From Gemmatimonadales bacterium (lineage in GTDB: Bacteria > Gemmatimonadota > Gemmatimonadetes > Gemmatimonadales > GWC2-71-9): DNA of 64,000 bases. Within the stretch, counting starts at the first letter, position 1. The number at the start of each line of letters is the position of its first letter. The stretch is from NCBI GenBank assembly GCA_044229245.1, contig JBGATI010000017.1, positions 16,830 through 80,829 of the forward strand, given 5' to 3'. The position numbers and the translations under genes were made by a program. Positions 1 to 64,000 of this stretch are shown one piece after another. The notes below the pieces were generated by a model. It ran no database searches and was not told the DNA's origin. It saw only the letters and a program-made list of their open reading frames with translations.

Positions 1-1
1 C

Positions 2-3000
2 TACCTGGATCAGAAGGTCGCTGACAGCGCAGCGCTTCACCTGAATGCGGCGCTCCGGCTCGTCAGCGCCGGCGCAGACACCGCGGCCAGGAAGCTGCTG
101 CTCCGGAGTCTGGGCATTGCCTACGCGAGGCTCAGTCAGTTCGACTCGGCCGCGACCGCCTTGCGGGTTGGCATCGAGCTCGGCCGCGCGGCTGGCGACA
201 GTGGCTACGTCTCCTCCACCGGCGGCTGGCTCGGCTATGTCGAGGCCCGACGCCATCACACCGCCGCGGCGATCGACGCCTATCGCGCGGCCATCGAGTG
301 GCTCCCCTCGACATCCACCGCACTCTACGCAGGTGCCATGCAGGTAGAGCTCGATCGATTGCTCGTCCGGCAGCGCGGGCTCGACTCCCTGCGCACGGGA
401 TTCGAGATCGTGCGGCCGCTCTACGCCCGGCTTCGGTCAGTGTCCCTGCGGCGCCAGGCGTTTCGCGCGCTGAACGATCTCCTCGAGCTCGAGCTCACCG
501 ATTCGGCGATCGTCCGGTTGAGCGAGCCGCCCCCGCCAGGAGCCGCAAGGCATGATCCCGTGGCGGAGCGTCGCGCGCTGCGTCAGGTCGCCGATCGTTT
601 CATCGACGCGGAGCTCCCCGACAGCGTCGTGGCCCGGCACCGCGCCACCGCCGCGCTCCTCGTCGCGGGTACGGGCTCTCTCGATTCGGCCGCGACGCGC
701 TTCAGGCTGGCAATCACCCAGCTTGGTCCGCAGGGGGACAGCGCCGCAATCTCCGCCGCGAATGCCTGGCTCGCCATCGTGGAGACGGCGCGGAACCGCA
801 ATGACGCCGCGATCGCCGCCTACCGGAATGCCATCCGGCTCTGGCCTTCCACGGCCTCCCCCCGCGAGCTCGCAGGCCTGCACTCGCAAATCGGCCAGCT
901 GCTCGAGAAGGTGGGCGAACTCGACTCGATGCAGGTGCACTACCGGATCGCGATCAACGGGGGCCGGAGCATCTATTCGGATTCGGCGATTGTGGAGCTC
1001 AACCGTGCCCTCGGCCTGGCGACGACGGCCAGGCCCGCCGTGGCGATCCCCGCGCTGCTCAAGGCGGCGGAGCTGATGCAACGCAAAGGCTCCCAGGGCC
1101 TCCACAACCTCGCGCTGCTCCGAGTCGCCATGCTCTACCGTGACGCGGGCCAGCTCGACTCCGCGCTCGCCTACGGCAGGCTCGTGCTCGCGGCCTGGCA
1201 CCGGCTCGGTGTTCCGTCCGAGGAGGCCTCCGCGCTCATGACGGTGTCCGGCATCCACCTGCAGCGGGGCGAATTCGACTCGGCGCTGGTGTATTCCGGT
1301 AGCGGGCTGACGCTGGCTCCTCCCGGCGCACAGAAGCGTCTCCTCGCGACCCTCCACGGCGTGCGCAGCGTCGCCTTCTCCTCGAGCGGGCGCTACGACT
1401 CCGCGCTCGTGAATGCCCGTGGCGCCGTGGCCGCCTGGCGGGATGCTGACAACCCGGAGTCCCTCGCCCGGAGCCTCGGGCATCTCGGCAGCATCTTCAG
1501 CGCGGTGGGACAGTTCGATTCGGCGATCACCTATCATCGCGCCATGCGGGACGCGGCGAAGACACTGTCCCTGGCAAGCGTCGAGACCTCCGCGCTGCAG
1601 CACCTCGCCGGCGACTTCGAATCGGCCGGCGCCATCGACTCGGCGCTCGCCACCTATCGGGCGGCCCGCGACCTCTCCCATTCGATCCCCGATCCCAGGG
1701 GCGAAGCCGCGGCGCTGGAGCGGATCGGCACGCTGCTCACCACCAAGGGCGAGATCGATTCGGCGGCGGCATCGCTCCGGGCCGCGCTGACCACGCTGCT
1801 TGCCGCCGACACCGGCGGCACCACCGCCGACGAACTCAACGATATCGCCTCATTGTACGAACGGACCGGCGACGCCGACTCGGCCCTCGCCTATCGCCGT
1901 CAGGCGAGAGACCTGGCGCGCGCCACCGGCGATCCCTCGTCGCTCGATCTGGCGCTCGTCGCCCTCGGACGCCTCGAGACTGATCGCGGCAATCCGATGG
2001 AGGGGCTCGCCGCACTCCGTGAGGCGCTCGACCGGCAGCGCGGGAACTCCTCCCTGGAGCAGACGGCTGCGATCCTCGGGAACCTCGGCTTCACGCTGCG
2101 CCGCCTCCCCAAGCCCGACCTCGCCGGCGCCCTCGCCGCGTTCGATACCGCCTCCATCTATCGGGCACGCGTGCGCCAGGAGGCCGGCGGCGACGAGAAC
2201 AAGCTCAGCATCGGTGAGCGCTTCACCCTGCCACCGGGGGAGTGGGAGTTCAGTTGGCTGGCGCTCGCGCCGAAGATCGGGGCCGAACCCGCCGCCCTCG
2301 GGGCACTCGCCGCCGGAGAACGGAGCCGGGCGCAGGCGCTGCTCGATCTCATGCGCGGCACGACCAAGGCCGGAAAGCCTGGCACCGACCTGGTCGCCGC
2401 GGGCCGGCGCCTCGTCACCGCCGCCAGCGCGGGCGGCGCCACATTGCTTTCCTATCTCAGCACCGAGGACAGCCTGCTGGTCTGGTATGCCCGGCCCGGT
2501 GCACCGCTCGTCGCCCGGGTGGTGCCGGTCGGGGCCGACTCGCTGGCCCGGCTCGTGGGAAGCTGGCGTCGCGCGCTCGGGGTCGATCATGCCGACGTCG
2601 GCGCGCGGCTCGCGGGGCCGGAGGGGCAGCCGCTCGAGGAGAGGCTGCGGAGCGGCGCAGCCGGCGGCGTCAGTGCCGCGGGCGACCCGACGGCGTTAGG
2701 CGCAGCGCTCTCCGCCATCATTCTCCCCGACGAACTCCGCCGCTCGTCCACCGGCGGGAAGCCGGGCGAGCTGGTGATTGTCAGCAGTGGCCCCCTCACC
2801 GTCATCCCCTTCGGCGCACTGCCGCTCGCGGATCCGGCGGTGGTGCTCGGGGAGCGGTCTGCCATTCGCTACGCCCCCTCGCTCACGAGCCTGGTCGAAG
2901 TGGAGCGCGGGACGCTTCCGCTTACCGCTGCGGCCCGCACGGCGAAGCTCAAGCGATCGCTCGTGGTGGGTGATCCCGCGATGCCGGCACCGCGGAACAG

Positions 3001-3592
3001 TCGCGGCGAACGCGCGACCCTCCCCGCCCTCCCCGCCGCCGCCATCGAGGGCCGCGCCGTGGCGGCGCGGGTCGGCGTCACCGCCCTCACCGGAGCGGCC
3101 GCGAGCGAGCGCACCGTTCGCGAGCGGATGCCGGCCGCACCGCTCATCCACCTCGCCAGCCACGGCTATGCCTACGCCGCGGCAGGCCAGGCGCGGAACT
3201 CCTTCGTCGCCCTCGCCCCAGACTCCACCGACGACGGGCTGCTCACCGTCGGCGAGGTCCTCGACGATCCGCATCTCAGGCTCAGCGCCGATCTCGTCGT
3301 GCTCAGCGCCTGCCAGACCGGCCTCGGCAATCTCAAGCAGGCGGAGGGCACGGTCGGACTGCAGCGCGCCTTCATGGCGCGCGGCGCGCGGAGCCTGCTG
3401 GTGAGTCTGTGGAGTGTGTCGGATGAGGCGACCGCACTGCTGATGCAGCGCTTCTATCAGCACTGGCTCAGGGACCGCGATCAGCCCGCCAAGGCCGAGG
3501 CGCTCCGCCGGGCGCAGGGGGATGTGCGGGGGACGAAGGGCTTCGAGGCGCCACGCTTCTGGGCGCCGTTCCAGCTGGTGGGGGGACGCTAG
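2..3592 (+). CDS. TPR-repeat / CHAT-domain protein (caspase-like protease fold); 5' end runs off the window
   Basis: The frame is open from position 2, so the listed ORF begins at an internal TTG at 161. About a dozen ~40-aa TPR-like units carry G-x-[LFI]-DSA-[LI]-x-x-Y-R. C-terminal CHAT signatures show a putative His/Cys dyad (LIHLASHGYAY ... LVVLSACQTGLG). Confidence 0.85.
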   Translation, partial: YLDQKVADSAALHLNAALRLVSAGADTAARKLLLRSLGIAYARLSQFDSAATALRVGIELGRAAGDSGYVSSTGGWLGYVEARRHHTAAAIDAYRAAIEWLPSTSTALYAGAMQVELDRLLVRQRGLDSLRTGFEIVRPLYARLRSVSLRRQAFRALNDLLELELTDSAIVRLSEPPPPGAARHDPVAERRALRQVADRFIDAELPDSVVARHRATAALLVAGTGSLDSAATRFRLAITQLGPQGDSAAISAANAWLAIVETARNRNDAAIAAYRNAIRLWPSTASPRELAGLHSQIGQLLEKVGELDSMQVHYRIAINGGRSIYSDSAIVELNRALGLATTARPAVAIPALLKAAELMQRKGSQGLHNLALLRVAMLYRDAGQLDSALAYGRLVLAAWHRLGVPSEEASALMTVSGIHLQRGEFDSALVYSGSGLTLAPPGAQKRLLATLHGVRSVAFSSSGRYDSALVNARGAVAAWRDADNPESLARSLGHLGSIFSAVGQFDSAITYHRAMRDAAKTLSLASVETSALQHLAGDFESAGAIDSALATYRAARDLSHSIPDPRGEAAALERIGTLLTTKGEIDSAAASLRAALTTLLAADTGGTTADELNDIASLYERTGDADSALAYRRQARDLARATGDPSSLDLALVALGRLETDRGNPMEGLAALREALDRQRGNSSLEQTAAILGNLGFTLRRLPKPDLAGALAAFDTASIYRARVRQEAGGDENKLSIGERFTLPPGEWEFSWLALAPKIGAEPAALGALAAGERSRAQALLDLMRGTTKAGKPGTDLVAAGRRLVTAASAGGATLLSYLSTEDSLLVWYARPGAPLVARVVPVGADSLARLVGSWRRALGVDHADVGARLAGPEGQPLEERLRSGAAGGVSAAGDPTALGAALSAIILPDELRRSSTGGKPGELVIVSSGPLTVIPFGALPLADPAVVLGERSAIRYAPSLTSLVEVERGTLPLTAAARTAKLKRSLVVGDPAMPAPRNSRGERATLPALPAAAIEGRAVAARVGVTALTGAAASERTVRERMPAAPLIHLASHGYAYAAAGQARNSFVALAPDSTDDGLLTVGEVLDDPHLRLSADLVVLSACQTGLGNLKQAEGTVGLQRAFMARGARSLLVSLWSVSDEATALLMQRFYQHWLRDRDQPAKAEALRRAQGDVRGTKGFEAPRFWAPFQLVGGR

Positions 3593-3628
3593 CGCGGCCG
3601 CGCCCGATTCATCGGGGTGCGATGCCGC

Positions 3629-4291
3629 TCAGTGGCAGCACCCGGGGCCACAGGTGGAGCGCCCGCGAATCCCCTCCACCCCTTCCCGCGCGATGATCGG
3701 CACCATCACCAGTGCCGCGAGCGGATCCGCCCACCACCATCCGAAGAGGGCATTGAGGCAGAGCCCGCCGAGCAGAATGGCGGAGAGATAGGCGCAGAGC
3801 TGGGTCTGCGTGGCCTCGGCCGCGAGTGCTCCGCTCTCGAGCTGAACAGCCAGCCGCCGCTTGCGCCGCGCAAGCCACGGCATGACGAGCAGGGAGAGAA
3901 TGGCGAGCACGATCCCCACCCGGCTCTCCTCCGGCGCCTCACGCAACCAGAGCGACTTCGACGCCTCCAGCAGGACGTACGCCGCCAGCGCCAGGAAGCA
4001 GGCGCCGATGAACCGGAGGCTCCGGTCCTCGACCTTCGCACGGTGCGCCGGATCGGCGTCCGCCGCGAGACGCCACAGGCCGGCGGCGCTCGCGCTGAGT
4101 TCGATCCCGCTGTCGAACCCGAACCCGACCAGCGCGATGCTACCGGCCGCGAGCCCAGCGGCCAGCGCGATCACCGCCTCGAGGCTGTTGTAGCACAGCG
4201 TCACGATCGTGAGCTTGCGGCTCCGCGCGACGAGCACGGAACGCTCCGATGCGCCACTGTCGCGGCTCCCCTGCACCGCCGATCGCTCCAT
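3629..4291 (-). CDS. Short cation-efflux (CDF-like) membrane-domain protein without a cytoplasmic domain
   Basis: ATG at 4291. About 6 hydrophobic helices. SIALVGFGFDSGIELSAS and LCAYLSAILLG resemble the TM2/TM5 regions of short cation-transporter proteins. Ends in the Cys-rich tail TCGPGCCH. Confidence 0.6.
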   Translation of the reverse strand: MERSAVQGSRDSGASERSVLVARSRKLTIVTLCYNSLEAVIALAAGLAAGSIALVGFGFDSGIELSASAAGLWRLAADADPAHRAKVEDRSLRFIGACFLALAAYVLLEASKSLWLREAPEESRVGIVLAILSLLVMPWLARRKRRLAVQLESGALAAEATQTQLCAYLSAILLGGLCLNALFGWWWADPLAALVMVPIIAREGVEGIRGRSTCGPGCCH

Positions 4292-4372
4292 GAATCCGCC
4301 TGGTCAAACTCGCCTGCGAAACTAGCCGCCCCCGATTGCAGGACCGATGAAGATCGGGTGAGGGCGCCGCGA

Positions 4373-4969
4373 TCACCCCTCGTGCGACTCCTTGAATGAC
4401 GGCATCCCCGCCTGGTCCGCACTGACACCGACGATGAGTGCCATCGGCCCCTCCGCAGACGGTGCGGTCCCGCCACGCAGCTCACCCTCCGGGACCGGCT
4501 CGTCGAGCCGGCAGAGATGCAGGGTTCCCGCCGTGCGGAGCGGGAGCGTCACCAGCGTCTCGGTCCCCGGTGTCTCGACCGGCCGCCAGTGACTCATCTC
4601 GGCGTGCGGCGTGGCGATGAGCAGTGAGATGCGGGCCCGCTGCCCCGCGGCGGGCGGCACGAGCCAGTGGAGCGCCTCCTTCGCGTAGGGGTCGTTCGTC
4701 GGGACCTGGACCGGGGCAGCCGCGTGCGGGATGAGAATGTCCGGTCCGCGCGACCAGCCGAGCCGGAAATCCTTGGGACGATGCCATCGGCTCACCGCGG
4801 TATCGACCGTGATCTTCCATCGGCCGGTGGGATAGATGATGAGCCCCACCAGCCCGTTCGCCGCGGCGACGGCAGCGTGCACCTCGTCCTCGTGGGTCCA
4901 GACGCGCCAGAGGCCGGAGCGGGGAGCGTCGGCGGTGCCGAGCGCGAAGCGGTAGACCTTGTTGGCCAT
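4373..4969 (-). CDS. Hypothetical cytoplasmic protein (no family recognised)
   Basis: 198-aa ORF with an ATG start and G/C-ending codons like neighbouring genes. No signal peptide. Confidence 0.6.
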   Translation of the reverse strand: MANKVYRFALGTADAPRSGLWRVWTHEDEVHAAVAAANGLVGLIIYPTGRWKITVDTAVSRWHRPKDFRLGWSRGPDILIPHAAAPVQVPTNDPYAKEALHWLVPPAAGQRARISLLIATPHAEMSHWRPVETPGTETLVTLPLRTAGTLHLCRLDEPVPEGELRGGTAPSAEGPMALIVGVSADQAGMPSFKESHEG

Positions 4970-5070
4970 GGCGTCCTGCGGTGCTGAAGGAGGAGGGCGG
5001 GCACTGCGATGGGGAAAGCTACCCGGGTGGGGGGCCGGGCATCTGGCTCACGGTGCCCGGCCACCCTGCC

Positions 5071-5493
5071 TCAGGGACACTTGCTGCACGGCATGACGAT
5101 GGTGCGGTATTCGAGGGGGGAATTCGCGGCGCCGGGGAGATAGGCCCGGATCGAGCGCGGATCGGAGTAGGTGCCAGGCGTGAGGGGACGGAGAATCCAG
5201 AGCGTCCTGGCTCGGCCCAGGCTGTCGGACAGCACCCGCGATGGCTGGGCGCCCACCGGCCAGCGGCCATCATCCCAGATGATCTCGATGCCGGGCACCG
5301 GCTTGCCGCGATGATCCGTCACCATGGCGATGATCGGCACGCTGTCGCCGGGATTGTGGTTGATCAGGTTCGCGCTGACACCGGTCGGATACCGCAATTG
5401 CATCGCCGGCTGATTGGGTGGTGGCTCGAACGAATTGCATCCGGTCGATGCGAGCAGACCAGCCAATGCCAGCAGCGGCAGGGACTTGGACAT
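5071..5493 (-). CDS. Small lipoprotein, Ig-like beta-sandwich suspected
   Basis: Signal peptide with lipobox LASTGC. VTDHRGKPVPGIEIIWDD resembles Big/invasin-type Ig modules. Ends CSKCP. Confidence 0.7.
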   Translation of the reverse strand: MSKSLPLLALAGLLASTGCNSFEPPPNQPAMQLRYPTGVSANLINHNPGDSVPIIAMVTDHRGKPVPGIEIIWDDGRWPVGAQPSRVLSDSLGRARTLWILRPLTPGTYSDPRSIRAYLPGAANSPLEYRTIVMPCSKCP

Positions 5494-5584
5494 GGCGCCT
5501 CGAGATCGTGGGAAGCACCATCATGCGAAGCGGCACCGCCTCGCGGAAGTAGGGAGCGAAATACGACACCCCGCCTGGCGCCCG

Positions 5585-6079
5585 CTATTCGGGGCTCGTG
5601 TCGATCGCGTTGACGAGGAACAGCCAGGTGACCGCTTCCCCGTCGTAGTGTCCCCCGATGAAGGTCGTGAGCACGGTCATCTCGGTGCCCGTCGTCCCCG
5701 GCTGGGCGAGCGACTCCTCGAGCTGCGCTTGGACGGCGAGCCAGATCGTCGCCGTATCCGCCTTGAAAGCATACTCGTTGGCAAAGGCATCGCGCACGGC
5801 GGGATTCACGCCGAACGCCAGCTGCCAGTGCTCGAGCAGCCCGCGGCGCCCCGCGGTGAGCGGCCGGTGTTCACCGGTGTAGAGCAGCCGGCTGAAGGTC
5901 GGGAAGTCGTCGGCGGACAGCAGCCAGTGGGGTTTCCCGGGTGACCCTTCCGAGGTCAGCTCCTGCTCATGATCGGCCATGATCGCCGGGAGCGAGCCGG
6001 CCTTGTAGCGGCTCCAGTCCTGCGCGGCGGCGGAGACGGGAAGAACCAGGAGCAGCGCGAGCAGAGTGAGTCGGTTCAT
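5585..6079 (-). CDS. Secreted hypothetical protein
   Basis: Type I signal peptide MNRLTLLALLLVLPVSAAAQ. ATG at 6079. Confidence 0.7.
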   Translation of the reverse strand: MNRLTLLALLLVLPVSAAAQDWSRYKAGSLPAIMADHEQELTSEGSPGKPHWLLSADDFPTFSRLLYTGEHRPLTAGRRGLLEHWQLAFGVNPAVRDAFANEYAFKADTATIWLAVQAQLEESLAQPGTTGTEMTVLTTFIGGHYDGEAVTWLFLVNAIDTSPE

Positions 6080-6169
6080 GGCTGAACACGCTCCGTGATC
6101 GGAAGGAGGCGCCGGCCGGCGACAAAGAGATCGGACGCCGCGCTGCTGCGATCGGGTGGCCCGGCGAGG

Positions 6170-6640
6170 CTAGGTCATCCGCTGGGGGTTCCAGGTGTGT
6201 GTCTCATCGCGGACATGCTTCGCCCATGCGTAGAGGGCATCGTACACGACGAAGCCGTGGCGCAGCTGTTCGTGATCGTCGGCAAAGAGGCGCGAGAGCC
6301 CGAGCGAGATGGCCAGCAGACCGGCCGCCTGCGGCGCAAGGTCGAGCCGCGCGGTGTCGGCCCCACGCACGATGACGGCCAGTTCGGCGAGGGCGGGATC
6401 GGTGAGCCGGTATTTCGCCAGCAGGGCATCAAACGAGCAGAGGGGGCCATCGTGGGAGAGCTCGACACCCTCCACATCGAACGGAGTGGCACCGAGAGAC
6501 TCGGCGAGCCGTATCACCTCGGTGGGCGGGGCGAAGAGAAACTCGGCGTCCGTATCGATGAACCGGGCGATGAGCCAGGGGCAGGCCACGCGGTCGATCT
6601 TGGGGCGTTCGCGGGTGATCCATTTCATGAGGTCCCCCAT
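6170..6640 (-). CDS. ChrB C-terminal-domain-like protein (chromate-resistance-protein family), stand-alone
   Basis: WITRERPKIDRVACPWLIARFID matches my memory of the ChrB_C signature. The start could instead be the ATG at 6628 (MKWITR). Confidence 0.6.
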   Translation of the reverse strand: MGDLMKWITRERPKIDRVACPWLIARFIDTDAEFLFAPPTEVIRLAESLGATPFDVEGVELSHDGPLCSFDALLAKYRLTDPALAELAVIVRGADTARLDLAPQAAGLLAISLGLSRLFADDHEQLRHGFVVYDALYAWAKHVRDETHTWNPQRMT

Positions 6641-6809
6641 AGGACGGGAGGGAGTCGGGGCGGGGGCTGCCGGAGAAGGTACGCGAGGGACGGCGCCGCG
6701 CCATCCGGAGGACCGTCCCGTTCCGTTACACCGATCGGGTTCGGGGGTCGTTCACCCTCGTTTCATGGCCACCATCCTATACTTGCCGGTGCCTCAATCA
6801 GGAGGACAT

Positions 6810-7211
6810 ATGCGCATCGGGATTCTGCCTCGCCTCGCCATGCTCGGCGCGCTGCTCGCAGCCTGCAGCGACAGCGCCAACGTCATCGGTCCGAGCAATC
6901 AGCTCCAGGTCACCAACGCCACCGACGACTTCCAGTTCCAGGTCTCGAACCTCGCCAGCGTGCAACAGACGCTGCGCTACACCTGGACCAACACCGGGGA
7001 CAGCGCGAGCATCAACCAGGCCTCCGCCATCACGGGAGGCACGGCGACCCTGACGATCAAGGACCCCGCTGGGACTGTTGTCTACCAGTCGCCGCTGACT
7101 ACGAATGGCACCTTCCATTCGATCAAGGCGACCACCGGGGCGTGGCGCATCGAGGTGAAGCTCGCGAACACCGACGGCACGGTGAATTTCCGGGTGCAGA
7201 AGGCGCCGTAG
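6810..7211 (+). CDS. Small lipoprotein, unknown function
   Basis: GGAGG (6801-6805) sits 4 nt before the ATG at 6810. Lipobox LLAAC. The listed 300-aa ORF from 6309 is an upstream extension antisense to the ChrB-like gene. Confidence 0.75.
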   Translation: MRIGILPRLAMLGALLAACSDSANVIGPSNQLQVTNATDDFQFQVSNLASVQQTLRYTWTNTGDSASINQASAITGGTATLTIKDPAGTVVYQSPLTTNGTFHSIKATTGAWRIEVKLANTDGTVNFRVQKAP

Positions 7212-7241
7212 CAGTCCGTAGACCTATCCTCGAGTGGCCTG

Positions 7242-7721
7242 CTAGACGGACAGGTCGCGCTTGGCGATCGGGCGGAGTTCCTCGATCGCCGCGACAACGA
7301 GGTCTCTGTCGGCGGCCACTTCCTCGGGCAGATCCAGCCCGTACTTCGGGTCATCCAGGTCGGAGACCAGTTTCGACAATCTTGCCGCGGCCTCTTCACT
7401 CATCAGGAACGTCCCGATCACCGCCGCGCGGCGGATGCCGTCCCGGCCTTCCTTGGAGCTCCGGCCCAGTTCGGCCATCCGTTCCTCGCTGAATCTCACC
7501 CCCTCCTCGATCTTCTGAAGCAGGTGCTCCGCGTAGGTCTTCACGTGATACAGCGATTCGAAGATCTCCGAATAGGCCGCCGCCTTCCGCTCCCACCACT
7601 TCTCGGAGCGGAATCGGCGCAGCGCCAGCCGCACGGATACGAGCGCCGTGATCAAGCCAGTGGCAACGCTCACGATCAGCGAGGGGAGCAAAGTGGTGAA
7701 CATCGTGTCCAACTGGGGCAT
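7242..7721 (-). CDS. N-terminally membrane-anchored helical protein, unknown function
   Basis: One TM helix (LLPSLIVSVATGLITALVSV) followed by a charged helical domain. Visibly less GC-rich than its neighbours. An alternative ATG lies at 7703. Confidence 0.6.
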   Translation of the reverse strand: MPQLDTMFTTLLPSLIVSVATGLITALVSVRLALRRFRSEKWWERKAAAYSEIFESLYHVKTYAEHLLQKIEEGVRFSEERMAELGRSSKEGRDGIRRAAVIGTFLMSEEAAARLSKLVSDLDDPKYGLDLPEEVAADRDLVVAAIEELRPIAKRDLSV

Positions 7722-7734
7722 CCGGCTCTCTCAG

Positions 7735-7765
7735 TGTTGCAACATGGCCACGCTGTGAATCACAG
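7735..7765. promoter_or_regulatory. Two perfect palindromes (TGTTGCAACA 7735-7744; CTGTGAATCACAG 7753-7765) in the divergent promoter region upstream of the ZIP transporter
   Basis: Read directly from the sequence. They lie about 100 nt upstream of the ZIP ATG. No known Zur/Fur consensus match is claimed. Confidence 0.25.
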
Positions 7766-7861
7766 GATGATATAGAGGAGGGGTGTGACAGTCTTTCCGC
7801 TCCTGCCCCATTCCCCACCATATTCCTCCCGCCGAGAGCCGCTCCCCATACCCCGCGCGCC

Positions 7862-8587
7862 ATGCCCGAGCTGTCCGCCATCCTTCTCTTTGCCCTCATC
7901 CCGGTGGTCGCCGTCGCCGCGGGCGCGACCTTCGCCGCCTTCTTCCCGCCGGGACGGGTATTCCGGAGCACCATCCAGCACTTCGCCGCCGGCGTGGTCT
8001 TCTCAGTGGTCGCCGTGGAACTCCTCCCCGGCGTCCGGCTCGGCCACGACCCGCTCGAGGTCGGCTGGACCTTCGCCGCCGGCGTCGCCGTGATGCTCCT
8101 GCTCCAGGCCTTCGGCCAGCGGATCGAGGCGGCGCACGCCGCGAAGGGGAAGAGCGATGCGCCCTCGATCGGCTCCTTCGTGGCGATCGCCATCGACGTC
8201 ACGATCGACGGACTCCTCATCGGCATCGCCTTCGCCGCCGGGAGCAAGGAGGGATTGCTGCTCACCCTCGCCCTCACGCTGGAGATGCTCTCGCTCGGCC
8301 TCTCGATGGCGGTCGAACTCCGCGCCCTGAAACGGTGGAAGATCGTGGCCATCCCCACCGGCATCGCCCTGCTGCTGCTGCTGGGGGCCCTCGCCGGCGG
8401 CACGATCCTCCGCGGCGCCTCCATCCACACCATCGCCGGGGTACTCTCCTTCGGCTGCGCCGCGCTGCTCTACCTCGTCGTGGAGGAGCTGATGGTGGAA
8501 GCGCACGAGAACGCCGAGACGCCGTTCGCCACCGGCATGTTCTTCGTGGGCTTCCTGATCTTCTTGTTGCTCGGCATGGTGGTCTGA
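7862..8587 (+). CDS. ZIP-family divalent metal transporter
   Basis: 241 aa and about 8 TM helices. HFAAGVVFSVVAVELLPG and the C-terminal LVVEELMVEAHE are typical of ZupT-like ZIP proteins. Confidence 0.85.
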   Translation: MPELSAILLFALIPVVAVAAGATFAAFFPPGRVFRSTIQHFAAGVVFSVVAVELLPGVRLGHDPLEVGWTFAAGVAVMLLLQAFGQRIEAAHAAKGKSDAPSIGSFVAIAIDVTIDGLLIGIAFAAGSKEGLLLTLALTLEMLSLGLSMAVELRALKRWKIVAIPTGIALLLLLGALAGGTILRGASIHTIAGVLSFGCAALLYLVVEELMVEAHENAETPFATGMFFVGFLIFLLLGMVV

Positions 8588-8648
8588 GGCGGCAGCTCCC
8601 GGGGAATAGCATGCCACCCGCCCCGACCCGTAGATCACCCGAAACCAG

Positions 8649-9047
8649 GACCGGTGCACGCCGCGCAAATGCCGGCGCACTCATCTCAAGGACCGGAGTT
8701 CTCAGTGCGAAGCCGTGCGCAGTCGTTTTGAACCCATGCGGACTCATCTCGAACCCATGCGCACTCATCTCAAACGCCGGTGCACTCCGCGGAAATGTTG
8801 GCGAACTCCGCTCGAATGACGGCGGACTCGCTGTGAAGGGCGGCGCACTCACGTCAAACCCCGGCGGACTCATCTCGAACGCCGGCGCACCCCGCGGAAA
8901 TGCTGGCGGACTCGTTGCGAACGGCGGCGAACGCATGTCGAGCGGGGGCGCAGCCATTTCCGGCGGCGGCGCACCGCCCGTGAACCGCTGACTACGCTCC
9001 GGGAAGGCGTGACCACGCTCCGCGAATGCCGGAGCATCCCTGTCTCC
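8649..9047. repeat. Array of 19 head-to-tail, diverged 21-bp direct repeats (consensus nnnnGGCGsACTCnnnkCrAA), strictly in register
   Basis: Units counted by hand: 8649-8669, 8670-8690 ... 9027-9047. Column 6 is G in 19/19, column 10 is A in 18/19 and column 13 is C in 18/19. Columns 1-4 and 14-18 are almost free. The array fills the ZIP/GH57 intergenic region. Confidence 0.85.
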
Positions 9048-9118
9048 CCCCGGTCCAGCGACCGGGAGACCCCGACTCCTTCTCCCCCGCCGCGTTGCCT
9101 TCGCGTACCTTTCCCGCC

Positions 9119-11065
9119 ATGCCTAATCCCATCCGCTTCGTCTTCGGCGTCCACCTGCACCAGCCGGTGGGCAACTTCGACTCCGTCTTCCAGCAGCATC
9201 TCGACGACGTGTACCGCCCGCTCCTCGAGAAGGTGGACGAGCGCGACTTCCTGCCGATCGTGCTCCACCTTTCCGGCCCCCTGCTCGAATGGCTGGAGAA
9301 GCACGACGGCGCCTACCTCGACCTGCTCGGCCGGCTGGCGACGGACGGCAAGGTGGAACTGCTCTGCGCCGGGATGTACGAGCCGGTGCTCGCCGCCCTC
9401 CCCCGGCGCGACCGCGTGGAACAGATCGGCTGGCTCCGCGACGCGATCGCCCGCCGCTTCGGCGTCAACGCGACCGGGCTCTGGCTCACCGAGCGGGTCT
9501 GGGAACCGGAGCTCGCCGCCGACTTGGTGGATGCCGGCGTCCGCTACGCCCTCGTCGACGACCGCCACTTCCTGGTCACCGGCTTCCGCCGCGACGACCT
9601 GCACGTCCCCTACATCACCGAAAGCGATGGGCGCCAGCTCGCGCTCTTCCCGATCGACGAGAAGCTCCGCTACCTGACCCCCTTCCGCCCGCCCGCGGAA
9701 TCGGCCGCCTACCTCCGCGAGCTCCGCGCCCGCGGCAAGGCGCTCGCCGTCCTCGCCGACGACGGCGAGAAGTTCGGCGGCTGGCCCGGCACCAAGAAGT
9801 GGGTCTACGAGGAGGGGTGGCTCGACCAGTTCATCACCGCCATCTCCGCCCTGGTGGATGGCGGCGAGGTGCTGCTCACCACGCTGAGCGAGTCGCTCGC
9901 CTCTGTACCATCGGGCGGCATCGCGTACCTCCCGACCGCCTCCTACCGCGAGATGGAGGGCTGGGCGCTGCCGCCGGAGCCGGCCCGGCGATTGATCGCA
10001 TTGGAGAAGGAGCTCGGCGAGGAGCGGCTCGCGAGCCCGGAGGGCGCGCTGATCCGCGGGGCGCACTGGCGCAACTTCATGGTGAAGTACGCCGAGGCAA
10101 ACCGGATGCACAAGAAGATGGCGGCCCTTTCCGCGCTCTGTCGCGCCGCCGGCGATCCCCCCGAGGCGCGCCGCGCAATCGGCCGAGCGCAGTGCAACGA
10201 CGCCTACTGGCACGGCGTCTTCGGCGGGCTCTATCTCCCCCACCTCCGCGACCACGTCTGGTACGAACTCGCCGGCGCGGAGGCGATTCTCCGTGAGGGG
10301 GAGGAGCCAGCGTGGGAGATGCGCGACATCGACTGCGACGGCCACGAGGAGCTCTGGATCCACGACGGGACCTTCTCCGCCATCCTGAGTCCGGCGCGGG
10401 GCGGCGTGATCGAGGAGTGGACGGTGTTCGAGCACCGGATCAACTACGCCAATACCCTCACCCGACGCCGCGAGGCGTACCACGAGCCGGACACCGCGCA
10501 TGGGGCCCGCGTCAGCCATCACGACGAGACCGGCACAGCGAGTGTGCGCGATTACGAGGACCTCAAGCAGCGAAACGAGCTGCCCCCGATCGACCCGGAG
10601 CCGCGCGCCCTGATCCGCGAGCGGCTGATCGGCGCCGAAGTGGATGAGGGGATGAACTACCGGAGCGACTTCGATCCGCTCTGGAGCGTGTCAGGCGCCC
10701 GGCTCGAGATGAACGTGACGAAGGAGGCAAACGGCGTCGGCGTGAGCTTTCGCGCGGTCGAGGCGGGGGTGACGGTCTTCGAGAAGCGCTACCACTTCAT
10801 CTCCGGGGGCGGGCTCGTCGCCGAGTACCTCTGGAACGCCGCCGCGCTCGGAGGGCACGGTCTCTTCGCCCCCGAGGTGAGCTACTCCGGGCCGATGGAG
10901 ATCACCTGCACCCCGGCGACCGGGGTGTGGAGCTACGACATCGCGACGGTCGCCAAGTCGGAGAAGGAGATCGAGACGACGATCCAGGGCCGCGCGGTGA
11001 CCCCGCTCTGGCCGGTGACCGTCGGCGAGGCGCGAATCGAGATCCGGACCTCCGGCCGGTCGTGA
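9119..11065 (+). CDS. GH57-family alpha-glucan enzyme (alpha-amylase / 4-alpha-glucanotransferase-like)
   Basis: The N-terminus MPNPIRFVFGVHLHQPVGNF and WLTERVWEPEL are GH57 signatures. The start is set at the ATG at 9119; the listed ORF start at 9026 lies inside the repeat array. Confidence 0.85.
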   Translation: MPNPIRFVFGVHLHQPVGNFDSVFQQHLDDVYRPLLEKVDERDFLPIVLHLSGPLLEWLEKHDGAYLDLLGRLATDGKVELLCAGMYEPVLAALPRRDRVEQIGWLRDAIARRFGVNATGLWLTERVWEPELAADLVDAGVRYALVDDRHFLVTGFRRDDLHVPYITESDGRQLALFPIDEKLRYLTPFRPPAESAAYLRELRARGKALAVLADDGEKFGGWPGTKKWVYEEGWLDQFITAISALVDGGEVLLTTLSESLASVPSGGIAYLPTASYREMEGWALPPEPARRLIALEKELGEERLASPEGALIRGAHWRNFMVKYAEANRMHKKMAALSALCRAAGDPPEARRAIGRAQCNDAYWHGVFGGLYLPHLRDHVWYELAGAEAILREGEEPAWEMRDIDCDGHEELWIHDGTFSAILSPARGGVIEEWTVFEHRINYANTLTRRREAYHEPDTAHGARVSHHDETGTASVRDYEDLKQRNELPPIDPEPRALIRERLIGAEVDEGMNYRSDFDPLWSVSGARLEMNVTKEANGVGVSFRAVEAGVTVFEKRYHFISGGGLVAEYLWNAAALGGHGLFAPEVSYSGPMEITCTPATGVWSYDIATVAKSEKEIETTIQGRAVTPLWPVTVGEARIEIRTSGRS

Positions 11066-12369
11066 CCGGGCCGTATACTCCGGGTAGCTGGCGGGCGCGC
11101 TTCCGCTGGCCGGCGCGGCTCGCCTACGTCCTGGTCCTCCTCTTCGCCACGCTGCAGCCGTTCTACCCCGACACGACCACCGCCAACATCATGGCGCGGA
11201 TCGAGCGGGCACTGCACCCCGAGTTCGGCGGCGCCGACGTGGTGGACGCGGCGCGGAATCTCCTGCTCTTCGGCGGCTGGGGCGTCATCTGGGCGCTCAC
11301 CGCCGCGGGCAGCGCCCGCCGCACCATTCTCCGCGCCACCGGCACCGGCTTCTGCATCAGCGTCTTCGTGGAGACGCTGCAGCTCTTTTCCTGGAACCGG
11401 AATACCTCGCTCCTGGACGTCAGCACCAACACTCTCGGCGCGCTCGGCGGCTCGCTCGCGCTGATCATGCTGATCGCCTTCACCCGCCAGCAGCGCGAGG
11501 GGAAGACCCTGCTCGGCGTGCCGGCGCTGGTCTTCGCGGGCAGCTACGTCGTCGCGGTCTGCCTCGAGGCGCTGATCCCCCTCTTCTGGCACCAGACGCT
11601 GCCCGGCGCGTACGGCTGGCCGCTCGAGCGTTTCCGGGTGAGCCTCGCCGCGTTCCACTGGAGTTCGCTGCTGAGTTCCACGGTGAGCGACTTCCCGATC
11701 TTCCTCCCGGCCGGGCTCTTCGCGGTCGCCGCCGCGGCCGAGCTGGGCCTCGATCCCCGCACCGTGTTCCGCCGGGTGGCACCGGCCGGCGTGGCCCTCG
11801 TCACCGGCATCGAGCTGCTGCACGGCTTCCTCGGCATGGAGATGCTCGCCGGCTCGGTCGTGCTCCGCTCCGCCGCGATCGTGTCCGGTGCCTGGCTGGG
11901 GACGCGCCTGCTGCCGCCCATCATCGGCACCCCTGCGACGCCCGAGCGCGCCCGTCGCTTCCTGACCGGCTACGCGCTCCTCGTCGCGGCCTGGGCCTGG
12001 CGCCCCTTCCTTCCGGATCTGTCCGCGGCATCAATCCACTACAAGCTCGGTCAGCCCTGGTACATCCCGCTCGCGTCGTCCGAGTATCAGCTCGATCTCC
12101 TGAGCGTCGTGCTGGTCTGCGCGCCTTTCTTCCTGTATCTGCCGCTGGGTGCGTTGCTCGCGGCGTGGCCGCTCCGGCGCCGCGGTCTCCTCGCGGGGCC
12201 GGGACCGGCGGTCCTGCTCGCGCTGTTCCTCGAGACGATGCAGCTGGTGGTGCGGGAGCGTCAGCCCGACGTGACCGACTTTCTGGTGGCGGCGAGCGGG
12301 GCGATCATCGGCTGGGCGATCGTGCGGCGGGCAGGCTACGAGGGAGTGCTGCCGAGGAGGGACGGCTAG
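11062..12369 (+). CDS. Polytopic membrane protein with two VanZ-like modules
   Basis: The GTG at 11062 overlaps the GH57 TGA (GTGA). VETLQLFSWNRNTSLLDVSTNTLGALGG and LETMQLVVRERQPDVTDFLVAASGAIIG are VanZ-like. Confidence 0.7.
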   Translation: MTGPYTPGSWRARFRWPARLAYVLVLLFATLQPFYPDTTTANIMARIERALHPEFGGADVVDAARNLLLFGGWGVIWALTAAGSARRTILRATGTGFCISVFVETLQLFSWNRNTSLLDVSTNTLGALGGSLALIMLIAFTRQQREGKTLLGVPALVFAGSYVVAVCLEALIPLFWHQTLPGAYGWPLERFRVSLAAFHWSSLLSSTVSDFPIFLPAGLFAVAAAAELGLDPRTVFRRVAPAGVALVTGIELLHGFLGMEMLAGSVVLRSAAIVSGAWLGTRLLPPIIGTPATPERARRFLTGYALLVAAWAWRPFLPDLSAASIHYKLGQPWYIPLASSEYQLDLLSVVLVCAPFFLYLPLGALLAAWPLRRRGLLAGPGPAVLLALFLETMQLVVRERQPDVTDFLVAASGAIIGWAIVRRAGYEGVLPRRDG

Positions 12370-13868
12370 CGGCCGTACTCGGTCTCGGCTTCGAGGACTT
12401 CGAGGGCGCGCTGGCAGAGGGCATCGGCCTCCTCGTGGCTGTTGCCGATCGCGGTCAGCCCCAGCTTGCCGTACTGCGAGAGCGCGCCGATCATGTGGAA
12501 GAGCACGCCGGTCTCCTCGCGATGACTGAAGTTGAGCTGGTTGATGGTGACCAGCTCGATCAGGTCCTCGGGGAGGAGGCCGTGATACCGGGGCGACTGC
12601 AGGTTGTCGGTGGCGCGGTAGTACTTGAGCCGGCCGCTGGTCGAGTGGTAGAGCCCGCTCCCCGGGTCCACATCGCCGCCGCAGAGAAAGCGCAGCGCGA
12701 GGAATGGGTGCGTGGTTCCGCCCAGCCGGAGGTTGATCTCGATCGCGTGAATCTTCCACGCCTCGTTCGGATCGTTGCGGGTCGCCATGAAGTCGACGCC
12801 GTAGCGGGAGATGGCGCCGTAGCGCTCCAGCACCTCCCCGATCCGGATCCCCGCCTCCTGCACCGCCATCCGGTAGCCGTCGTCGGCGGGGAAGCGGCAG
12901 CCGAGGAAGATCTGTCCCGTCTCGCCGCCGAGGATCTGGTCGTGGGTCGAGAGCGCCTGCACTCCGCCAGTCGGGCTGGTGCGGAGCTGGGCGCTCGGTG
13001 AGCGGCTCTCCCTCCCCTCGATGAACTCCTCCACGATCCCGCCGCCGCGCGCGAACTTCTGGAAGTAGTCCTCCCGGTCCTCGCTCTTCGCCACGAAGTT
13101 GAGTCGCTTGAACGCCCGCTCGACCGCGGCGCGGCTCGTGGCCTCTGGGTAGGTCATCACCGCGTTGCCCTCCCCTGAGAAGCTGTCGTTGAGCTTCACC
13201 ACGGCGCGGCGGATGCCGGGGCGCTGCTGGCGGAGGTCGACGAGGCCGTCGAGCACGTCGTGTTCGTCGCGCAGGTCCTCGAAGCCGAGGGGCAGATCGA
13301 CGCCCGCTTCACGGAAGATCCGCCGGCTCCCCGACTTGGTGCCGAGGGTCGCGAGCTGCGGGTCCACGCCGTTGAGCGGGATGTCGAGCAGCACCGAGAG
13401 CTTCCGCTCGAGCGGGGTGGAATTGAAGACGCTGAGGTAGGCCTGGCTCGTGTTGGGGATCGAGGCGCGGATCCGCTCGATCAGCCGGGGCCGCTCCAGG
13501 ATCTTCTCGGTGAGCGAGCGGGGCGAGTCGTCGTGGGCGCAGAGCATCGTCAGGCGCGCCCGCGCGTGGCTCGCCGGAATCCCGAGCATGAGCTGGAGCA
13601 GATAGTCCAGGATCATCGGGTGGACCGGCTGCGAGGTCACATAGATCACCCGGGCCCGCGGATCCCGGAGCCGGATCAGGAGGAAGAGCAGTCGTTCCTC
13701 GTAGAACGGCGCGCCCTCGAGCTTGGTGAGCTCCGCCTGATCGAGCGTCAGGGATGGCACCACCACCGTCGTCGTCGGAGTGGAGGCCTCCGAGTTGAGC
13801 TGCCGCCACACGTCGGCCAGGCGTGGCTTGAGCCGCTCGAAGGCGGCCAGCTCCGCTTCGAGGCTCAA
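12366..13868 (-). CDS. ATP-grasp enzyme of the PGM1-like peptide-ligase family (pre-ATP-grasp + ATP-grasp domains)
   Basis: VVVPSLTLDQAELTKLEGAPFYEERLLFLLIRLRDPRARVIYVTSQPVHPMILDYLLQL and VVKLNDSFSGEGNA match my memory of this family. The TTG start at 13868 is uncertain. Confidence 0.65.
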   Translation of the reverse strand: MSLEAELAAFERLKPRLADVWRQLNSEASTPTTTVVVPSLTLDQAELTKLEGAPFYEERLLFLLIRLRDPRARVIYVTSQPVHPMILDYLLQLMLGIPASHARARLTMLCAHDDSPRSLTEKILERPRLIERIRASIPNTSQAYLSVFNSTPLERKLSVLLDIPLNGVDPQLATLGTKSGSRRIFREAGVDLPLGFEDLRDEHDVLDGLVDLRQQRPGIRRAVVKLNDSFSGEGNAVMTYPEATSRAAVERAFKRLNFVAKSEDREDYFQKFARGGGIVEEFIEGRESRSPSAQLRTSPTGGVQALSTHDQILGGETGQIFLGCRFPADDGYRMAVQEAGIRIGEVLERYGAISRYGVDFMATRNDPNEAWKIHAIEINLRLGGTTHPFLALRFLCGGDVDPGSGLYHSTSGRLKYYRATDNLQSPRYHGLLPEDLIELVTINQLNFSHREETGVLFHMIGALSQYGKLGLTAIGNSHEEADALCQRALEVLEAETEYGR

Positions 13869-14100
13869 CTGGTTGGCGTATGGTGGATGCGGGAGCAGAG
13901 CGGCCTTTTCCTGGGGTCGACTTGCCCAAGGTAAGGCGAATCGGGGCGTCCGGCTATGACGCGAAGAATGAAGATCGGCTTAGATAGGGCCGAGGCATGC
14001 CCCGGCCATGCAGCTTCACAATTCCCGGCTAGCAGACTCGGCAAAGCGATCCCGTCGGGTGGCCGGGGGCGGTCGCAACAGCGATAGGCGGGAGAAGGCG

Positions 14101-14133
14101 AACGACCCCCCGGCGTCCGGCCGGAGGGTCGTT
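14101..14133 (-). terminator. Hairpin directly after the stop of the Big_2/propeller gene
   Basis: AACGACCC / GGGTCGTT is a perfect 8-bp stem around a GC-rich self-complementary loop. The U-tract is weak. Confidence 0.4.
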
Positions 14134-14148
14134 GTGTTCTTCGGGCTC

Positions 14149-15867
14149 CTACTGCACGAAGTCGACCCAGCCGCCCTCGTTGGGCACGATCAGGACCCCG
14201 TCGCTGCTGATCGACATCCGCCGCGGAATTCCACCAACGCTCAGCGTGAATACCGACGAGCCATTGGTACGGTTGATCGCGTAGACCGTCCCGGAACCCG
14301 AGGCACTGATGTAGAGGGTGTTCCCGCTGAGCGCGAGGCCGTAGGCACCCGGGATGGAGATCGGGGTGCCCTTCACCCCGGTGCCGAGATCCCAGGGAGC
14401 GACGGACCCCGCCGCCTCGTTCGCGACGTAGAGCTTGGACCCATCCGGCGCGATGGCAAGCGCCTGACAGCCGCCACCGTCGTTGAAGCTGCGGACCACC
14501 GTCATGGTGGTCCAGTCCACCTCGTCCACCAGGCCGGACCCGTTGTTGCTGACGTAGAGCAGGTTCTGCGTCGGGTGGATCGCGAAGTGGATCGGCGTGC
14601 TGGCCGCAAGCGAGTCGATGACCGCGAGTGACGACGCATTGAGCCGGTACAGCCAGTTCGAGGTGCCGACGAACAGGTAGGCCCCGTCGGAGGAGACGGC
14701 AGTCGAGAAGACTGTGCCGCCGCCGCCAAGCACGCCGGAGTAGCTCACCCCATTCGTCGCAAGGTCCACGACCGCCACCTTCGACGTGCCCCGAAGCGCG
14801 GCGTACGCCTTGGTGCCGGCGGGATTGGCCGCGACGCCAAGGGGATCGAGCAGCGTGGTCAGCGTATCGCTGAAGGCCAGGGCCGAGAGGTTGCCGCGCA
14901 TGCCATCGCTGGTCGTCGGCACGGTCACGAGCATCTCTCCCGCTGCCGTGAGGATCGAGGCATAGGCGGGGCCGGGGACGTTCACCCGGTTGACCAGCGT
15001 ACCGGGCGGCGGGGAGCCGACGTAGACCGTCACGTTCTGGACGATGGAGTTGCCGGTCACCACCACGGTCCCGCTGCCGGTCGGTCCCAGGCTGGTGACG
15101 AGCCCGGTCGGGCTCACGGTGACGAGCGCTGGCGTGCCGGACTGGTAGCTCACCGTGGGCGAGGGGATCACGAAGCCCTTGGTGTCGAACACCTGCGCCG
15201 AGAGCTGGCGGGTGCCGCCCGAGGGGAGCACCACGACCAGCGGCGAGGTCACGACGGAAGCCGGGAAGTGCACCACGTGGACCGTGCGATTCACCACGAA
15301 GGTATCGGCGACGATCGTGATGGTGGCGGTGCCGGTCTTCTGGCTGGTGGAGTAGACCAGGCCGGTCTGATCCACCTTGGCGACGGTGGTGTCCGACGAG
15401 GCGAAGGTGATCGGGCTCGTGGGCTGCACCGGCTGGCCGAGGAAATCACGCAGCTCGGCCTGGATCTGATCGAAGTCGGTGACGTTGATGAGGATCGAGT
15501 CCGGCGCGACATAGAACGACACCGCGTGCGGCGTCACCGCCAGGTCCACGAAGCTGCTGACCTGACCGAGCGCGGCGGTGATCCGCACCGTGTCGGCCGC
15601 GCCGACCGAGGTCACCAGCCCGGTGGCACTGTCCACCGTCGCGAGGGCGAGGTCGGCCGAAGTGAAATGCGCGTGCAGGCCGGAGATGGCCGTCCCGTTG
15701 GCGTCCACCACGGTCGCCGTCAGACGGACAGTATCCCCCTGCGCGACCACGGGATGATTGGGCGTGATGACGATGTTGGCGGGAACGTGCGGACCAGTAC
15801 CGTCGTCACCGCAGGAGATGAGGAGCGCACCGAGCAGGAGCCCGGCGAGCGAGCGCTGGAAGTGCAT
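14149..15867 (-). CDS. Surface lipoprotein: Big_2 Ig-like modules + YVTN/NHL-type beta-propeller
   Basis: ATG at 15867 followed by lipobox LLISC; the listed start at 15894 is an upstream TTG. Big_2-like modules are present (VVAQGDTVRLTATVVDANG). Propeller blades include LYVSNNGSGLVDEVD, LYVANEAAGSVAPWD and LYISASGSGTVYAINR. Confidence 0.8.
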   Translation of the reverse strand: MHFQRSLAGLLLGALLISCGDDGTGPHVPANIVITPNHPVVAQGDTVRLTATVVDANGTAISGLHAHFTSADLALATVDSATGLVTSVGAADTVRITAALGQVSSFVDLAVTPHAVSFYVAPDSILINVTDFDQIQAELRDFLGQPVQPTSPITFASSDTTVAKVDQTGLVYSTSQKTGTATITIVADTFVVNRTVHVVHFPASVVTSPLVVVLPSGGTRQLSAQVFDTKGFVIPSPTVSYQSGTPALVTVSPTGLVTSLGPTGSGTVVVTGNSIVQNVTVYVGSPPPGTLVNRVNVPGPAYASILTAAGEMLVTVPTTSDGMRGNLSALAFSDTLTTLLDPLGVAANPAGTKAYAALRGTSKVAVVDLATNGVSYSGVLGGGGTVFSTAVSSDGAYLFVGTSNWLYRLNASSLAVIDSLAASTPIHFAIHPTQNLLYVSNNGSGLVDEVDWTTMTVVRSFNDGGGCQALAIAPDGSKLYVANEAAGSVAPWDLGTGVKGTPISIPGAYGLALSGNTLYISASGSGTVYAINRTNGSSVFTLSVGGIPRRMSISSDGVLIVPNEGGWVDFVQ

Positions 15868-15928
15868 GCAACACGGCCGGAGAAGGGGTGGCAACCAATC
15901 TATGCCTCCCCGCTCCGGCCGCCAGTGT

Positions 15929-15963
15929 CAGGCGATCATGGCCAGGACATCCATGATCGCCTG
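15929..15963 (-). terminator. Perfect 13-bp stem hairpin (CAGGCGATCATGG N9 CCATGATCGCCTG) 8 nt after the stop of the LVIVD gene
   Basis: Read directly from the sequence. There is no clear U-tract, so this may be a processing or stability element rather than an intrinsic terminator. Confidence 0.5.
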
Positions 15964-15970
15964 GCAGGAA

Positions 15971-17935
15971 TTATGGCGTGAATTGCGTCTTCTTTGGTTC
16001 AACCCGCATCACCCAGAGGCCGCTGTTGATGTCAGGCACGTACATGATGCCATTCTTGACCACCACGCCCCAGGCGAAGGGCACGTGCGGCTTGTGGCCC
16101 ATGGAGTCGGCGGTGAAGATCCAGCTGATCTCGCGGCCCTGACGCAGCAGGTCGCCCTTGAGCTCACCGGAGATGTCGAGCACCCGGGCCCCGCCCTGGT
16201 AATTGCCGAGATAGAGCGTGTCCCCCACCACCCAGACATTGTGCACGCCGCCGTCGGTCGGCTCGTACCAGGCGACCTCCTTCGGGTGCTCGATGTTCGA
16301 GACGTCGATCACGTGCAGCCGGCCCCAGGTCAGATTGTTGCCGTCCTTGAGCCCCTTCGCCTCCCGGGAGGCGTACACCTCGTCGCCGGCGAAGACGTAC
16401 TTGCCGGCGCGCCAGGCGGTGTGGGTGCCGCGGAAGCCGAGTCCGTAGAGCTGGTCCACCCGGGCATAGGTCTCGGAGAGGTTGTACTTGTACTGCGAGA
16501 CCAGCACCGGCTTCTCCGGCGTGCCCCCCTTCATGCCGTTGCCGACATCGAGGATGATCAGGCCGTCGTTCCAGTAGGCCAGATAGGCGAGACCGTCGAC
16601 CACCATGATGTCGTGCAGGTAGCGGCCCGCCTCGGTCTGCTCGGTCTGCCAGCGGCCGACTTCCTTCGGGTGAAACGGGTCCTCGATGCTGATGACCCGC
16701 ATCGAGCCGGTGGCGTCGTCGGTGATGTAGGCGTGACCCTTGTACACGTAGCTCGAGTGCACGCCGCCGGTGACGGTCTCGTTGTAGTCGGCGATGACCT
16801 TCGGATGGCAGGGGTCGCTGGCGTCGAAGACCTTGATGCCGTTCTTCCGGTTGGAGGCGCCCTCACGGGAGAAGACGCCGTACTTGCCGTCTTCCGTGGT
16901 CATGATGTCGTTGAGGATGCGGGCATCGGCCATCATCGAGTCGACGATAGCCGGGTTCGACGGGTCTTTGATGTCGACCACGTACGCCCGGTCGGCGATC
17001 GTGGTCATGTAGGCGCATTGCCCGGAGGGATGCACCCACACCTCGGCGGCGAGGTCCTTGATCGGCAGCCGGCCGAGCACTTCCATGCCGCGGGTGACCC
17101 GGCGGAGCGTCACGGTCACGACGAGGTCGGCGCTCTGCTTGCCGGCCTCGGCGGTGATGGTGTAGCGCCCCGGCTTCTCGGCGACGAAGGCGCCGTCGTT
17201 GTCGATCTGTGCGACGCCGTCGCCGCCGGCGACCGACCAGCGTGCGGCGAAGCCGGAGACCTTCTTCCCCGTCGGCGCGCGGCCGACGGCGGTGAAGCGG
17301 ACCACGTCTCCGGTCTTGACCCCCTGGCCCGCCGGCTCGATGTCGAGCCCGGTCAGGGTGTTCGGCACCACCTGCAGCGAGAGGGTGCTCTTCGCGGGGC
17401 CGGCCGTGCCGGTGATGGTCACCTTGCCGGGCGCGAGCGCCCGGAGACGACCGTCGCTCGTGATCGTCGCGACACGGGGATTGCTCGAGGTATAGCTGAT
17501 CGCGTCGTCGCGGGGATCGTTGTGGACGCTGTAGGCGGACCCCGCGATCGTGAGCCGGCTGCCGACGAGCACGTTGCCGCTGATGGGCACGAGGTCGATC
17601 CGCGCCGCGGCCTCGGGCGCGACTTCCGCCGTCGCGCGGCCGATCACCGGCTTGGTGTCCTTGGTGGACGCCACCGCGGTCACCAGCACCGTGCCACGAT
17701 AACCGGCGGTGAGCAGGCCGGTGGAATCGATATCACCCTGGCCGCCACCATCGAACCAGGAGATGCGCACATCGGGCACCGGCTGCCCCGCGGCGTCGAG
17801 CGCACGGGCGGAGAACTGCAGCTTCTGGCCGACCTGCAGCGAGGCCGTGGCCGGCGCGACCTCGACCCTGGCGATGGGCGAGGGCGCCTGCTGCTGCGGC
17901 TGCTGGACGAGCGCGAGGAGTAGAACTGGGAGCAT
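15971..17935 (-). CDS. Secreted protein: Big_2 Ig-like modules + LVIVD-repeat beta-propeller
   Basis: Signal-like N-terminus. Big_2 modules are present (LQVGQKLQFSARALDAAG). LVIVD repeats include GLAYLAYWNDGLIILDVGN, GGARVLDISG and GIMYVPDINSGLWVMRV. Confidence 0.8.
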   Translation of the reverse strand: MLPVLLLALVQQPQQQAPSPIARVEVAPATASLQVGQKLQFSARALDAAGQPVPDVRISWFDGGGQGDIDSTGLLTAGYRGTVLVTAVASTKDTKPVIGRATAEVAPEAAARIDLVPISGNVLVGSRLTIAGSAYSVHNDPRDDAISYTSSNPRVATITSDGRLRALAPGKVTITGTAGPAKSTLSLQVVPNTLTGLDIEPAGQGVKTGDVVRFTAVGRAPTGKKVSGFAARWSVAGGDGVAQIDNDGAFVAEKPGRYTITAEAGKQSADLVVTVTLRRVTRGMEVLGRLPIKDLAAEVWVHPSGQCAYMTTIADRAYVVDIKDPSNPAIVDSMMADARILNDIMTTEDGKYGVFSREGASNRKNGIKVFDASDPCHPKVIADYNETVTGGVHSSYVYKGHAYITDDATGSMRVISIEDPFHPKEVGRWQTEQTEAGRYLHDIMVVDGLAYLAYWNDGLIILDVGNGMKGGTPEKPVLVSQYKYNLSETYARVDQLYGLGFRGTHTAWRAGKYVFAGDEVYASREAKGLKDGNNLTWGRLHVIDVSNIEHPKEVAWYEPTDGGVHNVWVVGDTLYLGNYQGGARVLDISGELKGDLLRQGREISWIFTADSMGHKPHVPFAWGVVVKNGIMYVPDINSGLWVMRVEPKKTQFTP

Positions 17936-17945
17936 GGGATCTTGA

Positions 17946-18068
17946 GGGATGAGGGAAGGGGAAAGCGACGCTCCGCTGACCCTGAAGGCGACGAGGGAAT
18001 CTACTCCGGGGTTTCAGGAGCGCGAGGGCGCCTGGACCGACCCTGCGCCACTCCCCTTCCCTTATCCC
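17946..18068. repeat. 16-bp inverted repeat (GGGATGAGGGAAGGGG 17946-17961 / CCCCTTCCCTTATCCC 18053-18068, 15/16) bracketing a divergent promoter region
   Basis: Read directly from the sequence. It gives both divergent genes a CT-rich leader. Confidence 0.4.
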
Positions 18069-18116
18069 GCCCGCCTTCGGTTCCCTCCCATCGATTCTCT
18101 CTTATCTTTCCGCCCC

Positions 18117-19004
18117 ATGTCGACACCCCCTGCTTCCCAGATCACGCTCGGACTCATCCAGATGCGGATGAGCGCCGATCCCGAGGACAACTTCACCCGC
18201 GCCGTGGAGCGGATTCGCGACGCCGCGAAGCGCGGGGCGCAGGTGATCTGCCTGCCGGAGCTGTTCCGGAGCCCGTACTTCTGCCAGACCGAGGACCACG
18301 ACTTCTTCAAGCTGGCCGAGCCCATGCCCGGGCCGAGCACCGACCGGCTGGCGAAGCTCGCCGGCGAACTCGGCGTGGTGATCATCGCCTCCCTCTTCGA
18401 GAAGCGGGCCGAGGGGCTGTACCACAACACCACCGCGATCCTCGACGCCGACGGGAAATACCTCGGGAAGTACCGGAAGATGCACATCCCGGACGACCCG
18501 AACTACTACGAGAAGTTCTACTTCACGCCCGGCGACCTCGGCTACCGCTCCTGGGACACGAAGTTCGCCAAGGCCGGCGTGCTGATCTGCTGGGACCAGT
18601 GGTATCCGGAGGCGGCGCGACTCACCGCGCTCACCGGGGCACAGATCCTCTTCTATCCGACGGCGATCGGCTGGCTGGTGCCGGAGAAGGCGGAGTACGG
18701 CGCGGCACAGCAGGCATCGTGGGAAACGATCCAGCGGAGCCACGCGATCGCCAACGGCGTCTTCGTCGCGGCGGTGAACCGGGTGGGTGTCGAGAGCGGC
18801 CCGAATCAGGGCATCGAGTTCTGGGGTGGCAGCTTCGTCTGCGCCCCCAACGGCGAGATCCTCGCGAAGGCCGGCACCGGCGAAGAGACCCTGCTCGTGC
18901 CGATCGACACGAAGCGGGTGGACTTCTCCCGCACCCACTGGCCCTTCCTGCGCGACCGCCGGGTGGACAGCTACGGCGACCTCACGAAGCGCTACATCGA
19001 CTGA
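18117..19004 (+). CDS. aguB: N-carbamoylputrescine amidase (CN-hydrolase family)
   Basis: ITLGLIQM..., PELFRSPYFC, KYRKMHIPDDPNYYEKFYFTPGD and VLICWDQWYPE. The start is set at the ATG at 18117. Confidence 0.85.
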   Translation: MSTPPASQITLGLIQMRMSADPEDNFTRAVERIRDAAKRGAQVICLPELFRSPYFCQTEDHDFFKLAEPMPGPSTDRLAKLAGELGVVIIASLFEKRAEGLYHNTTAILDADGKYLGKYRKMHIPDDPNYYEKFYFTPGDLGYRSWDTKFAKAGVLICWDQWYPEAARLTALTGAQILFYPTAIGWLVPEKAEYGAAQQASWETIQRSHAIANGVFVAAVNRVGVESGPNQGIEFWGGSFVCAPNGEILAKAGTGEETLLVPIDTKRVDFSRTHWPFLRDRRVDSYGDLTKRYID

Positions 19005-20062
19005 TGGCTGATCCCACTCCCGCCTCACTCGGCTTCCGCATGCCGGCCGAGTGGGCGCCGCATCGTGGCACCTGGCTGAGCTGGCCGCATCGCGAGGAGT
19101 CCTGGCCCGAGCGCTTCGCGCCGGTGCCCGGTGCGTTCGTGGAGATCGTGCGCCAGCTCGTGCCGCACGAGGAGGTGCACATCAACGTCGTGAGCCCCGA
19201 GATGGCGGCGGACGTCCGGGCCCGGCTCGAGGCGGCGGGCGTGCCGTTGACGCGGGTCTTCCTGCACCAGAATCCCACCAACGATGCCTGGTGCCGCGAT
19301 CATGGCCCGGTCTTCGTCGAGCGGGAGACCGCGAGCGGCCGCCGCGAGCAGGCGATCGTGGACTGGGGCTACAACGCCTGGGGCGGCAAGTATCCGCCGT
19401 TCGACAAGGACGACGTCATCCCCACCCGGATCGCCGCGAAGTTCAAGCTGCGCGTCTTCCATCCGGGCATCGTCATGGAGGGCGGCAGCATCGACGTCAA
19501 CGGCAAGGGCACGCTGCTCACGACCGAGAGCTGCCTGCTCAATCCGAACCGCAATCCGTCGCTCTCGAAGCCGCAGATCGAGCGGTACCTCAAGGACTAC
19601 CTCGGCGTCACCAACATCCTCTGGCTGGGCGACGGCATCGAGGGCGACGACACCGACGGGCACGTGGATGATCTCACCCGCTTCGTGGACGAGAACAGCG
19701 TGGTGACCGTGGTCGAGGACGATCCCCGCGACACGAACTACCAGCCGCTCAAGGAGAACCTCGAGCGGCTGCGCCGCATGGCGGACCAGGACGGCCGCCC
19801 GCTCCGGGTCGTCACCCTGCCGATGCCGCCAGCGATGCACATCGGCGACCAGCGACTCCCGGCGAGCTACGCCAACTTCTACATCGCCAACGGCGTCGTG
19901 CTGCTGCCCGCCTATCATCCGCCGACCGACGAGATCGCGCGCGCGACGCTGCAGAAGTGTTTCCCCACCCGGCGCGTGGTTCCGGTGGATTCGAAGGATC
20001 TGGTATGGGGACTCGGCTCCTTCCACTGCGTGACCCAGCAATGGCCCGCGATCGCCTCGTGA
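19004..20062 (+). CDS. aguA: Agmatine deiminase
   Basis: The ATG overlaps the aguB TGA by 1 nt. MPAEWAPHRGTWLSWPH, NDAWCRDHGP and the C-terminal GSFHCVTQQWP (catalytic Cys motif). Confidence 0.85.
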   Translation: MADPTPASLGFRMPAEWAPHRGTWLSWPHREESWPERFAPVPGAFVEIVRQLVPHEEVHINVVSPEMAADVRARLEAAGVPLTRVFLHQNPTNDAWCRDHGPVFVERETASGRREQAIVDWGYNAWGGKYPPFDKDDVIPTRIAAKFKLRVFHPGIVMEGGSIDVNGKGTLLTTESCLLNPNRNPSLSKPQIERYLKDYLGVTNILWLGDGIEGDDTDGHVDDLTRFVDENSVVTVVEDDPRDTNYQPLKENLERLRRMADQDGRPLRVVTLPMPPAMHIGDQRLPASYANFYIANGVVLLPAYHPPTDEIARATLQKCFPTRRVVPVDSKDLVWGLGSFHCVTQQWPAIAS

Positions 20063-20083
20063 ACGGCGCTTCATGAGTCAGGC

Positions 20084-20120
20084 ATCGGGGGCCTCACCGG
20101 AATCCGGCGGGGCCCCCGAT
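20084..20120 (+). terminator. Hairpin after aguA (ATCGGGGGCC N17 GGCCCCCGAT)
   Basis: Perfect 10-bp GC-rich stem 22 nt after the stop. The loop is itself partly self-complementary. The T-tract is poor. Confidence 0.5.
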
Positions 20121-20175
20121 TGACTCTCGTCCACTTCCGGCCGATATAGCAGGGACACCCCAGCCCCGAGCCTCC

Positions 20176-21072
20176 ATGCGTCGCCTCATCGCCGGCAGCG
20201 CCCTGCTGCTGACTCTGTCCGTTGTCGCGCCCGCCGCCGCCCAGAACTACAGCGGCACCTACCTCCTGCAGGCGCCCAATGGCGGCACCATCACCCTCAC
20301 GCTGCGCCAGGACGCCGGGGGCAAGGCCGCCGGCACGATGAGCGGCAACGGCGCGAGCTTCCAGCTCAGCGGCCAGTTGCAGGGCCCCGAGCTGGTGGGC
20401 CAGGTGGCCGGCGGCGGAAACACCGCGTGGTTCGAGGCGAGCCTCGATGGCACTGAGCTGCACCTGATCGTGGCCGATGTCGGCGCCAACGGGCAGCCCG
20501 ACCTCGAGAAGGCGCGGGAGATCGTCTTCACCCGTTCCGGCACCGCGATGGCAGCGCCCGCCCAGCCGCAGCGCGGCAGCCCCGCGCCGCCACCGGCTCC
20601 GGCACCACGCACCCCCGCGACACCGCGCGCGGCACCCCGCGCGGCACCCCGCGCGCAGGCCGCGGCGCCGGCCCAGCCGCCCCAGACGGCGGGCACTCCG
20701 CAGGATCAGCAGCTCCGCGACTTTCTGCTGAGCTCCGCCTGGTGCAGCTTCTCCTACAGTCAGACCAGCGGCTCCACCAGCACCAGCCGCAACGTCTTCC
20801 TTGCGAATGGCATCCTGATGATCGGGACCAATTACGAGGGGGGCACGACCAACCAGAACGGCGGCGGCAATGTCGATCTGGGTGGGGGTGCCTCGGGGAG
20901 CTACTACAGCCAGAGCCAGGGGGGACAGCAGGCGCGGTGGATGGTGCAGGGCGGCCAGCTCTACGTCGATCTCGGCCAGGGGATGCAGCCGGTGCCGATG
21001 CAGGTCACCCGCAATTCGAACGGCTATCCGATCATCACCACCGGCGGCAAGGAATACAGTCAGTGTCGCTGA
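20176..21072 (+). CDS. Secreted two-domain protein with a Pro/Ala-rich linker, unknown function
   Basis: Signal peptide ending AAAQ. The linker APAQPQRGSPAPPPAPAPRTPATPRAAPRAAPRAQAAAPAQPPQ contains a 12-bp tandem duplication. Confidence 0.75.
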   Translation: MRRLIAGSALLLTLSVVAPAAAQNYSGTYLLQAPNGGTITLTLRQDAGGKAAGTMSGNGASFQLSGQLQGPELVGQVAGGGNTAWFEASLDGTELHLIVADVGANGQPDLEKAREIVFTRSGTAMAAPAQPQRGSPAPPPAPAPRTPATPRAAPRAAPRAQAAAPAQPPQTAGTPQDQQLRDFLLSSAWCSFSYSQTSGSTSTSRNVFLANGILMIGTNYEGGTTNQNGGGNVDLGGGASGSYYSQSQGGQQARWMVQGGQLYVDLGQGMQPVPMQVTRNSNGYPIITTGGKEYSQCR

Positions 21073-21161
21073 ACTGAGCACCGCCGCCGGGCAGTTCCGA
21101 TCATGCAGGGGAGTGGCTACCCTTCCGCACCGGGTACTCACTCCCCTCACTTCCCTCTCCG

Positions 21162-21581
21162 ATGCCGTTTCCCGTCTTCTCCGACGATTGGGCGACCGCC
21201 TGCGCGGACGTCATCAACAAGAGCAGCGCCTACCGCGCCGCGGCCGCGACCTGGGAGGGCGCCCTCGTCCTCCTGATGACGCCGGACACGGTGCCCGGCG
21301 AGGAACGCCGGGTCTACCTGGACCTCTGGCACGGGGACTGTCGCGCCGCCCGTGCCGCCCAGCTCGAGGACGAGACCAGCGCGCGCTACGTGCTTGCCGG
21401 CTCCGCGTCGGCCTGGCGCCTGGTGCTCACCGGCAGGACCGCGCCGCTCCTCGCGATCATGACGGGCAAGCTCAAGCTCGCCAAGGGATCGCTCGCGGAG
21501 CTGCTCCCCTACACCGGCGCGGCGAAGGAGCTGGTCACCGCCGCCTCGGCCATCGAGGCGATCTTCCCCGGCACCGACTGA
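21162..21581 (+). CDS. SCP2 (sterol-carrier-like) domain protein
   Basis: LAIMTGKLKLAKGSLAELLPY is the typical SCP2 C-terminal motif. Confidence 0.7.
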   Translation: MPFPVFSDDWATACADVINKSSAYRAAAATWEGALVLLMTPDTVPGEERRVYLDLWHGDCRAARAAQLEDETSARYVLAGSASAWRLVLTGRTAPLLAIMTGKLKLAKGSLAELLPYTGAAKELVTAASAIEAIFPGTD

Positions 21582-21599
21582 TCCCGCGAGCCCCGAGGT

Positions 21600-22112
21600 T
21601 CAGGGTTTCGCGGGCTTCCGGTCGACGCGCCACTCCCCGGAGTCGGGGGGCCCGCCCTGCTGGCGGTAGGCGCGATACCGGCCCTTCAGCGTGTTGCCCT
21701 TGAGCGTGCCGCGGAAGATCGTGACCTTGCGGCAGTCGCATATCGGATCGTAGTAGCTCTCCACCTCGCCCGAGACCTCGCCGTTCTCCACCCGCACGAA
21801 CTTGATCACCAGCGGCTTGGGGATGCCCGCGTCGGGGACCTCGCCCGGACGGCCGTCCCGCGCCTGCACCGGGCGATCCCACCCCTGCGGAATCATCACC
21901 GCCTCGCCGAAGGCGGTGTCGTGCTGCGCCTGGAGATGGAAGTCGATCGAGCCCCGGCGCACTCCGTCGTCGGACTCGTAGGTCCCGTCCCACTCCCCGG
22001 CGATCAGTGCGATTTCGGCCGGATCCCCGCGAACCGGGATGGGTTGTGCCGGCGACCCGCCGCAGGCGGCAACGAACGGAACCAGCATCGTCCAGCAGAG
22101 GGCGCGTCGCAT
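21600..22112 (-). CDS. Small lipoprotein, unknown function
   Basis: GAGGAG precedes the ATG at 22112. Lipobox FVAAC. Only the last 171 codons of the listed 543-aa ORF are credited. Confidence 0.75.
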   Translation of the reverse strand: MRRALCWTMLVPFVAACGGSPAQPIPVRGDPAEIALIAGEWDGTYESDDGVRRGSIDFHLQAQHDTAFGEAVMIPQGWDRPVQARDGRPGEVPDAGIPKPLVIKFVRVENGEVSGEVESYYDPICDCRKVTIFRGTLKGNTLKGRYRAYRQQGGPPDSGEWRVDRKPAKP

Positions 22113-22253
22113 GGGGTACTCCTCATTCGATGTGCTGCAACTTTGCAGGCGTGGCGTGAAGGATAGCTGAACGGGGGCGGTTGGCTTGCTCATCCCCCCT
22201 GAATCGGGACTCGGGCATTCAAGCAACTCGTTCCCGGCGCCGACATTACGGAC

Positions 22254-23975
22254 ATGGCCTTTCAGCCGTTTCCCGCCAGCTCCCGGGGTCGCCGAGTCGC
22301 CCTCCTGGGCGCCACTGTCGTGGTGCTCGCGACGCTCTTCACGCTGGAGCGGCTCCTGGCGGCGAGGGCGGCGCACGCCACCCTCTCGCTGCCACGGCTC
22401 TATCTCGAGGAGGCGGGGCGGTGGGCGCTCTGGCTCAGCCTGCTCCCCTGGCTCGGCCGGGTGGGGCGGAACCTCCGTATGCCGCGTTTTCAGACTGCGG
22501 GGGCCGCGGTGCTGCACCTGGTCGCCGCGCTGCTGCTCGCGACGGCCCATCTCGGCGCCCTCGGCCTGATCACGCACGTCACCCTGGTGCCGGGCGCAGT
22601 GGCCGCGCCGATGCCGGAGGTGGTCCCCCATCTCGCGGCCAATCTGCTCCGGAGCCTGCTCGAGTTCCTCGGTGTCGCGGGAGTCTTCCACACCCTGAGC
22701 CACATCTCGGAGCTGAAGCTGGCGGAGGAGGCGCTCCGCAAGAGCCAGGAGCAGCTCTTCCAGGCCCAGAAGATGGAGGCCGTGGGACGGCTGGCCGGCG
22801 GCGTGGCGCACGACTTCAACAACCTGCTGACGGTCATCGGCAACTACACCGCGCTGGTCATCGACGAGATGCCGGAGAGCGATCCGCGGCGCGCCGATCT
22901 CCAGGAGGTGCACAAGGCGAGCGAGCGGGCCTCGCGCCTGACACGGCAGCTCCTCGCGTTCAGCCGGCGGCAGATGATGCAGCCGCGGCCGATCGACCTG
23001 AACGCCGTCGTCGCCGACATGGCGGGGATGCTCCGGCGGCTGATCGGCGAGAACGTCCACCTGGTGGCGAATGCGCGGACCGGCGTCGGCCTCGCCCTGG
23101 CGGACCCGGTGCAGGTGGAGCAGATCCTGCTCAACCTCGTGGTCAACGCCCGCGACGCGATCGACGGGCACGGCACCATCTCGCTGGAGATCGGCAACGC
23201 CGACCTCGATCACGAGTTCGCCCGGCTGCACGAGGGGTCACGCCCGGGCTCCTACGTGATGCTCGCGGTGAGCGACACCGGGGTCGGCATGGACCGGGAC
23301 ACCCAGCGCCGGATCTTCGAGCCGTTCTTCACCACCAAGGAGATGGGCAAGGGCACGGGGCTCGGCCTCTCGACGGTCTACGGCATCGTGAAGCAGAGCG
23401 GCGGCTACGTCGCGGTCTACAGCGAGCCGGGCCAGGGCAGCGTCTTCCGGGTCTACCTGCCGCGGGCCGGGGTGGAGCAGCCGACGCCGCTCATCCCGGC
23501 GCGCGGCGTGCCGATCGCCTCGAGCGGCACCGGCACGGTGCTCCTCGTCGAGGACGAGCGCAACGTGCGCGAGCTGGTGCGCAAGGTGCTGCTGCGACAC
23601 GGCTACGAGGTCCTCTCCGCGGAGAACGGCCAGGTCGCGCTCGATCTCCTCGCGCGGAATCCGGTTCCGCTGCATCTGGTGCTGACCGACGTGATCATGC
23701 CCCATGTCTCGGGGCGCGAACTGGTCCAGCGGATCCGCGCCGCCCATCCGGGCGTCAAGGTGATCTACATGTCGGGCTACGCCGACCAGGCGCTGAGCGA
23801 CCGCGCCGCGCTCGGCCCCGACGTCGCCTTCCTGCCGAAACCCTTCGCGACCCGCGAGCTGCTCAAGACGGTGCGCGACGCGCTCGCCGATCTGTCGATG
23901 GGCGGAGCGCCCGACCAGATCCCCCCGCTGCCACCGAGCAGCTTCACCCAGGCGGCGGCCCAGCCCCCCATATGA
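22254..23975 (+). CDS. Hybrid sensor histidine kinase / response regulator with a polytopic N-terminal sensor
   Basis: Multiple N-terminal TM helices. The H-box is [14 protein letters not shown], with HATPase G-boxes (DTGVGM, GTGLGLS). The C-terminal REC domain contains LVLTDVIMP. Confidence 0.85.
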
Positions 23976-23977
23976 CG

Positions 23978-24008
23978 GAACGGGCGACCAGTGACTGGTC
24001 GCCCGTTC
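23978..24008. terminator. Bidirectional terminator hairpin between convergent genes
   Basis: GAACGGGCGACCAG TGA CTGGTCGCCCGTTC is a perfect 14-bp stem with a 3-nt loop, followed by TTCGTT. Confidence 0.7.
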
Positions 24009-24036
24009 TTCGTTGCCGGCCCTGCGCTCGCGCGGA

Positions 24037-26181
24037 CTACTTCAGGAACAGCAGATCGCGATAGGTGGGCAGCGGCCAGAGGTCGGCCGCGACCTGGGTC
24101 TCGATCGCGTCGGCGTAGGTGCGCAGCTCCGACATCGCCGGCTTCACCTTGTCCCGGATCCAGGTGGCGTGGCGCACCGGGTCCTCGTCGTGGTGAGCGA
24201 CGACCTTCTCGAGGGTGCCGAGCGCCTCGCGGAAGCGGGAGACCAGGTTCACGAACTCGCCCAGTGCCGCCAGCGTGTCGTTGCACTTCACCCCGGCAGC
24301 CTCGGTGGTCGCCACCGCGCCGGCGATCCGCGACTGGTTCTGAAGCGCGGCGGGAAGGATCTGGGTCCGGCCGATGGTGATCATCGTCTCGGCCTCGATC
24401 GTGAGCTGCTTGATGTACTTCTCGTACGAGATCGCGGTGCGCGAATCGAACTCGGACTTGTTGAGCACATTGTACTTCTTGAACAGCTCGACGTTCTTCC
24501 GGGCCTTGAGGGCGCCGAGCGCGTCGACGGTGTCGCGCAGGTGGGGCAGGCCGCGCTTGTCGGCCTCCTCGTGCCACTCGCTCGAGTAGCCGTCGCCGCC
24601 GAAGATCACCCGCTTGTGCTGCTTCACCAGCTTCTTGAGCAGCGCCATGGCGCTCGACTGCACCTTGGCCGGCGACGGGTTCTTGCCGACCGCCCGCTCC
24701 AGCTCGGTGGCGACGTAATCGAGCGACTCGGCCGCGATGGTGTTGAGCACCGTGTTCGGCCAGGCGATCGACTGGCTCGAGCCGACGGCGCGGAACTCAA
24801 ACTTGTTGCCGGTGAACGCAAACGGCGAGGTCCGGTTGCGGTCGCCGCTGTGCCGCGGCAGCATCGGCAGGGTACGGGCGCCGAGATCGATGGTGCCACC
24901 CTTGAGGGTCCGCTTGAGCTGCCCCTTCTCGACCTGGTCGAGAATGTCCTGCAGCATGTCGCCGAGGAAGATCGAGATGATCGCTGGCGGGGCCTCGTTC
25001 GCGCCGAGGCGGTGGTCATTGCCGGCGGCGGCGATGGAGGCGCGGAGCAGATCGGCGTGGACGTCCACCGCGCGAATGACGGCGCAGAGGAAGACCAGGA
25101 ACTGCATGTTGGTGTGGGTCTCGTCCTGGGGATCGAGCAGGTTGTGGCCCGCGTCGGTGGACATCGACCAGTTGTTGTGCTTGCCCGAGCCGTTCACGCC
25201 GGCGAAGGGCTTCTCGTGCAGCAGGGCGACGAGGCCGTGCCGGATGGCGACCCGCTTCAGGGTCTCCATGGTGAGCATCTGGTGGTCGCTCGCGAGCTGA
25301 CTCATCTCGAAGAGCGGCGCGATCTCGTACTGGCCCGGCGCGACTTCGTTGTGCCGGGTCTTCACCGGCACGCCCAGGGCGTAGAGTTCCCGCTCCGACT
25401 CGGCCATGAACGCCAGGACCCGGGCGGGGATGGTGCCGAAGTAGTGGTCCTCGAGCTGCTGCCCCTTGGGCGGCTTGGCGCCGAAGAGCGAGCGCTCCGC
25501 AATCACCAGGTCGGGCCGCTTGAAGTACAGCTCGCGATCGACGAGGAAGTATTCCTGCTCGGGACCGACCGTCGTGAAGACGCGGGTCACGCCCTTGTCG
25601 GTGCCGAAGATCTTCAGGATGCGCAGCGCCTGGTGGGAGAGCGCCTCCATGGAGCGGAGGAGCGGGATCTTGGTATCGAGCGCCTCGCCGGTCCAGCTGA
25701 CGAAAGCGGTCGGGATGACGAGGGTGACGTTGTTCGAGCCGCGGATCAGGAAGGCCGGGCTGGTCACGTCCCAGGCGGTGTAGCCGCGGGCCTCGAAGGT
25801 CGCGCGGAGGCCGCCGGAGGGGAAGCTCGAGGCGTCCGGCTCGCTCTGGATCAGCTCGGAGCCGGAGAAGTTGAAGATCACCCCGCCCGTGCCGTCCGGG
25901 GCGATCAGCGAATCGTGCTTCTCCGCGGTGGAGCCGGTCAGCGGCTGGAACCAGTGGGTATAGTGCGTCGCGCCGTTCTCGATCGCCCAGTCCTTCATGG
26001 CGGCCGCCACCACATCGGCGACGGAATGATCGAGCGCCTCGCCCAGATCGATGGTCCGGATCAGGCGCTTGAAGACGTCCTTCGGGAGCCGCTGGCGCAT
26101 CACGGCCCGCGTGAAGACATCGCGGTTGAAGAGCGCGTCGATGGATTCGAGCTGGCCGCTCGTCGCTGCTGGGGAGGTCAC
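24037..26181 (-). CDS. glnN: Glutamine synthetase type III
   Basis: 714 aa. N-terminus [23 protein letters not shown] and [24 protein letters not shown] are typical of GS-III. GTG start. Confidence 0.9.
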
Positions 26182-26255
26182 CGGGGAAGCCCTCAGGATG
26201 AATGGGCGCCAAGCGCCCCTCCGCCCCTCGGGATTCCGTCCGGAACCGCGCCAGT

Positions 26256-26450
26256 TCAGCGGTCCCCGCGGCTCGCCTTCCGGCGCCGACGGCGCTTGGC
26301 CTCGGCCTGCTTGAGCGCCTTGGCGACGCTCGGCTTCACGTAATAACGACGGCGACGGACCTCACGCAGGATGCCCGACTTCGCCAGCTTCCGCCGAAAG
26401 GCCTTCAGGGCCCAGTCGAGGCGGTCATCTTCACCGAGAACGATTTCCAT
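26256..26450 (-). CDS. rpsU: 30S ribosomal protein S21
   Basis: 64 aa. [33 protein letters not shown]. Confidence 0.9.
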
Positions 26451-26461
26451 GAGTCTGTCGC

Positions 26462-26677
26462 CTACTTCTGCATGCGGGTGACCTTCTCTGCCGCCGGACC
26501 CTTCGGACCCTGCACCACGTCGAACTCGACCACTTCGCCCTCACGGAGCGACTTGAAGCCGCTGCCGACGATCGCCGAATGGTGAACGAAGCAATCCTTC
26601 TGTCCGTCATTCGGGGTGATGAAGCCGAAGCCCTTGCTGTCGTTGAACCACTTCACGGTCCCGGTCGTGCGAGCCAT
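26462..26677 (-). CDS. Cold-shock protein (CspA family)
   Basis: AAGGAG precedes the ATG at 26677. [17 protein letters not shown] and CFVHHSAI carry the RNP1/RNP2 motifs. The listed longer ORF is a 5' extension. Confidence 0.9.
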
Positions 26678-26858
26678 GCCCAACTCCTTGATGTCCTGAT
26701 GAACGTGTAGTCGGAGTTCGGGATGCCCGTAGCCACCGACACTAAAACAGGGATCACGGCCAGAGCCAGACCCCTGGGACTGCTTCTGGTCGATGGTCGC
26801 AGAAAAGACGGCTTCCATCGGAAGCACCGAAGCTAGCGACCTGTCCAACCGGTGTCAA
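26678..26858 (-). promoter_or_regulatory. Candidate sigma70-type promoter plus a ~145-nt 5' leader of the cold-shock gene
   Basis: -35 TTGACA (26858-26853), a 17-nt spacer and -10 TAGCTT (26835-26830). Long leaders are usual for csp genes. Confidence 0.45.
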
Positions 26859-26867
26859 ACCGGGGAC

Positions 26868-28007
26868 TTACGGCTGGCGACCCCTCTGATCGGCCAGGAC
26901 GAGTTCGCCCCGCCGGACGACCCCGACCCGTACCGCCAGTGTCGGCACATCACCCAGCGAATCGAAGCCCAGGCGCCCCACCACCCCCTCGAAGGGGGCC
27001 TCGGCGCCACCGACGCCCGCCAGCCGATCCCGGAGCTGGCGCCGATCTTCCGCCCCTTTCGCCGCCGCGGCCAGCAGCCGGACGGCGTCGTAGCTGCTCG
27101 CCGCCCCCTGATCGGGGAGCCCGGCGTCCGGGTACGCCTTCCGGTAGGCGGCCACGAACTGGCGGTTCTCCTCGCGCGGGTCGCTCGCGATATAGGCGGA
27201 GGTGACGTAGACCCCCTCCATCAACGCCGGGGACACCCGCTCCGCCCCGACCATTCCGTCCGCCGCGACCACCGGGATGCGATTCCCCGCTGCCTGCAAC
27301 TGCCGGAGCACGGCGAGTCCCTCGTCCTGATTGGCGGCAAGGACCAAGACGTCCACCCGGCGCTGTCTGGCGAGACGGACGAGATACGTCCCGATGTCGG
27401 CCTTGCCGGGGAGGAAGGGATCCACCTCGATCAGTTCACCGCCGAGACGCACGTACTCGCTGGCGAAGGTACGGCGGACCCCGCGGCCGTATTCGTCGTT
27501 GACGTAGAGCACGGCCGCGCGGTTGAGGCCCCGGTCGCGCGCGAAGCGGGCGAGTGCCGCCCCGTAGGCGAGATCGCTCGGGCAGAGGCGAAAGGTGTAG
27601 TCGCCCGCGGCAGAGAGGAGCGGGGAGGAGGCGGAGGGCGAGAGCTGGACGACCGGGCGGCGGCCGCCGTTGTAGACGGGCGCGGCCGCGAGAGTCACAC
27701 CGGAGTACGCACCGCCGATCACCGCGGAAACGTCGGAGTCGTACAGCCGGGTCGCGAGCGCGACGGCGGAGTCGGGATCGCCGAAGTCGTTTGCGACCAC
27801 CAGCTCGAGCCGACGCCCATCGATACCACCGGAGTCGTTGATCTGCTTCGCGGCGAGCTCGGCGCCGAGTCGCATGGGCAGTACGCCGGCATCGTTGAGC
27901 GAGACCGCAAGACCGAGGCGCACCGTCGGCGGCTCCGAATGGCAGCTCGAGACGAGAAGCACCGCTCCGAGGAGGAGCGGGAGGGGTCCTGGCGTGCGAG
28001 CAGTCAT
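26868..28007 (-). CDS. Periplasmic substrate-binding lipoprotein, branched-chain-amino-acid (LivK / Peripla_BP_6) type
   Basis: Lipobox LVSSC. LAAKQINDSGGIDGRRLELVVANDFGDPDSAV is a family signature. No cognate permease or ATPase is adjacent. Confidence 0.8.
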   Translation of the reverse strand: MTARTPGPLPLLLGAVLLVSSCHSEPPTVRLGLAVSLNDAGVLPMRLGAELAAKQINDSGGIDGRRLELVVANDFGDPDSAVALATRLYDSDVSAVIGGAYSGVTLAAAPVYNGGRRPVVQLSPSASSPLLSAAGDYTFRLCPSDLAYGAALARFARDRGLNRAAVLYVNDEYGRGVRRTFASEYVRLGGELIEVDPFLPGKADIGTYLVRLARQRRVDVLVLAANQDEGLAVLRQLQAAGNRIPVVAADGMVGAERVSPALMEGVYVTSAYIASDPREENRQFVAAYRKAYPDAGLPDQGAASSYDAVRLLAAAAKGAEDRRQLRDRLAGVGGAEAPFEGVVGRLGFDSLGDVPTLAVRVGVVRRGELVLADQRGRQP

Positions 28008-28131
28008 CCTCGCTCCAGAGTGGCGCGCGATCGTGAATGGAACAGATGAGGGGGCGGGCCACTCCCAAGATACAAGGCGGGCGGCCTGCCGCGCTCGTCA
28101 GGCCGGGTCGTCGCGGGAGGCAACGCGGCGT

Positions 28132-29241
28132 TCAGCGTGGCGCACTGCAGACACCGGGAAGCCCGTCGGCTGCGGTCGCGTTCCACTCCCGCACATCGAG
28201 CCCGAGGCAGGAGAGCAGCGTCCCGGCGATGTTCGCCTGGTGGACTTCCCCTGGGGTCGCGACTTCGCCCTGGTCGGGGGTGTAGGGGCCGATGACGGCC
28301 AGCCAGATCTGCTCCGAACCTGCCACCTCCTCGCCGTGATCCGTCCAGTTCGCGGGAGTGAGTCCTCGGCCGTGATCGGTGGTCACGATGAGGGTGGTGC
28401 GCCCGCGATACTCGGGCAGCGACTCCGTCGCCTGCCACAGCTCCCGCAGGAACCCGTCGAGCCCGTGGAGGGCGTCGAGGACCCTGTCGTAGCGGCGGGA
28501 GTGGGCCAGATCGTCGGTGTCGTCCATCGCTATATAGAGAAGCCGGGGCTGGTAACGGCGGAGCCACGCCATGGCCATCGCCCCGGTGAAGGCATCGAGT
28601 CGAGCCCCCTCCCAGAGCGCCTCCGCCCTGCCCTGCAGCACCGCGATGCGGCGCATCTCCGGCGTGGCGAGGGTGGCGGGTACGGAGTCGTCCCCGGCGT
28701 TGACGAATACGGCCCCTTCCCGGCTCGCCGCGTATTCCCGGAAATTCTCCCAGCTCCCGAAGAGGGCGACCTGGTCCTGTCGGAGGCCGAGCCGGCGGCG
28801 AGTGTACTCGAGCACGGTCTCATGGGCGTAGCGGACCCGGTCGTTGCTCTTCACATCGGGTTGGGCCTGACCGGTGAGGATCTCCTGGTAGCCCGGCGCC
28901 GAGAAGCCATGGGTGTTGGTAATGGTGGCTCGACTGCCGAGGGCGGCGTTGCCGAAGACCATGCCGCGCGGGGCGAGCGAGTCCCAGAAGAAGGGCATCA
29001 CGGCCCGGCGCCGCTCTCCGGCGGTCGGGCGCCAGTACGAACCCCTGAACCGTTCGCGGTTGGCGATTCCGCTCAGGGAGTCGCTGCCGCTCACGACGGT
29101 GTCCATGCCGCCGAAGAAGTCGGTGGGCCGGACGCCATCGAGCGTCACGAGGATCACGTGGCGGGGCGGCGCGGTCTGAGCGCGGAGGACGGCGGGGAGG
29201 CCGAGGGTCAGGAGTGCGGCAACGATCGAGACCGGTCGCAT
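28132..29241 (-). CDS. Secreted alkaline-phosphatase-superfamily enzyme (phosphodiesterase/pyrophosphatase-like)
   Basis: Signal peptide MRPVSIVAALLTLGLPAVLRAQ from the ATG at 29241; the listed start at 29271 is a TTG. HVILVTLDGVRPTDFF and the later TTDHG motif. Confidence 0.65.
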   Translation of the reverse strand: MRPVSIVAALLTLGLPAVLRAQTAPPRHVILVTLDGVRPTDFFGGMDTVVSGSDSLSGIANRERFRGSYWRPTAGERRRAVMPFFWDSLAPRGMVFGNAALGSRATITNTHGFSAPGYQEILTGQAQPDVKSNDRVRYAHETVLEYTRRRLGLRQDQVALFGSWENFREYAASREGAVFVNAGDDSVPATLATPEMRRIAVLQGRAEALWEGARLDAFTGAMAMAWLRRYQPRLLYIAMDDTDDLAHSRRYDRVLDALHGLDGFLRELWQATESLPEYRGRTTLIVTTDHGRGLTPANWTDHGEEVAGSEQIWLAVIGPYTPDQGEVATPGEVHQANIAGTLLSCLGLDVREWNATAADGLPGVCSAPR

Positions 29242-29335
29242 CGAGGTTGGTCCGGAGGATGGAGTGGGCAATCTAGGCCCAACGAGGGATGGCGCGAGCG
29301 TCGTTGTGACACGTTATTGACAAATTGGGAGGAAA

Positions 29336-29349
29336 TGTAAACGTTTACA
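29336..29349. promoter_or_regulatory. LacI/GalR-type operator: perfect palindrome TGTAAACGTTTACA
   Basis: Matches the family consensus TGnAAnCGnTTnCA. It lies 13 nt after a TTGACA hexamer (29317-29322) and 110 nt upstream of the LacI-family gene. I saw only one copy in the window. Confidence 0.6.
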
Positions 29350-29459
29350 TGCCCCTCAAGTCCGACATAATCGTCGGATCTAGACCAAAATTGGATTCTC
29401 TCGATCCCTCGGCCGCCACCAGTGCGTCCGGGCGATCCGACGCCCGCGAGCCTTCACTG

Positions 29460-30455
29460 ATGGTGACCATCAAGGATGTGGCCCGGATCGCTGGGGTCTC
29501 CGTGGCCACCGTGTCGCGGGTACTCAACGGCAGCGACCTGGTGCGGGATGGCACTCGGGAGCGGGTCCAGCAGATCGCGCTGGATCTGGGCTACAGCCCG
29601 CACGGCGCCGCGCGGAGCCTGATCACCAACCGCACCCACACGATCGGGGTGCTGTTGCCGGACATCTACGGGGAGTTTTTCTCGGAAGTCATCCGCGGCA
29701 TCGACCAGGCGGCCCAGCGGGAGGGGTACCACCTGCTGGTCTCGAGTGCGCGGGACGACCTCGAGAGCGCACTCCGGTCGATGCGGGGCCGGGTCGATGG
29801 CCTGATCGTGATGTCGCCGGCGCTGGATGCCATCGCCTCGCGACGGAGCCTGCCGGAGAACTTCCCGGTGGTCCTGCTCAACTGTCCGCCGAGCGATGCG
29901 GCGTACGACAGCCTGGGGATCGCGAACTTCGAAGGCGCCTATGCGATGGTGCGCCATCTCGCCGACCTGGGGCACCGCCGGATCGCGATCATCCGTGGGG
30001 TGGAACAGAACTTCGACGCAGCGGAGCGGTTGCGGGGCTATCGGGCTGCGGTCAGGGAACTCGGCCTCGAGGTCGCGCCCGGGCTCGAACTTCCCGGCGA
30101 CTTCAGCGAGGCGGCAGGGCATGCGGCGGCGCGGGCGATCCTCGGCAACGGGCTCCGGCCCACCGCGGTCTTCGCGGCGAACGATGGCATGGCGATCGGC
30201 GCGCTCAGCGCCTTTCGCGAGGCAGGACTTCAGGTCCCGGTGGACATCGCCGTCACCGGGTTTGACGACATCCCGATGGCACGGTACGTCGAGCCGGCGC
30301 TCACCTCCGTGCATGTCGATATCAGCGCGCTGGGCGAGCGCGCCACGGCCTGGCTCTTGTCCTCCCTGGGCGAGCCGCCGGACCGCCAACTCCGTCGTGA
30401 GACGCTTTCCACGACCCTCATCGTGCGGCGTTCCTGCGGCGCCCGGAGGCCGTAA
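29460..30455 (+). CDS. LacI-family transcriptional regulator
   Basis: N-terminal HTH MVTIKDVARIAGVSVATVSRVLNG followed by a periplasmic-binding-fold sugar domain. Confidence 0.9.
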   Translation: MVTIKDVARIAGVSVATVSRVLNGSDLVRDGTRERVQQIALDLGYSPHGAARSLITNRTHTIGVLLPDIYGEFFSEVIRGIDQAAQREGYHLLVSSARDDLESALRSMRGRVDGLIVMSPALDAIASRRSLPENFPVVLLNCPPSDAAYDSLGIANFEGAYAMVRHLADLGHRRIAIIRGVEQNFDAAERLRGYRAAVRELGLEVAPGLELPGDFSEAAGHAAARAILGNGLRPTAVFAANDGMAIGALSAFREAGLQVPVDIAVTGFDDIPMARYVEPALTSVHVDISALGERATAWLLSSLGEPPDRQLRRETLSTTLIVRRSCGARRP

Positions 30456-30491
30456 GCCTCCGCATCTTCACCACCCCTGGAGGAAGTCGGT

Positions 30492-33485
30492 ATGACCATC
30501 AGAAACGTTGTGCGATGGCTGGGAGGGGCGCTCGCGGTACTCGGGCTCATCCTCCTGACGGCGGGTAGTGCCTCCGCCCAGACGAGTACCGGGACCATCC
30601 GGGGCACCATCACCGGTGCCGACGGCAAGGGTCTCAGCGGCGCGGAAATCATGGCCAAGAACCTCTCCAGCGGCGTCGAGCGTTCGACGGCCAGCCGCGC
30701 GGACGGCGCCTACACGCTCGCCGGCATGGTGCCCGCGACCTATCAGCTGACGGTGCGACGCATCGGCAGCGGCGCGCAGGCGCGGACCGTCGTGGTCCAG
30801 GTCGGCGCGACGCTGATTCAGGACTTCAAGCTGGAAGAGAAGGCGGTCGAGATCGGCGAGCTGACCGTGACGGTCCAGGCCCCGGTCGCGGAGACCCGGA
30901 CCTCCGAGGTCGCCACCAACATCACCCAGGAACAGATCGAGAAGCTGCCGACGCCGAGCCGGAACTTCCTCGACCTCGCGGCGCTGTCACCTGGCGTGAG
31001 CGTGGCGGAAGACCGGATCAACGGGACGTCAAAGAACATCACCGCGGGCGGCCAGAGCGCCAACTCGGTGAACATCTTCGTGGACGGCGTGAGCCTCAAG
31101 AATGACCTGACCGCCGGCGGCATCGCGGGCCAGGACGCCAGCCGCGGCAATCCGTTCCCACGGAACGCGGTGCAGGAGTACCGGGTCATCAGCCAGAACT
31201 TCAAGGCGGAGTACCAGAAGGCCTCGAGCGCGGTGATCACCTCGACCACGAAGTCGGGCGGCAACATCTGGTCCGGCAACGCCTTCTTCGGCTACCAGGA
31301 CAAGGGGCTCGTGGCGCGGGACACCTTCGACATCGCCAACAAGGTGAAGAAGGCCGACTACAGCCGCTCGATCCTCGGCCTGAGCGCCGGCGGCCCGATC
31401 ATCAAGAACAAGCTGCATTTCTTCGGGTCGTACGAGGGCAACTACCAGAACCGTACCGCCACCGTGAACTTCACCCCGCCGACCGGCATCGCCGCGCTCG
31501 ACACGGTGAACCTCACCGGTTACAACGGCTCGAAGCAGTCGCCGTTCCGCGAGACCCTGCTCTTCGGCAAGCTGAGCTACGCGGTGAACCAGAACTCCTC
31601 GGCCGAATTCAGCTTCAACAACCGGCATGAGACAGACGTGCGCGACTTCGGCGGCACCACCTCGCTGCAGTCGGCGACGAACTTCCGCAACATCACCAGC
31701 GTCGCGAACCTCAAGTACAACTTCTTCAAGGGTCCGTGGCTCAACGAGGCGGCGGTCAGCTATTCCCGCTTCCGCCGCAACCCGACCCCGGACACCCCGG
31801 GCCTCCCGTCGCGGGTGTTCCACTACCCCGGCCAGGATGCGCGGATCGGCAGCAACCTGAGCATCCAGGACTTCACCCAGAAGCGGCTCGGCTTCCGCAA
31901 CGACCTGACCTACTCCGGCTTCCAGATGGCCGGCCAGCACGTCTTCAAGGTCGGCGCGGTGGTGGACTTCGTGAAGTACGACGTGATCAAGCGGAACGAC
32001 GAGACGCCGAAGTTCGAGTACTCGCAGTACGTCGACTCGACCAACTACGGCTGGACCACCGATCCGACCCAGCTCGCGTTCAACTTCCAGACGCCGTACC
32101 AGCTGACCTACGGCACCGGCGTCCCCGGCCTGAACGTGAACAACACCCAGATCGGCGCCTACCTGCAGGACGACTGGACCCCGACCCCGCGCCTGACCCT
32201 GAACCTGGGCCTGCGCTGGGACTACGAGTCCAACATGTTCAACACGAAGTACAAGACGCCGCAGAACGTCGTTGATACCCTGACCCGCTACAACGACTCG
32301 CTGCCGTCGCCGCTCGACCTCAGCCGGTACATCAGCACCGGCAACAACCGGAAGCCCTTCACCGGCGCCTTCCAGCCGCGGGTCGGCTTCTCGTACGCGC
32401 TCGACAACCAGAACAAGACGACGATCTTCGGCGGCTTCGGCATCTACTACGACCGCTCGATCTTCGACTTCTCGGTCGACGAAATCCAGAAGCTGACCCA
32501 TCCGACCTACCAGATCCGCTTTGCCGCGCCGGGCCAGGCGCCGAAGCCGGGTCAGGTGGCCTGGAACAACAGCTACCTCACCGCCGACACCACGGTGCTC
32601 AACACCCTGGTGCACAGCTTCGGGCAGCCGGAAGCGTTCCTGATCGACAACAAGACCAAGCTGCCGAAGTCGAAGCAGTGGAGTCTCGGCATCCGCCGCA
32701 CCTTCGGCAGCTTCGCCGGCACGGTGACCTACCAGGGCCAGCGCGGCACCGACCAGTTCACCTACACCTGGGCGAACATCGGGCTCAACCCGAACGGCTC
32801 CTGCTGCACCAGCTTCAACATCGGGGCCCACGGCTTCAACAACTTCATCGCCTCGACGAACGACGGAAAGACCTGGTATGACGCGCTGTCGTTCCAGCTC
32901 GACCGCCCGTACCGCCGCAGCGCCAGCTCGAAGTTCGGCTGGGGCGCGGGCCTGCTGTACACCTACGCCAAGCGGTCCATCGCCGGCGTGGACAACCTGA
33001 ACGACCTGAGCAGCTCGTTCCCCGGCGCGTTCCCGAATGCCAAGGGCATCCCGAAGCATGCCGACAACGGCGGCAACGACGAGCGGCACCATGTCGTGGC
33101 CAACTGGATCATGGACCTGCCGTATGCCTTCGGCATCCAGTTCAGCGGCCTGATCACCCTCGGCAGTGGCGCCAAGCTCGACGTCGGCTGCCCGGCCCGC
33201 TTCTGCGGCCCGAGCACCTACGTCAACGGCGGCTTCACGCCGAAGAAGTACGACTTCATCATCCCGGGCGCGTGGGCCTACCGGAACGTCGATCTCCGTC
33301 TCCGGAAGGATTTCCCGAGTTTCGCCGGCACCCAGCTCGGCGTCACGATGGATATCTACAACGCGTTCAATTACCGGAACTTCGGGTGCTACGACACGGG
33401 CTTCCAGTCACCGAACCAGGGCAAGGCGTTCTGCGCCGTCAGCGATCCGCGCCGGTTCCAGCTCGGTGCCGAGTATAACTTCTAG
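30492..33485 (+). CDS. TonB-dependent outer-membrane receptor with a CarboxypepD_reg-like N-terminal domain
   Basis: GGAGGA RBS and a signal peptide. GTIRGTITGADGKGLSGAEI is followed by plug and barrel regions. The terminal residue is F (EYNF). Confidence 0.9.
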   Translation: MTIRNVVRWLGGALAVLGLILLTAGSASAQTSTGTIRGTITGADGKGLSGAEIMAKNLSSGVERSTASRADGAYTLAGMVPATYQLTVRRIGSGAQARTVVVQVGATLIQDFKLEEKAVEIGELTVTVQAPVAETRTSEVATNITQEQIEKLPTPSRNFLDLAALSPGVSVAEDRINGTSKNITAGGQSANSVNIFVDGVSLKNDLTAGGIAGQDASRGNPFPRNAVQEYRVISQNFKAEYQKASSAVITSTTKSGGNIWSGNAFFGYQDKGLVARDTFDIANKVKKADYSRSILGLSAGGPIIKNKLHFFGSYEGNYQNRTATVNFTPPTGIAALDTVNLTGYNGSKQSPFRETLLFGKLSYAVNQNSSAEFSFNNRHETDVRDFGGTTSLQSATNFRNITSVANLKYNFFKGPWLNEAAVSYSRFRRNPTPDTPGLPSRVFHYPGQDARIGSNLSIQDFTQKRLGFRNDLTYSGFQMAGQHVFKVGAVVDFVKYDVIKRNDETPKFEYSQYVDSTNYGWTTDPTQLAFNFQTPYQLTYGTGVPGLNVNNTQIGAYLQDDWTPTPRLTLNLGLRWDYESNMFNTKYKTPQNVVDTLTRYNDSLPSPLDLSRYISTGNNRKPFTGAFQPRVGFSYALDNQNKTTIFGGFGIYYDRSIFDFSVDEIQKLTHPTYQIRFAAPGQAPKPGQVAWNNSYLTADTTVLNTLVHSFGQPEAFLIDNKTKLPKSKQWSLGIRRTFGSFAGTVTYQGQRGTDQFTYTWANIGLNPNGSCCTSFNIGAHGFNNFIASTNDGKTWYDALSFQLDRPYRRSASSKFGWGAGLLYTYAKRSIAGVDNLNDLSSSFPGAFPNAKGIPKHADNGGNDERHHVVANWIMDLPYAFGIQFSGLITLGSGAKLDVGCPARFCGPSTYVNGGFTPKKYDFIIPGAWAYRNVDLRLRKDFPSFAGTQLGVTMDIYNAFNYRNFGCYDTGFQSPNQGKAFCAVSDPRRFQLGAEYNF

Positions 33486-33559
33486 TTGACCTCCTGAGCC
33501 GTGGGGCATCCACGCCGGATGCCTCACGGTGCATCCCCCCTGACGGGGGCGGAACGACC

Positions 33560-34993
33560 ATGCGTGCACTCCTGACCCGGCTCCCCGCCCCCGCCAGCCT
33601 GCTTCTCCTGGGCCTCCTCGCCTGCAACGGCATGGGGCCCGCCCCAACCACCGAACCGATCACCTCTCCGCGGGCCCAGGCGTTCCTCGACACCCTCGAG
33701 CAGCGCACCTTCGGCTTCTTCTGGGAGCGGACCGACGCGGCCACCGGCCTGACGCCGGACCGCTGGCCCACGCAGAGCTTCTCCAGCATCGCCGCGGTCG
33801 GCTTTGCGCTGACGGCCTACCCCATCGGGGCCGAACAGGGCTACGTCACCCGCAGCGAAGCGGCCGATCGGACCCTCACGACTCTCCGCTGGTTCTGGCA
33901 GGCGCCCCAGGGCGCCGCGGCCACCGGAATGAGCGGCTACAAGGGCTTCTTCTACCATTTCCTCGATCCGCAGAGCGGGGCCCGCTTCCGGGATGTGGAG
34001 CTGTCGACGGTGGACACCTCCCTCCTGCTCGGCGGCGTGCTGTTCTGCCAGCAGTACTTCGACGGCGCCGATCCGACCGAAGCGGCCATCCGTGCGTACG
34101 CCGACTCGCTTTATCGCCGGGTGGACTGGCAATGGGCGCAGCGGACGCCACCCCTCGTCAACATGGGCTGGAAGCCGGAAGACGGCTGGCAGCCGCTCGA
34201 CTGGCGTGGCTTCAACGAGGCGATGCTGGTCTACATCCTCGCGTTAGGCTCGCCGACCTCACCGATCGACTCGAGCGCCTGGTCCGCCTGGTCGAGCACC
34301 TACCAGTGGGGCAGTTACTACCACCAGGCGCACATCGGCTTCGCCCCGCTCTTCGGCCACCACTACACCCAGGTCTGGGTCGACTTCCGCGGCGTGCAGG
34401 ATCCCTACACCCGCGCCCACGGCATCGACTACTTCGAGAACTCGCGCCGGGCCACGCTCTCCCAGCGCAGCTACGCGATGGACAATCCGGCGGGGTGGGC
34501 CGGCTATGGCGCCAACAGCTGGGGCCTCTCCGCCTCCGACGGGCCGGCCGATGTGACCCTCAGCTACCAGGGAACCGCGCGGCGCTTCTTCACCTATGCG
34601 GCGCGCGGCGCCTCGTTCACCGAAGTGCGGGACGACGGCACGATCGCACCGACGGCGGCGGCGGGCTCGATTCCCTTCGCTCCCGAAGTGGTGATCCCCG
34701 CGCTGCTCGGCATGCGGGAACGCTACGGCCAGTGGCTCTTCGGCCAGTACGGATTCCTCGACGCCTTCAATCCGAGTTTCCAGTTCCCCGTCACGGTGAG
34801 TCAGGGTCGGATCGTGTCCGGCCAGGGGTGGTTCGACACCGACTACCTCGGCATCGACCAGGGCCCGATCCTCGCGATGCTGGCGAACTACCGGTCGGAC
34901 CTGGTGTGGAAGTACATGCGGAAGAGCCCCTACATCATTCGCGGGCTGCGTCGGGCCGGCTTCTCCGGCGGCTGGCTGGATCAGGCTCCGTGA
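33560..34993 (+). CDS. GH144-like lipoprotein (glucoamylase-family fold; predicted endo-beta-1,2-glucanase)
   Basis: Lipobox LLAC. FGFFWERTDAATGL, SIAAVGFALTAY, GFFYHFLD and ELSTVDTSLLLGGVLF match my memory of the PF10091/GH144 family. Confidence 0.7.
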   Translation: MRALLTRLPAPASLLLLGLLACNGMGPAPTTEPITSPRAQAFLDTLEQRTFGFFWERTDAATGLTPDRWPTQSFSSIAAVGFALTAYPIGAEQGYVTRSEAADRTLTTLRWFWQAPQGAAATGMSGYKGFFYHFLDPQSGARFRDVELSTVDTSLLLGGVLFCQQYFDGADPTEAAIRAYADSLYRRVDWQWAQRTPPLVNMGWKPEDGWQPLDWRGFNEAMLVYILALGSPTSPIDSSAWSAWSSTYQWGSYYHQAHIGFAPLFGHHYTQVWVDFRGVQDPYTRAHGIDYFENSRRATLSQRSYAMDNPAGWAGYGANSWGLSASDGPADVTLSYQGTARRFFTYAARGASFTEVRDDGTIAPTAAAGSIPFAPEVVIPALLGMRERYGQWLFGQYGFLDAFNPSFQFPVTVSQGRIVSGQGWFDTDYLGIDQGPILAMLANYRSDLVWKYMRKSPYIIRGLRRAGFSGGWLDQAP

Positions 34994-36273
34994 GGCACCT
35001 CTCCCCGCGCCCCTCCCCTTGCTGGCGAATCGGGGGGAGGGCGCTCGCCGCGCTGCTGCTGATCGGATGTCAGCGCGCCGAAGACGCCAGCACGATCCGC
35101 TTCTGGGCGTTCGGCCGCGAGGGTGAAGTGGTGCAGGAGCTCGCCCGCGGCTTCGAGCGGGAGCACCCCGGCGTCCGCGTCCGGGTGCAGCAGATTCCCT
35201 GGTCGGCGGCACACGAGAAGCTGCTCACCTCGATCGTGGGACGTTCGACGCCTGACGTGGCGCAGATGGGCAACACCTGGATTCCGGAGATGGTGGCCCT
35301 CGGCGCGCTCGCGCCGATCACCACCCCGCTCGGCGACAGCAGCTATTTCCCGGGGATCGTCGCCACGAACGTCATCCACGACACGCTGTACGGTCTCCCC
35401 TGGTACGTGGACACCCGGGTGCTGTTCTACCGGAAGGACATCCTCGCCCAGGCCGGCTACACGAAGATGCCGGAGACCTGGACGGGCTGGCGCGAGGCGA
35501 TGCTCGCCATCAAGCGGACGGTGGGGAAGGATCGCTACGCGATCTTCCTGCCGACCAACGAATGGCCGCCGCAGGCGATCCTCGGGCTGCAACAGGGCTC
35601 GCCGCTCATCGACACCACCGGGCACGGGGCGTTCGCGCAGCCGGCGTTCGCCCGCGCCTTCGACTTCCTGCTTTCGCTCTATCACGATCAGCTCGCCCCG
35701 CCGGTGAGCAACACCGAGATCGCGAATCTCTACCAGGAGTTCGGGCGCGGGTACTTCTCGATGTACATCAGCGGCCCGTGGAATCTGGGCGAATTCCGCC
35801 GCCGGCTCCCGGCCGAGCTGCAGCAGGCCTGGGGCACCGCTCCCCTGCCCGGCCCCACCGGTGCCGAGTCAGGCGTGTCGCTCGCAGGGGGTTCGAGCCT
35901 GGTCGTGTTCCGCGCTTCGAAGCACCGGGAACTCGCGACCCAGCTCGTCGAGTATCTCAGCCGCCCCGAGCAGCAGGCGGCGTTCTACCGGCTTACCGGG
36001 GACCTTCCCGCCCGGCGCGAGGCCTGGGCGGACTCCGCGCTCGCCGCCGACCGCGAGGCGGACGCCTTCCGCGTTCAGCTCCTGCGGGCGGTGCCCACGC
36101 CGATGGTGCCGGAGTGGGAACAGGTGACGACGAAGATCATGGATCACACCGAGGCGGCGGTGCGGGGTGGCACGAAGCCCGCTGCGGCGCTCGCCGCCCT
36201 CGACGCCGACGTCGACCGGCTGCTCGAGCGGCGGCGATACCTGCTCGCGCGCGAGCGGAAGGTGACCCCGTGA
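34990..36273 (+). CDS. ABC sugar transporter substrate-binding lipoprotein (SBP family 1)
   Basis: The GTG at 34990 overlaps the upstream TGA (GTGA). Lipobox LLIGC. IRFWAFGREGEVV and DVAQMGNTWIPE. Confidence 0.8.
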   Translation: MRHLSPRPSPCWRIGGRALAALLLIGCQRAEDASTIRFWAFGREGEVVQELARGFEREHPGVRVRVQQIPWSAAHEKLLTSIVGRSTPDVAQMGNTWIPEMVALGALAPITTPLGDSSYFPGIVATNVIHDTLYGLPWYVDTRVLFYRKDILAQAGYTKMPETWTGWREAMLAIKRTVGKDRYAIFLPTNEWPPQAILGLQQGSPLIDTTGHGAFAQPAFARAFDFLLSLYHDQLAPPVSNTEIANLYQEFGRGYFSMYISGPWNLGEFRRRLPAELQQAWGTAPLPGPTGAESGVSLAGGSSLVVFRASKHRELATQLVEYLSRPEQQAAFYRLTGDLPARREAWADSALAADREADAFRVQLLRAVPTPMVPEWEQVTTKIMDHTEAAVRGGTKPAAALAALDADVDRLLERRRYLLARERKVTP

Positions 36274-37163
36274 CGCCGGGCGGAACGCGGGCCGAGTCGC
36301 GGGCGGGCTGGGCCTTCGTCACGCCCGCCCTGCTCCTGATCGGCGTCTTCTTCGCGATTCCGGTCTGCGGCGCCTTTCTGCTCTCATTCACCGACTTCGA
36401 TCTCTACTCGATCGGTGATCTCGGCAGCACCCGGTTCGTCGGATTCAAGAACTACCACGACCTGCTCTCCACGCCGCTCTTCTGGACCGCACTCCGGAAC
36501 ACGACCTACTTCGTGGTCGTCGGCGGCCCGCTCTCGGCCGCCGCCTCGCTCGCCGCCGCGGTCCTCGTCAATGCGAAGATGCTGCGGCTCAAGCCGCTCT
36601 TCCGGAGCGCCTTCTTCGCGCCGTGGGTGACGACGCTGGTCGCCGTGGCGATCGTCTGGCGCTACATCTACCACCCGCAGTACGGGCTGGTAAACGCGGG
36701 ACTCTCGCACCTCGGCATCGGCCCGATCGACTGGCTCGGCAACCCGCACTGGGCGATGCCGGCGATCATCCTGCTCTCCATCTGGAAGAACTTCGGCTAC
36801 AACATGCTGGTCTTCCTCGCGGGGCTGCAGGCGATCCCCGAGGAGCTGTACGAGGCGGCCTCGCTCGACGGTGCCGGGGCGTGGCACCGGTTCCGGCACA
36901 TCACCCTCCCGATGCTGGGCCCGACCTTCGTCTTCGTCGGCGTGGTGACGATGATCGCCTCGTTCCAGATCTTCAGCGAACCCTACGTGATGACGCAGGG
37001 TGGCCCGCTCAAGGCCACCGAGACGCTGGTGCTCTTCATGTACGAGGAGGGGTTCCGCTGGTGGCGGCTGGGATTCTCGGCGGCGATCGCGGTGGTGCTC
37101 TTCATCCTGACGCTGATCGGCACGCTGCTGCAGCTCCGGCTCCGGAAGGCGACGGAGCCATGA
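36270..37163 (+). CDS. ABC sugar transporter permease (MalF/LacF type)
   Basis: GTGA overlap with the SBP gene. EAA-loop region EEALYEAASLDGAGAWHRFRHITLP. Confidence 0.85.
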   Translation: MTPGGTRAESRAGWAFVTPALLLIGVFFAIPVCGAFLLSFTDFDLYSIGDLGSTRFVGFKNYHDLLSTPLFWTALRNTTYFVVVGGPLSAAASLAAAVLVNAKMLRLKPLFRSAFFAPWVTTLVAVAIVWRYIYHPQYGLVNAGLSHLGIGPIDWLGNPHWAMPAIILLSIWKNFGYNMLVFLAGLQAIPEELYEAASLDGAGAWHRFRHITLPMLGPTFVFVGVVTMIASFQIFSEPYVMTQGGPLKATETLVLFMYEEGFRWWRLGFSAAIAVVLFILTLIGTLLQLRLRKATEP

Positions 37164-37981
37164 AGCGCCGGCTGCAGTCGATCGGGCTTCACGCCCTGCT
37201 CGCCGTCGCGGCACTGCTCGCGGCCGCCCCGCTCCTGTGGATGATCTCCGCGTCGTTCATGCGCCCCGGGGAGGCCAACAGCTCGCCGCCACCGCTCCTC
37301 CCGAGACATCCGACGCTCGAGCACTACCGGGCGCTGTTCACGACCCTGAGCCTGGGCCGGTACTTCCTCAACAGTCTCTTCATCGCCGTCGGCGGGACCC
37401 TCCTGGCCATCGTGATCACGGGAATGGCCGGCTACGCCTTTGCGAAACTGCGCTTTCGGGGCCGAGAGCCGGTCTTCCGGGGGCTGCTTGCGGGGATGGT
37501 GATCCCGGGACAGGTGGCGATGCTGCCGATGTTCATCCTGCTCCGGGAGATGGGCCTCATCAACACCCTGTTCGGCGCGATGGTGCCGGTGCTCGCACCG
37601 ATCTACGGCATCTTCCTGGTGCGGCAGTACGCCCTCTCGATCCCGGACGACCTGCTCGACGCGGCCCGTCTCGATGGGGCGAGCGAGTTCCGCATCTTCC
37701 GCTCGATCGTCTTCCCCTCGCTCGCGCCCGTGCTCGCGACGCTCGGGGTCTTCACCTTTCTCAGCGCGTGGAACGACTTCATGTGGCCGCTCATCGTGCT
37801 GAGCGATGACGCCCACTACACCCTGCCGGTCGCGCTGGCCAATCTCGCGGGGGAGCATGTGCAGGATGTCGAGCTGATGATGGGGGGCGCGGTCGTGACG
37901 GTGCTCCCGGTCTTTCTCGCGTTCCTCTTCCTGCAGCGCTACTACATCCAGGGCATCATGGCCGGGAGCGTGAAGGGATGA
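37160..37981 (+). CDS. ABC sugar transporter permease (MalG/LacG type)
   Basis: ATGA overlap with the upstream permease. DDLLDAARLDGASEFRIFRSIVFP. Confidence 0.85.
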   Translation: MKRRLQSIGLHALLAVAALLAAAPLLWMISASFMRPGEANSSPPPLLPRHPTLEHYRALFTTLSLGRYFLNSLFIAVGGTLLAIVITGMAGYAFAKLRFRGREPVFRGLLAGMVIPGQVAMLPMFILLREMGLINTLFGAMVPVLAPIYGIFLVRQYALSIPDDLLDAARLDGASEFRIFRSIVFPSLAPVLATLGVFTFLSAWNDFMWPLIVLSDDAHYTLPVALANLAGEHVQDVELMMGGAVVTVLPVFLAFLFLQRYYIQGIMAGSVKG

Positions 37982-40900
37982 TCGCGTCGCTCCTTCTGGT
38001 CTCGCTGCTGGCGCGTGCGCAGGGCGACACGCTGGCGCCCCGGCTGCTCGACGGATTCGAGCAACCCGGCGCCTGGAGCGCCCATCCCGCTGATGGCGTC
38101 AGTGCCACGCTACAGGGGGATCGCGGGCGAACCGGCCGGGCGCTCCGGATGGATTTCGATTTCAATGGTGGTGGGGGGTACGCGATCGCACGACGCACCC
38201 TGCCGATCGCGCTTCCCGCCAACTACGCCTTCTCGTTCTGGATGCGGGGCACCTCGGCACCGAACACGCTCGAGTTCAAACTGATCGACGCCTCCGGCGA
38301 GAATGTCTGGTGGTACTCGGAACGCGACCGGACCTTCGATGGCCAGTGGCAGAAGGTGACGATTCGCCGCCGCCAGATCAGCTTCGCCTGGGGGCCACTG
38401 GGCGGTGGGGAGCTCCGTCAGGCGGCTTCGCTGGAACTGGTCATCACCGCCGGCAAGGGCGGCGGGCGCGGGAGTGTCTGGTTCGACGAGCTGACGCTGA
38501 CGCCGCTCCCCGACCTCGGTCCGTACGATCGTACGCCGATCGTGAGCGCGACCGCGAACCTCGCCCTGCATCCCGCGGCGGGGGCCATGGACGGCGACAC
38601 CCTCACCGCCTGGCGCAGCGGCACGGCGCCGGCCTCGCTCACGGTGGACTTCCAGCGTCCGCGGGAATTCGGCGGCCTCACGCTCTCCTGGGAACCAGAC
38701 CGCGCCGCGCGGGACTACGACGTCCTGCTCTCCGACGACCGGCGCGAGTGGCGTGTAGTGCGCCGAGTGCGCGGCTCGGACGGCGGGCGGGATGACCTCG
38801 ACCTGCCCGACAGCGAGTCGCGCTACCTCAGGGTCAGGCTCCTCTCCCCTGCCGGCAAGGCGGGATTCGGTCTGGCGGAACTCACCGTCCAGCCGCTCGC
38901 ATTCGGTGCCTCACGGAATGCCTTCTTCACGGCAATCGCGAGGGATGCACTCCCGGGCAGTCTCCCGCGCTACTACAGCGGTGTCCGTTCCTACTGGACC
39001 GTCGTGGGGGTGGATGCCGCTCCGGAAGAGGCGCTGATCAACGAGGACGGGGCCGTGGAGGCCGGCAAGGGGGACTTCTCGATCGAGCCGTTCCTCTACG
39101 ATGGCGGCCTGATCGGCTGGCACAACGTCTCGCGCCACGTATCGCTCGAGGATGGCGTGCTCCCCATGCCGACCGTGGCCTGGACCGCCGGCGATCTCAC
39201 GCTCCGGATCACCGCCTTTGCGATCGGTCCGGCGTCGGCCTCCTCGGTGATCGTACGCTATCGCGTCGCGAATACGGGCCGCGTGACGCGCAAACCGATC
39301 CTCTATCTTGCCGCCCGTCCCTTCCAGGTGAATCCCCCCTGGCAGTTCCTCAACACCCAGGGCGGAGCCGCCCGCATCGATTCGCTGCGCTGGAATGGCA
39401 AGGCGCTCGTGGTGAACGGCAGCCGGCGGGTGATCCCCTTCGCGCCCCCGCGGCGGATCGGGGCGACAAGCTTCGATGGGGGAGAGATTGTCGGCCACCT
39501 GCGAACCGGACGCCTGCCACTTGCTACCGCGGCGCGCGATCCCTCTGGCGCCGCCTCCGCGGCGCTCGGTTGGCCGCTCAGCATCCCGGCGGGCGATTCC
39601 GCCGAAGTGGCGATCGAGATCCCGCTGCGACCCCGCAGCGGGGCGAATCTGGCCCCTGCCCGCACCGCACTGGTCGCGGAGGCGATGGCAGAGGTCGCCG
39701 GCGACTGGCATGAGAAGCTCGACCACACCGACATCACGCTCCCCGAGTCGGGGGCGCATCTCGCCCGCACCATCAAGAGCACCCTCGCCTGGATCCTGGT
39801 GAACCGGGATGGGGCGGCGATCCAGCCAGGGTCGCGCTCCTACGAACGCTCCTGGATCCGCGACGGCTCGCTCACCTCCACCGCGCTGCTCCGCTTCGGC
39901 CACGCCGAGGAGGTGCGCGACTTCATCACCTGGTTCGCGCCGTACCAGTACACAAGCGGGAAGGTGCCCTGCTGCGTCGACGCGCGCGGCGCCGATCCAG
40001 TTCCGGAGCACGACAGTCACGGCGAGTTCATCTACCTGGTGATGGAGTACTACCGCCAGACCGGCGACCGGCCGCTGCTCGAACAGATGTGGCCGCACGT
40101 GCAGCTCGCGGCGGCCTATATCGACTCGCTCCGCCAGACTCGGCTCACGCCGGAGTACCAGGGCGGCGAGAAGCGCGACTTCCTGGGCCTCTTGCCGCCC
40201 TCGATCAGCCACGAGGGCTACTCGGCCAAACCGATGCATTCCTACTGGGACGACTTCTTCGCGCTGCGCGGGCTCAAGGATGCGGCGGAGATGGCGGCCA
40301 TCCTGGGCCATACCGGAGAAGCGAAGCGGCTCGCGGATCTCCGCGACGCCTTGCGGCACGACATCCTCGCGTCCCTCGACGCGGTCATGTCGCGCCATCA
40401 TATCGACTACATCCCGGGTGCCGCCGATCTCGGCGACTTCGACGCCACCTCGACCACCATCGCGGTCGCCCCGGTCGGGGAAGAGGCGACGCTGCCCCGG
40501 GCCGCCCTGCGTGAGACCTTCGAGCGCTACTGGCGGAACACGCAGCAGCGGCTCGAGCCGTCGGCGGAGTGGGACGCCTATACGCCCTACGAGCTCCGCA
40601 CGGTCGGCACGATGCTCCGGCTCGGCTGGAAGGATCGCGCGCTCCGGCTGATGGACATGTTCCTGGCCGACCAGGAGCCGCCGGAGTGGAACCAGTGGCC
40701 CGAAGTCGTCTGGCACGACCGGCGGGCGGCGAAGTTCATCGGGGACTCGCCGCACACCTGGGTGGGCTCCGACTTCCTGCGCTCTGCCGCGGACCTCTTC
40801 GCGTACGAGCGAGAGGAAGACAGCACCCTCGTGGTGGGCGCGGGCGTGAACGATGCCTGGCTCGACGGACCCGGCGTCGGGGTCCGTGCGCTGCACACCT

Positions 40901-41118
40901 GGTGGGGACCGCTGAGTTACACCATGCGGCGCGACGAGGGGACCGTACGGGTGCAGCTCGCCGAGGGCGTCCACGTCCCGGCTGGCGGCGTGCGGGTATC
41001 TTCCCCCGCGCTCGCGCCCGTGCGGCGCGCGACCCTGAATGGCGCCCCGGCGGAGCTCGACCCCGAGGGCCGGGTCGTCGTGCGGAGTCTGCCGGCGGAG
41101 ATCGCGTTCGATTATTGA
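37978..41118 (+). CDS. Secreted 1046-aa protein: CBM-like jelly roll + F5/8-type-C (discoidin) domain + C-terminal GH15-like (alpha/alpha)6-type region; activity unknown
   Basis: ATGA overlap with the permease gene. Signal peptide MIASLLLVSLLARAQG. The discoidin-like stretch includes AMDGDTLTAWRS...YLRVRLL. The C-terminal half has YERSWIRDGS, which resembles the Y-x-x-x-W-x-RD motif of GH15-type barrels. Confidence 0.75.
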   Translation: MIASLLLVSLLARAQGDTLAPRLLDGFEQPGAWSAHPADGVSATLQGDRGRTGRALRMDFDFNGGGGYAIARRTLPIALPANYAFSFWMRGTSAPNTLEFKLIDASGENVWWYSERDRTFDGQWQKVTIRRRQISFAWGPLGGGELRQAASLELVITAGKGGGRGSVWFDELTLTPLPDLGPYDRTPIVSATANLALHPAAGAMDGDTLTAWRSGTAPASLTVDFQRPREFGGLTLSWEPDRAARDYDVLLSDDRREWRVVRRVRGSDGGRDDLDLPDSESRYLRVRLLSPAGKAGFGLAELTVQPLAFGASRNAFFTAIARDALPGSLPRYYSGVRSYWTVVGVDAAPEEALINEDGAVEAGKGDFSIEPFLYDGGLIGWHNVSRHVSLEDGVLPMPTVAWTAGDLTLRITAFAIGPASASSVIVRYRVANTGRVTRKPILYLAARPFQVNPPWQFLNTQGGAARIDSLRWNGKALVVNGSRRVIPFAPPRRIGATSFDGGEIVGHLRTGRLPLATAARDPSGAASAALGWPLSIPAGDSAEVAIEIPLRPRSGANLAPARTALVAEAMAEVAGDWHEKLDHTDITLPESGAHLARTIKSTLAWILVNRDGAAIQPGSRSYERSWIRDGSLTSTALLRFGHAEEVRDFITWFAPYQYTSGKVPCCVDARGADPVPEHDSHGEFIYLVMEYYRQTGDRPLLEQMWPHVQLAAAYIDSLRQTRLTPEYQGGEKRDFLGLLPPSISHEGYSAKPMHSYWDDFFALRGLKDAAEMAAILGHTGEAKRLADLRDALRHDILASLDAVMSRHHIDYIPGAADLGDFDATSTTIAVAPVGEEATLPRAALRETFERYWRNTQQRLEPSAEWDAYTPYELRTVGTMLRLGWKDRALRLMDMFLADQEPPEWNQWPEVVWHDRRAAKFIGDSPHTWVGSDFLRSAADLFAYEREEDSTLVVGAGVNDAWLDGPGVGVRALHTWWGPLSYTMRRDEGTVRVQLAEGVHVPAGGVRVSSPALAPVRRATLNGAPAELDPEGRVVVRSLPAEIAFDY

Positions 41119-41162
41119 CGGGCGCGAGCGCCCGTCGTTCTGCCTCTGGAGGAACTGCTCTC

Positions 41163-44100
41163 GTGGGACCGTACGCGCAGCTTCTGTCGAATGGCCGTTA
41201 CCGGGTCTTGCTGACCGGTGCGGGTGCCGGTTCGTCGTCCCTCGACGCCCTCGCGCTCACCCGCTGGTCGGGCGACCGCACCCGGGATGCCGATGGGTTC
41301 TTCCTTTATATCCGTGATCTCGACCGGGGTCACCTCTGGGGCGCGGGACGGCAGCCGGTCGAGCGCGCCCCCGATCGCTATCGGACCCGCTCGGGTCCGG
41401 GACGGGCCGAGATCGTGCGCGAGGATGACGGGATCGTCACGACACTCGATGTCTGCGTGGACCCCGATGCCGACGCCGAGATTCGCCTCCTCGCGCTGAC
41501 CAACCGGAGCAGGAAGCCGCGCCGTCTCGACGTCACCAGCTACGCCGAGGTGGCCCTGAACGCGCCGGCAGCCGACGCCGCGCACCCTGCGTTCTCCAAG
41601 CTGTTCGTGCAGACCGAGTTCCTCGAGCGCCACGAGGCGCTGCTCGCACGACGCCGCCCACGGAGTCCCGACGAGCAGCCGGTGTACATGGGCCACCGCC
41701 TCCTCGTCGATCGCGCGACAGAGGACGATACGCCCGCAATCGAGACCGACCGGGCCCGGTTCATCGGGCGGGGCCGGACGCTCGGCCGACCCGCGGCGCT
41801 CGACGCGGGCGCCACGCTCTCGGGGACGACCGGCAACGTGCTCGATCCCGTCCTCGTGATGCGGAGAACGGTGGAGCTCGCCGCGGGCGAGAGCGTGCGG
41901 CTGATCGCGATCCTCACCGCCGGCCTCGACCGGGACAAGGTCGTCGCCTGCCTGACAGCGGGGTATGCAGCCCGGACGACGGAGATCTTCCGCGCCGCGC
42001 AGCAGCGGGACCTGGCGCGCCTCAAGCAGGCCGGCGTTCCGCGGGACTGGCGCGAACGGCTCCCGCTCCTCACCGGCGCGCTGGCGTATGGCGCTCCCCT
42101 CTCGAGTCCCGGCGCCGAGCTTCCCGAGCCAAGCACCCTGGTGACGGGGGATGCGCGGGCACTCGGGCTGGCCGGCGGCGTGCCGCTCGTCGTCGCGCGC
42201 GTGGGCGCGCCACCCACCGCGCACGCGGTGCTGCAGCTCGCGCGGGTCGCGAGCTACTGGCGGAGCGCCGGATTCCCGGTGGACCTGCTGGTCGTGGATG
42301 ACCTCGACAGCGAAGAACTTCGCGCCGGGCTTCCCGCCACGCTGATCGCGGGACGCACCGTCGTGCGGCGGAGTTCCGAGATTCCCGCGGAGCTGCTCGA
42401 GCTGGTGGACCGCGCCGCCCGATTCACGATGCTCGGCACGCCGCCGGAAGTGCGCAACTACGTCGGCGAGGTTCCGGCGGCGAAGTTCCACCCGGTGCAC
42501 GACGAGCGTGGCGACACGCCGCTCGAGAAGACGGAAACGCTGCAGTTCGACAACGGCTTCGGCGGATTCTCGCCCGATGGCACCGAATACGTGATTCGCC
42601 TTCCCCGGGAGCGGGGCGAGCTGCGCCGCCCGCCGCTGGCGTGGAGCAACGTGATCGCCAACGAGGAGCTCGGTTTCCTCACGACGGACGGCGGCGGGGG
42701 ATACACCTGGAGCGTCAACAGCCGGGAGAACCGGCTCACTCCCTGGTCCAACGATCCGATCACCGATCCGCCCGGCGAAGCGATCTATCTCCGCGATGAG
42801 GACTCGGGGCTCTTCTGGTCGCCGCTCCCCGGCCCGGTGCCGGGCGCTGGCGGCTACGAGGTGCGTCACGGCTTCGGCTACACCCGCACCCGGCATGAGA
42901 GCCAGCAACTCGGCCAGGAAGTCGTCGCCTTCGTGCCCCGGCACGATGGGGTGAAGCTGGTACGCGTCCAGGTCACCAACCGGAGCGCGCGGGCACGACG
43001 GCTCTCCGCCTTTGCCTACTGCGAGTGGGTGCTCGGTGTCGTGCCAGGCGATACGACCAGGTTCGTGACGACCGAGCACGATCAGGCCACCGCGGCCATC
43101 CTCGCCGTGAACCCGCACAACGTCGAGTTCAGCAGCCGCGTTGCCTTTGCCGCGCTGGTGGGACCGGACGGGTCGGTGGCGACCGAGTCGAGCGCGGACC
43201 GGCGGACCTTCCTCGGCCAGCTCGGAAGCACCGCGCGGCCCGCGGCGATCGTCAGCGGCGAGCCGCTCGACGGGCGCGCGGGAGCGGGACTCGATCCGTG
43301 CGCCGCCTTCCGCGTGCCGCTCACTCTCGCCCCCGGCGAAACGGCGGAGTTCCTCTTCCTTCTCGGTGAGGCATCGAACCGGGAGGCCGCGCGCATCGTC
43401 ATCCGCCGCTACCAGAGCAGCGCGACCACGACCGCGGCGCTCGACGGCATCGTCGCCTTCTGGCGCGAGACGCTGGGGCGAATCCAGGTGCAGACCCCGT
43501 CCCCGGCCATCGACCTGATGGTCAATGGCTGGCTGGCGTATCAGAATCTCAGCTGCCGCATGTGGGGCCGCTCGGCGTTCTACCAGTCCGGCGGCGCCTT
43601 CGGCTTCCGGGACCAGTTGCAGGACGCCGCGGCCCTCATCTATCTCGACCCCGACATCACCCGGCAGCAGATCCTGCTGCACGCGGCGCATCAGTTTGTC
43701 GAGGGCGATGTGCTGCACTGGTGGCATCCGCCGCTCAGCAAGGGCATCCGCACCCGCTTCGCCGACGACCTGCTCTGGCTGCCGTACATCACCGCAGGGT
43801 ACATCCGTCACACCGGCGATTTCGCGATCCTCGGCGAACCGGCACGCTTCCTCACCGCGCACCAGCTCCCCCCGGGAGAGGACGAGGTGTTCCTCATCCC
43901 GAAGGATTCGGGCCAGTCGGCGGATCTCTACGAGCACTGCTGCCGCGTGCTCGATCGCTCGCTCACGAAGGGCGTGCATGGCCTGCCGCTCATGGGGACC
44001 GGCGACTGGAATGATGGGATGAACCGGGTCGGGCGGGAGGGCCGTGGCGAGAGCGTGTGGCTCGGTTTCTTCCTGTACCACATCCTCGACGGCTTCCTGC

Positions 44101-45017
44101 CGCTCTGCGACCTCCGGGAAGACAGCACCCGCGCGGCGCGCTATCGCAGCTGGCAGCGGGAGCTCGGCACGGCGCTCAACGCGGGCGGCTGGGACGGCGA
44201 GTGGTATCGCCGCGCCTACTACGACAATGGCGCGCCGCTCGGCTCGAAGCAGAGCGATGAGTGCCGCATCGATGCGATCGCCCAGGCCTGGGCCATTCTC
44301 TCCGGCGCCGCGCCCGCGGAGCGGGCCACCCAGGCGCTCGACGCGCTGGAGCAGCACCTGGTGAGCGAGGAGGACGGCATCATCCGGCTGCTCACTCCGG
44401 CGTTCGACAAGACCCCGAACGATCCCGGGTACATCAAGGGCTATCTGCCGGGCGTGCGGGAGAACGGCGGCCAGTACACCCATGGCGCCCTCTGGGCGGT
44501 GCGGGCGCTGGCGGAGGCGGGACGTGGTGAGCGGGCGGCGGCGCTGCTCGAGATGCTGAGCCCGGTGAGCCACGGGCGCACCCAGGCGGAGGTCGGGCGT
44601 TACCAGGTCGAGCCCTATGTCGTCGCCGCCGATGTCTACGGTGTCGAGCCGCATCTCGGCCGCGGCGGATGGACCTGGTACACCGGATCCGCGGGCTGGA
44701 TGTTCCGCGTCGCCCTGGAATCGATTCTTGGGGTCACCGTGACCGGCGGCGAGGCACTGCTGCTTTCGCCCTGCATTCCGAAGGCGTGGCCGGGCTACAG
44801 CGTGCGCTACCGGATGCCGAACGACACCACGAGCTACGAGATCACGGTGACCCGTAGCCGCGCAGAGCACACCGTCGCAACGCACGACGGCGCACCGCTC
44901 GCAATCGAAGGGCGCGCCGTCGTTGTCCCGCTCATCCGGGATGGGCAGAAGCACCTGGTGGAGGTCAGGCTCGGGCCCGACGTCGGCCCGGTCTACACCC
45001 CACGACGCCTAGAGTAA
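41163..45017 (+). CDS. GH94-family glycoside phosphorylase, NdvB/Cgs C-terminal type (predicted 1,2-beta-oligoglucan phosphorylase)
   Basis: GGAGGA lies 9 nt before the GTG at 41163. LLSNGRYRVLLTGAGAGSS, TRWSGDRTRDADGFFLYIRD and the later GDWNDGMN and WYTGSAGWM are GH94 signatures. No signal peptide. Confidence 0.8.
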   Translation: MGPYAQLLSNGRYRVLLTGAGAGSSSLDALALTRWSGDRTRDADGFFLYIRDLDRGHLWGAGRQPVERAPDRYRTRSGPGRAEIVREDDGIVTTLDVCVDPDADAEIRLLALTNRSRKPRRLDVTSYAEVALNAPAADAAHPAFSKLFVQTEFLERHEALLARRRPRSPDEQPVYMGHRLLVDRATEDDTPAIETDRARFIGRGRTLGRPAALDAGATLSGTTGNVLDPVLVMRRTVELAAGESVRLIAILTAGLDRDKVVACLTAGYAARTTEIFRAAQQRDLARLKQAGVPRDWRERLPLLTGALAYGAPLSSPGAELPEPSTLVTGDARALGLAGGVPLVVARVGAPPTAHAVLQLARVASYWRSAGFPVDLLVVDDLDSEELRAGLPATLIAGRTVVRRSSEIPAELLELVDRAARFTMLGTPPEVRNYVGEVPAAKFHPVHDERGDTPLEKTETLQFDNGFGGFSPDGTEYVIRLPRERGELRRPPLAWSNVIANEELGFLTTDGGGGYTWSVNSRENRLTPWSNDPITDPPGEAIYLRDEDSGLFWSPLPGPVPGAGGYEVRHGFGYTRTRHESQQLGQEVVAFVPRHDGVKLVRVQVTNRSARARRLSAFAYCEWVLGVVPGDTTRFVTTEHDQATAAILAVNPHNVEFSSRVAFAALVGPDGSVATESSADRRTFLGQLGSTARPAAIVSGEPLDGRAGAGLDPCAAFRVPLTLAPGETAEFLFLLGEASNREAARIVIRRYQSSATTTAALDGIVAFWRETLGRIQVQTPSPAIDLMVNGWLAYQNLSCRMWGRSAFYQSGGAFGFRDQLQDAAALIYLDPDITRQQILLHAAHQFVEGDVLHWWHPPLSKGIRTRFADDLLWLPYITAGYIRHTGDFAILGEPARFLTAHQLPPGEDEVFLIPKDSGQSADLYEHCCRVLDRSLTKGVHGLPLMGTGDWNDGMNRVGREGRGESVWLGFFLYHILDGFLPLCDLREDSTRAARYRSWQRELGTALNAGGWDGEWYRRAYYDNGAPLGSKQSDECRIDAIAQAWAILSGAAPAERATQALDALEQHLVSEEDGIIRLLTPAFDKTPNDPGYIKGYLPGVRENGGQYTHGALWAVRALAEAGRGERAAALLEMLSPVSHGRTQAEVGRYQVEPYVVAADVYGVEPHLGRGGWTWYTGSAGWMFRVALESILGVTVTGGEALLLSPCIPKAWPGYSVRYRMPNDTTSYEITVTRSRAEHTVATHDGAPLAIEGRAVVVPLIRDGQKHLVEVRLGPDVGPVYTPRRLE

Positions 45018-46358
45018 CGAGGCGCCGTTGGTCCGAATGACCTCGGCGTAGAGCTCGGCGCTCGCCTTCCGGGTCCGTTTCTGGGTGGCGTAGTCCACGT
45101 GATAGAGCCCGAACCGCTTCGAGAAGCCATGGCTCCACTCGAAGTTGTCGAGCAGCGACCAGGCGAAGTAGCCGCGCAGGTCGACACCGGCCGCGATGGC
45201 ACGATGCGCGGCCCGCAGATGTTCGCGGTAGTAGTCGGTGCGGAGCGGGTCGGAGAGCACCGGACCATCGGCGCTCGGCGGATCGGGAAAGGCGGCCCCG
45301 TTCTCCGTGATGTACAGCGGCACCGGGCCGTAGCGCTGGTGGACCCAGAGGAGCACGTCGGTCAGCGCCTGGGGATAGACCTCCCAGTCGGTGGCGGTGT
45401 AGATGTGCTGCGGCTGGCGGACCCGGCCCGCGCGCACCGGCAGTTCGGCGGGGGCATCGCAGGTGACGGCGCGGGTGTAGTAGTTGATGCCGAGGAAGTC
45501 GAGCGGCTGGCGGATGAGGGCGAAATCCTCCTCGGGGAATTCGGGCCAGTCGGCGCCGTAGATCTCGCGCAGTTCGTCGGGATAGCTCCCGAAGAAGACC
45601 GGATCGAGATACTGCCGGTTCATGTACGCATCGGCGCGCCGGGTCGCGGCGAGGTCCTCGGGGCGATCGGTCGCCGGGTACTTCGGCTCGAGATTCACCA
45701 CGAGGCCGGGATTCCGGCCCCCTTCGGCCCGGATCGCCTGCATGCCCATCCCGTGCGCGCGGAGCAGGTTGTGGCTCGCAATCGGGGTCTCGGCGACGCT
45801 CTTGTGGCCCGGCGCGAGCGTCCCGAAGAGGTAGCCGCCGTCGGTGACGACCCAGGGCTCGTTGAGCGTCGCCCACATCGCGGCGCGGTCGCCCAGGGCG
45901 CGGACCATCACGGTGGCGTAGTCGGCGAACCAGCCGGCGATGTCGCGGTTGAGCCAGCCCCCCTCGTCGTCGAGGGCCGCCGGCAGGTCCCAGTGGTAGA
46001 GCGTGATGTTGGGCTGGATCCCGTGCTTCACCAGGGTGTCGGTGAGCCGGTCGTAGAAGGCGAGTCCCTTCGGATTCACGGGACCGCGGCCGGAGGGCAT
46101 GACCCGGCCCCAGGAGATGCTGTAGCGGTAGCTGGCGAGACCGAGGTCGCGCATCAGCCGGACATCGTCCTCGAAGCGGCGATAGTGGTCGCAGGCCACG
46201 TCCCCGGTGTCGTCGTCGGTCACCATGCCGGGCGTGTGGGAGAAGCGGTGCCAGATGCTCGCGCCGGCGCCATCGGCCAGCGGTGAGCCTTCGATCTGGT
46301 AGGCGGATGTGGCGGCACCCCAGAGGAAGCCGTGGGGAAAGTGATTCGATTCAGACAT
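45009..46358 (-). CDS. GH1 beta-glucosidase
   Basis: FPHGFLWGAATSAYQIEG, TLNEPW and ITENGAA (the two catalytic Glu motifs). The start is the ATG at 46358. Confidence 0.9.
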   Translation of the reverse strand: MSESNHFPHGFLWGAATSAYQIEGSPLADGAGASIWHRFSHTPGMVTDDDTGDVACDHYRRFEDDVRLMRDLGLASYRYSISWGRVMPSGRGPVNPKGLAFYDRLTDTLVKHGIQPNITLYHWDLPAALDDEGGWLNRDIAGWFADYATVMVRALGDRAAMWATLNEPWVVTDGGYLFGTLAPGHKSVAETPIASHNLLRAHGMGMQAIRAEGGRNPGLVVNLEPKYPATDRPEDLAATRRADAYMNRQYLDPVFFGSYPDELREIYGADWPEFPEEDFALIRQPLDFLGINYYTRAVTCDAPAELPVRAGRVRQPQHIYTATDWEVYPQALTDVLLWVHQRYGPVPLYITENGAAFPDPPSADGPVLSDPLRTDYYREHLRAAHRAIAAGVDLRGYFAWSLLDNFEWSHGFSKRFGLYHVDYATQKRTRKASAELYAEVIRTNGASLL

Positions 46359-46375
46359 TCTCAGAAGGCATGCCG

Positions 46376-47443
<1,068 letters not shown>

Positions 47444-47468
47444 CGCTCCCCGGGCACTGAGGCCCGAG

Positions 47469-49100
47469 CTACGACGCGTACACCGGGTAGGTCGCGTCGT
47501 ACATCTGCTTCCGCACCGCCTCGCGGAGATCGGCCGGGCGCGGCGCCTTGGCCAGACCCTCCTCGTACGCCACCTCCGCCACCGCCGTGGCGATCTCCAC
47601 CGACACCTTCCGGATGTCCGAAAGCGGCGGGAAGAGCGAGCCGGCATCGAGTGACTCCTGCGTCACCTGATGCGCCAGCGAGCGGGCCGCCGCGTAGAAC
47701 ATCGTGTCGGTGACCCGAGTCGACTTCGACACGATCACGCCGAGCCCCACGCCCGGGAAGATGTAGGCGTTGTTCCCCTGCCGCGGCAGGAAGGTCTTGC
47801 CATTCGTGCGGACCGTCGGGAATGGACTGCCACTCGCGAAGACCGCCCGGCCCTCGGTCCAGGTATAGGCCTGTTCGGCAGTGCACTCCGACTTGCTGGT
47901 CGGGTTCGAGAGCGGGAAGATGATCGGCCGCTTGTTGATCCGCGCCATCGCGCGCACCGCCGCCTCGGTGAACGAATTCCCCATCGCCGACACCCCGACG
48001 ATCGCGGTCGGCTTCAGTGCTTCCACCGCCTCGAGCAGGCCGGGCGCCTCGGCATGTGGATGGGCATAGGGGAGCTTGTAGTCGGCGAGGTTTGCGCGGC
48101 CGGCCACCACCAGTCCCTTGCTGTCGATGAACCAGCAGCGCTGCCGGGCCGTCGCCTCGGGCATTCCCTCGCGCACCAGCGCGGAGACGATCAGATCGGC
48201 GATCCCGGTGGCGGCGGACCCGGCACCCAGGAAGAGCACCTTCTGCTCGAGCAGCGGCTGCCCGGTGATGCGGGCCGCCGAAAGCAGCCCGGCGAGCGTG
48301 ACCGCCGCGGTGCCCTGAATGTCGTCGTTGAAGCAGCAGACCCGGTCCCGGTAGCGGGCGAGCAGGTGGATGGCATTGTCGGTGGCGAAGTCCTCGAACT
48401 GGATCACCGCCGCCGGGAAGACCTCCTGGACCGCCATCACGAACTCCTCCAGCAGCGCCGCATACTCCTCGCCCCGGAGCCGCGGCTGCTGCAGGCCCAG
48501 GTAGAGCGGGTCGTTGCGGATCTCCTCCCGGTTGGTGCCGACGTCGATCGTCAGCGGCAGGCACATGGAGGGGTCGACCCCGGCGCAGGCGGTATAGAGC
48601 GAGAGCTTGCCGATCGGGATCCCCATCCCGTTGGCGCCGAGATCGCCGAGGCCGAGAATCCGCTCGCCATCGGTGACCACGATCATGCGGACCTCGTGCT
48701 CGGGCCAGTTGCGGAGCACCTCGCGCACCCGGCCGCGGTCCTTCGCGGTCACGTACAGGCCGCGGGGGCGGCGGAAAATGTGCCCGAAGCGGACGCACGC
48801 CTCACCCACCGTCGGGGTATAGAGGACCGGCAGCATCTCCTCGACGTGCGACATCACGGTGCGGTAGAAGAGGTGCTCGTTCCGGTCCTGCAGGCTGATC
48901 AGGTAGATGTACTGCTCGATGGGGCTCGGCTTCAGCAGGAAGTTCTCGATGATCCGCGCCTGCTGCTCGTCCTGCGTGGTCACCCGCGGCGGCAGCAGGC
49001 CGCGCAGGCCGAGGCGGTCCCGCTCGGCGTCCGTGAAGCTGGTGCCCTTGTTCAGGCGGGGATCGTGGAGGTACTCCATCGCGGGGCGCTGTTCAGACAT
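47469..49100 (-). CDS. NAD(P)-dependent malic enzyme
   Basis: LNKGTSFTDAERDRLGLRGLLPP, PVLYTPTVGEAC and FNDDIQGTAAV. Confidence 0.9.
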   Translation of the reverse strand: MSEQRPAMEYLHDPRLNKGTSFTDAERDRLGLRGLLPPRVTTQDEQQARIIENFLLKPSPIEQYIYLISLQDRNEHLFYRTVMSHVEEMLPVLYTPTVGEACVRFGHIFRRPRGLYVTAKDRGRVREVLRNWPEHEVRMIVVTDGERILGLGDLGANGMGIPIGKLSLYTACAGVDPSMCLPLTIDVGTNREEIRNDPLYLGLQQPRLRGEEYAALLEEFVMAVQEVFPAAVIQFEDFATDNAIHLLARYRDRVCCFNDDIQGTAAVTLAGLLSAARITGQPLLEQKVLFLGAGSAATGIADLIVSALVREGMPEATARQRCWFIDSKGLVVAGRANLADYKLPYAHPHAEAPGLLEAVEALKPTAIVGVSAMGNSFTEAAVRAMARINKRPIIFPLSNPTSKSECTAEQAYTWTEGRAVFASGSPFPTVRTNGKTFLPRQGNNAYIFPGVGLGVIVSKSTRVTDTMFYAAARSLAHQVTQESLDAGSLFPPLSDIRKVSVEIATAVAEVAYEEGLAKAPRPADLREAVRKQMYDATYPVYAS

Positions 49101-49127
49101 GGGATGGACTCGGGTGAGAGATCGGGG

Positions 49128-51242
49128 TCAGTCGCCTGGGGGAGCGAGCATGACCCGGGCGTCGACGGCGCGGACGCCATCGGCGAAAGCGAGCACAGGA
49201 TTGAGATCGAGTTCGGCAATGTCGGGAAAATCGGTCGCGAGCCGGGAAACGCGGAGCAGCACATCCTCCAGCGCGCCGAGATCGGCGGGCGGTGCACCGC
49301 GCACCCCGGTGAGCAGACGGAATCCGCGGATGCCGCGCACCATGTCCGCGGCATCCAGACGGTGAATCGGCGCCAGGCGGAAGACCACGTCGTGCAGGAC
49401 CTCGACGAGCGTGCCCCCCAGCCCGAACATCAGCATCGGGCCGAGCGAGGGATCGCGTGACATGCCCACGATCATCTCCCGCCCTCCCTTCACCATCTGC
49501 TGGACCAGCACACCGGTGATCGGCGCCTCGGGCTGCGCGCGCCGCGCGCCGGCCATGATATCCTCATAGGCGGTCCGCACCTCATCCGCATTACCGAGGT
49601 CGACCTGCACCCCGCCGACGTCGGTCTTATGGATGATGGCCGGTGCCACGATCTTCATCACGACGGGGAATCCCATCTGCTCAGCCGCCGTGACGGCGGA
49701 CTCGGCGCTGGTCGCAAGCGACGCGCTCGCCGTGGGAATTCCGTACGCCTGGAGCAGTTGCAGCGATTCGATCTCGTCGAGACGGGGTCGCCCTTCGCTG
49801 CGGGCCTTGAGCAGAATCGCGGCGGCTCCCGCCCGATCCGCCGGCAGCTCCTCCGCCACCGGCAGCGGGCGCTCCCGCCATTCGCGATAACGGCACATCG
49901 CCGCGAGTGCCCGGGCCGCGGATTCGGGGAAGATATAGGCCGGGATGTTGTCGGCGTGGAGCTCCGCTCTCCCCTGCGGCAGCCCCTGCCGGCCCATCAG
50001 CACGGCGATGAGCGGCTTGTCGGGGCCGCCCGCCTTGGCCGCGACGATCGCCTCGGCCACGTCCGCCTGACGAACCCCCATCGGCGGCACGAAGATCGAC
50101 ATCACGGCGTCGATCCCCGGATCGTCCAGCAGGGCGCCGAGTGCGGCGCGATAGCCGGGCGGGGTCGCGGAGGCGATCATGTCGAGCGGATTGCGCAGCG
50201 AGGCCTCTTCGGGGAAGAGCGGCTTCAGCCGCGCAACGGTCGTCGCATCGAGATCGGCGACGTTCAGGTTGTTGGCCTCGAGCGCGTCGGCGGCGAGAAT
50301 GCCGGGCCCGCCGGAATTGGTGACGACGGCGACCCGGCGCCCGCGGGGCAGCGGCTGGCCGTTGAACGACATCGCCAGGTCGAAGAGCTCTTCCACCGAG
50401 CCGGCGCGCAGCACGCCCGCCTGCGCGAGCAGCGCCTCGACGGCGATGTCGCTCGCCGCGAGCGCCCCGGTGTGGGACGACGCGGCACGGGCTCCGACGC
50501 GGGAGCGCCCCGACTTCACCACGATGATCGGCTTCTTCCGGGTCACGCGCGATGCGACCTCGAGGAACCGGCGCGGATGCCCGAAATTCTCCACGTACAT
50601 CAGGATGACCTCGATGCCCGGATCATCCTCCCAGTGCAGCAGGAGATCGGTGCCGCTCACGTCCGGCTTGTTGCCCATCGACACGAACTGCGCGATACCG
50701 ATGCCGTATTCCTGGGCATAGTCGAGCACCGACAGCCCCATCGCCCCCGACTGACTCACGAAGCCCGCCCGGCCGAACGGCGGCATGCTCGGCGCGAAGG
50801 TGGCGTTCATCGAGATGGCGGGATCGGCGTTGAGGACCCCCATGCAGTTCGGACCGACGAGCCGCATCCCGTGACGACGGCAGATCTCGACCAGTTCGCG
50901 CTCCCGCTCCACCCCCTCGCCACCCACTTCCCGGAAGCCCGCGCTGATCACGACGAGGCCGCGCACCCCCTTCCGGCCGCACTCCTCCGCGACGCTCGCG
51001 ACATGCGCCTTCGGCACGCAGACCACCGCCATGTCCACCGCATCGGGAATCGCGGTGACGCTCGGCCAGGCCTTGATGGAGTGAATGGAGGCCGCGCTCG
51101 GATTCACCGGATAGACCGTGCCGGTGAAGCCGTAGTTCACGAGATTGGCGAGGATCTGATGGCCGATGGTGGTCGGCGAGCGCGAGGCCCCGACGACGGC
51201 GATGGACTTCGGTGAGAGTGTCGGGTCGAGTGAGCGCGTCAT
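49128..51242 (-). CDS. ADP-forming acyl-CoA (acetate--CoA) synthetase, fused alpha/beta
   Basis: SIAVVGASRSPTTIGHQIL, VYPVNP and GPNCMGV, with a C-terminal ATP-grasp part. Confidence 0.85.
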   Translation of the reverse strand: MTRSLDPTLSPKSIAVVGASRSPTTIGHQILANLVNYGFTGTVYPVNPSAASIHSIKAWPSVTAIPDAVDMAVVCVPKAHVASVAEECGRKGVRGLVVISAGFREVGGEGVERERELVEICRRHGMRLVGPNCMGVLNADPAISMNATFAPSMPPFGRAGFVSQSGAMGLSVLDYAQEYGIGIAQFVSMGNKPDVSGTDLLLHWEDDPGIEVILMYVENFGHPRRFLEVASRVTRKKPIIVVKSGRSRVGARAASSHTGALAASDIAVEALLAQAGVLRAGSVEELFDLAMSFNGQPLPRGRRVAVVTNSGGPGILAADALEANNLNVADLDATTVARLKPLFPEEASLRNPLDMIASATPPGYRAALGALLDDPGIDAVMSIFVPPMGVRQADVAEAIVAAKAGGPDKPLIAVLMGRQGLPQGRAELHADNIPAYIFPESAARALAAMCRYREWRERPLPVAEELPADRAGAAAILLKARSEGRPRLDEIESLQLLQAYGIPTASASLATSAESAVTAAEQMGFPVVMKIVAPAIIHKTDVGGVQVDLGNADEVRTAYEDIMAGARRAQPEAPITGVLVQQMVKGGREMIVGMSRDPSLGPMLMFGLGGTLVEVLHDVVFRLAPIHRLDAADMVRGIRGFRLLTGVRGAPPADLGALEDVLLRVSRLATDFPDIAELDLNPVLAFADGVRAVDARVMLAPPGD

Positions 51243-51285
51243 GCCTCAATCCTCACCCCGAGCGGGTGAATCAGCGGTGACTCGT

Positions 51286-52722
51286 TTATGAAGAATCCCT
51301 CATCGTCGCTCCTGCGGTCGTCAGAGCGGAGGCGGCGGGGAGGGAGAGCAGGACCTTGAGCCCGCCGAGTCGGCTCCGGGAGCCGAACACCTCCCCGCCA
51401 TGGAGCGCGACAATCGCATTGACGACCGAGAGCCCCAGCCCGACCCCTCCGGCCCGGTTACGCGTCCTGGATTCGTCTGCGAGGAAAAAGGGCGAGAAGA
51501 GCTGCGGCAGCAGGGCTTCGGGCACCCCGGGGCCGCTGTCCTCGACCGAGAGGGTCACCCGATCTCCGGCGCGGCCGAGCTCGACCTGTCCCCGTGTGCC
51601 CGGGGGCGTGTGCCGGGAGATGTTGTCGAGGAGCTGCTCTACGGCGAGCGAAAGGAGCCGCGGGTCGGCCTCGCAATAGAGACCCGCCGGGGCCTCCCCG
51701 ATCTCGATGGTGCATCCGGCGAGGCGGCGGGCAACCTGACGCACGGCGCTTGCCGCCAGCCGAGCGAGGTCCACCCGTTCAGGCCGCAGTTCCGCCTCAC
51801 CTGCCTCGAAGCGGGTGAGGAAGATGAGCTGGTCTCCCATCTGCCCCAGCCGCTCGACCTCCTCGAGCACACTCCCGAGCAGCGCGCGGTACTCCTCTGG
51901 CCGGCGCTCGCGATGGAGCGCGACCTCGAGTTCCCCTCGCATTGCGGAGATCGGCGTGCGCAGCTCGTGGCCGACATCGCGGATGATGCGCCGCTGGACG
52001 CTGAGGGAGCGCTCCAGCCGGGCGAGCATCGCGTTCAGCACCTCGACCAGCGACCGGAGCTCGATGACGTCGGCATGCACGGTGATCTGCTGCGGCCCGC
52101 CGCGCGCATGGATGCTCTGGGCCTGCGCGGCGATTTCGGCGACCGGCTCGAGCGAGGACCGGGCGAGCCAGGCCGCCCCCACGGCGGTGACCAGGGTGCC
52201 GAGGAGGACCGTGGCGAGGATGCGGATCAGGATGGTCCGCGTGGCGTAGAAGACCGGCGTGACCAGGGCCGCCACCTGCAGCACGGCGACATCACCGGCC
52301 GGGCCCCGGCCCGGGGTCGGCCCGGGAACGTAGATCGAGCGGAAGGTCCGCCCACCCATGCGCGTCGTTGCCCAGCCCGGTTGCCCGGAGCGGGCGATGA
52401 TCATCGCGGAGCTGTCGAGGGGGAGGGTGGCCGCGAGCCGGGAGTTGCCCTTGAGAATATGGCCCGCGGCGTCGCGTGTGACGACCAGGCGGATGCCCTC
52501 GGTCACGGTGCCGCTCAGGTCGCTCGCGCCGGCGTGAGCGGTCAGCGGCTCGCCGCTCGCCACCACGTCGGACATGATGGCGGCCGCTTCCCCGAGGGCG
52601 CGATCGAGTTCGTTCTCGAGCGTGGTGCGCACGCCGAGATAGGCCCAGAGCCCGATGAACAGGAGCGCCGCCAGCATGGTGGCGGCGTAGCGCATCGTGA
52701 GCGTGCGTTGGAGCGAGCGCAT
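51286..52722 (-). CDS. Sensor histidine kinase (periplasmic loop, HAMP, HisKA, HATPase_c)
   Basis: H-box DVGHELRTPISAM. G-boxes DSGPGV and GVGLGLS. Confidence 0.85.
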   Translation of the reverse strand: MRSLQRTLTMRYAATMLAALLFIGLWAYLGVRTTLENELDRALGEAAAIMSDVVASGEPLTAHAGASDLSGTVTEGIRLVVTRDAAGHILKGNSRLAATLPLDSSAMIIARSGQPGWATTRMGGRTFRSIYVPGPTPGRGPAGDVAVLQVAALVTPVFYATRTILIRILATVLLGTLVTAVGAAWLARSSLEPVAEIAAQAQSIHARGGPQQITVHADVIELRSLVEVLNAMLARLERSLSVQRRIIRDVGHELRTPISAMRGELEVALHRERRPEEYRALLGSVLEEVERLGQMGDQLIFLTRFEAGEAELRPERVDLARLAASAVRQVARRLAGCTIEIGEAPAGLYCEADPRLLSLAVEQLLDNISRHTPPGTRGQVELGRAGDRVTLSVEDSGPGVPEALLPQLFSPFFLADESRTRNRAGGVGLGLSVVNAIVALHGGEVFGSRSRLGGLKVLLSLPAASALTTAGATMRDSS

Positions 52723-52769
52723 TCGGGCTCGGAACTTCGAGGGGGCAGCGTCGGACGGGTCACCGGCAC

Positions 52770-53141
52770 TCAGGCCGGGTGAGAACTCCGGGGCAGCATC
52801 GATTCGACCCGCTGCAGCAGATCGTCGAACCGGAACGGCTTGGTCACATAGGCGTCGACGCCGGCCCCCAGGGCGGTCCGGATGTCGTGGGCGTCATCGC
52901 GCGCCGTGAGCATGAGGATCGGAAGAGTCTGACCCTTGCGGCGAAGCTCGGCCGCGACCTCCGGCCCGCTCCGCTTGGGGAGCATATAATCGAGGAGAAT
53001 GAGATCGAACCGCCCGGCGAGGGCCTGCGCGAGGGCATCCTCACCGTCGCGCGCGACCGCGACCTCGAACTGTTCCTCGCGGAAGCCCTGCTCGAGAAAT
53101 CCGGCAACCTTCCGGTCGTCTTCGACGATAAGAATCTTCAC
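52770..53141 (-). CDS. Single-domain response regulator (REC only, OmpR-like receiver without a DNA-binding domain)
   Basis: GTG start. MKILIVEDD ... LILLDYMLP ... VTKPF. The ORF stops right after the receiver domain. Confidence 0.85.
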   Translation of the reverse strand: MKILIVEDDRKVAGFLEQGFREEQFEVAVARDGEDALAQALAGRFDLILLDYMLPKRSGPEVAAELRRKGQTLPILMLTARDDAHDIRTALGAGVDAYVTKPFRFDDLLQRVESMLPRSSHPA

Positions 53142-53214
53142 GGTCCAAGGCTATCGCCCGGACCGTGAAGATCACATGAAGGAATGGTGTACGTCTGCCG
53201 TGAACCGCGACAGG

Positions 53215-54465
53215 TCAGCGCAGCGGGGCAGGCAGCTTGATGAAGAAGACCTCGTTGAAGTCCGCGCCATCCAGTTTGGGCAGCAGCTTCGGCGCCGGCC
53301 CCTCGATCACCCCGAAATCGTCGTCGTTCGAGATCGCGATGGTGCTGTTGTCGACGATCGTGATTCCCTCCGGCTTGTCGTGGGGATAGCCGAGGGCGAG
53401 GAGGTCCACGAGCAGTTCCTTCTTCACCGGTACGATGCCGGCCGCCTGCAGCTCAGCGGGGGCGATCGACTCGAGACTCTTGCCGCCGAACAGCATCCCG
53501 TCGGGGCCGTTGGCGGGATCGGAGACGTCGGTAGCCCCGGTCAGGTCGATCTTGTACACCCGCTTGGTCACGGCGGGCTTGGCCGAGTCGCCCGGCATGT
53601 TCCCGTCCCGCTCAATCACCAGGAAGTGGTCCTTGTCGATGGAGACGATATCGCTGTTGCGGTTGTCGGCCGCATCCTGGAGATAGACGAACTGGCTGCT
53701 CTGCCCCGTCCTGGTGTCGTAGCGGAGCAGTCGGGTGATGGTCGACTTCCGTCCGAGATCCTTCGGGTTGTCGAGCGGGCCCTCGAAGATTGCCACGATG
53801 GTCTTGCGGTCAGGCAGGAGAGTCAGCCCCTCGATGCCACGATTGGCCCGGCGCTTCTGGAGCACCTGCGGAAGCGCGGAGGAGCCGCCGGTGAAGGGAC
53901 TGTAGCGCTCGACCGTGCGGCCATTCTTGTCGAGGTGAAGCAGGCTCGGGCCATACTCCTCGGAGATCCAGAAGCCGCCATCCTTGAGTGCCACGACGCC
54001 CTCCGGATCGACCCCTTCCGCGTCGGAGCGCAACATCTTGCCGTCCGTGCCGAGCGCGGTCTCGCCGGTACCGCCGAGACCGATGAGCGGCGGGATGCCC
54101 GAGAGGGGCTTCTTCTCCTTGTTGGACATTTCGATCTTGGCGACCTGCGTGAGGACGCCGTTCTCGAGCTTGAAGCGACCGATCCGCGGGACGAAGCCCG
54201 GCTGCACGAAGGCCTTGGTGTCCTTGCCGTCATCGTAATTCGGGCCGCGGTCGGCGAGCAGGTAGAAGAAGCCCGGAGCGGCCGGATCCGCAGCGATCCC
54301 GGAACCGTACCCGGCATCGAAGACCTCCACTCCCTTGACGGTCGCCAGGACGGTCCTCGGCAGTACTTTCGCGATCACCGGTGGCTCCTGCTGCAGCTGC
54401 CAGGTCGCCGCAGCACCAGCCATTACCAAACCAAGGGGCATTACCGCCCGCGTCACGAGACCCAT
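53215..54465 (-). CDS. Secreted esterase-like-activity-of-phytase family protein (beta-propeller)
   Basis: DAEGVDPEGVVALKDGGFWISEEYGPSLLHLDKNG and NRGIEGLTLLPD resemble the PF13449 family. Confidence 0.7.
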   Translation of the reverse strand: MGLVTRAVMPLGLVMAGAAATWQLQQEPPVIAKVLPRTVLATVKGVEVFDAGYGSGIAADPAAPGFFYLLADRGPNYDDGKDTKAFVQPGFVPRIGRFKLENGVLTQVAKIEMSNKEKKPLSGIPPLIGLGGTGETALGTDGKMLRSDAEGVDPEGVVALKDGGFWISEEYGPSLLHLDKNGRTVERYSPFTGGSSALPQVLQKRRANRGIEGLTLLPDRKTIVAIFEGPLDNPKDLGRKSTITRLLRYDTRTGQSSQFVYLQDAADNRNSDIVSIDKDHFLVIERDGNMPGDSAKPAVTKRVYKIDLTGATDVSDPANGPDGMLFGGKSLESIAPAELQAAGIVPVKKELLVDLLALGYPHDKPEGITIVDNSTIAISNDDDFGVIEGPAPKLLPKLDGADFNEVFFIKLPAPLR

Positions 54466-54552
54466 TGATGGACTCCTCTATCCGTTGAACCCGGCCCCCA
54501 TGGCTCGGGTGCACGACGTTACCCATCCGAGGCCCCGGATCCGGTCTCGGTA

Positions 54553-55818
54553 GTGCAACGAACTGGTAAAACCGGCCGGATTCGGCCGGAGACAGGCCCG
54601 CCAGAGGAGCCGGTGCGACCGATCAAGGTTGACCCCCCTTCCTTTAGGCGGCATCATCCACCCGTGGCGACGACCGCGAAAAGCCCCGCTCCCCCCGTGA
54701 GCGGCCCGGTTCCGGAAGGGACCGACCTCACCGAAACCCCTCCTGTCGACGAGCACCGGGAGTCCGCCGTTGCGGCGGGACTCCGGTACGTCACCGACTC
54801 GATGCCGGGGATCCGGCGCAAACGCGTCGGCCGGGGCGTGTCCTACCTTCGCCCCGACGGCTCCCGGGTCAAGGACCCGGCGACACTCAAGCGGATCCGC
54901 GGCCTGGTGATCCCGCCCGCCTGGACCGATGTGTGGATCTGTCCCTTCTCCGAGGGGCACATCCAGGTCACCGCCCGCGATGCCAAGGGACGCAAGCAAT
55001 ATCGCTATCACCCCCGGTATCGCGCCGTCCGGGACGAGACCAAGTTCGGCCGGATGCTCGAGTTCAGCGAACTGCTGCCGGGCATCCGTGAACATCTCGA
55101 GCACGATCTCGCGCTCACCGGCCTTCCCCGCCCCAAGCTGCTCGCCACCGTCGTGTGGCTGCTCGAGCGCACCTTCATCCGCGTCGGCAACGACGAATAC
55201 GCCCGGGACAACCGCTCCTACGGGCTCACCACGATGCGGCGCCGGCACCTGACGGTCTCCGGGTCGCGGATGGATTTCGAGTTCCGCGGCAAGAGCGGCG
55301 TGAAGCACGCGCTCTCGGTCACCGACCGCCGCATCGCCCGCATCGTCCAGCACTGCCAGTCGCTCCCCGGCGAGGAGCTGTTCCAGTATCTGGATGAGGA
55401 TGGGAAGCGGCAGTCGGTGGACTCGGGGGACATCAACGAGTATCTGCGGACGATCAGCGGGCGGGAGGTCACGGCGAAGGACTTCCGCACCTGGGCCGGG
55501 ACGATGCTCGCCGCCAACGCGCTCTGCAAGCTGGGCCCGGCGCCGAACGACAAGCAGGCCAAGGCGAACATCGTCGCGGCGGTGGATGAGGTGGCCAAGC
55601 GGCTGGGCAATACCCGTGCGGTCTGCCGCAAGTACTACGTGCATCCGGTGATCATCGAGGCTTACCTCCAGGGACAGGTGCCGCCGATTCCCCCCGAGCC
55701 GCCGACCCCCTCCCGCGATCACCCGTCGGCCAAGATTCGCCGCGACGAGGCGATCGTGCTGAACTTCATTCAGACGTGGGGGAAGGACTCGCCGGCGCCT
55801 GCCTCAACTGAATCCTAG
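54553..55818 (+). CDS. Type IB DNA topoisomerase (bacterial poxvirus-like TopIB)
   Basis: LRYVTDSMPGIRR, IPPAWTDVWI, RDAKGRKQYRYH, FRGKSGVKH, KDFRTWAGT and the catalytic-Tyr context CRKYYVHP. The true start is probably an internal GTG (54664 or 54697). Confidence 0.85.
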   Translation: MQRTGKTGRIRPETGPPEEPVRPIKVDPPSFRRHHPPVATTAKSPAPPVSGPVPEGTDLTETPPVDEHRESAVAAGLRYVTDSMPGIRRKRVGRGVSYLRPDGSRVKDPATLKRIRGLVIPPAWTDVWICPFSEGHIQVTARDAKGRKQYRYHPRYRAVRDETKFGRMLEFSELLPGIREHLEHDLALTGLPRPKLLATVVWLLERTFIRVGNDEYARDNRSYGLTTMRRRHLTVSGSRMDFEFRGKSGVKHALSVTDRRIARIVQHCQSLPGEELFQYLDEDGKRQSVDSGDINEYLRTISGREVTAKDFRTWAGTMLAANALCKLGPAPNDKQAKANIVAAVDEVAKRLGNTRAVCRKYYVHPVIIEAYLQGQVPPIPPEPPTPSRDHPSAKIRRDEAIVLNFIQTWGKDSPAPASTES

Positions 55819-55922
55819 GGCGCTCGCCCTGCGCGATCCCTCCCGGCGCTCGGCCTGCGCGATTCCACCCGGGGCTCGCCCTGCGCGATCCCTCCCGGCG
55901 CTCGGCCTCGCGGTGCTACAGA
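55819..55922. repeat. Four tandem 26-bp units (or 2 x 52 bp) starting 1 nt after the TopIB stop
   Basis: Units are 55819-55844, 55845-55870, 55871-55896 and 55897-55922. Units 1 and 3 match 25/26. An inverted partial copy (CGCGCAGGGC, 55961-55970) follows. Confidence 0.8.
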
Positions 55923-55989
55923 GGATTCCGCGGCTGCGAGGCCACGCGCCTCCCGGGACCCGCGCAGGGCTCGCAGCGAGAACCTTGCG

Positions 55990-56074
55990 CTACGCACTAC
56001 TCACTACGCACTAAGTACTAAGTACTAAGTACTAAGTACTAAGTACTAAGTACTCGGAACCCGGAACCCCGGAA
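55990..56074. repeat. Heptanucleotide tract: CTACGCA CTACTCA CTACGCA, (CTAAGTA)x6, then CTCGGAA CCCGGAA CCCCGGAA
   Basis: Read directly from the sequence. The core 56011-56052 is six perfect CTAAGTA copies, 71 % A+T in a very GC-rich genome. Confidence 0.9.
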
Positions 56075-56078
56075 CCCT

Positions 56079-57278
56079 CTACTCTCCCCCGTAGACGACG
56101 CCTCGCTTCTCCGGCCCGACTGCCGCGATGACCGCCCCGCCGAGGAAGACCGTCGCCGCCGTGCAGGCCATGGCCCAGGTGTAGCTGAAGCGCGCCGCAA
56201 AGATCGCCTCGATGTACACGACACTCCCCGCCACCAGCACGCCGCATTGATAGGCAAATCCTGGCAGGAATCCGCGCACCGCGTCGGGGGCCAGCTCGGT
56301 GATGTGCGCCGGGATCACCCCCCAGGCGCCCTGCACCATGAACTGCATCAGAAAGGCGCCGACGAACAGCACCGGCAGTGACGGGGCAAAGGCCCACGCC
56401 GGGATCATCACCAGCGCGCCGACCAGGGCGGTGACCATCGCCCGACGGCGGCCGATCCGGTCCGAGTACATCCCGAACAGCACCCCGCCCAGTACGGCGC
56501 CCACCATCGAGACCGCGGTCAGCACGGCGCGGCGCTGCGGCGTGAAGCCCCAGTCGCGCTGGAGGAAGGTCGGATAGAGGTCCTGGGTGCCGTGGGAGAC
56601 GAAGTTCATCATCGTCATCAGCGCCCAGAGATACAGGAAGATTCGCCAGTGCGAGAGAATCCCCCGGCCGAGCTGGGACCAGTCCTTGTGCCGGGTACGC
56701 TGCCATACCTCCGACTCGGGCACCTTGAAGCGGACGTAGATGGCGAGCAGCGCGGGCAGCCCGCCGATGAAGAACATCGGTCGCCAGCCCCACCGCGGAA
56801 AGACGATCAGGTAGCACAGCGCCGCGAGCAGATAGCCGACGGCATAGCCCTGCTGGAGCAGTCCGGAAAAGAGGCCGCGCAGCCTCGGCGGGACCTTCTC
56901 CATCACCAGGGAGGCGCCGACTCCCCACTCGCCTCCCATGCCGATGCCGAACAGCGCCCTGAGCACCAGGAAGGTTCCATAGCTCGGCGCGAGCCCAGAC
57001 AGCACCTCGATGAACGCATAGAAGATGAGATTGACCATCAGCGGGATGCGCCGGCCATAGCGGTCGGCCATCAGCCCGAAGATCAGCGCGCCCACCGGGC
57101 GGAACGCCAGCGTCACGGTGACCGAGAGCGCGAGTTCGGCGTCGGTGCGGCCGAACTCCTTGGCGATCGCGGTCAGCGTCATGACCACGACGAAGAAGTC
57201 GAAGGCGTCGAGCGTCCAGCCGAGGAACCCGGCGAGGACGGTGGCGCGGTGCCCGGAGGCAGCGTCTGATGGGGTCAT
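56079..57278 (-). CDS. MFS transporter (12 TM; anion/sugar-acid porter-like)
   Basis: Start is the ATG at 57278 (MTPSDAAS). GLMADRYGRRIPL and SDRIGRRRAM are the MFS loop 2-3 and 8-9 motifs. Confidence 0.85.
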   Translation of the reverse strand: MTPSDAASGHRATVLAGFLGWTLDAFDFFVVVMTLTAIAKEFGRTDAELALSVTVTLAFRPVGALIFGLMADRYGRRIPLMVNLIFYAFIEVLSGLAPSYGTFLVLRALFGIGMGGEWGVGASLVMEKVPPRLRGLFSGLLQQGYAVGYLLAALCYLIVFPRWGWRPMFFIGGLPALLAIYVRFKVPESEVWQRTRHKDWSQLGRGILSHWRIFLYLWALMTMMNFVSHGTQDLYPTFLQRDWGFTPQRRAVLTAVSMVGAVLGGVLFGMYSDRIGRRRAMVTALVGALVMIPAWAFAPSLPVLFVGAFLMQFMVQGAWGVIPAHITELAPDAVRGFLPGFAYQCGVLVAGSVVYIEAIFAARFSYTWAMACTAATVFLGGAVIAAVGPEKRGVVYGGE

Positions 57279-57340
57279 GGGTGGCGGGAAGTATGCGCCC
57301 GGATTGGGGACCCGGCTAGCGACCAGGAGCCGGGAGTCGG

Positions 57341-57372
57341 GGTGCAGCGACTTGAGCCAGCGCGTGCGGTTC
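57341..57372 (-). promoter_or_regulatory. GGTGCAGCGA plus a degenerate second copy (CGTGCGGTTC) 22 bp away, upstream of the MFS gene
   Basis: The 10-mer recurs in the sites at 63183-63215, and its 3' 9 nt also in the second repeat at 61187-61215. The second half-site matches only about 5/10. Confidence 0.3.
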
Positions 57373-57456
57373 AGTCGGGACGGATGTCCTCCTCGTCCGC
57401 AGCCCGAATCGCGGGGAGCCGGCGGCGACGCGGACCGCGCGGGAGGGGAGTCGCGG

Positions 57457-57771
57457 CTACTCCGGCATGCATCCCCGAGGCGAGTACCTGAGCGGGATCG
57501 AGTCCCGCCTCGCGAGCGTGTCGCGTGCGACGGGCCGCGTGGGGGGCGCCGCATGCCGCTGTGGTGGTTGGGTCCGCGGGGCCTTCGCCTGATCCCGCCC
57601 GAGGCGGAGCGAATCCATCATGAACCCGTTCGCACGGACGAAAGCGGTATCGAAGTGCTCGGCCGCAGCGACCGCCACCGGAGCGATGCCGTCCCGAGCG
57701 CCGGCCACGATCGCTCCCAGCCCGAGCAGTGCAAAGGCGACGCTCAGCCCGCGTGGGAGACCATCGCTCAC
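57457..57771 (-). CDS. Possible small membrane protein, last gene of the sulfur operon
   Basis: The GTG overlaps the upstream TGA (GTGA). One TM helix (LSVAFALLGLGAIVAGA). The C-terminal half is low-complexity, so this may be non-coding. Confidence 0.3.
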   Translation of the reverse strand: MSDGLPRGLSVAFALLGLGAIVAGARDGIAPVAVAAAEHFDTAFVRANGFMMDSLRLGRDQAKAPRTQPPQRHAAPPTRPVARDTLARRDSIPLRYSPRGCMPE

Positions 57772-58349
57772 CGCTTCCTCCCTGCCGTCAGCCGTTCAAT
57801 CAGCAGGAACGCACCGAGCGCCAGCAACGTGATGCTCCCGACCACCACTCCAGTCGGCAGACCGAGCAGATCGGACAACGTCGCCCCCGGCATCGGGGTC
57901 GATTCGAGGAACGGCCCGAGCGAGCCGGCGACCTCACCGAACACCAGCATGCCCGCCACCATGCCGACGAGCGCCGCGAGGCCATCGAGTCGTCCGCTCA
58001 CACTGGCCACGCATGAGGTGCCCGGGCAGTAGCCGGCGAGCACGAAGCCCGCCCCGAATATCAGTCCACCCACGAGCTGCGGCAGGACGTAGGTCGGAGG
58101 AACAAGGAGCGCCGCCCGATCGAGCACCCCGGACCGCTCGGCCCAGTAGAGGCCCAGCATCGCCGTGATGATGGCGGTGAACATCACCTTGAACACGGTG
58201 AGGTCCCGGAAGTAGAACTGTCCGCTGAGCTTCCGGCCGTCACCGAGACCTCCCCGCTCGAGCGCCGCACCGAAGCCGGCGCCGAGGAGAAGCGCGAAGC
58301 CGAGGCCGAACGGCTGCGGCATGCCGTCCAGCGGAAAGGTCAGCCCCAT
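57768..58349 (-). CDS. YeeE/YedE-family half-size membrane protein (sulfur-compound transport)
   Basis: FGAGFVLAGYCPGTS contains the conserved Cys loop. 10-nt overlap with the upstream gene. Confidence 0.8.
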   Translation of the reverse strand: MGLTFPLDGMPQPFGLGFALLLGAGFGAALERGGLGDGRKLSGQFYFRDLTVFKVMFTAIITAMLGLYWAERSGVLDRAALLVPPTYVLPQLVGGLIFGAGFVLAGYCPGTSCVASVSGRLDGLAALVGMVAGMLVFGEVAGSLGPFLESTPMPGATLSDLLGLPTGVVVGSITLLALGAFLLIERLTAGRKR

Positions 58350-58873
58350 TGCCGCCTCACAAACCAGGCGGAGAGATACCCGCCTCCGAACAGGGCGAGC
58401 ATGAACACCCAGCTCCCTACCCCCAGCAGCGCGCCACCGGTGAGCGCGAGTCCGCTGGTGCAGCCGCGTGCCAGTGCGGCCCCGAACCCCATCACGCAGC
58501 CTCCGGTCGCGGCACAGGCGAGTCGCGCCGGGTCCCTGACTCGATCTCCGCGGGTGACGCAGAGACGCACCCGACCTGCGCGTCTCGCCGAGTAATAGGC
58601 GCCGAGCATGAGGCCCAGCACCTCGAAGACGATCCAGTAGCGAACGGCGAACGGCGTCGCGGTGCGCTCGTCGGCATAGAACGGGTTGGCGGTGACCTGC
58701 GCCGGAAGCAGCAGGCGCATGGCATCGCCGGTCACGGTCCGGACCGCGCCGATGACGCCCAGCCCTCGGCCGGCGATCAGGAACGAGGCGAGGAGCACCA
58801 GGCCAAGGGCGACGCCAGCGAGATAGGGGTTGGCGTATCGTTCCCCGGGATCAGTGGCGGAAGTAGGCGGCAT
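58340..58873 (-). CDS. YeeE/YedE-family half-size membrane protein (sulfur-compound transport)
   Basis: Start is the ATG at 58873. GFGAALARGCTSGLALTG contains the conserved Cys loop. 23-nt overlap with the upstream gene. Confidence 0.8.
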   Translation of the reverse strand: MPPTSATDPGERYANPYLAGVALGLVLLASFLIAGRGLGVIGAVRTVTGDAMRLLLPAQVTANPFYADERTATPFAVRYWIVFEVLGLMLGAYYSARRAGRVRLCVTRGDRVRDPARLACAATGGCVMGFGAALARGCTSGLALTGGALLGVGSWVFMLALFGGGYLSAWFVRRQWG

Positions 58874-60197
58874 AGTCGACGCTCCCCCTTGGGTGGGTGT
58901 AGTCCCCGTGCGCGGGGTCGTACGCGTATCCGTCGGCGTACCTCCCTTCGGCGATCGCCGTGACCGCCTCCACAAGGCGGAGCACCTCCTCCCGCGTGTT
59001 GTCGAGACCGAAGCTCACCCGCACCGCTCCGGGCAGCGGATGGCCGGACGGGACGGACCGCTCGTCGATGCCGAGCAGATGCCGGATGTACGCCTGCGCG
59101 CAGAAGCACCCACTCCGGGTTCCGATGCCCCACTCGGCCCCGAGGATTCCCGCGACCAGGCCGTGCGGCAACCCCCTGAGGTTGAAGGAGACGACCCCGA
59201 CCCGTGGCCGCGCCGTGCCGCCGTAGAGGGTGAGGCCGGGAATCGCGCCGAGTCGCTGCAGCGCGAGCTGAGTCAGCTCCGCCTCCCGGGCCACGATCCG
59301 GCGCCACCCGATCTCGTTGCAGTAGCGGAGCGCGGCCGCGAGAGCCACGGCGCCCATGATGCATGGCGTGCCGGCCTCCTCGCGCGCCGGCAGCGTCGTC
59401 CAGATGACCTCCTGCTCCGCGACCCGGCTCACCGTGCCACCTCCGACCTGGTACGGCGCGCCTGAGGCGAAGAGGGCGCGCGGTGCCACCAGCACGCCAG
59501 CCCCGAACGGTGCGTAGAGCTTGTGCCCGGAGAAGACCAGGAGATCGAGGTGACGCGGGTCATCCGGGTGTCCCAGTTCGATCGGGCGATGCGGGGCAAG
59601 CTGGGCGGCATCCACCATGATGCGAGCGCCCGCCGCGTGGGCCCACTCCGCCCAGGTGTGCACCGGATTGAGCAGGCCGGTGACGTTCGACGCACCCGTC
59701 ACCGCGAGCAGTGCGACTCGGCCCCGATACGCCGCGAGCTTCGCGACGAGATCCGATTCATCCACCGCGCCGTCCGCCGTGAGCCCGACATGCACGACCT
59801 CCGCGACCCGCCGCCACGGGAGCTCGTTGGAGTGATGCTCCATGAGGGTCGTCAGTACCACGGCACCGGAGGCCAGTGGATAGCGCGCCGCGAGCTGGTT
59901 GATCGCCTCACTGGTGTTGCGGGTGAAGATCACCACACCATGCGCATCATCCACGCCAAGGTGCCTGGCGATATCCTCGCGCGCAGCCTCGTAGGCCCAG
60001 GTGCTGAGGCGCGACTTGAAGCCGGCGCCCCGGTGCACGTTGCCGTACCAGGACGCGAGTCCATTGACCGCCTGGAGTGCCGCCTGGCAGGGTGGCGTGC
60101 TCGCGGCGTTGTCAAAGTTCACGTAGCTGGTCATCCCTCCTCCCAGCAGCGGCACCTGGACGTCGCCGCCGGCAACCAGGCCCATGGCGGCGGTCAT
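58851..60197 (-). CDS. Class-V aminotransferase-fold PLP enzyme, cysteine-desulfurase-like (MOCOS/NifS-like)
   Basis: The ATG at 60197 overlaps the upstream TGA (ATGA). PLP-Lys context FSGHKLYAPFGAGVL. Active-site Cys context GTRSGCFCAQ. Confidence 0.8.
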   Translation of the reverse strand: MTAAMGLVAGGDVQVPLLGGGMTSYVNFDNAASTPPCQAALQAVNGLASWYGNVHRGAGFKSRLSTWAYEAAREDIARHLGVDDAHGVVIFTRNTSEAINQLAARYPLASGAVVLTTLMEHHSNELPWRRVAEVVHVGLTADGAVDESDLVAKLAAYRGRVALLAVTGASNVTGLLNPVHTWAEWAHAAGARIMVDAAQLAPHRPIELGHPDDPRHLDLLVFSGHKLYAPFGAGVLVAPRALFASGAPYQVGGGTVSRVAEQEVIWTTLPAREEAGTPCIMGAVALAAALRYCNEIGWRRIVAREAELTQLALQRLGAIPGLTLYGGTARPRVGVVSFNLRGLPHGLVAGILGAEWGIGTRSGCFCAQAYIRHLLGIDERSVPSGHPLPGAVRVSFGLDNTREEVLRLVEAVTAIAEGRYADGYAYDPAHGDYTHPRGSVDYAAYFRH

Positions 60198-61114
60198 TTC
60201 GTGTGCAGACTCCGATTGGCGCCCTCCACCGGGAGGTCGCTGCGGCCGCTCCACTCCTGGAAGGAGCCGTCGTAGAGCCGCACGTCGTAGCCGAGATAGC
60301 GGGCCGCGAACCAGACGAGCGAGGCCTGCTGACCGATGTGGCAGTAGCCGACCACCGTCTTTCCCCTGGTCACGCCGGCCGCGGCAAACTTCGCCTCCAG
60401 CGTGGCGCGATCAAGCAGATGATTCTGGTCGTCCACGAGCCGGTCATATGGCAGGCTCTTCGCGCCAGGAATGTGTCCGCCCCGGGGCATCTCGTTGTCG
60501 AGCGTGTCGAGATAGAAGCCGGGATCACGCGCGTCGATGAGGGCGATCTCCGGCGAATCGAGCCGCGCCTTGAGCCAGTCCGCCGTCACAATGACATCCG
60601 GCCTGAAGGCGGTCTTGAAATGGCCCGGCGTCACCGCGGGGACCTCGGTCGTCACCGGGTTGCCGGCTGTCACCCAGGCCGGGAGGCCGCCGTCGAGCAG
60701 CGACACCCGCCCGCGAAGCCCCGCGGCCTCGAGGGTCAGCACCGCGCGGGTGGAGGGTGAGACCCAGTCGTTGGCGAAGTAGACGATCACGCGCGAGTCA
60801 TTGGAGACGCCCTTGGCCGAGAAGACCGAGTCGAGTTTCGCCGCCGAGGGAAGTTCGAGCATCAGCGGCATCGGCGTCGCGGTCATGTCGTGCGGCGTCG
60901 AGAGGTCACGAAAGTCCAGTCGCTGCGCGCGGGGGATGTGGCGGGCCGCATACTCCTCCGGACGGCCGATCTCGAAGAGGACCAGGCCAGGATCGTGCAG
61001 GTGCGCGGCGAGCCACGCGGGCGAGACCAGGATCGGCTCGGCGCGTGCCGCGGGGGCGGCGGGGGCAGGATCAGTGGCGAAGATGAGGGACGAAGCGAGC
61101 AGCAGTGCCAGCAT
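60194..61114 (-). CDS. Tandem-rhodanese sulfurtransferase with a probable export signal
   Basis: GGGAGG precedes the ATG at 61114 (MLALLLASSLIFA). Two rhodanese modules. The active-site loop is YCHIGQQAS. The listed TTG start at 61180 sits 7 nt from the direct repeats and is less likely. Confidence 0.8.
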   Translation of the reverse strand: MLALLLASSLIFATDPAPAAPAARAEPILVSPAWLAAHLHDPGLVLFEIGRPEEYAARHIPRAQRLDFRDLSTPHDMTATPMPLMLELPSAAKLDSVFSAKGVSNDSRVIVYFANDWVSPSTRAVLTLEAAGLRGRVSLLDGGLPAWVTAGNPVTTEVPAVTPGHFKTAFRPDVIVTADWLKARLDSPEIALIDARDPGFYLDTLDNEMPRGGHIPGAKSLPYDRLVDDQNHLLDRATLEAKFAAAGVTRGKTVVGYCHIGQQASLVWFAARYLGYDVRLYDGSFQEWSGRSDLPVEGANRSLHTK

Positions 61115-61186
61115 GAGGCCTCCCGGGTGTGAAGTCGCTGTAACCGGCTTCACGATGGGAAGGCTGGCACGTCGGGACAATCAGTT

Positions 61187-61215
61187 TGCAGCGAACGGTC
61201 AACCGGTGCAGCGAA
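61187..61215 (-). promoter_or_regulatory. Direct-repeat pair TGCAGCGAA N11 TGCAGCGAA (20-bp period) between the LytTR gene stop and the rhodanese gene
   Basis: The copies are at 61187-61195 and 61207-61215. The architecture fits LytTR-family binding sites. Confidence 0.5.
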
Positions 61216-61236
61216 TGGCGGGAAGGGCGCGAGTCG

Positions 61237-62019
61237 TCAGAGCGCCTGGCCGAGCCGGGCCTCGAGGTGCTCGCGGCGGGCGCGGCTCAGTTTGAGCCGG
61301 GTCCCGTCCTGCAAGAGCAGGATATGCTCCCCCTTGAAGTAGGGCTGGAGCTCGCGGATCCGGTCGAGATTCACGATGGCGGAGCGATGCACGCGGAAGA
61401 ATCGGGCGGGATCGAGCCGGGCCTCGAGGGCGTTCAGCGATTCCCGGAGCAGGTGCACCTGCCCCCGGGTGTGGAGCTTCACGTTGTAGTCCGCCGCCTC
61501 GATCCAGTCGAGATCCTCCACCCGGACGAAGGCCACGCTCCCCTCGTGTTTGACGATGAGCCGGGTCAGCCGCGGCTCGGACGGGGCCGCACGACCGCGA
61601 TCCTCGAGCAGCCCGACCAGCCGGCGGCTGAGCTCGCCGAGCTCGGCGCTCCGGAGACTCTTCTTGGCACGGTCGAGTGCCTCGGCGAAGCGTTCATCGT
61701 CGAAGGGCTTGAGCAGGTAATCCAGCGCGTGCACCTCGAAGGCCCGGAGGGCGTGCTGATCGTACGCCGTCACGAAGATCACCGCCGGCATCCGGTCCCG
61801 CGGCAGCGTGCGCAGGACCTCGAAGCCGTCGAGCTCCGGCATCTGCACGTCGAGGATCAGCAGGTCAGGCTGCAGAGTCCGGATGGCCTCGACGGCGGCG
61901 CGGCCATCGGCGGCCTCCCCGACGACGGCGATCTCCGGATCCCTGGCGAGGAGCTGTACCACTCCCGTCCGCGCCAGCGGCTCGTCATCCACCACGAGCA
62001 CCCGGACGGGCGCGCTCAT
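61237..62019 (-). CDS. LytTR-family response regulator
   Basis: ATGA overlap with the kinase gene. REC domain (VLVVDDEPLAR ... LLILDVQMP). The C-terminal LytTR domain includes VRVEDLDWIEAADYNVKLHT ... FFRVHRSAIVNL. Confidence 0.9.
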   Translation of the reverse strand: MSAPVRVLVVDDEPLARTGVVQLLARDPEIAVVGEAADGRAAVEAIRTLQPDLLILDVQMPELDGFEVLRTLPRDRMPAVIFVTAYDQHALRAFEVHALDYLLKPFDDERFAEALDRAKKSLRSAELGELSRRLVGLLEDRGRAAPSEPRLTRLIVKHEGSVAFVRVEDLDWIEAADYNVKLHTRGQVHLLRESLNALEARLDPARFFRVHRSAIVNLDRIRELQPYFKGEHILLLQDGTRLKLSRARREHLEARLGQAL

Positions 62020-63143
62020 GCGATCGCCGGCACCGGGGACGCCGGCCGGGTGCGAAACGGCAGCGTGATGCGCGCGATGACCCCACCCCCGTCCGCCTCG
62101 CGCAATTCGAAGGACTGCTCGCCGCCATAGAGCCGGGCGAGGCGCTCGCGGATGTTGCGCAGCCCGACCCCGGTGCTCGGCACGGGCGTGCGGGAGTCGT
62201 CGAGCCCGGGACCGTCGTCCCGCACTGTGAGCAGCAGCCGGTCGCCGTCGCGCGCGGCGGCGATCTCTACCAGACCGGCGGCCGCCCTCCGGCCGATGCC
62301 ATGCCGAATGGCGTTCTCCACCAGCGGCTGCAGCAGCAGATTGGGCACCCACGCCTCCGCGGTGCCGGGAGCGGTGTTCACCACGACCTGCAGCCGGTCC
62401 TGGAATCGCACCCGCTCGATCGCCAGGTACCGTTCGAGAAATCCCAGCTCCTCGGCCAGCGGGACCTCGAGGGCCGGGTGCTCCTGCAGCACGTAGCGCA
62501 TGAGCTCGCTCAGTCCCGCGAGGGCGCGGACCGCCTCATCGTTGCGCTTCGCGCGGACCAGCATCGCCACGCTGTTCATCGCATTGAAGAAGAAGTGCGG
62601 GTTGAGCTGGTTGCGGAGGGCCTCGAGCTGGCTCTCCGCCAGCTGCACCGCGAGGTTCGCCGCCGCGCGCTCCCGCTCCCGAAAGCGGCGATAGTACCCC
62701 GCGGCATAGAGGAGCCCGAGGATCGAGCCGTAGGCCGGCAGGTCGAAAGTCAGGGAGCGGATCGCACCGACCAGCAGCCCGATCCCGAGCGTCGCCGGTG
62801 TCGAGAAGTGGATAATGCCAAAGGCGAAGGTGATGAGGCTCTGAATGACGGAGTGCAGCATCGTGACCGCGATCGCCACGATCAGGTGGAGCAGCACCTT
62901 GGCCAGCGGCCACTCGCCTTCGAGCGGCACCCGGTTCACAAACCAGATGATGATCGGGGCCAGCAGTATCCAGATGAACCAGTAGGGCATCCCCATCTTC
63001 AGCGCATGGGCGATCGTCGGATCGCCGCCATGCTGCAGCATCGAGAGATGGTGTTCGCCGGAGCCGATGGCACCGAGCACGGTGGCGACACCGAGCGCGA
63101 CGAGGAACAGCTGCCGGCCGATGGGGAGCGGGGAGTCGTCCAT
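62016..63143 (-). CDS. LytS/YehU-type sensor histidine kinase (polytopic sensor + His_kinase + HATPase_c)
   Basis: LNPHFFFNAMNSVAMLV is the PF06580 H-box. Start is the ATG at 63143 (MDDSP); the listed 63152 is a TTG. Confidence 0.85.
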   Translation of the reverse strand: MDDSPLPIGRQLFLVALGVATVLGAIGSGEHHLSMLQHGGDPTIAHALKMGMPYWFIWILLAPIIIWFVNRVPLEGEWPLAKVLLHLIVAIAVTMLHSVIQSLITFAFGIIHFSTPATLGIGLLVGAIRSLTFDLPAYGSILGLLYAAGYYRRFRERERAAANLAVQLAESQLEALRNQLNPHFFFNAMNSVAMLVRAKRNDEAVRALAGLSELMRYVLQEHPALEVPLAEELGFLERYLAIERVRFQDRLQVVVNTAPGTAEAWVPNLLLQPLVENAIRHGIGRRAAAGLVEIAAARDGDRLLLTVRDDGPGLDDSRTPVPSTGVGLRNIRERLARLYGGEQSFELREADGGGVIARITLPFRTRPASPVPAIA

Positions 63144-63182
63144 GCGCGTCAAGCTACGCGCCGGACCCGGTGGGGAGAAGGC

Positions 63183-63215
63183 TGGTGCAGCGAAAGTCGC
63201 TCCTGGTGCAGCGAG
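63183..63215 (-). promoter_or_regulatory. Direct-repeat pair CTGGTGCAGCGA N9 CTGGTGCAGCGA (21-bp period) 40-72 nt upstream of the LytS-type kinase gene
   Basis: The 12-mer copies are at 63183-63194 and 63204-63215. They share the core of the pair at 61187-61215. Confidence 0.5.
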
Positions 63216-63251
63216 CGCCCCATACGCCGCAGCAGGCCAAGGCAGGCCAGC

Positions 63252-63830
63252 TCAGTCCGGCGGCGGATCGAAGAGCGACGGCTGGTCGGTCGTCTGCGCG
63301 CCTTCGATGTGCAGCAGGCGGAGCTTGGTTACCCGGCCGCCACTCGCCGAGAAACCCCCGACCCGGCCACCCGCCGCGAGCACCCGGTGACAGGGGACGA
63401 CGATGACGAAGGGATTGGCGCCCAGCGCCTGGCCCACCGCCCGGGAGGCACCGGGTTCGCCGAGCCGTGCGGCGATCGCGCCGTAGGTCAGCGTCCGCCC
63501 CCGGGCGATGCCGCGGGCGACGTCGTACACTCGGCGGTGAAAGGGCGGGATCCCCTCCAGATCGAGCGGTGCAGCGGAGAGATCCCGCCGCTCTCCCTTC
63601 AGCAGTGCCACGATGCCATCGATCGTCTCCTGAATCTCCGGCGGCGGTTCGGTGGCGACGGTGACGGGGAAGCGCTCGAGCAGCCGGGCACGAGTGTCCC
63701 GTTCGGTGACCTCGGGCAGCTGCACCGCGACGATGCCGCGATCGCTCCAGGCGATGCCGACTCGGCCAAGGGTGGTATCGAAGAGGGTGTAGCCGATCGG
63801 TCCGCGATCGGCATCGGCTTCGTTGATCAT
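63252..63830 (-). CDS. ogt: Methylated-DNA--protein-cysteine methyltransferase
   Basis: Active site VVPCHRVL, with TYGAIAARLG and the helix-turn-wing region. Start is the ATG at 63830. Confidence 0.9.
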   Translation of the reverse strand: MINEADADRGPIGYTLFDTTLGRVGIAWSDRGIVAVQLPEVTERDTRARLLERFPVTVATEPPPEIQETIDGIVALLKGERRDLSAAPLDLEGIPPFHRRVYDVARGIARGRTLTYGAIAARLGEPGASRAVGQALGANPFVIVVPCHRVLAAGGRVGGFSASGGRVTKLRLLHIEGAQTTDQPSLFDPPPD

Positions 63831-63837
63831 CTGGCGT

Positions 63838-64000
63838 TCAGTCCGACTGCAGTTCGCTGACGGCCCGTTCAGCCTGGTCGATGGCACAGTTGGTGTACGC
63901 AAAGGCGCCGGCATCGGAGTTGGCGATGGTGATCCGGCCGAATCGCTGCCGGCCGATCACACAGGGTTCGAGGTGTTCCGGGACGATCGGGTCCCAGAGT
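63838..64000 (-). CDS. 3' end of an unidentified gene running off the window
   Basis: Not in the ORF track because it has no start in the window. Hand translation is open to the edge (LWDPIVPEHLEPCVIGRQRFGRITIANSDAGAFAYTNCAIDQAERAVSELQSD*) with G/C-ending codons. The stop is 7 nt before the ogt start. Confidence 0.5.
   Translation of the reverse strand, partial: LWDPIVPEHLEPCVIGRQRFGRITIANSDAGAFAYTNCAIDQAERAVSELQSD

What the first reader, a model, noticed from the sequence alone, without database searches (positions are those of the whole stretch)
8649..9047. Intergenic region built from 19 phase-locked, diverged 21-bp repeats
Most of the 531-bp gap between the ZIP transporter and the GH57 gene consists of 19 head-to-tail 21-bp units. 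They never lose register over 399 bp, although copies differ at roughly a third of positions. Conservation is strongly column-specific. Column 6 is G in 19/19, column 10 is A in 18/19, column 13 is C in 18/19, column 8 is G in 17/19, column 20 is A in 17/19 and column 11 is C in 16/19. Columns 1-4 and 14-18 are nearly free. That looks like selection on a bipartite motif (GGCGsACTC ... rAA) rather than recent slippage. 21 bp is two turns of B-DNA, so every core would face the same side of the helix. Two ORFs cross the array (8611/8335..8991 + and 8274..8957 -) and read as heptad peptides. In both frames the two best-conserved columns (10 and 13) fall on codon position 3 and force A/T-ending codons (GCA, AGT) that real genes here avoid. 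The minus ORF also closes only 313 nt inside the ZIP gene. The array has no spacers, so it is not a CRISPR array. I know of no described element with this architecture. Candidate roles are an iteron-like or cooperative protein-binding array, a nucleoid-protein loading site, or a structured or repetitive RNA.
Basis: seen in the sequence. Interest (0 to 1): 0.7.

Follow-up and report, generated by a model that had tools for sequence, protein, structure and literature searches.

The report
Old, drifting non-coding 21-bp tandem repeat
The gap between a zinc-transporter gene and a starch-enzyme gene in this Gemmatimonadales genome is filled by a real 21-bp tandem repeat, but it does not code for protein, occurs only in one narrow lineage and mutates at close to the neutral rate, so it is most likely an ordinary ageing bacterial minisatellite and not a new regulatory device.

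Summary
Weaker units extend the array to about 8586 and 9068.

It is not a gene. GC content is flat across codon positions, the implied codons are rare here, no homologous protein family exists, and both peptide readings differ at 19% of residues between two strains whose ZIP proteins differ at 1%. It matches no Rfam family and folds no better than shuffled sequence. The motif is not dispersed elsewhere in the window.

The array occurs only in a narrow Gemmatimonadales clade (GH57 at least 92% identical). It is absent from 80+ more distant GH57 loci, where the spacer is short.

A full orthologous allele (L214) aligns without gaps and has the same 19 units. It carries 40 substitutions in 399 bp (10.0%). 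Other spacers on the same contig show 5.2% and third codon positions 13.8%. The substitutions do not avoid the "conserved" columns (p=0.31). A third lineage (L116) has remodelled the interior.

Best reading: an old, lineage-restricted, non-coding minisatellite drifting almost neutrally. A weakly selected protein-binding or RNA array is not excluded, but nothing positively supports it.

The parts
7862..8587 (+). ZIP-family metal transporter gene, the upstream neighbour
   Evidence: ORF. Weak Pfam Zip match, below Pfam's cutoff. 2252 homologues, those named by their sources called ZIP family zinc transporter. GC by codon position 0.67/0.48/0.86.
8586..8648 (+). Three degenerate leading units in the same 21-bp register
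   Evidence: Register listing. Lag-21 identity is still 0.55-0.58 for windows starting at 8581-8621.
8649..9047 (+). Core array of 19 x 21 bp, consensus CGCCGGCGCACTCATCTCGAA. The last five units (8943-9047) are the most decayed.
   Evidence: PWM scores fall from 17-25 to 7-14 at the 3' edge.
8738..8952 (+). Higher-order duplication of a 5-unit (105-bp) block inside the array
   Evidence: TRF period 105, 2.0 copies, 77% matches. Unit matrix: units 6/7/8 resemble units 11/12/13 (17, 19 and 15 of 21).
8611..8991 (+). Spurious ORF (heptad reading N-A-G-A-L-I-S)
   Evidence: Flat GC by codon position. GCA is 9/20 Ala codons here against 5.3% in real genes. No homologue at E<=10. No Pfam or NCBIfam hit. 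24/126 residues differ and the stop codon is lost in allele L214.
8274..8957 (-). Spurious antisense ORF (heptad reading S-A-P-A-F-E-M) that runs 314 nt into ZIP
   Evidence: AGT is 10/13 Ser codons here against 5.4% in real genes. 23/123 residues differ in L214. Its only database matches are unrelated heptad-repeat proteins.
9042..9070 (+). G+C-rich hairpin directly after the array, with no U tract
   Evidence: -16.7 kcal/mol, z=-1.6. L116 has a G+C-rich hairpin in the corresponding place.
9119..11065 (+). GH57 alpha-amylase/4-alpha-glucanotransferase gene, the downstream neighbour
   Evidence: Pfam Glyco_hydro_57, AmyA-A_glucT_m and AmyA-gluTrfs_C. 595 relatives in Gemmatimonadota genomes.

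Best explanation
The ZIP-GH57 spacer is an old, lineage-restricted, non-coding minisatellite.

How it arose (inferred). A 21-bp unit was amplified by slipped-strand mispairing or unequal recombination, including at least one 5-unit block duplication. This happened in the ancestor of a narrow Gemmatimonadales clade, at a spot where gene order upstream of GH57 had been rearranged.

What it does now (partly shown). In the window lineage the array has stopped turning over and decays by point substitution at close to the neutral rate. In a sister lineage it was re-amplified as a 42-bp higher-order repeat. It probably has no sequence-specific function. At most it is a passive spacer that is transcribed by read-through between ZIP and GH57.

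The apparent bipartite motif is mainly what is left of the founder unit in columns that, through shared ancestry among the units, have taken few hits.

Shown here: non-coding status, restricted distribution, stable copy number, near-neutral rate, no column bias in orthologues. Inferred: the amplification mechanism and the lack of function.
For: 1. Non-coding.
- GC by codon position is 0.65-0.67 in every frame, against about 0.68/0.50/0.87 in the window's genes.
- The implied codons are rare in real genes here.
- There is no protein family or homologue.
- Both peptide readings differ at 19% of residues between two alleles, while ZIP differs at 3/241.

2. Restricted distribution.
- Of 80 GH57 loci from species-representative genomes, only L001 has the array.
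- ZIP is next to GH57 in none of the others.
- Relatives at 84%, 77% and 74% GH57 identity that were inspected (L208, L209, L003-L006) have at most about 180 bp between GH57 and a divergent upstream gene.
- A ZIP relative at 86% identity (L202) has no clear array.

3. Near-neutral drift.
- Allele L214 aligns without gaps and has the same 19 units.
- The array shows 40/399 = 10.0% substitutions. Other spacers show 5.2% (Fisher p=0.003), codon position 3 shows 13.8%, and positions 1+2 show 2.7%.
- Three independent assemblies (L201, L215, L216) confirm the first 123-210 bp of this allele.

4. No protection of the motif.
- 12/152 substitutions fall in 'conserved' columns and 28/247 in the others (p=0.31).
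- Columns 10, 11, 20 and 21 are all hit.
- After a genealogical correction, column heterogeneity gives p=0.15 for the window alone.

5. Minisatellite anatomy.
- The edges are degenerate and the centre is fresher.
- The window has a 105-bp higher-order repeat.
- L116 has a 42-bp higher-order repeat. Its interior does not align with the window's although the terminal units are orthologous.

6. No hallmarks of function.
- The motif is not dispersed in the window (3 PWM hits against about 5 in shuffles).
- There is no Rfam match and no excess RNA stability (z +0.77 and +0.49).
- No Rep, Par or DNA-binding gene was found among the ten flanking ORFs scanned (161-12366); four gave no Pfam match.
- Nothing similar exists on plasmids or phages.
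- Another spacer in the same window (55819-56077) is also packed with tandem repeats.
Against: - Register is perfect across 19-23 units and across two alleles. With 1 indel per 15-38 substitutions, as seen in other non-coding DNA here, P(no indel) is 0.05-0.3 for the 46 orthologous substitutions. It is 0.0025-0.09 for the roughly 90 substitution events on the unit genealogy. This is mildly surprising under pure neutrality.
- Raw column counts are overdispersed. With L116 added, the genealogy-corrected test reaches p=0.02-0.07.
- Columns 6 and 13 took no orthologous substitution.
- L116 keeps the same period and the GCAC(T/C)C...TCGAA columns after remodelling.
- The array is slightly slower than third codon positions (p=0.045).
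- Only one complete orthologous allele was available, so power to detect weak selection spread over 19 redundant sites is low.
- No expression or binding data exist.
Confidence: 0.6

Rival explanations
1. A cooperative protein-binding array on DNA, iteron-like or a loading platform for a nucleoid protein. One site sits every two helical turns, all on one face and in one orientation. An unidentified protein recognises GG.G.AC.C......AA. Selection per site is weak because the 19 sites are redundant.
For: - The period of 21 bp is exact, with no indels in 19-23 units or between alleles.
- Raw column counts are overdispersed, and the core columns are shared with the remodelled L116 array.
- The number of units with an intact core is similar in the two alleles (12 and 11).
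- The array persists in lineages that differ in the downstream gene.
Against: - Orthologous substitutions do not spare the core columns (p=0.31).
- The array evolves twice as fast as other spacers.
- There are no single sites elsewhere in 64 kb.
- No Rep, Par or DNA-binding gene was found among the ten flanking ORFs scanned, four of which gave no Pfam match.
- There is no plasmid or phage relative.
- It is absent from every GH57 relative examined at 84% identity or below.
- Within-unit palindromy is barely above background (55/76 against 42-50 of 64-72).
Confidence: 0.17
2. A repetitive, largely unstructured RNA. It would be the ZIP 3' UTR, the GH57 leader or a separate transcript, and its 19 copies of GCACUC...CGAA would titrate or recruit an RNA-binding protein, in the manner of CsrB/RsmZ sponges.
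For: - The array has the same orientation as both flanking genes, and no terminator lies between ZIP and the array.
- A hairpin closes the array at 9042-9070, and L116 has a hairpin in the corresponding place.
- GH57 lost its ancestral upstream region: homology with L116 starts only 9 bp before the ATG. Transcription through the array is therefore plausible.
- The + strand folds less stably than shuffles, as expected for an accessible repeat RNA.
Against: - There is no Rfam family.
- There is no hairpin-per-unit structure or covariation. Pairing of neighbouring units is 69%, against a 60-66% background.
- GGA motifs are at chance level (10 against 7.2 +/- 2.3).
- The substitution rate is near neutral with no column bias.
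- The distribution is narrow.
- There is no transcription evidence of any kind.
Confidence: 0.1
3. A real or recently decayed gene for a heptad-repeat protein, read either on the + strand (N-A-G-A-L-I-S) or on the - strand (S-A-P-A-F-E-M).
For: - The period of 21 bp equals 7 codons.
- Two frames are open in both alleles.
- The + ORF fits inside the gap and starts with an ATG.
- The minus-frame peptide scores against 53 proteins in the representative library.
Against: - GC content is flat across codon positions.
- GCA and AGT are used at 45% and 77%, against about 5% in real genes.
- Orthologous substitutions fall 12/10/18 on positions 3/1/2 of the + frame.
- Amino-acid divergence between alleles is 19%, against about 1% for ZIP, and the + frame stop is lost in L214.
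- There is no homologue for the + ORF.
- The minus-frame hits inspected (11 of the 53, including the nine best) are unrelated repeat proteins, the long ones looking eukaryotic (AHNAK-, mucin-, Sec31-like by my reading), or ORFs laid over other 21-bp repeats. These are periodicity artefacts.
- The minus ORF overlaps ZIP by 314 nt.
Confidence: 0.03

Closest known systems
Bacterial non-coding minisatellites / VNTR loci (for example MIRU-type loci and the MLVA markers of G+C-rich Xanthomonas and Ralstonia; PMC4860299, PMC2884548)
   Same: Head-to-tail units of tens of bp in an intergenic spacer. Higher-order block duplications, degenerate edges, a lineage-restricted presence, and remodelling between related lineages (L116 against the window).
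   Different: The units are unusually diverged (about 55-60% pairwise identity). Copy number is identical in two strains about 7% apart. This makes it a 'fossil' array, not a hypervariable typing locus.
Plasmid and phage iterons (17-22-bp direct repeats bound by Rep initiators)
   Same: Unit length of about two helical turns, direct orientation and a partly conserved core.
   Different: There are 19 units instead of about 3-7. No rep gene or AT-rich unwinding element lies nearby, the context is chromosomal housekeeping genes, nothing similar is found on plasmids, and there is no evidence of selection on the core.
Centromere-like repeat arrays of plasmid partition systems (parC of R1, sopC of F, tubC)
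   Same: Many tandem direct repeats that, in those systems, are coated cooperatively by one adaptor protein.
   Different: No ParA/ParM/TubZ or adaptor gene was found among the ten flanking ORFs scanned (four gave no Pfam match). The unit sequence is unrelated. The array lies in a spacer between two co-oriented metabolic/transport genes.
CsrB/RsmZ-type protein-sponge RNAs
   Same: Hundreds of nucleotides carrying about 20 copies of a short motif.
   Different: There are no GGA-in-loop hairpins, no predicted structure, no Rfam hit and no evidence of a separate transcript.
CRISPR arrays
   Same: Short repeats at a regular period.
   Different: There are no spacers and no cas genes were noted nearby. 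The repeats are contiguous and diverged.

Membership tests
Bacterial non-coding minisatellite (tandem repeat, unit 10-100 bp) | Contiguous head-to-tail copies of one unit | tested here: met
   19 units in register, lag-21 identity 0.61 against 0.32 background.
Bacterial non-coding minisatellite (tandem repeat, unit 10-100 bp) | Not protein-coding | tested here: met
   Flat GC by codon position, rare codons, no homologues, 19% amino-acid divergence between alleles.
Bacterial non-coding minisatellite (tandem repeat, unit 10-100 bp) | Growth by unit or block duplication, with turnover between lineages | tested here: met
   105-bp higher-order repeat in the window and 42-bp higher-order repeat in L116. 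The interiors are not alignable although the terminal units are orthologous.
Bacterial non-coding minisatellite (tandem repeat, unit 10-100 bp) | Copy-number polymorphism among close strains (the VNTR property) | tested here: not met
   The window and L214 have the same 19 units in an ungapped alignment. Only the more distant L116 differs, and its total count is unknown because the contig ends inside the array.
Bacterial non-coding minisatellite (tandem repeat, unit 10-100 bp) | Sequence evolves without site-specific constraint | tested here: met
   10.0% divergence against 5.2% in other spacers and 13.8% at codon position 3. Column bias p=0.31. Power is limited to one allele pair.
Iterons of a replication origin | Adjacent initiator (rep) gene and an AT-rich unwinding region on a plasmid, phage or secondary replicon | tested here: not met
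   Neighbours are CHAT-TPR, cation efflux, ChrB_C, ZIP, GH57 and VanZ. Array GC is 0.66. No plasmid or phage match.
Iterons of a replication origin | Direct repeats of 17-22 bp with a conserved core | tested here: inconclusive
   The period and raw counts fit, but the core is not protected in the orthologous comparison.
Partition-site (centromere-like) repeat array | Linked partition NTPase and adaptor genes | tested here: not met
   None among the ten ORFs scanned between 161 and 12366; four of these ORFs have no Pfam match. The rest of the window was not scanned with Pfam.
CRISPR array | Repeats separated by unique spacers of similar length | tested here: not met
   Units are contiguous.
CsrB/RsmZ-type sponge RNA | Many GGA motifs presented in hairpin loops; member of an Rfam family | tested here: not met
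   GGA count 10 against 7.2 +/- 2.3. MFE z-score +0.77. No Rfam hit.
Heptad-repeat protein gene | Codon-position signature and purifying selection on the peptide | tested here: not met
Heptad-repeat protein gene | Homologous proteins in relatives | tested here: not met
   The + ORF has none. The minus ORF matches only unrelated periodic proteins. Pfam and NCBIfam give nothing.

The most novel reading that the evidence does not exclude
The array is a functional platform of about 19 weakly selected, redundant sites in strict two-turn phase. An as yet unknown Gemmatimonadales DNA- or RNA-binding protein would coat it, for example to insulate or co-regulate ZIP and GH57 or to organise the local nucleoid. 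It would be renewed from time to time by re-amplification of good units, as in L116. That would explain the indel-free register and the persistence of the GCAC.C...CGAA columns despite fast drift.
Probability: 0.12. Interest if true: 0.6.

Novelty: new member of a known kind. Interest (0 to 1): 0.15.

Why it matters
If the main reading holds, this is a cautionary example. A long, phase-locked repeat with striking column-specific counts can arise from the genealogy of duplicated units alone. The test that separates selection from history is an orthologous allele, not the paralogous units. It also shows that two-allele strain mixtures in MAGs can mimic 'perfect conservation'. Only if the minority reading were true, a protein- or RNA-binding array in strict helical phase, would it point to an undescribed chromosomal regulatory or architectural device in a poorly studied phylum.

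Tried and rejected
1. Rfam at E<=10 over 8300-9400 gave only a chance miRNA hit.

2. The sigma-70 promoter and intrinsic terminator scan found nothing useful.

3. Dispersed core motif or PWM sites in the window were at chance level.

4. RNA folding of both strands was no more stable than shuffles. A hairpin-per-unit or palindrome model was barely above background.

5. The + ORF against 5.8 billion proteins gave no hit. The minus ORF against 1.84 billion representatives gave 53 hits, all periodicity artefacts to unrelated heptad-repeat proteins. One was traced to a 50% G+C, 622-kb contig with a different 21-bp repeat. Pfam and NCBIfam gave nothing.

6. blastn against plasmids and phages gave nothing. 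A viral-contig pattern scan gave two unrelated 3-unit repeats.

7. The metagenome pattern scan was poorly designed. Only L116 is truly related. L151 and L120 share little beyond the forced columns.

8. I first read the 818-bp stretch of L001 that is identical to the window as possible selection or recombination. I rejected this when L214, from the same MAG, showed a second allele that is 10% diverged.

9. The apparent faint remnant array after ZIP in L202 has lag-21 identity of only 0.37, so it is not convincing.

10. I did not compute intrinsic DNA curvature, because I could not vouch for wedge parameters recalled from memory.

11. Literature searches for 21-bp intergenic repeat elements gave nothing specific.

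Full report
**1. Observation**

Column 6 is G in 19/19, column 10 is A in 18/19, column 13 is C in 18/19, column 8 is G in 17/19, column 20 is A in 17/19 and column 11 is C in 16/19. Overall, 31% of positions depart from the consensus CGCCGGCGCACTCATCTCGAA.

Identity at lag 21 is 0.61, against 0.32 +/- 0.044 for 200-bp windows across the 64 kb. Harmonics appear at lags 42 and 63. A pattern built from the seven best columns over three units hits seven times, all inside the array, and never in 100 shuffles.

Tandem Repeats Finder detects only the fresher parts and a 105-bp period. Three decayed units lead in from the ZIP stop codon and one follows the array, so essentially the whole 531-bp spacer derives from the repeat. 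ZIP ends at 8587 and the GH57 gene starts at 9119.

**2. It is not a gene**

- Genes in this window have GC of about 0.68/0.50/0.87 at codon positions 1/2/3. The array has 0.65-0.67 in all three frames.
- The + frame would use GCA for 9 of 20 Ala codons, and the - frame AGT for 10 of 13 Ser codons. Each is about 5% of its family in real genes here.
- The + ORF has no homologue at E<=10 among 5.8 billion proteins. Neither ORF hits Pfam or NCBIfam.
- The minus-frame peptide does score against 53 proteins in the 1.84-billion representative library. The hits are AHNAK-, mucin- and Sec31-like repeat proteins, plus ORFs laid over other 21-bp repeats. One lies on a 50% G+C, gene-poor 622-kb contig. 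These are matches of periodicity, not of descent.
- Between two alleles the two readings differ at 24/126 and 23/123 residues and the + frame stop is lost. ZIP differs at 3/241.

**3. No sign of a structured or known RNA, and no dispersed sites**

- Rfam gives nothing.
- The minimum free energies of both strands are slightly worse than shuffles, with z of +0.77 and +0.49.
- Pairing between columns 5-8 and columns 1-4 of the same, next or other units is 60-72%, with no clear preference.
- GGA motifs are at chance level.
- The core motif and a 21-bp PWM find no excess of sites elsewhere in the window.
- Nothing similar exists in the plasmid or phage collections.
- The neighbours are ordinary chromosomal genes: CHAT-TPR, cation efflux, ChrB_C, ZIP, then GH57 and VanZ-like.

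**4. Distribution**

The organism is a Gemmatimonadales bacterium.

- Of 80 GH57 loci from species-representative genomes, only L001 (98% protein identity) has the array. No other locus has PWM clusters or lag-21 periodicity of this kind, and ZIP is adjacent to GH57 in none of them.
- In relatives at 84%, 77% and 74% identity, GH57 is preceded by a short spacer and a divergent gene.
- ZIP homologues at 64% identity or below sit in other contexts. One is beside TraG/ArsR/CzcB-type genes.
- A ZIP relative at 86% identity has no convincing array downstream.
- One metagenome contig, L116, has a GH57 N-terminus that is 96% identical in protein and 92% in DNA. It carries at least 10 units of the same family, and its last units are orthologous to window units 18-19. 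Its interior is organised as a 42-bp higher-order repeat that does not align unit for unit with the window.
- In L116 a 355-residue metalloprotease-like lipoprotein gene lies between the array and GH57. L207 and L213 are of this type.

The element is therefore young on a phylogenetic scale. It sits at a rearrangement point upstream of GH57 and can be remodelled.

**5. The decisive comparison**

The cluster listing showed further members. One of them led to L214, contig JBGASX010000122.1 of the same MAG that yielded L001. L214 carries ZIP, the whole spacer and the start of GH57.

L214 aligns to window 8588-9186 without a single gap and with 46 substitutions:

| Segment | Substitutions | Rate |
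|---|---|---|
| Lead-in 8588-8648 | 6/61 | 9.8% |
| Array 8649-9047 | 40/399 | 10.0% |
| Post-array and GH57 start 9048-9186 | 0/139 | 0% |

Three independent Logan assemblies (L201, L215, L216) show the same substitutions over their first 123-210 bp, so the allele is real.

Calibration on the same contig:

| Site class | Substitutions | Rate |
|---|---|---|
| Third codon positions, nine genes | 319/2319 | 13.8% |
| Codon positions 1+2 | 123/4637 | 2.7% |
| Eight other spacers | 38/726 | 5.2% |

The array is thus twice as divergent as ordinary spacers (p=0.003) and only slightly slower than third positions (p=0.045).

The per-column substitution counts are [1,0,1,2,2,0,2,1,6,2,2,4,0,2,3,2,1,1,3,2,3]. 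The eight 'conserved' columns took 12 hits in 152 sites and the other thirteen took 28 in 247 (p=0.31). Columns 10, 11, 20 and 21 were all hit, and only columns 2, 6 and 13 escaped. By position in the open frames the hits fall 12/10/18, the opposite of a coding pattern. Copy number is unchanged. Units with an intact core number 12 in the window and 11 in L214.

**6. Re-reading two earlier impressions**

(a) L001 is identical to the window over 818 bp (8384-9201), while the rest of that contig is 92-95% identical. Because L214 from the same MAG carries the diverged allele over the same stretch, this is a second haplotype or a chimeric contig end in a strain mixture. It is not evidence of purifying selection.

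(b) The column-specific conservation among paralogous units partly reflects shared history. The unit matrix shows subfamilies ({5,6,11}, {1,7,12,16}, {9,13}, {2,10,14}) and a 5-unit block duplication. Counting changes by parsimony on a unit tree gives heterogeneity of p=0.15 for the window alone and p=0.02-0.07 with L116 added.

**7. What remains unexplained**

Register is perfect. In other non-coding DNA between these strains I counted 1 indel per 15-38 substitutions. That gives P(no indel) of 0.05-0.3 for the orthologous comparison and 0.0025-0.09 for the roughly 90 events on the unit genealogy.

Together with the persistence of the period and of GCAC(T/C)C...TCGAA in the remodelled L116 array, this keeps a weakly selected, redundant binding array alive as a minority hypothesis. 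Such an array could act on DNA or on a read-through RNA. A G+C-rich hairpin at 9042-9070 closes the array, and L116 has a G+C-rich hairpin in the corresponding place. No terminator separates ZIP from the array. Homology of the GH57 upstream region with L116 begins only 9 bp before the ATG. Transcription through the array is therefore plausible but untested.

**8. Verdict**

The best-supported explanation is an old, lineage-restricted, non-coding minisatellite that now drifts almost neutrally (confidence 0.6).

| Rival explanation | Confidence |
|---|---|
| Cooperative DNA-binding array | 0.17 |
| Repeat RNA | 0.10 |
| Heptad-repeat gene or pseudogene | 0.03 |

It is a new member of a known kind of sequence, and interest is low (0.15). 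The most novel reading still open is a phase-locked binding platform, with a probability of about 0.12.

Noticed in passing
window 55819-56077: The 260-bp spacer between two convergent genes (54469-55818 + and 56079-57617 -) consists almost entirely of tandem repeats. There is a 26-bp unit x3.7, then heptamers CTACGCA x3.4, ACTAAGT x6.4 (29% G+C in a 68.5% G+C genome) and CGGAACC x3. This genome seems prone to repeat-filled spacers.
   Followed up: partly
L076 8941-9178: Downstream of GH57 in a distant Gemmatimonadales MAG there are about 15-20 heptamers (ACGAGAA/GAGACGG), a 35-bp gap, and then about 9 copies of CGCTTCT. The latter is the reverse complement of the GAGAAGC register, so the two arrays form a long inverted repeat made of heptamer repeats.
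   Followed up: no
L001 1-862 and L214 7011-8335 (contigs JBGASX010000117.1 and JBGASX010000122.1 of GCA_044229445.1): Two contigs of one MAG overlap across the ZIP-GH57 spacer and carry different alleles. One is identical to the window and the other is 10% diverged. This points to a strain mixture or chimeric contig ends, and it mimics 'perfect conservation' in a single-contig comparison.
   Followed up: yes
window 9048-9201: Both L214 (aligned to 9186) and L001 (to 9201) are identical to the window over the 71 bp after the array and the start of GH57. Flanking sequence differs by 5-10%. This may be a short recombination tract, or constraint on the GH57 promoter and 5' end.
   Followed up: partly
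L116 500-1567 (minus strand); also L207 2-736 and L213 156-1187: In a sister lineage a 355-residue lipoprotein-like protein with an HExxH-type motif (HETGHAMGLGH) is encoded between the array and GH57. It is absent from the window, so there is a gene-sized indel exactly at the 3' boundary of the array.
   Followed up: partly
window 3629-8587; L205 1-6735: The block upstream of the array (cation-efflux, ChrB_C, ZIP) is syntenic with GH57 only in this clade. A 63%-identical ZIP homologue elsewhere sits among TraG-, HTH_17-, ArsR- and CzcB-type genes. This hints that the metal-handling block may have arrived as a mobile islet.
   Followed up: partly
Two unit families recur on about 7 contigs each. 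TGTCCGCGGACGCACGATCAA lies, in L168, inside an ORF matching a 2-oxoacid dehydrogenase E2, so it is probably coding there. CCTCCGCGTACACGCGCAAAA occurs as 5-16 units, in the contigs checked beside FG-GAP (L130), VWA (L125) and SpoIIE (L108) genes.
   Followed up: partly
window 7862-8587 (tool behaviour): The exact look-up of the window's ZIP product reported 'not on record'. Yet cluster member P0295 is identical to it, and P0298 is identical to the window's GH57. Both are listed on an NCBI contig of 121,841 bp, presumably the same one and the source of the window. My DNA reference included the stop codon, which may explain the miss.
   Followed up: partly

Follow-up and report, generated by a model that had tools for sequence, protein, structure and literature searches.

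A two-component-regulated five-gene operon of Gemmatimonadales with a split YeeE-type channel and a possible trans-membrane persulfide relay

Results

Five overlapping genes and their neighbours

The window analysed here is a 64 kb stretch of DNA from a Gemmatimonadales bacterium. Between positions 57457 and 61114 it holds five minus-strand genes (Table 1) whose ORF coordinates overlap successively by 4, 23, 10 and 4 nt: ATGA joins the rhodanese and PLP genes, 23 nt are common to the PLP gene and YeeE-A, 10 nt to YeeE-A and YeeE-B, and GTGA joins YeeE-B to ORF5. These overlaps agree with those given in the earlier note on this DNA, and the motifs quoted there (CHIGQQA, RSGCFCA, ARGCTSG and AGYCPGT) are each found in the window proteins. 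Overlapping genes are commonplace in GC-rich operons, so the stoichiometric co-translation that the note had proposed stands in part: the overlaps permit translational coupling, but a fixed stoichiometry of the products does not follow from them. The 23-nt, 10-nt and ORF5 4-nt overlaps are identical in the relatives L081 and L082/L083 (71–81% identity, dS 0.6–1.0), while the rhodanese/PLP junction has an overlap of 4 nt in L082 and of 1 nt in L081.

Table 1 Coordinates of the operon genes, the adjoining regulatory genes and the candidate operators in the window.
Feature	Position	Strand	Description and basis
ORF5	57457–57771	–	small membrane-anchored protein, 104 aa; GTG start, GGGAGG 5' of it
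YeeE-B	57768–58349	–	193 aa, 5 TM, equivalent to helices H1–H7 of full-length YeeE; Pfam, alignment, hydropathy
YeeE-A	58340–58873	–	177 aa, 4 TM, equivalent to helices H8–H13; Pfam, alignment, hydropathy
Class-V PLP enzyme	58851–60197	–	448 aa, SufS-like, predicted cytoplasmic; Pfam, profiles, structure alignment
Tandem rhodanese	60194–61114	–	306 aa; N-terminal hydrophobic signal-like segment; CHIGQQA active-site loop in second domain
Candidate LytTR operator of the operon	61187–61215	–	TTCGCTGCA repeated exactly and in direct orientation, the two copies 20 bp apart (–101 and –81 relative to the rhodanese ATG)
Response regulator, LytTR family	61237–62019	–	receiver and LytTR DNA-binding domain; Pfam
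Membrane sensor histidine kinase, LytS/YehU type	62016–63152	–	PF06580 and HATPase_c; Pfam
Candidate autoregulatory LytTR operator	63186–63215	–	direct repeat pair 5' of the kinase gene: CTCGCTGCA at 63207–63215 and TTCGCTGCA at 63186–63194, 21 bp apart

Upstream of the rhodanese lies a LytS/LytTR two-component pair, in which the kinase stop and the response-regulator start share 4 nt; the kinase has no evident periplasmic domain. This pair adjoins the operon in the window and in L081, L083, L087, L011, L169, L170, L136, L147 and L151. By this adjacency, which is conserved across phyla, it is part of the operon unit, and the unit first described was incomplete. The repeats upstream of the kinase and of the rhodanese have a common 8-mer core, and the exact 9-mer occurs three times in the 64 kb against 0.39 expected, every time in the kinase or rhodanese promoter region. 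In L081 and L082/L083 the offsets of the rhodanese-upstream repeats are unchanged, and in the distant L011 they are –91/–71; L088, which has an ECF sigma factor in place of the two-component system, lacks these repeats. Judged by this conservation, the TCGCTGCA direct repeats probably mark LytTR operators. The region 57457–61114 is a genuine five-gene operon with its own two-component regulator, and the claim of a coupled operon built from sulfur-trafficking parts is supported.

An exported rhodanese and a SufS-like enzyme

The rhodanese ATG is preceded by GGGAGG. A TTG at 61180 was considered as an alternative start and rejected, as the relatives do not conserve it. Pfam assigns two rhodanese domains (112 bits), and alignments to 1UAR and 1E0C begin at about residue 26. 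The signal segment is short and has no basic n-region, which speaks against export. On the other hand, the segment is of the export type, the protein belongs to an exported family with a conserved CH(I/V)GQQ loop, and the more distant, proteobacterial members of this family carry canonical Sec signal peptides, so that the signal peptide proposed from the sequence holds up.

The PLP enzyme matches Aminotran_5 (277 bits), with its PLP lysine within SGHKLYAPFG and its catalytic Cys366 within an invariant R(S/N)GCFCA loop. Cys366 aligns with the catalytic cysteine of SufS, and GCFC is invariant in 29/29 sequences. Profiles and solved structures place the enzyme closest to SufS/CsdA and not to MOCOS, although it scores under the cut-offs of SufS and of all other curated families. 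Sister operons contain instead a second, MOCOS-looking PLP enzyme with the catalytic loop RGGCFCNPGA. The MOCOS-type reading of the earlier note is therefore right about the GCFC motif, which the two enzymes have in common, but the window enzyme is nearer to SufS/CsdA.

These comparisons also bear on whether the operon handles selenium, by uptake through a YedE-like channel, a selenocysteine-lyase-type PLP enzyme and the rhodanese as selenium carrier. SufS-type enzymes often accept selenocysteine, and there are weak profile scores for YedE/FdhT (31 bits, cut-off 350), ExtH (53, cut-off 200) and SclA (130, cut-off 525). These sub-threshold scores are the sole support for a selenium species as substrate, and all three lie far under the curated cut-offs. 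Moreover, neither the operon nor the neighbours examined showed a selD, selenoprotein or YedF-type gene, and the best structural and profile matches are thiosulfate transporters and SufS. We consider a selenium function very unlikely.

The PLP enzyme is not an obligatory member of the module. Two close relatives, L087 and L088, have lost its gene and retain the rhodanese, both YeeE halves and ORF5; the deletion in L087 is in-frame and preserves both coupling junctions. This indicates that the desulfurase is dispensable or replaceable there.

A YeeE channel in two pieces

Both YeeE halves score well above the Sulf_transp Pfam cut-off of 27 (77 bits and 62.5 bits). Alignment to Spirochaeta thermophila YeeE (6LEO/8J4C) equates the ARGCTSG cysteine of YeeE-A with Cys293 on the periplasmic side and the AGYCPG cysteine of YeeE-B with Cys91 on the cytoplasmic side, so that, as proposed, each half keeps its Cys loop with an essential cysteine; the position of Cys22 is occupied by Gly in YeeE-B. 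Transmembrane topologies, derived from hydropathy and charge rather than from a dedicated predictor, give 4 + 5 helices with the YeeE-B C-terminus (ERLTAGRKR) inside, the predicted cytoplasmic side. This agrees with the N-out/C-in arrangement in the literature, where it is H7 that reverses the two halves (PMC7449682). YeeE-B (helices 1–7) and YeeE-A (helices 8–13) are predicted to make up one YeeE-type channel with both essential cysteines present. Split YeeE proteins have been described before as PmpAB/YedE1E2 (PMC11582611, PMC10812762), and the present pair is of this known kind, with the break after helix 7 and 5 + 4 transmembrane helices.

Where half-size YeeE pairs lie beside persulfide dioxygenase genes, in BigR, CstR or FisR-type operons, a role in detoxification has been proposed. 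An operon that rids the cell of excess cysteine or sulfane sulfur, or that detoxifies reactive sulfur or sulfide, would agree with the co-occurrence of YedE1E2 half-size pairs with persulfide dioxygenase, rhodanese, SQR and TauE in many bacteria (PMC10812762), and a desulfurase with an export route would reduce the cysteine and persulfide load. However, persulfide dioxygenase, SQR, TauE and persulfide-sensing repressors were seen in none of the approximately 100 loci inspected, and the regulator is a LytTR two-component system instead of such a repressor. Detoxification is therefore improbable in our view.

A membrane-tethered protein with a C-terminal cysteine

ORF5 had been regarded as doubtful, and it proves to be a real gene: its GC3 is 0.80–0.87, its dN/dS of 0.24–0.35 is similar to that of the neighbour genes (0.12–0.28), and homologues were found, every one in the same operon position. 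The protein has a transmembrane helix (residues 7–27), an invariant HFDTAFVRANGFMMDSLRLGR segment, a Pro/Ala-rich disordered linker and an invariant C-terminal RYSPRGCMPE. Its family is restricted to a narrow clade, with 5 representatives among 1.84 billion proteins.

In 58/66 evaluable loci, a tethered protein with a Cys in its last four residues (background 12%) follows YeeE-B or is fused to it; in 46 loci the Cys is the very last residue (background 3.8%). The gene usually overlaps YeeE-B by 4 nt. In related operons this partner, X, is a membrane-anchored, rhodanese-like protein without the customary active-site cysteine, and its flexible tail terminates in an invariant Gly-Cys; the C-terminal Cys is the sole invariant one among 32 X proteins. 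AlphaFold models the rhodanese fold of X with confidence and gives the tail of about 25 residues a pLDDT below 50. Seven loci carry X fused to YeeE-B (L002, L086, L098, L128, L130, L146 and L162), where one extra membrane helix joins X to the cytoplasmic C-terminus of YeeE-B, which places the X tail in the periplasm. L011 has a lipoprotein-like form ending in PRGCFE, and a few loci (L001, L005) share the gene order but have no tethered Cys protein.

No sequence homology between ORF5 and X was detected (hhalign probability 2%), and it is by position, coupling, membrane anchor and terminal Cys alone that we regard ORF5 as the short counterpart of X in the window. The operon had been said to contain no YeeD/TusA-like partner; in position and architecture, however, ORF5 corresponds to a partner that is nearly universal among these loci.

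Conservation of the gene set

The gene neighbourhoods confirm that the set is syntenic in other genomes. Judged from sequence, the operon represents a larger conserved system with a LytS/LytTR pair, a predicted exported tandem rhodanese, YeeE-A, YeeE-B, a membrane-anchored protein ending in an invariant Cys and a desulfurase-like enzyme of the GCFC type. This larger set is present in Gemmatimonadota and Proteobacteria, with complete seven-gene sets in Steroidobacteraceae and other Proteobacteria. Loci of the RRRGC type have the tandem rhodanese upstream in 16/16 cases and the PLP enzyme downstream in 18/19, and the rhodanese is present in 6/6 ORF5-type loci. In KEGC-type loci, directly downstream of Psr-like genes, the YeeE halves and X are accompanied by a periplasmic Psr-like molybdoenzyme, with no desulfurase. 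The constant members are the two-piece YeeE channel and the membrane-tethered Cys-ended protein, and the gene set is widespread and apparently unstudied.

Could the genes be co-transcribed by chance, with ORF5 an inconsequential lineage-specific orphan and no joint function? The PLP family is usually solitary (in 72/80 genome loci neither a rhodanese nor a YeeE gene is a neighbour), and the narrow clade of ORF5 points the same way. Against this, the same set of parts is met again in different phyla, arranged in two gene orders, rhodanese-PLP and YeeE-B-X gene fusions exist, the gene overlaps are conserved, and the in-frame deletion in L087 leaves both coupling junctions intact. The comparative data largely refute this reading, which we hold to be barely credible.

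Discussion

The reading that we tentatively favour, though with less than even confidence, is a regulated relay in which sulfane (persulfide) sulfur may be passed from cysteine to cysteine and so cross the cytoplasmic membrane. The tethered C-terminal cysteine would act as a swinging arm, like that of SoxY or DsrC/TusE, carrying sulfur between the periplasmic rhodanese and the channel's outer mouth; the inner mouth would be served by the desulfurase cysteine. In the outward direction, sulfur would pass from cysteine to the desulfurase persulfide, through the channel to the arm, and on to the periplasmic rhodanese and some periplasmic acceptor. Experiments have demonstrated persulfide transfer from a desulfurase to a rhodanese in ABA3-STR18 and in a bacterial CD-Rhd fusion (PMC8931425).

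We lean slightly towards export of cysteine-derived sulfur, because a cysteine desulfurase supplies sulfur and this gene set has recruited desulfurases from two unrelated families; the probability of inward flow is almost as high. Every studied protein of the YeeE family, namely TsuA, SoxT1 and YedE1E2, is an importer (PMC11582611, PMC10812762), which argues against outward flow. In addition, a natural rhodanese-PLP fusion in L001 has a signal-like N-terminus before its PLP domain, and this is difficult to square with a desulfurase located in the cytoplasm.

A plausible though less probable alternative is uptake and assimilation, in which the periplasmic rhodanese takes sulfane sulfur off thiosulfate or polysulfide and loads the Cys arm, and the split YeeE carries the sulfur inwards. 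The PLP enzyme would then be accessory, for instance a cytoplasmic acceptor via its CxC loop, or would serve unrelated cysteine turnover. The characterised YeeE-family members all import sulfur (PMC7449682, PMC11582611, PMC10812762), the rhodanese has a thiosulfate-sulfurtransferase fold, the disappearance of the PLP gene from L087 and L088 agrees with a module able to do without it, and the KEGC-type loci join their YeeE halves and X to a molybdoenzyme with no desulfurase. Yet uptake leaves the desulfurase without a role, although it is kept in nearly all RRRGC-type and in most Gemmatimonadota loci, and it does not account for the recruitment of two different class-V families to one operon type. 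Furthermore, Pfam and profile searches found no cytoplasmic TusA, DsrE or YeeD-type acceptor gene in the operon. The "uptake plus mobilisation" first proposed leaves a cysteine desulfurase, itself a sulfur source, without a task, and the flow may run either way.

Compared with TsuA-TsuB (YeeE-YeeD; 6LEO, 8J4C), the present system has the same Sulf_transp fold with equivalents of Cys91 and Cys293, and a small cysteine-bearing partner gene likewise adjoins the transporter and is fused to it in some organisms. Here, in contrast, two genes encode the channel, with the break after helix 7 and the C-terminal half first, Cys22 is replaced by Gly, and the partner is membrane-anchored, predicted periplasmic and Cys-ended, neither TusA-like nor cytoplasmic; the set further includes an exported tandem rhodanese and a cysteine-desulfurase-like enzyme. 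PmpAB/YedE1E2, the zero-valent sulfur transporter of Serratia and Cupriavidus, likewise consists of two adjacent genes in the same order (A the C-terminal YeeE half, B the N-terminal half) with one conserved cysteine each, for which a heterodimer has been proposed. Its halves have about 130 aa and 4 TM each, without helix 7 (PMC11582611), as opposed to 177 and 193 aa here, where the fifth TM of YeeE-B is equivalent to helix 7. Desulfurase-rhodanese relays such as IscS-ThiI/YnjE, ABA3-STR18 and the Pseudorhodoferax CD-Rhd fusion (PMC8931425) pair a class-V PLP desulfurase with a rhodanese as the present operon does, and the L001 fusion and the GCFC loop of the MOCOS/ABA3-looking sister enzyme extend the likeness; here, however, the rhodanese is predicted to lie across the membrane from the desulfurase, with the channel between them. 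The partners of PmpAB are persulfide dioxygenase and the TusA-like PmpC, instead of an exported rhodanese, a tethered Cys protein and a PLP enzyme.

C-terminal cysteine arms are found in SoxY (GGCGG-COOH) and DsrC/TusE (PTGCV-COOH). ORF5/X resembles them in its invariant Cys at or near the C-terminus after Gly, its flexible tail and its sulfur-transfer context, but it is membrane-tethered, has no kinship to them in sequence or fold, and ends in a basic tail (RRRGC, KKKEGC) or in PRGCMPE; its carrier role is putative. Finally, in the Sud-PsrABC system of Wolinella, Sud is a soluble periplasmic rhodanese-like transferase with a canonical active-site cysteine that provides polysulfide sulfur to polysulfide reductase. 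X differs in being anchored and without that cysteine, and the window has no Psr genes; in both systems, a periplasmic sulfane-sulfur protein of the rhodanese fold stands beside a membrane complex, and the KEGC-type relatives lie downstream of Psr-like genes.

Gene organization and translational coupling

The operon consists of five minus-strand genes for a tandem rhodanese, a class-V PLP enzyme, two half-size YeeE/YedE proteins (YeeE-A and YeeE-B) and a small membrane-anchored protein, ORF5. Each gene runs into the next in this order: the rhodanese and PLP genes share 4 nt (ATGA), the PLP gene and YeeE-A 23 nt, the two YeeE halves 10 nt, and YeeE-B and ORF5 4 nt (GTGA). A purine-rich Shine-Dalgarno-like stretch lies 5–9 nt before each of the five starts. 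Pfam matches comprise two rhodanese domains, Aminotran_5, and Sulf_transp in both YeeE halves. The 23-nt and 10-nt overlaps and the 4-nt overlap of ORF5 are identical in the close relatives L081 and L082/L083 (71–81% identity, synonymous divergence 0.6–1.0); the rhodanese/PLP overlap is 4 nt in L082 and 1 nt in L081. Coordinates, overlaps, Pfam matches and conserved junctions confirm the overlapping five-gene operon described in an earlier note, and every motif quoted there is found in the translated genes. The same note proposed stoichiometric co-translation: the overlaps do permit translational coupling, but they do not prove a fixed stoichiometry.

Positions of the features discussed (window coordinates unless a related locus is named)
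Feature	Position	Strand	Detail
Tandem rhodanese	60194-61114	-	306 aa
Class-V PLP enzyme	58851-60197	-	448 aa
YeeE-A	58340-58873	-	177 aa
YeeE-B	57768-58349	-	193 aa
ORF5	57457-57771	-	104 aa
Kinase (PF06580)	62016-63152	-	Pfam; same strand as operon
LytTR regulator (receiver-LytTR)	61237-62019	-	Pfam; same strand as operon
Repeat pair before rhodanese	61187-61215	-	20 bp apart
Repeat pair before kinase gene	63186-63215	-	21 bp apart
MFS transporter	56079-57278		downstream of operon
Type IB topoisomerase	54553-55818	+	Top1B_N_bact + Topoisom_I
Phytase-like protein	53215-54465	-
Carbohydrate-use cluster	37978-46499
Rhodanese-PLP fusion	L001:3268-5613		779 aa
PLP gene remnant	L087:5748-5900		50-codon ORF
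Split LytTR regulator	L087:4020-4705		79 aa + 149 aa
ECF sigma factor region	L088:3372-4755
OmpR-associated repeats	L086:4930-5110; L002:5880-6060		upstream of rhodanese

A promoter and terminator scan of 57000-61500, uninformative in this GC-rich genome, returned no sigma-70-like site and one terminator-like hairpin within YeeE-A, at chance rate. We rejected the downstream MFS transporter as an operon member: a DinB gene intervenes before ORF5 in L082, the dN/dS of the transporter gene is 3–5 times lower, and the gene is missing from proteobacterial and other loci. Synteny with L081 and L082 identifies two further genes, for a bacterial type IB topoisomerase and a phytase-like protein, as kept neighbours in close relatives that bear no relation to the operon. 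The window also holds a carbohydrate-use cluster. A very large GH94-type protein (1482-aa ORF), in which supersandwich and catalytic domains are joined, is encoded there together with a GH1 beta-glucosidase, a MalK-like ABC ATPase and a rhamnosidase-like protein that carries F5/8 type C domains.

Two close relatives, L087 and L088, share the chromosomal neighbours of the window and lack an intact PLP gene, which indicates that the PLP enzyme is ancestral to the cluster but dispensable. The gene is wholly missing from L088. In L087 (ENA ERZ25039554 contig_20318) an in-frame internal deletion leaves a short ORF. At one end it retains the PLP start, which still overlaps the stop of the rhodanese gene; at the other it retains ~35 final codons, including the 23-nt overlap onto YeeE-A. 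That both junctions are preserved suggests that coupling matters for expression of the downstream genes, and it looks like selection for retaining the coupling junctions.

The split YeeE pair and its cysteines

Both halves score well above the Sulf_transp (PF04143) cut-off of 27 bits, YeeE-A at 77 and YeeE-B at 62.5, and they match profile positions 175-309 and 11-153, respectively. In phmmer alignments to the solved S. thermophila YeeE (8J4C/6LEO), residues 79-174 of YeeE-A align with 239-329, which places ARGCTSG on AGGCNIG, the site of Cys293; residues 19-110 of YeeE-B align with 5-93, which places GYCPG on GGCAS, the site of Cys91. The split pair thus carries both essential cysteines of the TsuA type, and the position of Cys22 is occupied by Gly in YeeE-B.

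Hydropathy indicates four TM segments in YeeE-A and five in YeeE-B. The fifth YeeE-B segment (168-184), followed by the positive tail ERLTAGRKR, corresponds to helix 7; the loop ahead of this last segment contains no Lys or Arg. YeeE-A corresponds to helices 8-13, with 8 Lys/Arg in its central loop. The solved YeeE has its N-terminus outside and its C-terminus inside, its two halves being reversed by helix 7 (PMC7449682); by this published topology, YeeE-B represents helices 1-7 in an N-out/C-in orientation. We infer that YeeE-A and YeeE-B would together form one channel.

A membrane-tethered protein with a C-terminal cysteine

The earlier note had regarded ORF5 as doubtful. Its GC3 (0.80-0.87), its dN/dS (0.24-0.35, compared with 0.12-0.28 in its neighbours) and nine further homologue clusters, with the gene in an identical position at every locus examined, overturn that view and establish it as a real gene. 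Pfam gives no match for ORF5. Members of this tiny family share a TM helix and two invariant stretches, HFDTAFVRANGFMMDSLRLGR and the C-terminal RYSPRGCMPE; the Pro/Ala-rich linker between the two varies. The AlphaFold model is of low confidence (mean pLDDT 58), with the TM helix, one short helix and an otherwise largely disordered chain.

In other Gemmatimonadota loci this design recurs in different shapes. YeeE-B of L002 and L086 is extended by one further TM helix and a Pro-rich linker and finishes with ...SPI(K/A)C, and L011 has an ATGA-coupled lipoprotein-like ORF ending ...KPRGCFE. Among 80 metagenome loci retrieved with a YeeE-B profile, nearly all with sufficient sequence have a gene directly after YeeE-B, which we call X; in most cases the two overlap by 4 nt, and in seven loci they are fused. 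X combines an N-terminal anchor with a single rhodanese-like domain in which another residue takes the place of the catalytic cysteine (LYSEGGAHAAQAW). It also has a conserved FGG motif and a basic Gly-Cys tail, for which the endings RRRGC, KKKEGC, SGGCG and RRGCAF were seen. Short forms of 44-57 aa keep only the anchor, the linker and ...YKP(P/A)SGC.

A cysteine occurs within the last four residues in 58/66 evaluable loci (background 12%) and is the final residue in 46/66 (background 3.8%). Of the eight loci outside the 58, several are frameshifted or have an X gene that the filter missed. Across 32 aligned X proteins this C-terminal cysteine is the sole invariant one. In the AlphaFold model of X, residues 30-172 adopt a rhodanese fold with high confidence (pLDDT >94), whereas the ~25-residue tail stays below 50; Foldseek matches of the model are single-domain rhodaneses. 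A periplasmic location of the tail is predicted, since in the fusions exactly one TM helix separates X from the cytoplasmic YeeE-B C-terminus and one form of X resembles a lipoprotein. The tail would then share its side of the membrane with the exported rhodanese and the Cys293 equivalent.

ORF5 and X share their position, the 4-nt coupling, the anchor and the terminal Gly-Cys. Homology between them was not detected by hhalign (probability 2%, with the TM segment alone aligned), and we therefore equate ORF5 with X in position and architecture without claiming proven homology. One locus, L090, has the gene order of the window with a long X, which suggests that ORF5 replaced X, or is a reduced X, in one clade. 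The X family exceeds 1000 clusters at 90% identity, and its named carriers are Steroidobacteraceae, Sphingomonadales and other Pseudomonadota. A few loci (L001, L005) have no tethered cysteine protein. Our literature searches turned up no account of either the tethered C-terminal-Cys partner or the seven-gene set, and the partner looks like a new type of component.

The exported tandem rhodanese

The rhodanese contains two PF00581 stretches, with the catalytic cysteine in the six-residue loop of the second, as in tandem sulfurtransferases; CHIGQQA aligns with the CRIAERS loop of 1UAR. The classical loops CG[ST]GVTA and CRKGVTA are not present, and CH(I/V)GQQ is the hallmark of the family in ~40 sequences. 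The protein scores 108.6 bits against the 3-mercaptopyruvate sulfurtransferase model NF008557 (cut-off 250) and also lies under the curated ExtH cut-off. Alignments with the solved 1UAR and 1E0C begin at about residue 26, after an N-terminal hydrophobic extension (MLALLLASSLIFA...ARA). A comparable extension is present in all orthologues, and in other lineages rhodaneses of this family begin with a typical Sec signal peptide such as MKKMLLVLACLIAAAAIA-SPRQ. An alternative TTG start, which would add a twin-arginine-like SRRASL, was rejected: L081-L083 conserve the GGAGG-ATG start but not the extension.

Two families of GCFC desulfurase-like enzymes

The PLP enzyme scores highest with SufS (TIGR01979) among 17 families, all of them sub-threshold: 282.5 bits against a curated cut-off of 475.1. 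Its nearest solved relatives are SufS/CsdA-type desulfurases. Its SGHK aligns with the SufS GHK lysine, and rsgcfCaq aligns with raghhCaq/ragthCaq, so that the second GCFC cysteine takes the position of the SufS catalytic cysteine; GCFC and the PLP lysine are invariant in 29/29 aligned family members. Judged by these alignments, the enzyme is a predicted group-II-like (SufS/CsdA-like) desulfurase under every curated family cut-off. We rejected membership of the SufS, CsdA, SclA, EgtE and encapsulin-cargo families, since all scores fall below the curated cut-offs.

The enzyme had earlier been likened to MOCOS. Signatures of the NifS-like domain of MOCOS/ABA3 are EFxRLD...YLDxxGxxLY...GNPHS in the N-terminal part, a GCFCN loop, and SFYKxFGxPTGxG around the lysine that binds PLP; a MOSC domain stands at the C-terminus of these proteins. 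The window enzyme has the GCFC part only, with a SufS-like N-terminus (YVNFDNAASTP) and no MOSC domain by Pfam. A second enzyme, PLP2, lies downstream in sister operons and is only 26–33% identical to the window enzyme. Its motifs (RGGCFCNPGA, EFxRLD...YLDYxGxALY...GNPHS and SFYKxFGYPTG) presumably represent every MOCOS/ABA3 signature except MOSC. As PLP2 is divergent yet bears GCFC, two different class-V families were recruited to one gene set.

The family of the window enzyme comprises thousands of database clusters and occurs in at least 598 species-level genomes. We surveyed 80 genome loci (L001-L080). At 17 of these (e.g. L066, L074) a stand-alone PLP gene adjoins the cell-division (dcw) cluster in divergent orientation; we read these loci as Anaerolineae, with mraZ, rsmH, ftsL and a PBP as the apparent neighbours. 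Outside Gemmatimonadota, dcw genes are the only recurring neighbours of the family, and this adjacency is probably lineage-specific synteny, not a functional link. In L001 (Gemmatimonadota MAG JBDTRF010000168.1; P0012) a second tandem rhodanese, with the loop CTVGMRA, is fused in-frame to the PLP enzyme. The fusion has a signal-peptide-like start, a feature that fits poorly with a PLP enzyme located in the cytoplasm.

Conservation of the gene set and its constant core

The rhodanese-PLP-YeeE-A-YeeE-B set, for which a neighbourhood survey had been proposed, proves syntenic in other genomes. Among the 80 PLP loci it occurs only in the Gemmatimonadota L001, L002, L005 and L011, the remaining loci (Chloroflexota, Calditrichota, Zixibacteria, WOR-3, Bacteroidota and others) having the PLP gene alone; it is also found in the closer relatives L081, L082/L083, L084 and L086. 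Two Pseudomonadota loci of the X family carry the whole unit: PF06580 kinase, LytTR regulator, tandem rhodanese, two Sulf_transp proteins, X and Aminotran_5.

Genes accompanying the split YeeE, by type of C-terminal tail
Tail type	Upstream tandem rhodanese	PLP enzyme
RRRGC	16/16	downstream, 18/19
YKPxSGC (short)	2/2	downstream, 2/2
ORF5-type	6/6	upstream-type gene, 5/6 (one is the L087 remnant)
KEGC	1/8	0/12

The KEGC-type loci are instead preceded by the genes of a Psr/Phs-like complex: a molybdopterin oxidoreductase exported by Tat, a 4Fe-4S subunit and an NrfD subunit. The KKKEGC-tail subtype without tandem rhodanese or PLP enzyme is represented by L123, L125, L127, L137, L140, L162 and L163; in four related loci a MobA-like gene comes next. 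This context shows that the constant core is YeeE-A, YeeE-B and the tethered cysteine protein, and that the rhodanese, the desulfurase and the LytTR system are one major elaboration of it. The system is common: YeeE-B relatives occur in at least 539 metagenome stretches, and it spans Gemmatimonadota and Proteobacteria in soil and rhizosphere samples.

Regulation

A LytS/LytTR pair recognized by Pfam lies directly upstream of the operon, and at least 13 loci have such a kinase/LytTR pair next to the operon, facing one way or the other. Two exact TTCGCTGCA repeats lie at -101 and -81 from the rhodanese start; L081 and L082/L083 have them at equal offsets, and L011, a distant locus, has them at -91/-71. 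A similar pair precedes the kinase gene, so that repeats stand before both transcription units; both window pairs are direct repeats of the form (C/T)TCGCTGCA. LytTR operators such as those of AgrA and AlgR have repeats about two helical turns apart. The direct-repeat pairs are probably LytTR operators and we regard them as candidates.

In L088 the TCGCTGCA repeats are missing and an ECF sigma factor stands in place of the two-component system, together with a probable anti-sigma factor and a Metal_resist (PF13801) protein. L002 and L086 have an OmpR-type regulator and different direct repeats, CTCGCACGAA; regulator and operator seem to have been swapped together. The LytTR regulator of L087 is called as two ORFs, a receiver and a LytTR domain, and could be a pseudogene in this PLP-loss lineage or an indel error in an apparent long-read assembly.

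A possible route for sulfane sulfur across the envelope

Insofar as sequence comparison can establish them, the parts of the system, their conservation, coupling and fusions, and the positions of their cysteines relative to the solved transporter are settled. Sulfur is carried on C-terminal cysteine arms in SoxY and DsrC/TusE. By analogy, the terminal cysteine of ORF5 or X may be a flexible carrier that shuttles sulfur between the rhodanese in the periplasm and the channel's outer mouth, and the desulfurase would serve the inner mouth. Cysteine-to-cysteine persulfide transfer from a desulfurase to a rhodanese has been shown experimentally (PMC8931425).

The direction of sulfur flow is not decidable from sequence. 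We lean towards export, to which we assign a share just short of even, because a cysteine desulfurase is a source of sulfur and because it is retained in most loci and was recruited twice independently. Import, close to the uptake and mobilisation proposed earlier, is a serious but somewhat less probable reading: all characterised YeeE-family members are importers, the desulfurase was dropped in two lineages, and the Psr-linked subtype does without it. Detoxification, a role in selenium metabolism and the lack of any joint function divide what is left among them.

The most far-reaching form of the export reading, which we put forward tentatively and consider less likely than not, is a trans-envelope persulfide wire: the split YeeE and a tethered periplasmic swinging-arm cysteine would conduct cysteine-derived sulfane sulfur outward, from the GCFC desulfurase to the exported rhodanese. 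The arm would be ORF5 in the window and the Cys-less rhodanese-like Gly-Cys protein elsewhere. If so, the periplasm would be supplied with activated sulfur under LytTR control, and the arm would be the first described periplasmic partner of any YeeE-family transporter, itself the first to operate outwards.

The outer-face hand-over of sulfane sulfur to or from YeeE-type transporters is an acknowledged gap, and sulfur import into the cytoplasm has been termed poorly understood (PMC11582611). This locus and its relatives offer a testable candidate, a tethered protein with its only invariant cysteine at the end of a flexible tail, encoded in lock-step with a two-piece YeeE, and they tie two large uncharacterised GCFC cysteine-desulfurase-like groups to a defined context. 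Were the flow outward, the system would show by what means bacteria keep their periplasm supplied with reactive sulfur; were it inward, it would define a new thiosulfate/polysulfide uptake route of abundant soil bacteria.

Comparison with known YeeE/YedE systems

TsuA-type transporters are single chains of ~330-350 aa with nine TM helices and Cys22, whereas the window has two genes. Scores with the NCBIfam TsuA models are 45.6 bits (cut-off 400) and 36.4 bits (cut-off 645). No operon product, ORF5 included, has a TusA/SirA-type match, which bears out the remark that a YeeD/TusA-like partner is missing. The window channel therefore belongs to the YeeE/YedE family, yet is not of the TsuA type.

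PmpAB and YedE1E2 are previously described half-size YeeE pairs (PMC11582611, PMC10812762). The window pair has their gene layout, with adjacent halves of which A is C-terminal and B N-terminal, and one conserved cysteine in each. The PmpAB/YedE1E2 halves are ~130 aa long with four TM helices each and without helix 7 (PMC11582611), whereas YeeE-B is longer and has five hydrophobic segments. The window channel is similar to PmpAB, but it is split at a different point.

Follow-up and report, generated by a model that had tools for sequence, protein, structure and literature searches.

Phased direct repeats beside a LytTR-type two-component system in a soil Gemmatimonadota bacterium: a candidate operator for the kinase gene and an adjacent rhodanese operon

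A two-component system with a LytTR response regulator and an adjacent set of sulfur-related genes were analysed in a 64-kb stretch of DNA (hereafter the window) from a soil Gemmatimonadota bacterium. In gene order, the locus comprises:

62016..63143, minus strand: sensor histidine kinase, 375 aa (Pfam PF06580 His_kinase and HATPase_c)
61237..62019, minus strand: response regulator with REC and LytTR domains, 260 aa (Pfam; start codon checked)
60194..61114, minus strand: two-domain rhodanese, 306 aa (Pfam, NCBIfam)
58851..60197, minus strand: SufS-family cysteine desulfurase-like protein, 448 aa (Pfam Aminotran_5; start by homology to the relative L161)
58340..58873, minus strand: first half-size Sulf_transp (YeeE/YedE-type) membrane protein (Pfam PF04143; coordinates by homology to L161)
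57768..58349, minus strand: second half-size Sulf_transp (YeeE/YedE-type) membrane protein (PF04143 and DUF6691; coordinates by homology to L161)
57457..57792, minus strand: small conserved open reading frame, about 111 aa, without a Pfam family (a called gene in L161)

The Pfam domains agree with the identities that an earlier note on this DNA had given to the regulator, the rhodanese, the aminotransferase and the YeeE/YedE genes. Its label “LytS” for the kinase did not hold. Four hydrophobic segments within residues 1-135, as seen in the hydropathy profile, are followed by PF06580 and HATPase_c, an architecture nearer to AlgZ/FimS. The only Pfam matches at E <= 0.001 were PF06580, PF02518 and PF13581, and both 5TMR-LYT (PF07694) and GAF were absent at this threshold. 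The kinase start was corrected to the ATG at 63143, and gene calls in relatives range from 375 to 377 aa. The regulator, whose ATG overlaps the kinase stop codon (ATGA), carries PF00072 (95.7 bits) and PF04397 (86 bits), each above the gathering score, and its homologues in Gemmatimonadota are 60-96% identical. Against solved structures, its LytTR domain gave a weak match to 3d6w (E = 2e-4).

The rhodanese has a signal-like hydrophobic N-terminus and the active-site loop CHIGQQAS. Its orthologues follow the regulator in seven relatives, all with a hydrophobic N-terminus. The ATG of the desulfurase-like gene overlaps the rhodanese stop codon (ATGA), and the small open reading frame, 70% identical to the L161 gene by tblastn and overlapping the end of the second Sulf_transp gene, is probably the final gene of the operon. 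By its family-level domains (Rhodanese twice, Aminotran_5, Sulf_transp twice) the operon is of a sulfur-trafficking type. Scores against TsuA, SufS and 3-mercaptopyruvate sulfurtransferase (3-MST) all stayed far under the NCBIfam cut-offs for equivalog-level identity: the rhodanese scored 109 against a 3-MST cut-off of 250, the desulfurase-like protein 282 bits against 475 for the sufS subfamily, and Sulf_transp 44.9 against 400 for TsuA.

Two intergenic regions, one 5' of the kinase gene and the other in the regulator-rhodanese spacer, each hold a phased pair of direct repeats, with a weaker third copy on the kinase side:

63228..63235, minus strand: kinase-side repeat 0, degenerate CTGCTGCG (gene strand)
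63207..63214, minus strand: kinase-side repeat 1, TCGCTGCA within the 12-mer TCGCTGCACCAG (exact match, period 21)
63186..63193, minus strand: kinase-side repeat 2, promoter-proximal TCGCTGCA (exact match)
61207..61214, minus strand: rhodanese-side repeat 1, distal TCGCTGCA (exact match)
61187..61194, minus strand: rhodanese-side repeat 2, proximal TCGCTGCA, extended ACCGTTCGCTGCA (exact match, period 20)

On the minus strand, which is the gene strand, the motif reads TCGCTGCA, or CCGT-TCGCTGCA with its 5' extension; on the plus strand, exact matches to TGCAGCGA start at 61187, 61207, 63186 and 63207. Each half-site consists of an 8-bp invariant core and a 4-nt 5' extension, and the periods of 20 and 21 bp leave 12-13 nt between cores. 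The TGCA centre of the core is itself palindromic. On the regulator side, TGCAGCGAA occupies 61187-61195 and 61207-61215 (period 20), as the earlier note had it. On the kinase side, where the note had placed the pair at 63183-63215, one base off, the 12-mers CTGGTGCAGCGA lie at 63182-63193 and 63203-63214 (period 21), the proximal one ending 38 nt before the ATG (63143) of the kinase. Repeat 0 precedes the distal kinase-side repeat by exactly 21 bp, and its pairing with either repeat 1 or repeat 2 scores 13/16. Two other candidates for functional elements, an AGCGA-ctt-TCGCT palindrome between the kinase-side repeats and an inverted copy, TTACAGCGA, present in the rhodanese 5' UTR, were rejected, as the conservation of each ends at the closest relatives.

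The pairing itself proved correct: these are the only two same-strand pairs without mismatch at 15-30 bp spacing in the 64-kb window. Allowing one mismatch per copy added one weak pair, at 1984/2007 (TCGCGGCA/TCGCCGCA, spacing 23), and no other pair with at least 14/16 matches, at one or two periods, was found within the window. The 8-mer TGCAGCGA occurs 11 times, against 3.3 +/- 1.8 expected, and none of 100 shuffles gave 11. The isolated copies reported inside coding sequences are present, at 17373, 17835 and 59253. A shuffle-controlled count of pairs, which had been proposed for the whole genome, was run within the window; two pairs were found, and any 8-mer with two direct-repeat pairs (19-22 bp, at most 3 kb apart) was seen in one of 200 third-order Markov shuffles. 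This motif-agnostic test gives p ~0.005, with the intergenic location left out of account.

Close relatives were obtained through exact-protein look-ups (L161, L162, L163, L164, L165, L169 and L081). All seven keep the order kinase-regulator-rhodanese, with regulators 65-96% identical, and in all of them a phased pair stands between regulator and rhodanese. The repeats are the main conserved island within otherwise diverged spacers. In the rhodanese-side spacer, invariant columns make up 13/16 of the repeat positions versus 13/125 elsewhere (Fisher p = 5e-9); upstream of the kinase, the same comparison gives p = 5e-4. The distal rhodanese-side repeat is conserved in L161-L165, L169 and L081, and the GCTGCA of the proximal one is invariant in six diverged spacers. 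The proximal kinase-side repeat is kept in all relatives and in distant phyla, and repeat 0 aligns with the distal repeat of L162-L169, where it is well conserved. Inside the Gemmatimonadota clade the period has shifted between 20 and 21, with the repeats themselves kept. When the window proteins were compared with 160 loci by tblastn, the sulfur genes showed no synteny beyond Gemmatimonadota. The link to rhodanese is thus not family-wide, and gene order indicates that the rhodanese output is limited to one Gemmatimonadota subclade.

The motif recurs well beyond these relatives. Protein-pattern scans of genome and metagenome contigs returned matches of which those listed are mostly paralogues at 30-55% identity. 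Among the matches listed, a 21-bp-phased pair precedes the kinase orthologue in about ten independent lineages, belonging to Proteobacteria, Acidobacteriota, Myxococcota and Marinimicrobia. The pattern T[CG]GCTGCA-N13-TCGCTGCA lies 5' of the kinase in Steroidobacteraceae, Pseudoduganella, Sphingomicrobium, Marinimicrobia, Nannocystis, Lysobacter and Thermoanaerobaculia. Motif matches numbered 14 in the zones upstream of the kinase (16.6 kb) and 10 in those downstream of the regulator (26 kb), versus 11 in 1.77 Mb of background, a frequency ~60-140x the background. In a neighbour-joining (NJ) tree of 110 regulators, all 25 motif-positive loci fall into one contiguous block of 36 leaves, and none among the 74 leaves outside it. 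Four clade members (L001, L011, L019 and L105) showed no pair at the 14/16 threshold.

The analysis shows that the sites are present and not random, that their position and phase are both conserved, and that they co-vary with a single clade of regulators. Coincidence, meaning two chance pairs of a GC-rich 8-mer, could be entertained for a short motif picked by a reader after viewing the sequence. It is effectively refuted, and its probability negligible, because the shuffle test reproduced the arrangement once in 200 trials, the motif recurs independently in dozens of loci across phyla at its many-fold enrichment, and the relatives' spacers carry a conserved footprint. We also consider it very unlikely that the repeats serve another DNA-binding protein, or are structural or mobile elements to which the two-component system is incidentally adjacent. 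A core as simple as the TGCA palindrome in a genome of 68.5% GC would suit such an origin, as would the excess of TGCAGCGA outside the sites (seven further copies versus ~3.3 expected). Against it, the motif-bearing loci of at least five phyla have no genes in common apart from the kinase-regulator pair, and the motif follows one regulator clade, with paralogues bearing other phased repeats (e.g., CCGTTCGTC, TTCGTCGC and GTCACGAACGG). A direct-repeat architecture of 20-21 bp is, moreover, a hallmark of LytTR regulators (PMC4847170), and a dispersed element is at odds with the lack of additional phased pairs in the window and of any Rfam match. The Rfam search, which covered riboswitches and small RNAs in 60900-63400, gave no match at E <= 1.

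Both pairs are accompanied by promoter-like elements:

63174..63179, minus strand: weak -35-like hexamer TTCTCC (putative promoter role), 17 nt ahead of the -10 box
63151..63156, minus strand: predicted kinase -10 box TAGCTT, 29 nt past the proximal repeat, with the ATG 7 nt further on
61175..61180, minus strand: -35-like hexamer TTGTCC, which includes the TTG start of the mechanical open reading frame (putative role)
61152..61157, minus strand: putative -10-like hexamer CATCGT, 29 nt past the proximal repeat
61119..61124, minus strand: Shine-Dalgarno sequence GGGAGG of the rhodanese gene (4 nt before its ATG at 61114)

On the kinase side, GTA..TT at the -10 position is invariant in an alignment of six relatives, and L162-L164 keep a CTTCTCC block. 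A TAnnnT hexamer is found in distant phyla, 28-29 nt past the repeat and 5-9 nt ahead of the kinase ATG. Two loci (L086 and L005) carry an inverted pair, yet its distance to the kinase -10 box is unchanged. Because the -10 box sits 5-9 nt before the ATG, the kinase mRNA is predicted to be leaderless. On the rhodanese side, L161-L163 hold TTGTCC, TAGTCC or TTGTCG at the -35-like position, and the relatives read CATCGT, CATGAT, TAGCTT or TACCTT at the -10 position; transcription of the operon would start near 61144-61145. The rhodanese start was corrected to the ATG at 61114, as the earlier note had argued. The conserved GGGAGG (GGAGG or GAGG ahead of the ATG in L161, L162, L164, L165 and L169) and the relatives' gene calls of 296-315 aa support this choice, and the alternative TTG at 61180, disfavoured there as well, falls within the hexamer TTGTCC. 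A consensus scan found no canonical sigma-70 promoter, which fits activator dependence, and the fixed geometry from repeat to -10 box points to an activator-type position.

We consider it likely that these repeats serve the neighbouring REC-LytTR regulator as its operator, through which it drives its own genes and the rhodanese operon. The membrane kinase (four transmembrane segments, PF06580 and HATPase) would phosphorylate the regulator, whose protomers may then bind head-to-tail on (CCGT)TCGCTGCA half-sites 20-21 bp, or two helical turns, apart. With site centres at about -45 and -66, and a weak third at about -87 on the kinase side, the bound regulator would recruit RNA polymerase to two weak promoters. 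The first, TTCTCC-N17-TAGCTT, would place the transcription start on the kinase ATG or beside it; the mRNA would then be leaderless, and the system would activate its own genes in a positive loop. The second, TTGTCC-N17-CATCGT within the regulator-rhodanese spacer, would drive the exported rhodanese, the SufS-like desulfurase and the two YeeE/YedE-type half-transporters. Thiosulfate, some other reactive sulfur species or cyanide may serve as the signal. Binding, activation rather than repression, and both transcription starts are what we infer from sequence and its conservation. The autoregulation and the direct control of the sulfur operon proposed in the earlier note both gain support: in many lineages phased repeats stand ahead of the kinase orthologue, with a constant spacing to the -10 box, and the pair is kept in the regulator-rhodanese spacer of seven relatives, the remainder of which has diverged.

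A variant of this model appears rather unlikely to us. Here, the regulator binds the repeats, but the rhodanese-side pair makes no independent promoter; the sulfur genes would form the distal part of a kinase-regulator-rhodanese transcript and the pair would be a repressor, roadblock or fine-tuning site, or the regulator would repress at both places. No intrinsic terminator was found between the regulator and rhodanese genes, so some or even all transcription of the operon could come from polymerase reading on from the kinase promoter. Nor was a consensus promoter found there, and CATCGT is a poor -10 element in the source genome. Repression is within the repertoire of the family, as the LytTR regulators AlgR and AgrA can repress too (PMC4064291, PMC4227749). 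However, in all seven relatives the rhodanese-side pair lies, like the kinase-side pair, 28-29 nt from a TAnnnT/CAnnnT hexamer, with a TTGTCC-like -35 at 17 nt from that -10, and five of them (L163, L164, L165, L169 and L081) have a good -10 hexamer, TAGCTT or TACCTT. A repressor site normally overlaps the polymerase footprint, whereas the sites here, at -41 to -70, are clear of it.

Among characterised systems, LytTR sites consist of two direct or inverted repeats of 9-11 nt with 11-13 nt between them, about 21 bp centre to centre (PMC4847170), and the LytTR-like geometry claimed for this locus matches them. Judged by sequence features, the system resembles AlgZ/AlgR more than LytS/LytR. AlgZ has about four transmembrane helices in its first ~150 residues, no large periplasmic domain and a PF06580-type core (PMC4064291). 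The kinase here has the architecture of AlgZ(FimS) of Pseudomonas aeruginosa in all three respects, and AlgR, like the regulator here, combines REC and LytTR. Full-length identity to an AlgR sequence is ~37%, an approximate value. The half-site CCGTTCGCTGCA and the AlgR core CCGTTCGTC have their first seven bases in common, CCGTTCG (PMC4064291). The AlgR core is nevertheless not matched at the repeats: 7/9 positions are common, and the 3' part is the invariant GCTGCA here versus GTC in AlgR. The exact AlgR 9-mer does occur, as 21-bp direct repeats, at the paralogue L021. Further differences from AlgZ/AlgR lie in the host (Gemmatimonadota versus Pseudomonas), in the layout of the sites (here, tandem pairs or triplets that keep strictly to 20-21 bp and adjoin the promoter; at algD and algC, scattered sites that can be far upstream or intragenic), and in the adjoining output, which is rhodanese and sulfur trafficking here and alginate, type IV pili or hcnA for AlgR.

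In layout, the locus resembles the Firmicutes quorum-sensing regulators of AgrA, ComE and PlnC/D type, which likewise have paired direct repeats of ~21 bp just 5' of a sub-optimal promoter, and which combine positive autoregulation with activation of a neighbouring operon (PMC4227749, PMC4847170), as proposed here. AgrA binds repeats directly upstream of the promoters that it activates (PMC4227749). In contrast to these systems, no pheromone-peptide or processing gene is present, the kinase is not of the AgrC/HPK10 type, the half-site sequence is unrelated, and the LytTR-domain similarity to AgrA is negligible (E about 0.9). BtsS/BtsR (YehU/YehT) and YpdA/YpdB of E. coli and LytS/LytR of Staphylococcus, all two-component systems of the LytS/LytTR class, have direct-repeat operators 5' of a single adjacent or nearby target (PMC4847170). 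BtsR was the best-scoring NCBIfam model for the regulator, at 161.6 bits versus an equivalog cut-off of 246, and LytR reached 126.7 bits versus 375. The LytS/LytR and BtsS/BtsR kinases have 5TMR-LYT and GAF modules, which the kinase here lacks, and the BtsR/YpdB/LytR group targets a pyruvate/peptide transporter or holin-like genes instead of a rhodanese operon.

A full-text literature search on LytTR together with rhodanese, thiosulfate or Gemmatimonadetes returned incidental co-mentions and no paper linking them; a LytTR regulator tied to sulfur-transferase/thiosulfate-type genes is an output that this search did not find in the literature. Operons of rhodanese and YeeE/TsuA-type genes are controlled by persulfide sensors such as CstR, SqrR/BigR and FisR and by the sigma-54 two-component systems of sulfur oxidisers; to our knowledge, none of these belongs to the LytTR family. 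We also know of almost no experimental study of regulation in Gemmatimonadota. The repeats offer a candidate operator at base-pair resolution for an uncharacterised two-component clade widespread in soil bacteria, with a predicted circuit of positive feedback from a leaderless promoter and one adjacent effector operon. The consensus can be used directly for regulon prediction in complete genomes.

A more general scenario is speculative, and we regard it as improbable in its entirety. One clade of an AlgZR-like two-component family spanning several phyla would share a fixed operator, with two to three copies of CCGTTCGCTGCA phased at 21 bp, and a kinase promoter that is leaderless and activates itself; one Gemmatimonadota subclade would be hard-wired to exported rhodaneses and the sulfur operon, and the family's membrane-embedded kinases would detect small reactive molecules within the envelope. 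If true, the scenario would supply a lead, open to testing, on what AlgZ-type kinases sense. The varied neighbour genes suggest hypotheses about the signals of these AlgZ-like membrane kinases, as orthologues outside the Gemmatimonadota subclade adjoin cytochrome P460, DJ-1/PfpI and other exported proteins. If neighbours report the stimulus, the molecules sensed would be of kinds such as thiosulfate or persulfide, cyanide, or NO/hydroxylamine. In Pseudomonas, AlgR controls cyanide synthesis (hcnA), and rhodanese detoxifies cyanide.

All genes between 56 and 64 kb of the window lie on the minus strand, and the source names of the regulator homologues place the organism in the Gemmatimonadota. 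The kinase stop overlaps the regulator ATG at 62019 as ATGA, as does the rhodanese stop with the start of the SufS-like gene. The protein query used for the regulator carried one N-terminal codon more than this true start gives.

Genes of the locus (Pfam assignments)
63252-63914, minus strand: O6-methylguanine methyltransferase
62016-63143, minus strand: histidine kinase (PF06580 His_kinase and HATPase_c)
61237-62019, minus strand: response regulator (REC and LytTR), true start ATG 62019
60194-61114, minus strand: two-domain rhodanese
next after the rhodanese, minus strand: class-V aminotransferase (SufS-like)
after the SufS-like gene, minus strand: two half-size Sulf_transp (YeeE/YedE) genes
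after the Sulf_transp genes, minus strand: MFS transporter

The earlier note had described a pair of direct repeats in each of the two spacers flanking the kinase and regulator genes, and exact copies were indeed found in both; only its kinase-side coordinates needed shifting by one base.

Repeats and promoter elements
61187, 61207, 63186 and 63207 (plus-strand positions): exact copies, by exact match search, of the motif, TCGCTGCA on the gene strand
63182-63193 and 63203-63214: kinase-side TCGCTGCACCAG, twice, period 21 bp
63228-63235: third, degenerate kinase-side copy, CTGCTGCG, exactly 21 bp further upstream
regulator-rhodanese spacer: TTCGCTGCA, twice, period 20 bp
63174-63179, minus strand: kinase -35-like TTCTCC
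63151-63156, minus strand: kinase -10 TAGCTT
63143, minus strand: kinase ATG, no Shine-Dalgarno evident
61175-61180, minus strand: rhodanese -35-like TTGTCC
61152-61157, minus strand: rhodanese -10 CATCGT
61119-61124, minus strand: rhodanese Shine-Dalgarno GGGAGG
61114, minus strand: rhodanese ATG

The 8-mer occurs 11 times in the window against 3.3 expected. Same-strand pairs without mismatch at 15-30 bp spacing are limited, within the window, to these two; permitting one mismatch per copy adds one weak pair (1984/2007), and no further pairs with at least 14/16 matches at one or two periods occur elsewhere in the window. A shuffle comparison of pairs, proposed in the earlier note, was run on the window in motif-agnostic form, asking for any 8-mer with two separate direct-repeat pairs (19-22 bp) within 3 kb, and was positive in 1/200 third-order Markov shuffles.

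Strong comparative evidence, from relatives' spacers, cross-phylum pairs and the regulator clade, makes it probable that the repeats are, as had been suggested, LytTR sites serving autoregulation and control of the rhodanese operon. Contigs of seven Gemmatimonadota relatives were obtained by exact-protein look-ups of regulator homologues, except L081, which came from a metagenome scan, among the matches listed. Their regulators are 96% (L161), 84% (L162), 75% (L163), 76% (L164), 69% (L165), 67% (L169) and 65% (L081) identical to that of the window, and in each of the seven a rhodanese comes after the regulator. L161, L162 and L163 share the SufS-like gene; L161 adds both Sulf_transp genes, and the contigs of L162 and L163 stop short of the transporter position. 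L165 and L169 have two or three rhodaneses in place of these genes, and the contigs of L164 and L081 end inside the rhodanese region. In every relative, the rhodaneses start with a hydrophobic, signal-like N-terminus and share a conserved CHIGQQ(A/G)S loop. Every regulator-rhodanese spacer contains T[CG][GAC]CTGCA-N12/13-T[CG]GCTGCA, and in a six-sequence alignment of diverged spacers 13/16 repeat columns are invariant, compared to 13/125 others (Fisher p = 5e-9). The repeats recur every 20 bp in the window and L161-L163 and every 21 bp in L164, L165, L169 and L081; a 1-bp spacer change was thus tolerated, with the repeats retained. Upstream of the kinase (conservation p = 5e-4) there are three phased positions. 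In the relatives the outer two, distal and proximal, are good and the middle one is degenerate, whereas the window has its degenerate copy in the distal position and perfect ones in the other two.

Of 80 genome loci listed by a regulator profile search, three Steroidobacteraceae, Pseudoduganella, Sphingomicrobium and a Marinimicrobia MAG have this pair in front of the orthologous kinase, and Nannocystis, Lysobacter and Thermoanaerobaculia a weaker one, all with a 21-bp period and at most 1-2 mismatches. The pair was also found just 3' of the regulator in L002, L008 and L095, and weakly (13/16 matches) in L009. At a threshold of at least 14/16 matches, pairs occur at 0.84 per kb in kinase-upstream zones and 0.38 per kb in regulator-downstream zones, compared to 0.006 per kb in the other 1.77 Mb of DNA fetched. 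When 110 regulators were placed in a neighbour-joining tree, a single contiguous 36-leaf block took in every one of the 25 motif-positive loci, with none among the 74 leaves outside; four clade members have no pair at the threshold used. Because motif-bearing loci have no gene content in common but the kinase-regulator pair, the regulator is, by this comparison, much the strongest candidate for the protein binding the repeats. One such locus, L051 (CALQBJ020000130.1), with the clade's two-component system and a motif pair near the kinase, is labelled a Bifidobacterium breve MAG; the contig is probably mis-binned.

Counted over 48 half-sites, the consensus is CCGT-TCGCTGCA; position -4 is C in 23/24 distal sites. 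The proximal repeat lies 28-29 nt from a TAnnnT hexamer at kinase- and rhodanese-side sites with a recognisable hexamer; some distant loci have none, yet their spacing to the ATG is unchanged. Three phased repeats, not two, occur in some regulator-downstream operators (L165 4421-4470, L169 3863-3912, L095 2007-2057), as a pair plus a degenerate third from which the 28 nt to the -10 box are counted. In Gemmatimonadota and distant phyla alike, the kinase ATG comes 5-9 nt past the hexamer with no Shine-Dalgarno evident in that interval, which implies a putatively leaderless kinase mRNA. In L166-L168, the automatic kinase call (400 aa) begins 5' of the repeats; judged by the conserved geometry (pair, 29 nt, TAATTT, 5 nt, ATG), it seems over-extended, with the true start ~80 nt downstream. 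The rhodanese start at ATG 61114, which the earlier note had preferred to TTG 61180, fits the GGGAGG Shine-Dalgarno and a predicted 5' UTR of ~30 nt; the TTG lies inside TTGTCC. An inverted copy, TTACAGCGA, in this 5' UTR (61134-61142) and a 5-bp palindrome, AGCGA-ctt-TCGCT, between the kinase-side repeats (63194-63206) are kept in the closest relatives only and are therefore probably not functional.

With their centres predicted near -45 and -66, ahead of weak core elements, the repeats are arranged as for an activator; AgrA has the same arrangement at P2 and P3 (PMC4227749). From centre to centre they are spaced as in published LytTR sites (PMC4847170). From these positions and spacing we propose that the phosphorylated regulator would bind the repeats head-to-tail and activate both the kinase and the rhodanese promoter, giving positive feedback and induction of the exported rhodanese, SufS-like, YeeE-type operon. 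Here we infer regulator binding, direction of regulation, transcription starts and signal. By consensus scan, the region 60900-63400 contains no canonical sigma-70 promoter and no terminator, and it has no Rfam match. Several observations sit less easily with the model. For lack of a terminator, read-through may add to transcription of the operon, and the -10 element before the rhodanese gene is a poor one in the window. In two other loci, L086 (~3912-3940) and L005 (~4897-4925), the TGCAGCGA pair lies inverted with respect to the kinase gene, retaining the 29 nt to the kinase -10 box (TAGCTT or TAGTTT) and facing a divergently transcribed cytochrome P460 gene.

Outside the rhodanese subclade, the genes downstream of motif pairs differ: DJ-1/PfpI (L008), a SnoaL/DUF4440 protein (L095), DUF998 (L009), a TonB-dependent receptor (L057) and a 512-aa protein without assignment (L002). 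The sulfur output is thus specific to one lineage. On a bolder reading, put at low probability, the class of signal that AlgZ-like kinases sense would show in the variable exported neighbours.

With four hydrophobic segments within its first ~135 residues and neither a 5TMR-LYT nor a GAF domain by Pfam, the kinase fits the description of AlgZ/FimS (PMC4064291), not LytS or BtsS. The regulator stays below the NCBIfam equivalog thresholds for BtsR (161.6 vs 246) and LytR (126.7 vs 375), and is ~37% identical to AlgR, an approximate figure and not a database result. The AlgR core CCGTTCGTC (PMC4064291) shares CCGTTCG with the half-site here, but the invariant 3' part differs. The system would work like a LytTR system of AlgR type, and is at most a candidate member of AlgZR, LytSR or BtsSR proper. 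Paralogous PF06580-kinase/LytTR systems have direct repeats of their own, phased at 20-21 bp but different in sequence, ahead of the kinase: CCGTTCGTC twice, the exact AlgR 9-mer, ~83 nt upstream in a Myxococcus locus (L021), TTCGTCGC three times in L083 and GTCACGAACGG twice in L017, L033 and L100. Autoregulatory phased repeats on a CGTTCG core may prove general to the family.

A full-text literature search found no paper that ties a LytTR regulator to rhodanese or thiosulfate genes or to Gemmatimonadota. New here are the definition of an operator and the prediction of an autoregulated circuit for a LytTR clade that spans several phyla and is uncharacterised; in one Gemmatimonadota subclade there is also a sulfur-transferase output, apparently undescribed so far.

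Elsewhere in the window, a bacterial type IB topoisomerase (54553-55818, plus strand; Topoisom_I catalytic core and Top1B_N_bact by Pfam), an enzyme type uncommon in bacteria, converges on the MFS gene. The spacer between them (55819-56077) holds a 26-bp tandem repeat, GGCGCTCGCCCTGCGCGATCCCTCCC, in 3.7 copies (55819-55912), followed by three abutting 7-8-bp microsatellites, one of them a perfect AT-rich (ACTAAGT)x6.4 at 56010-56054, in a window of 68.5% GC.
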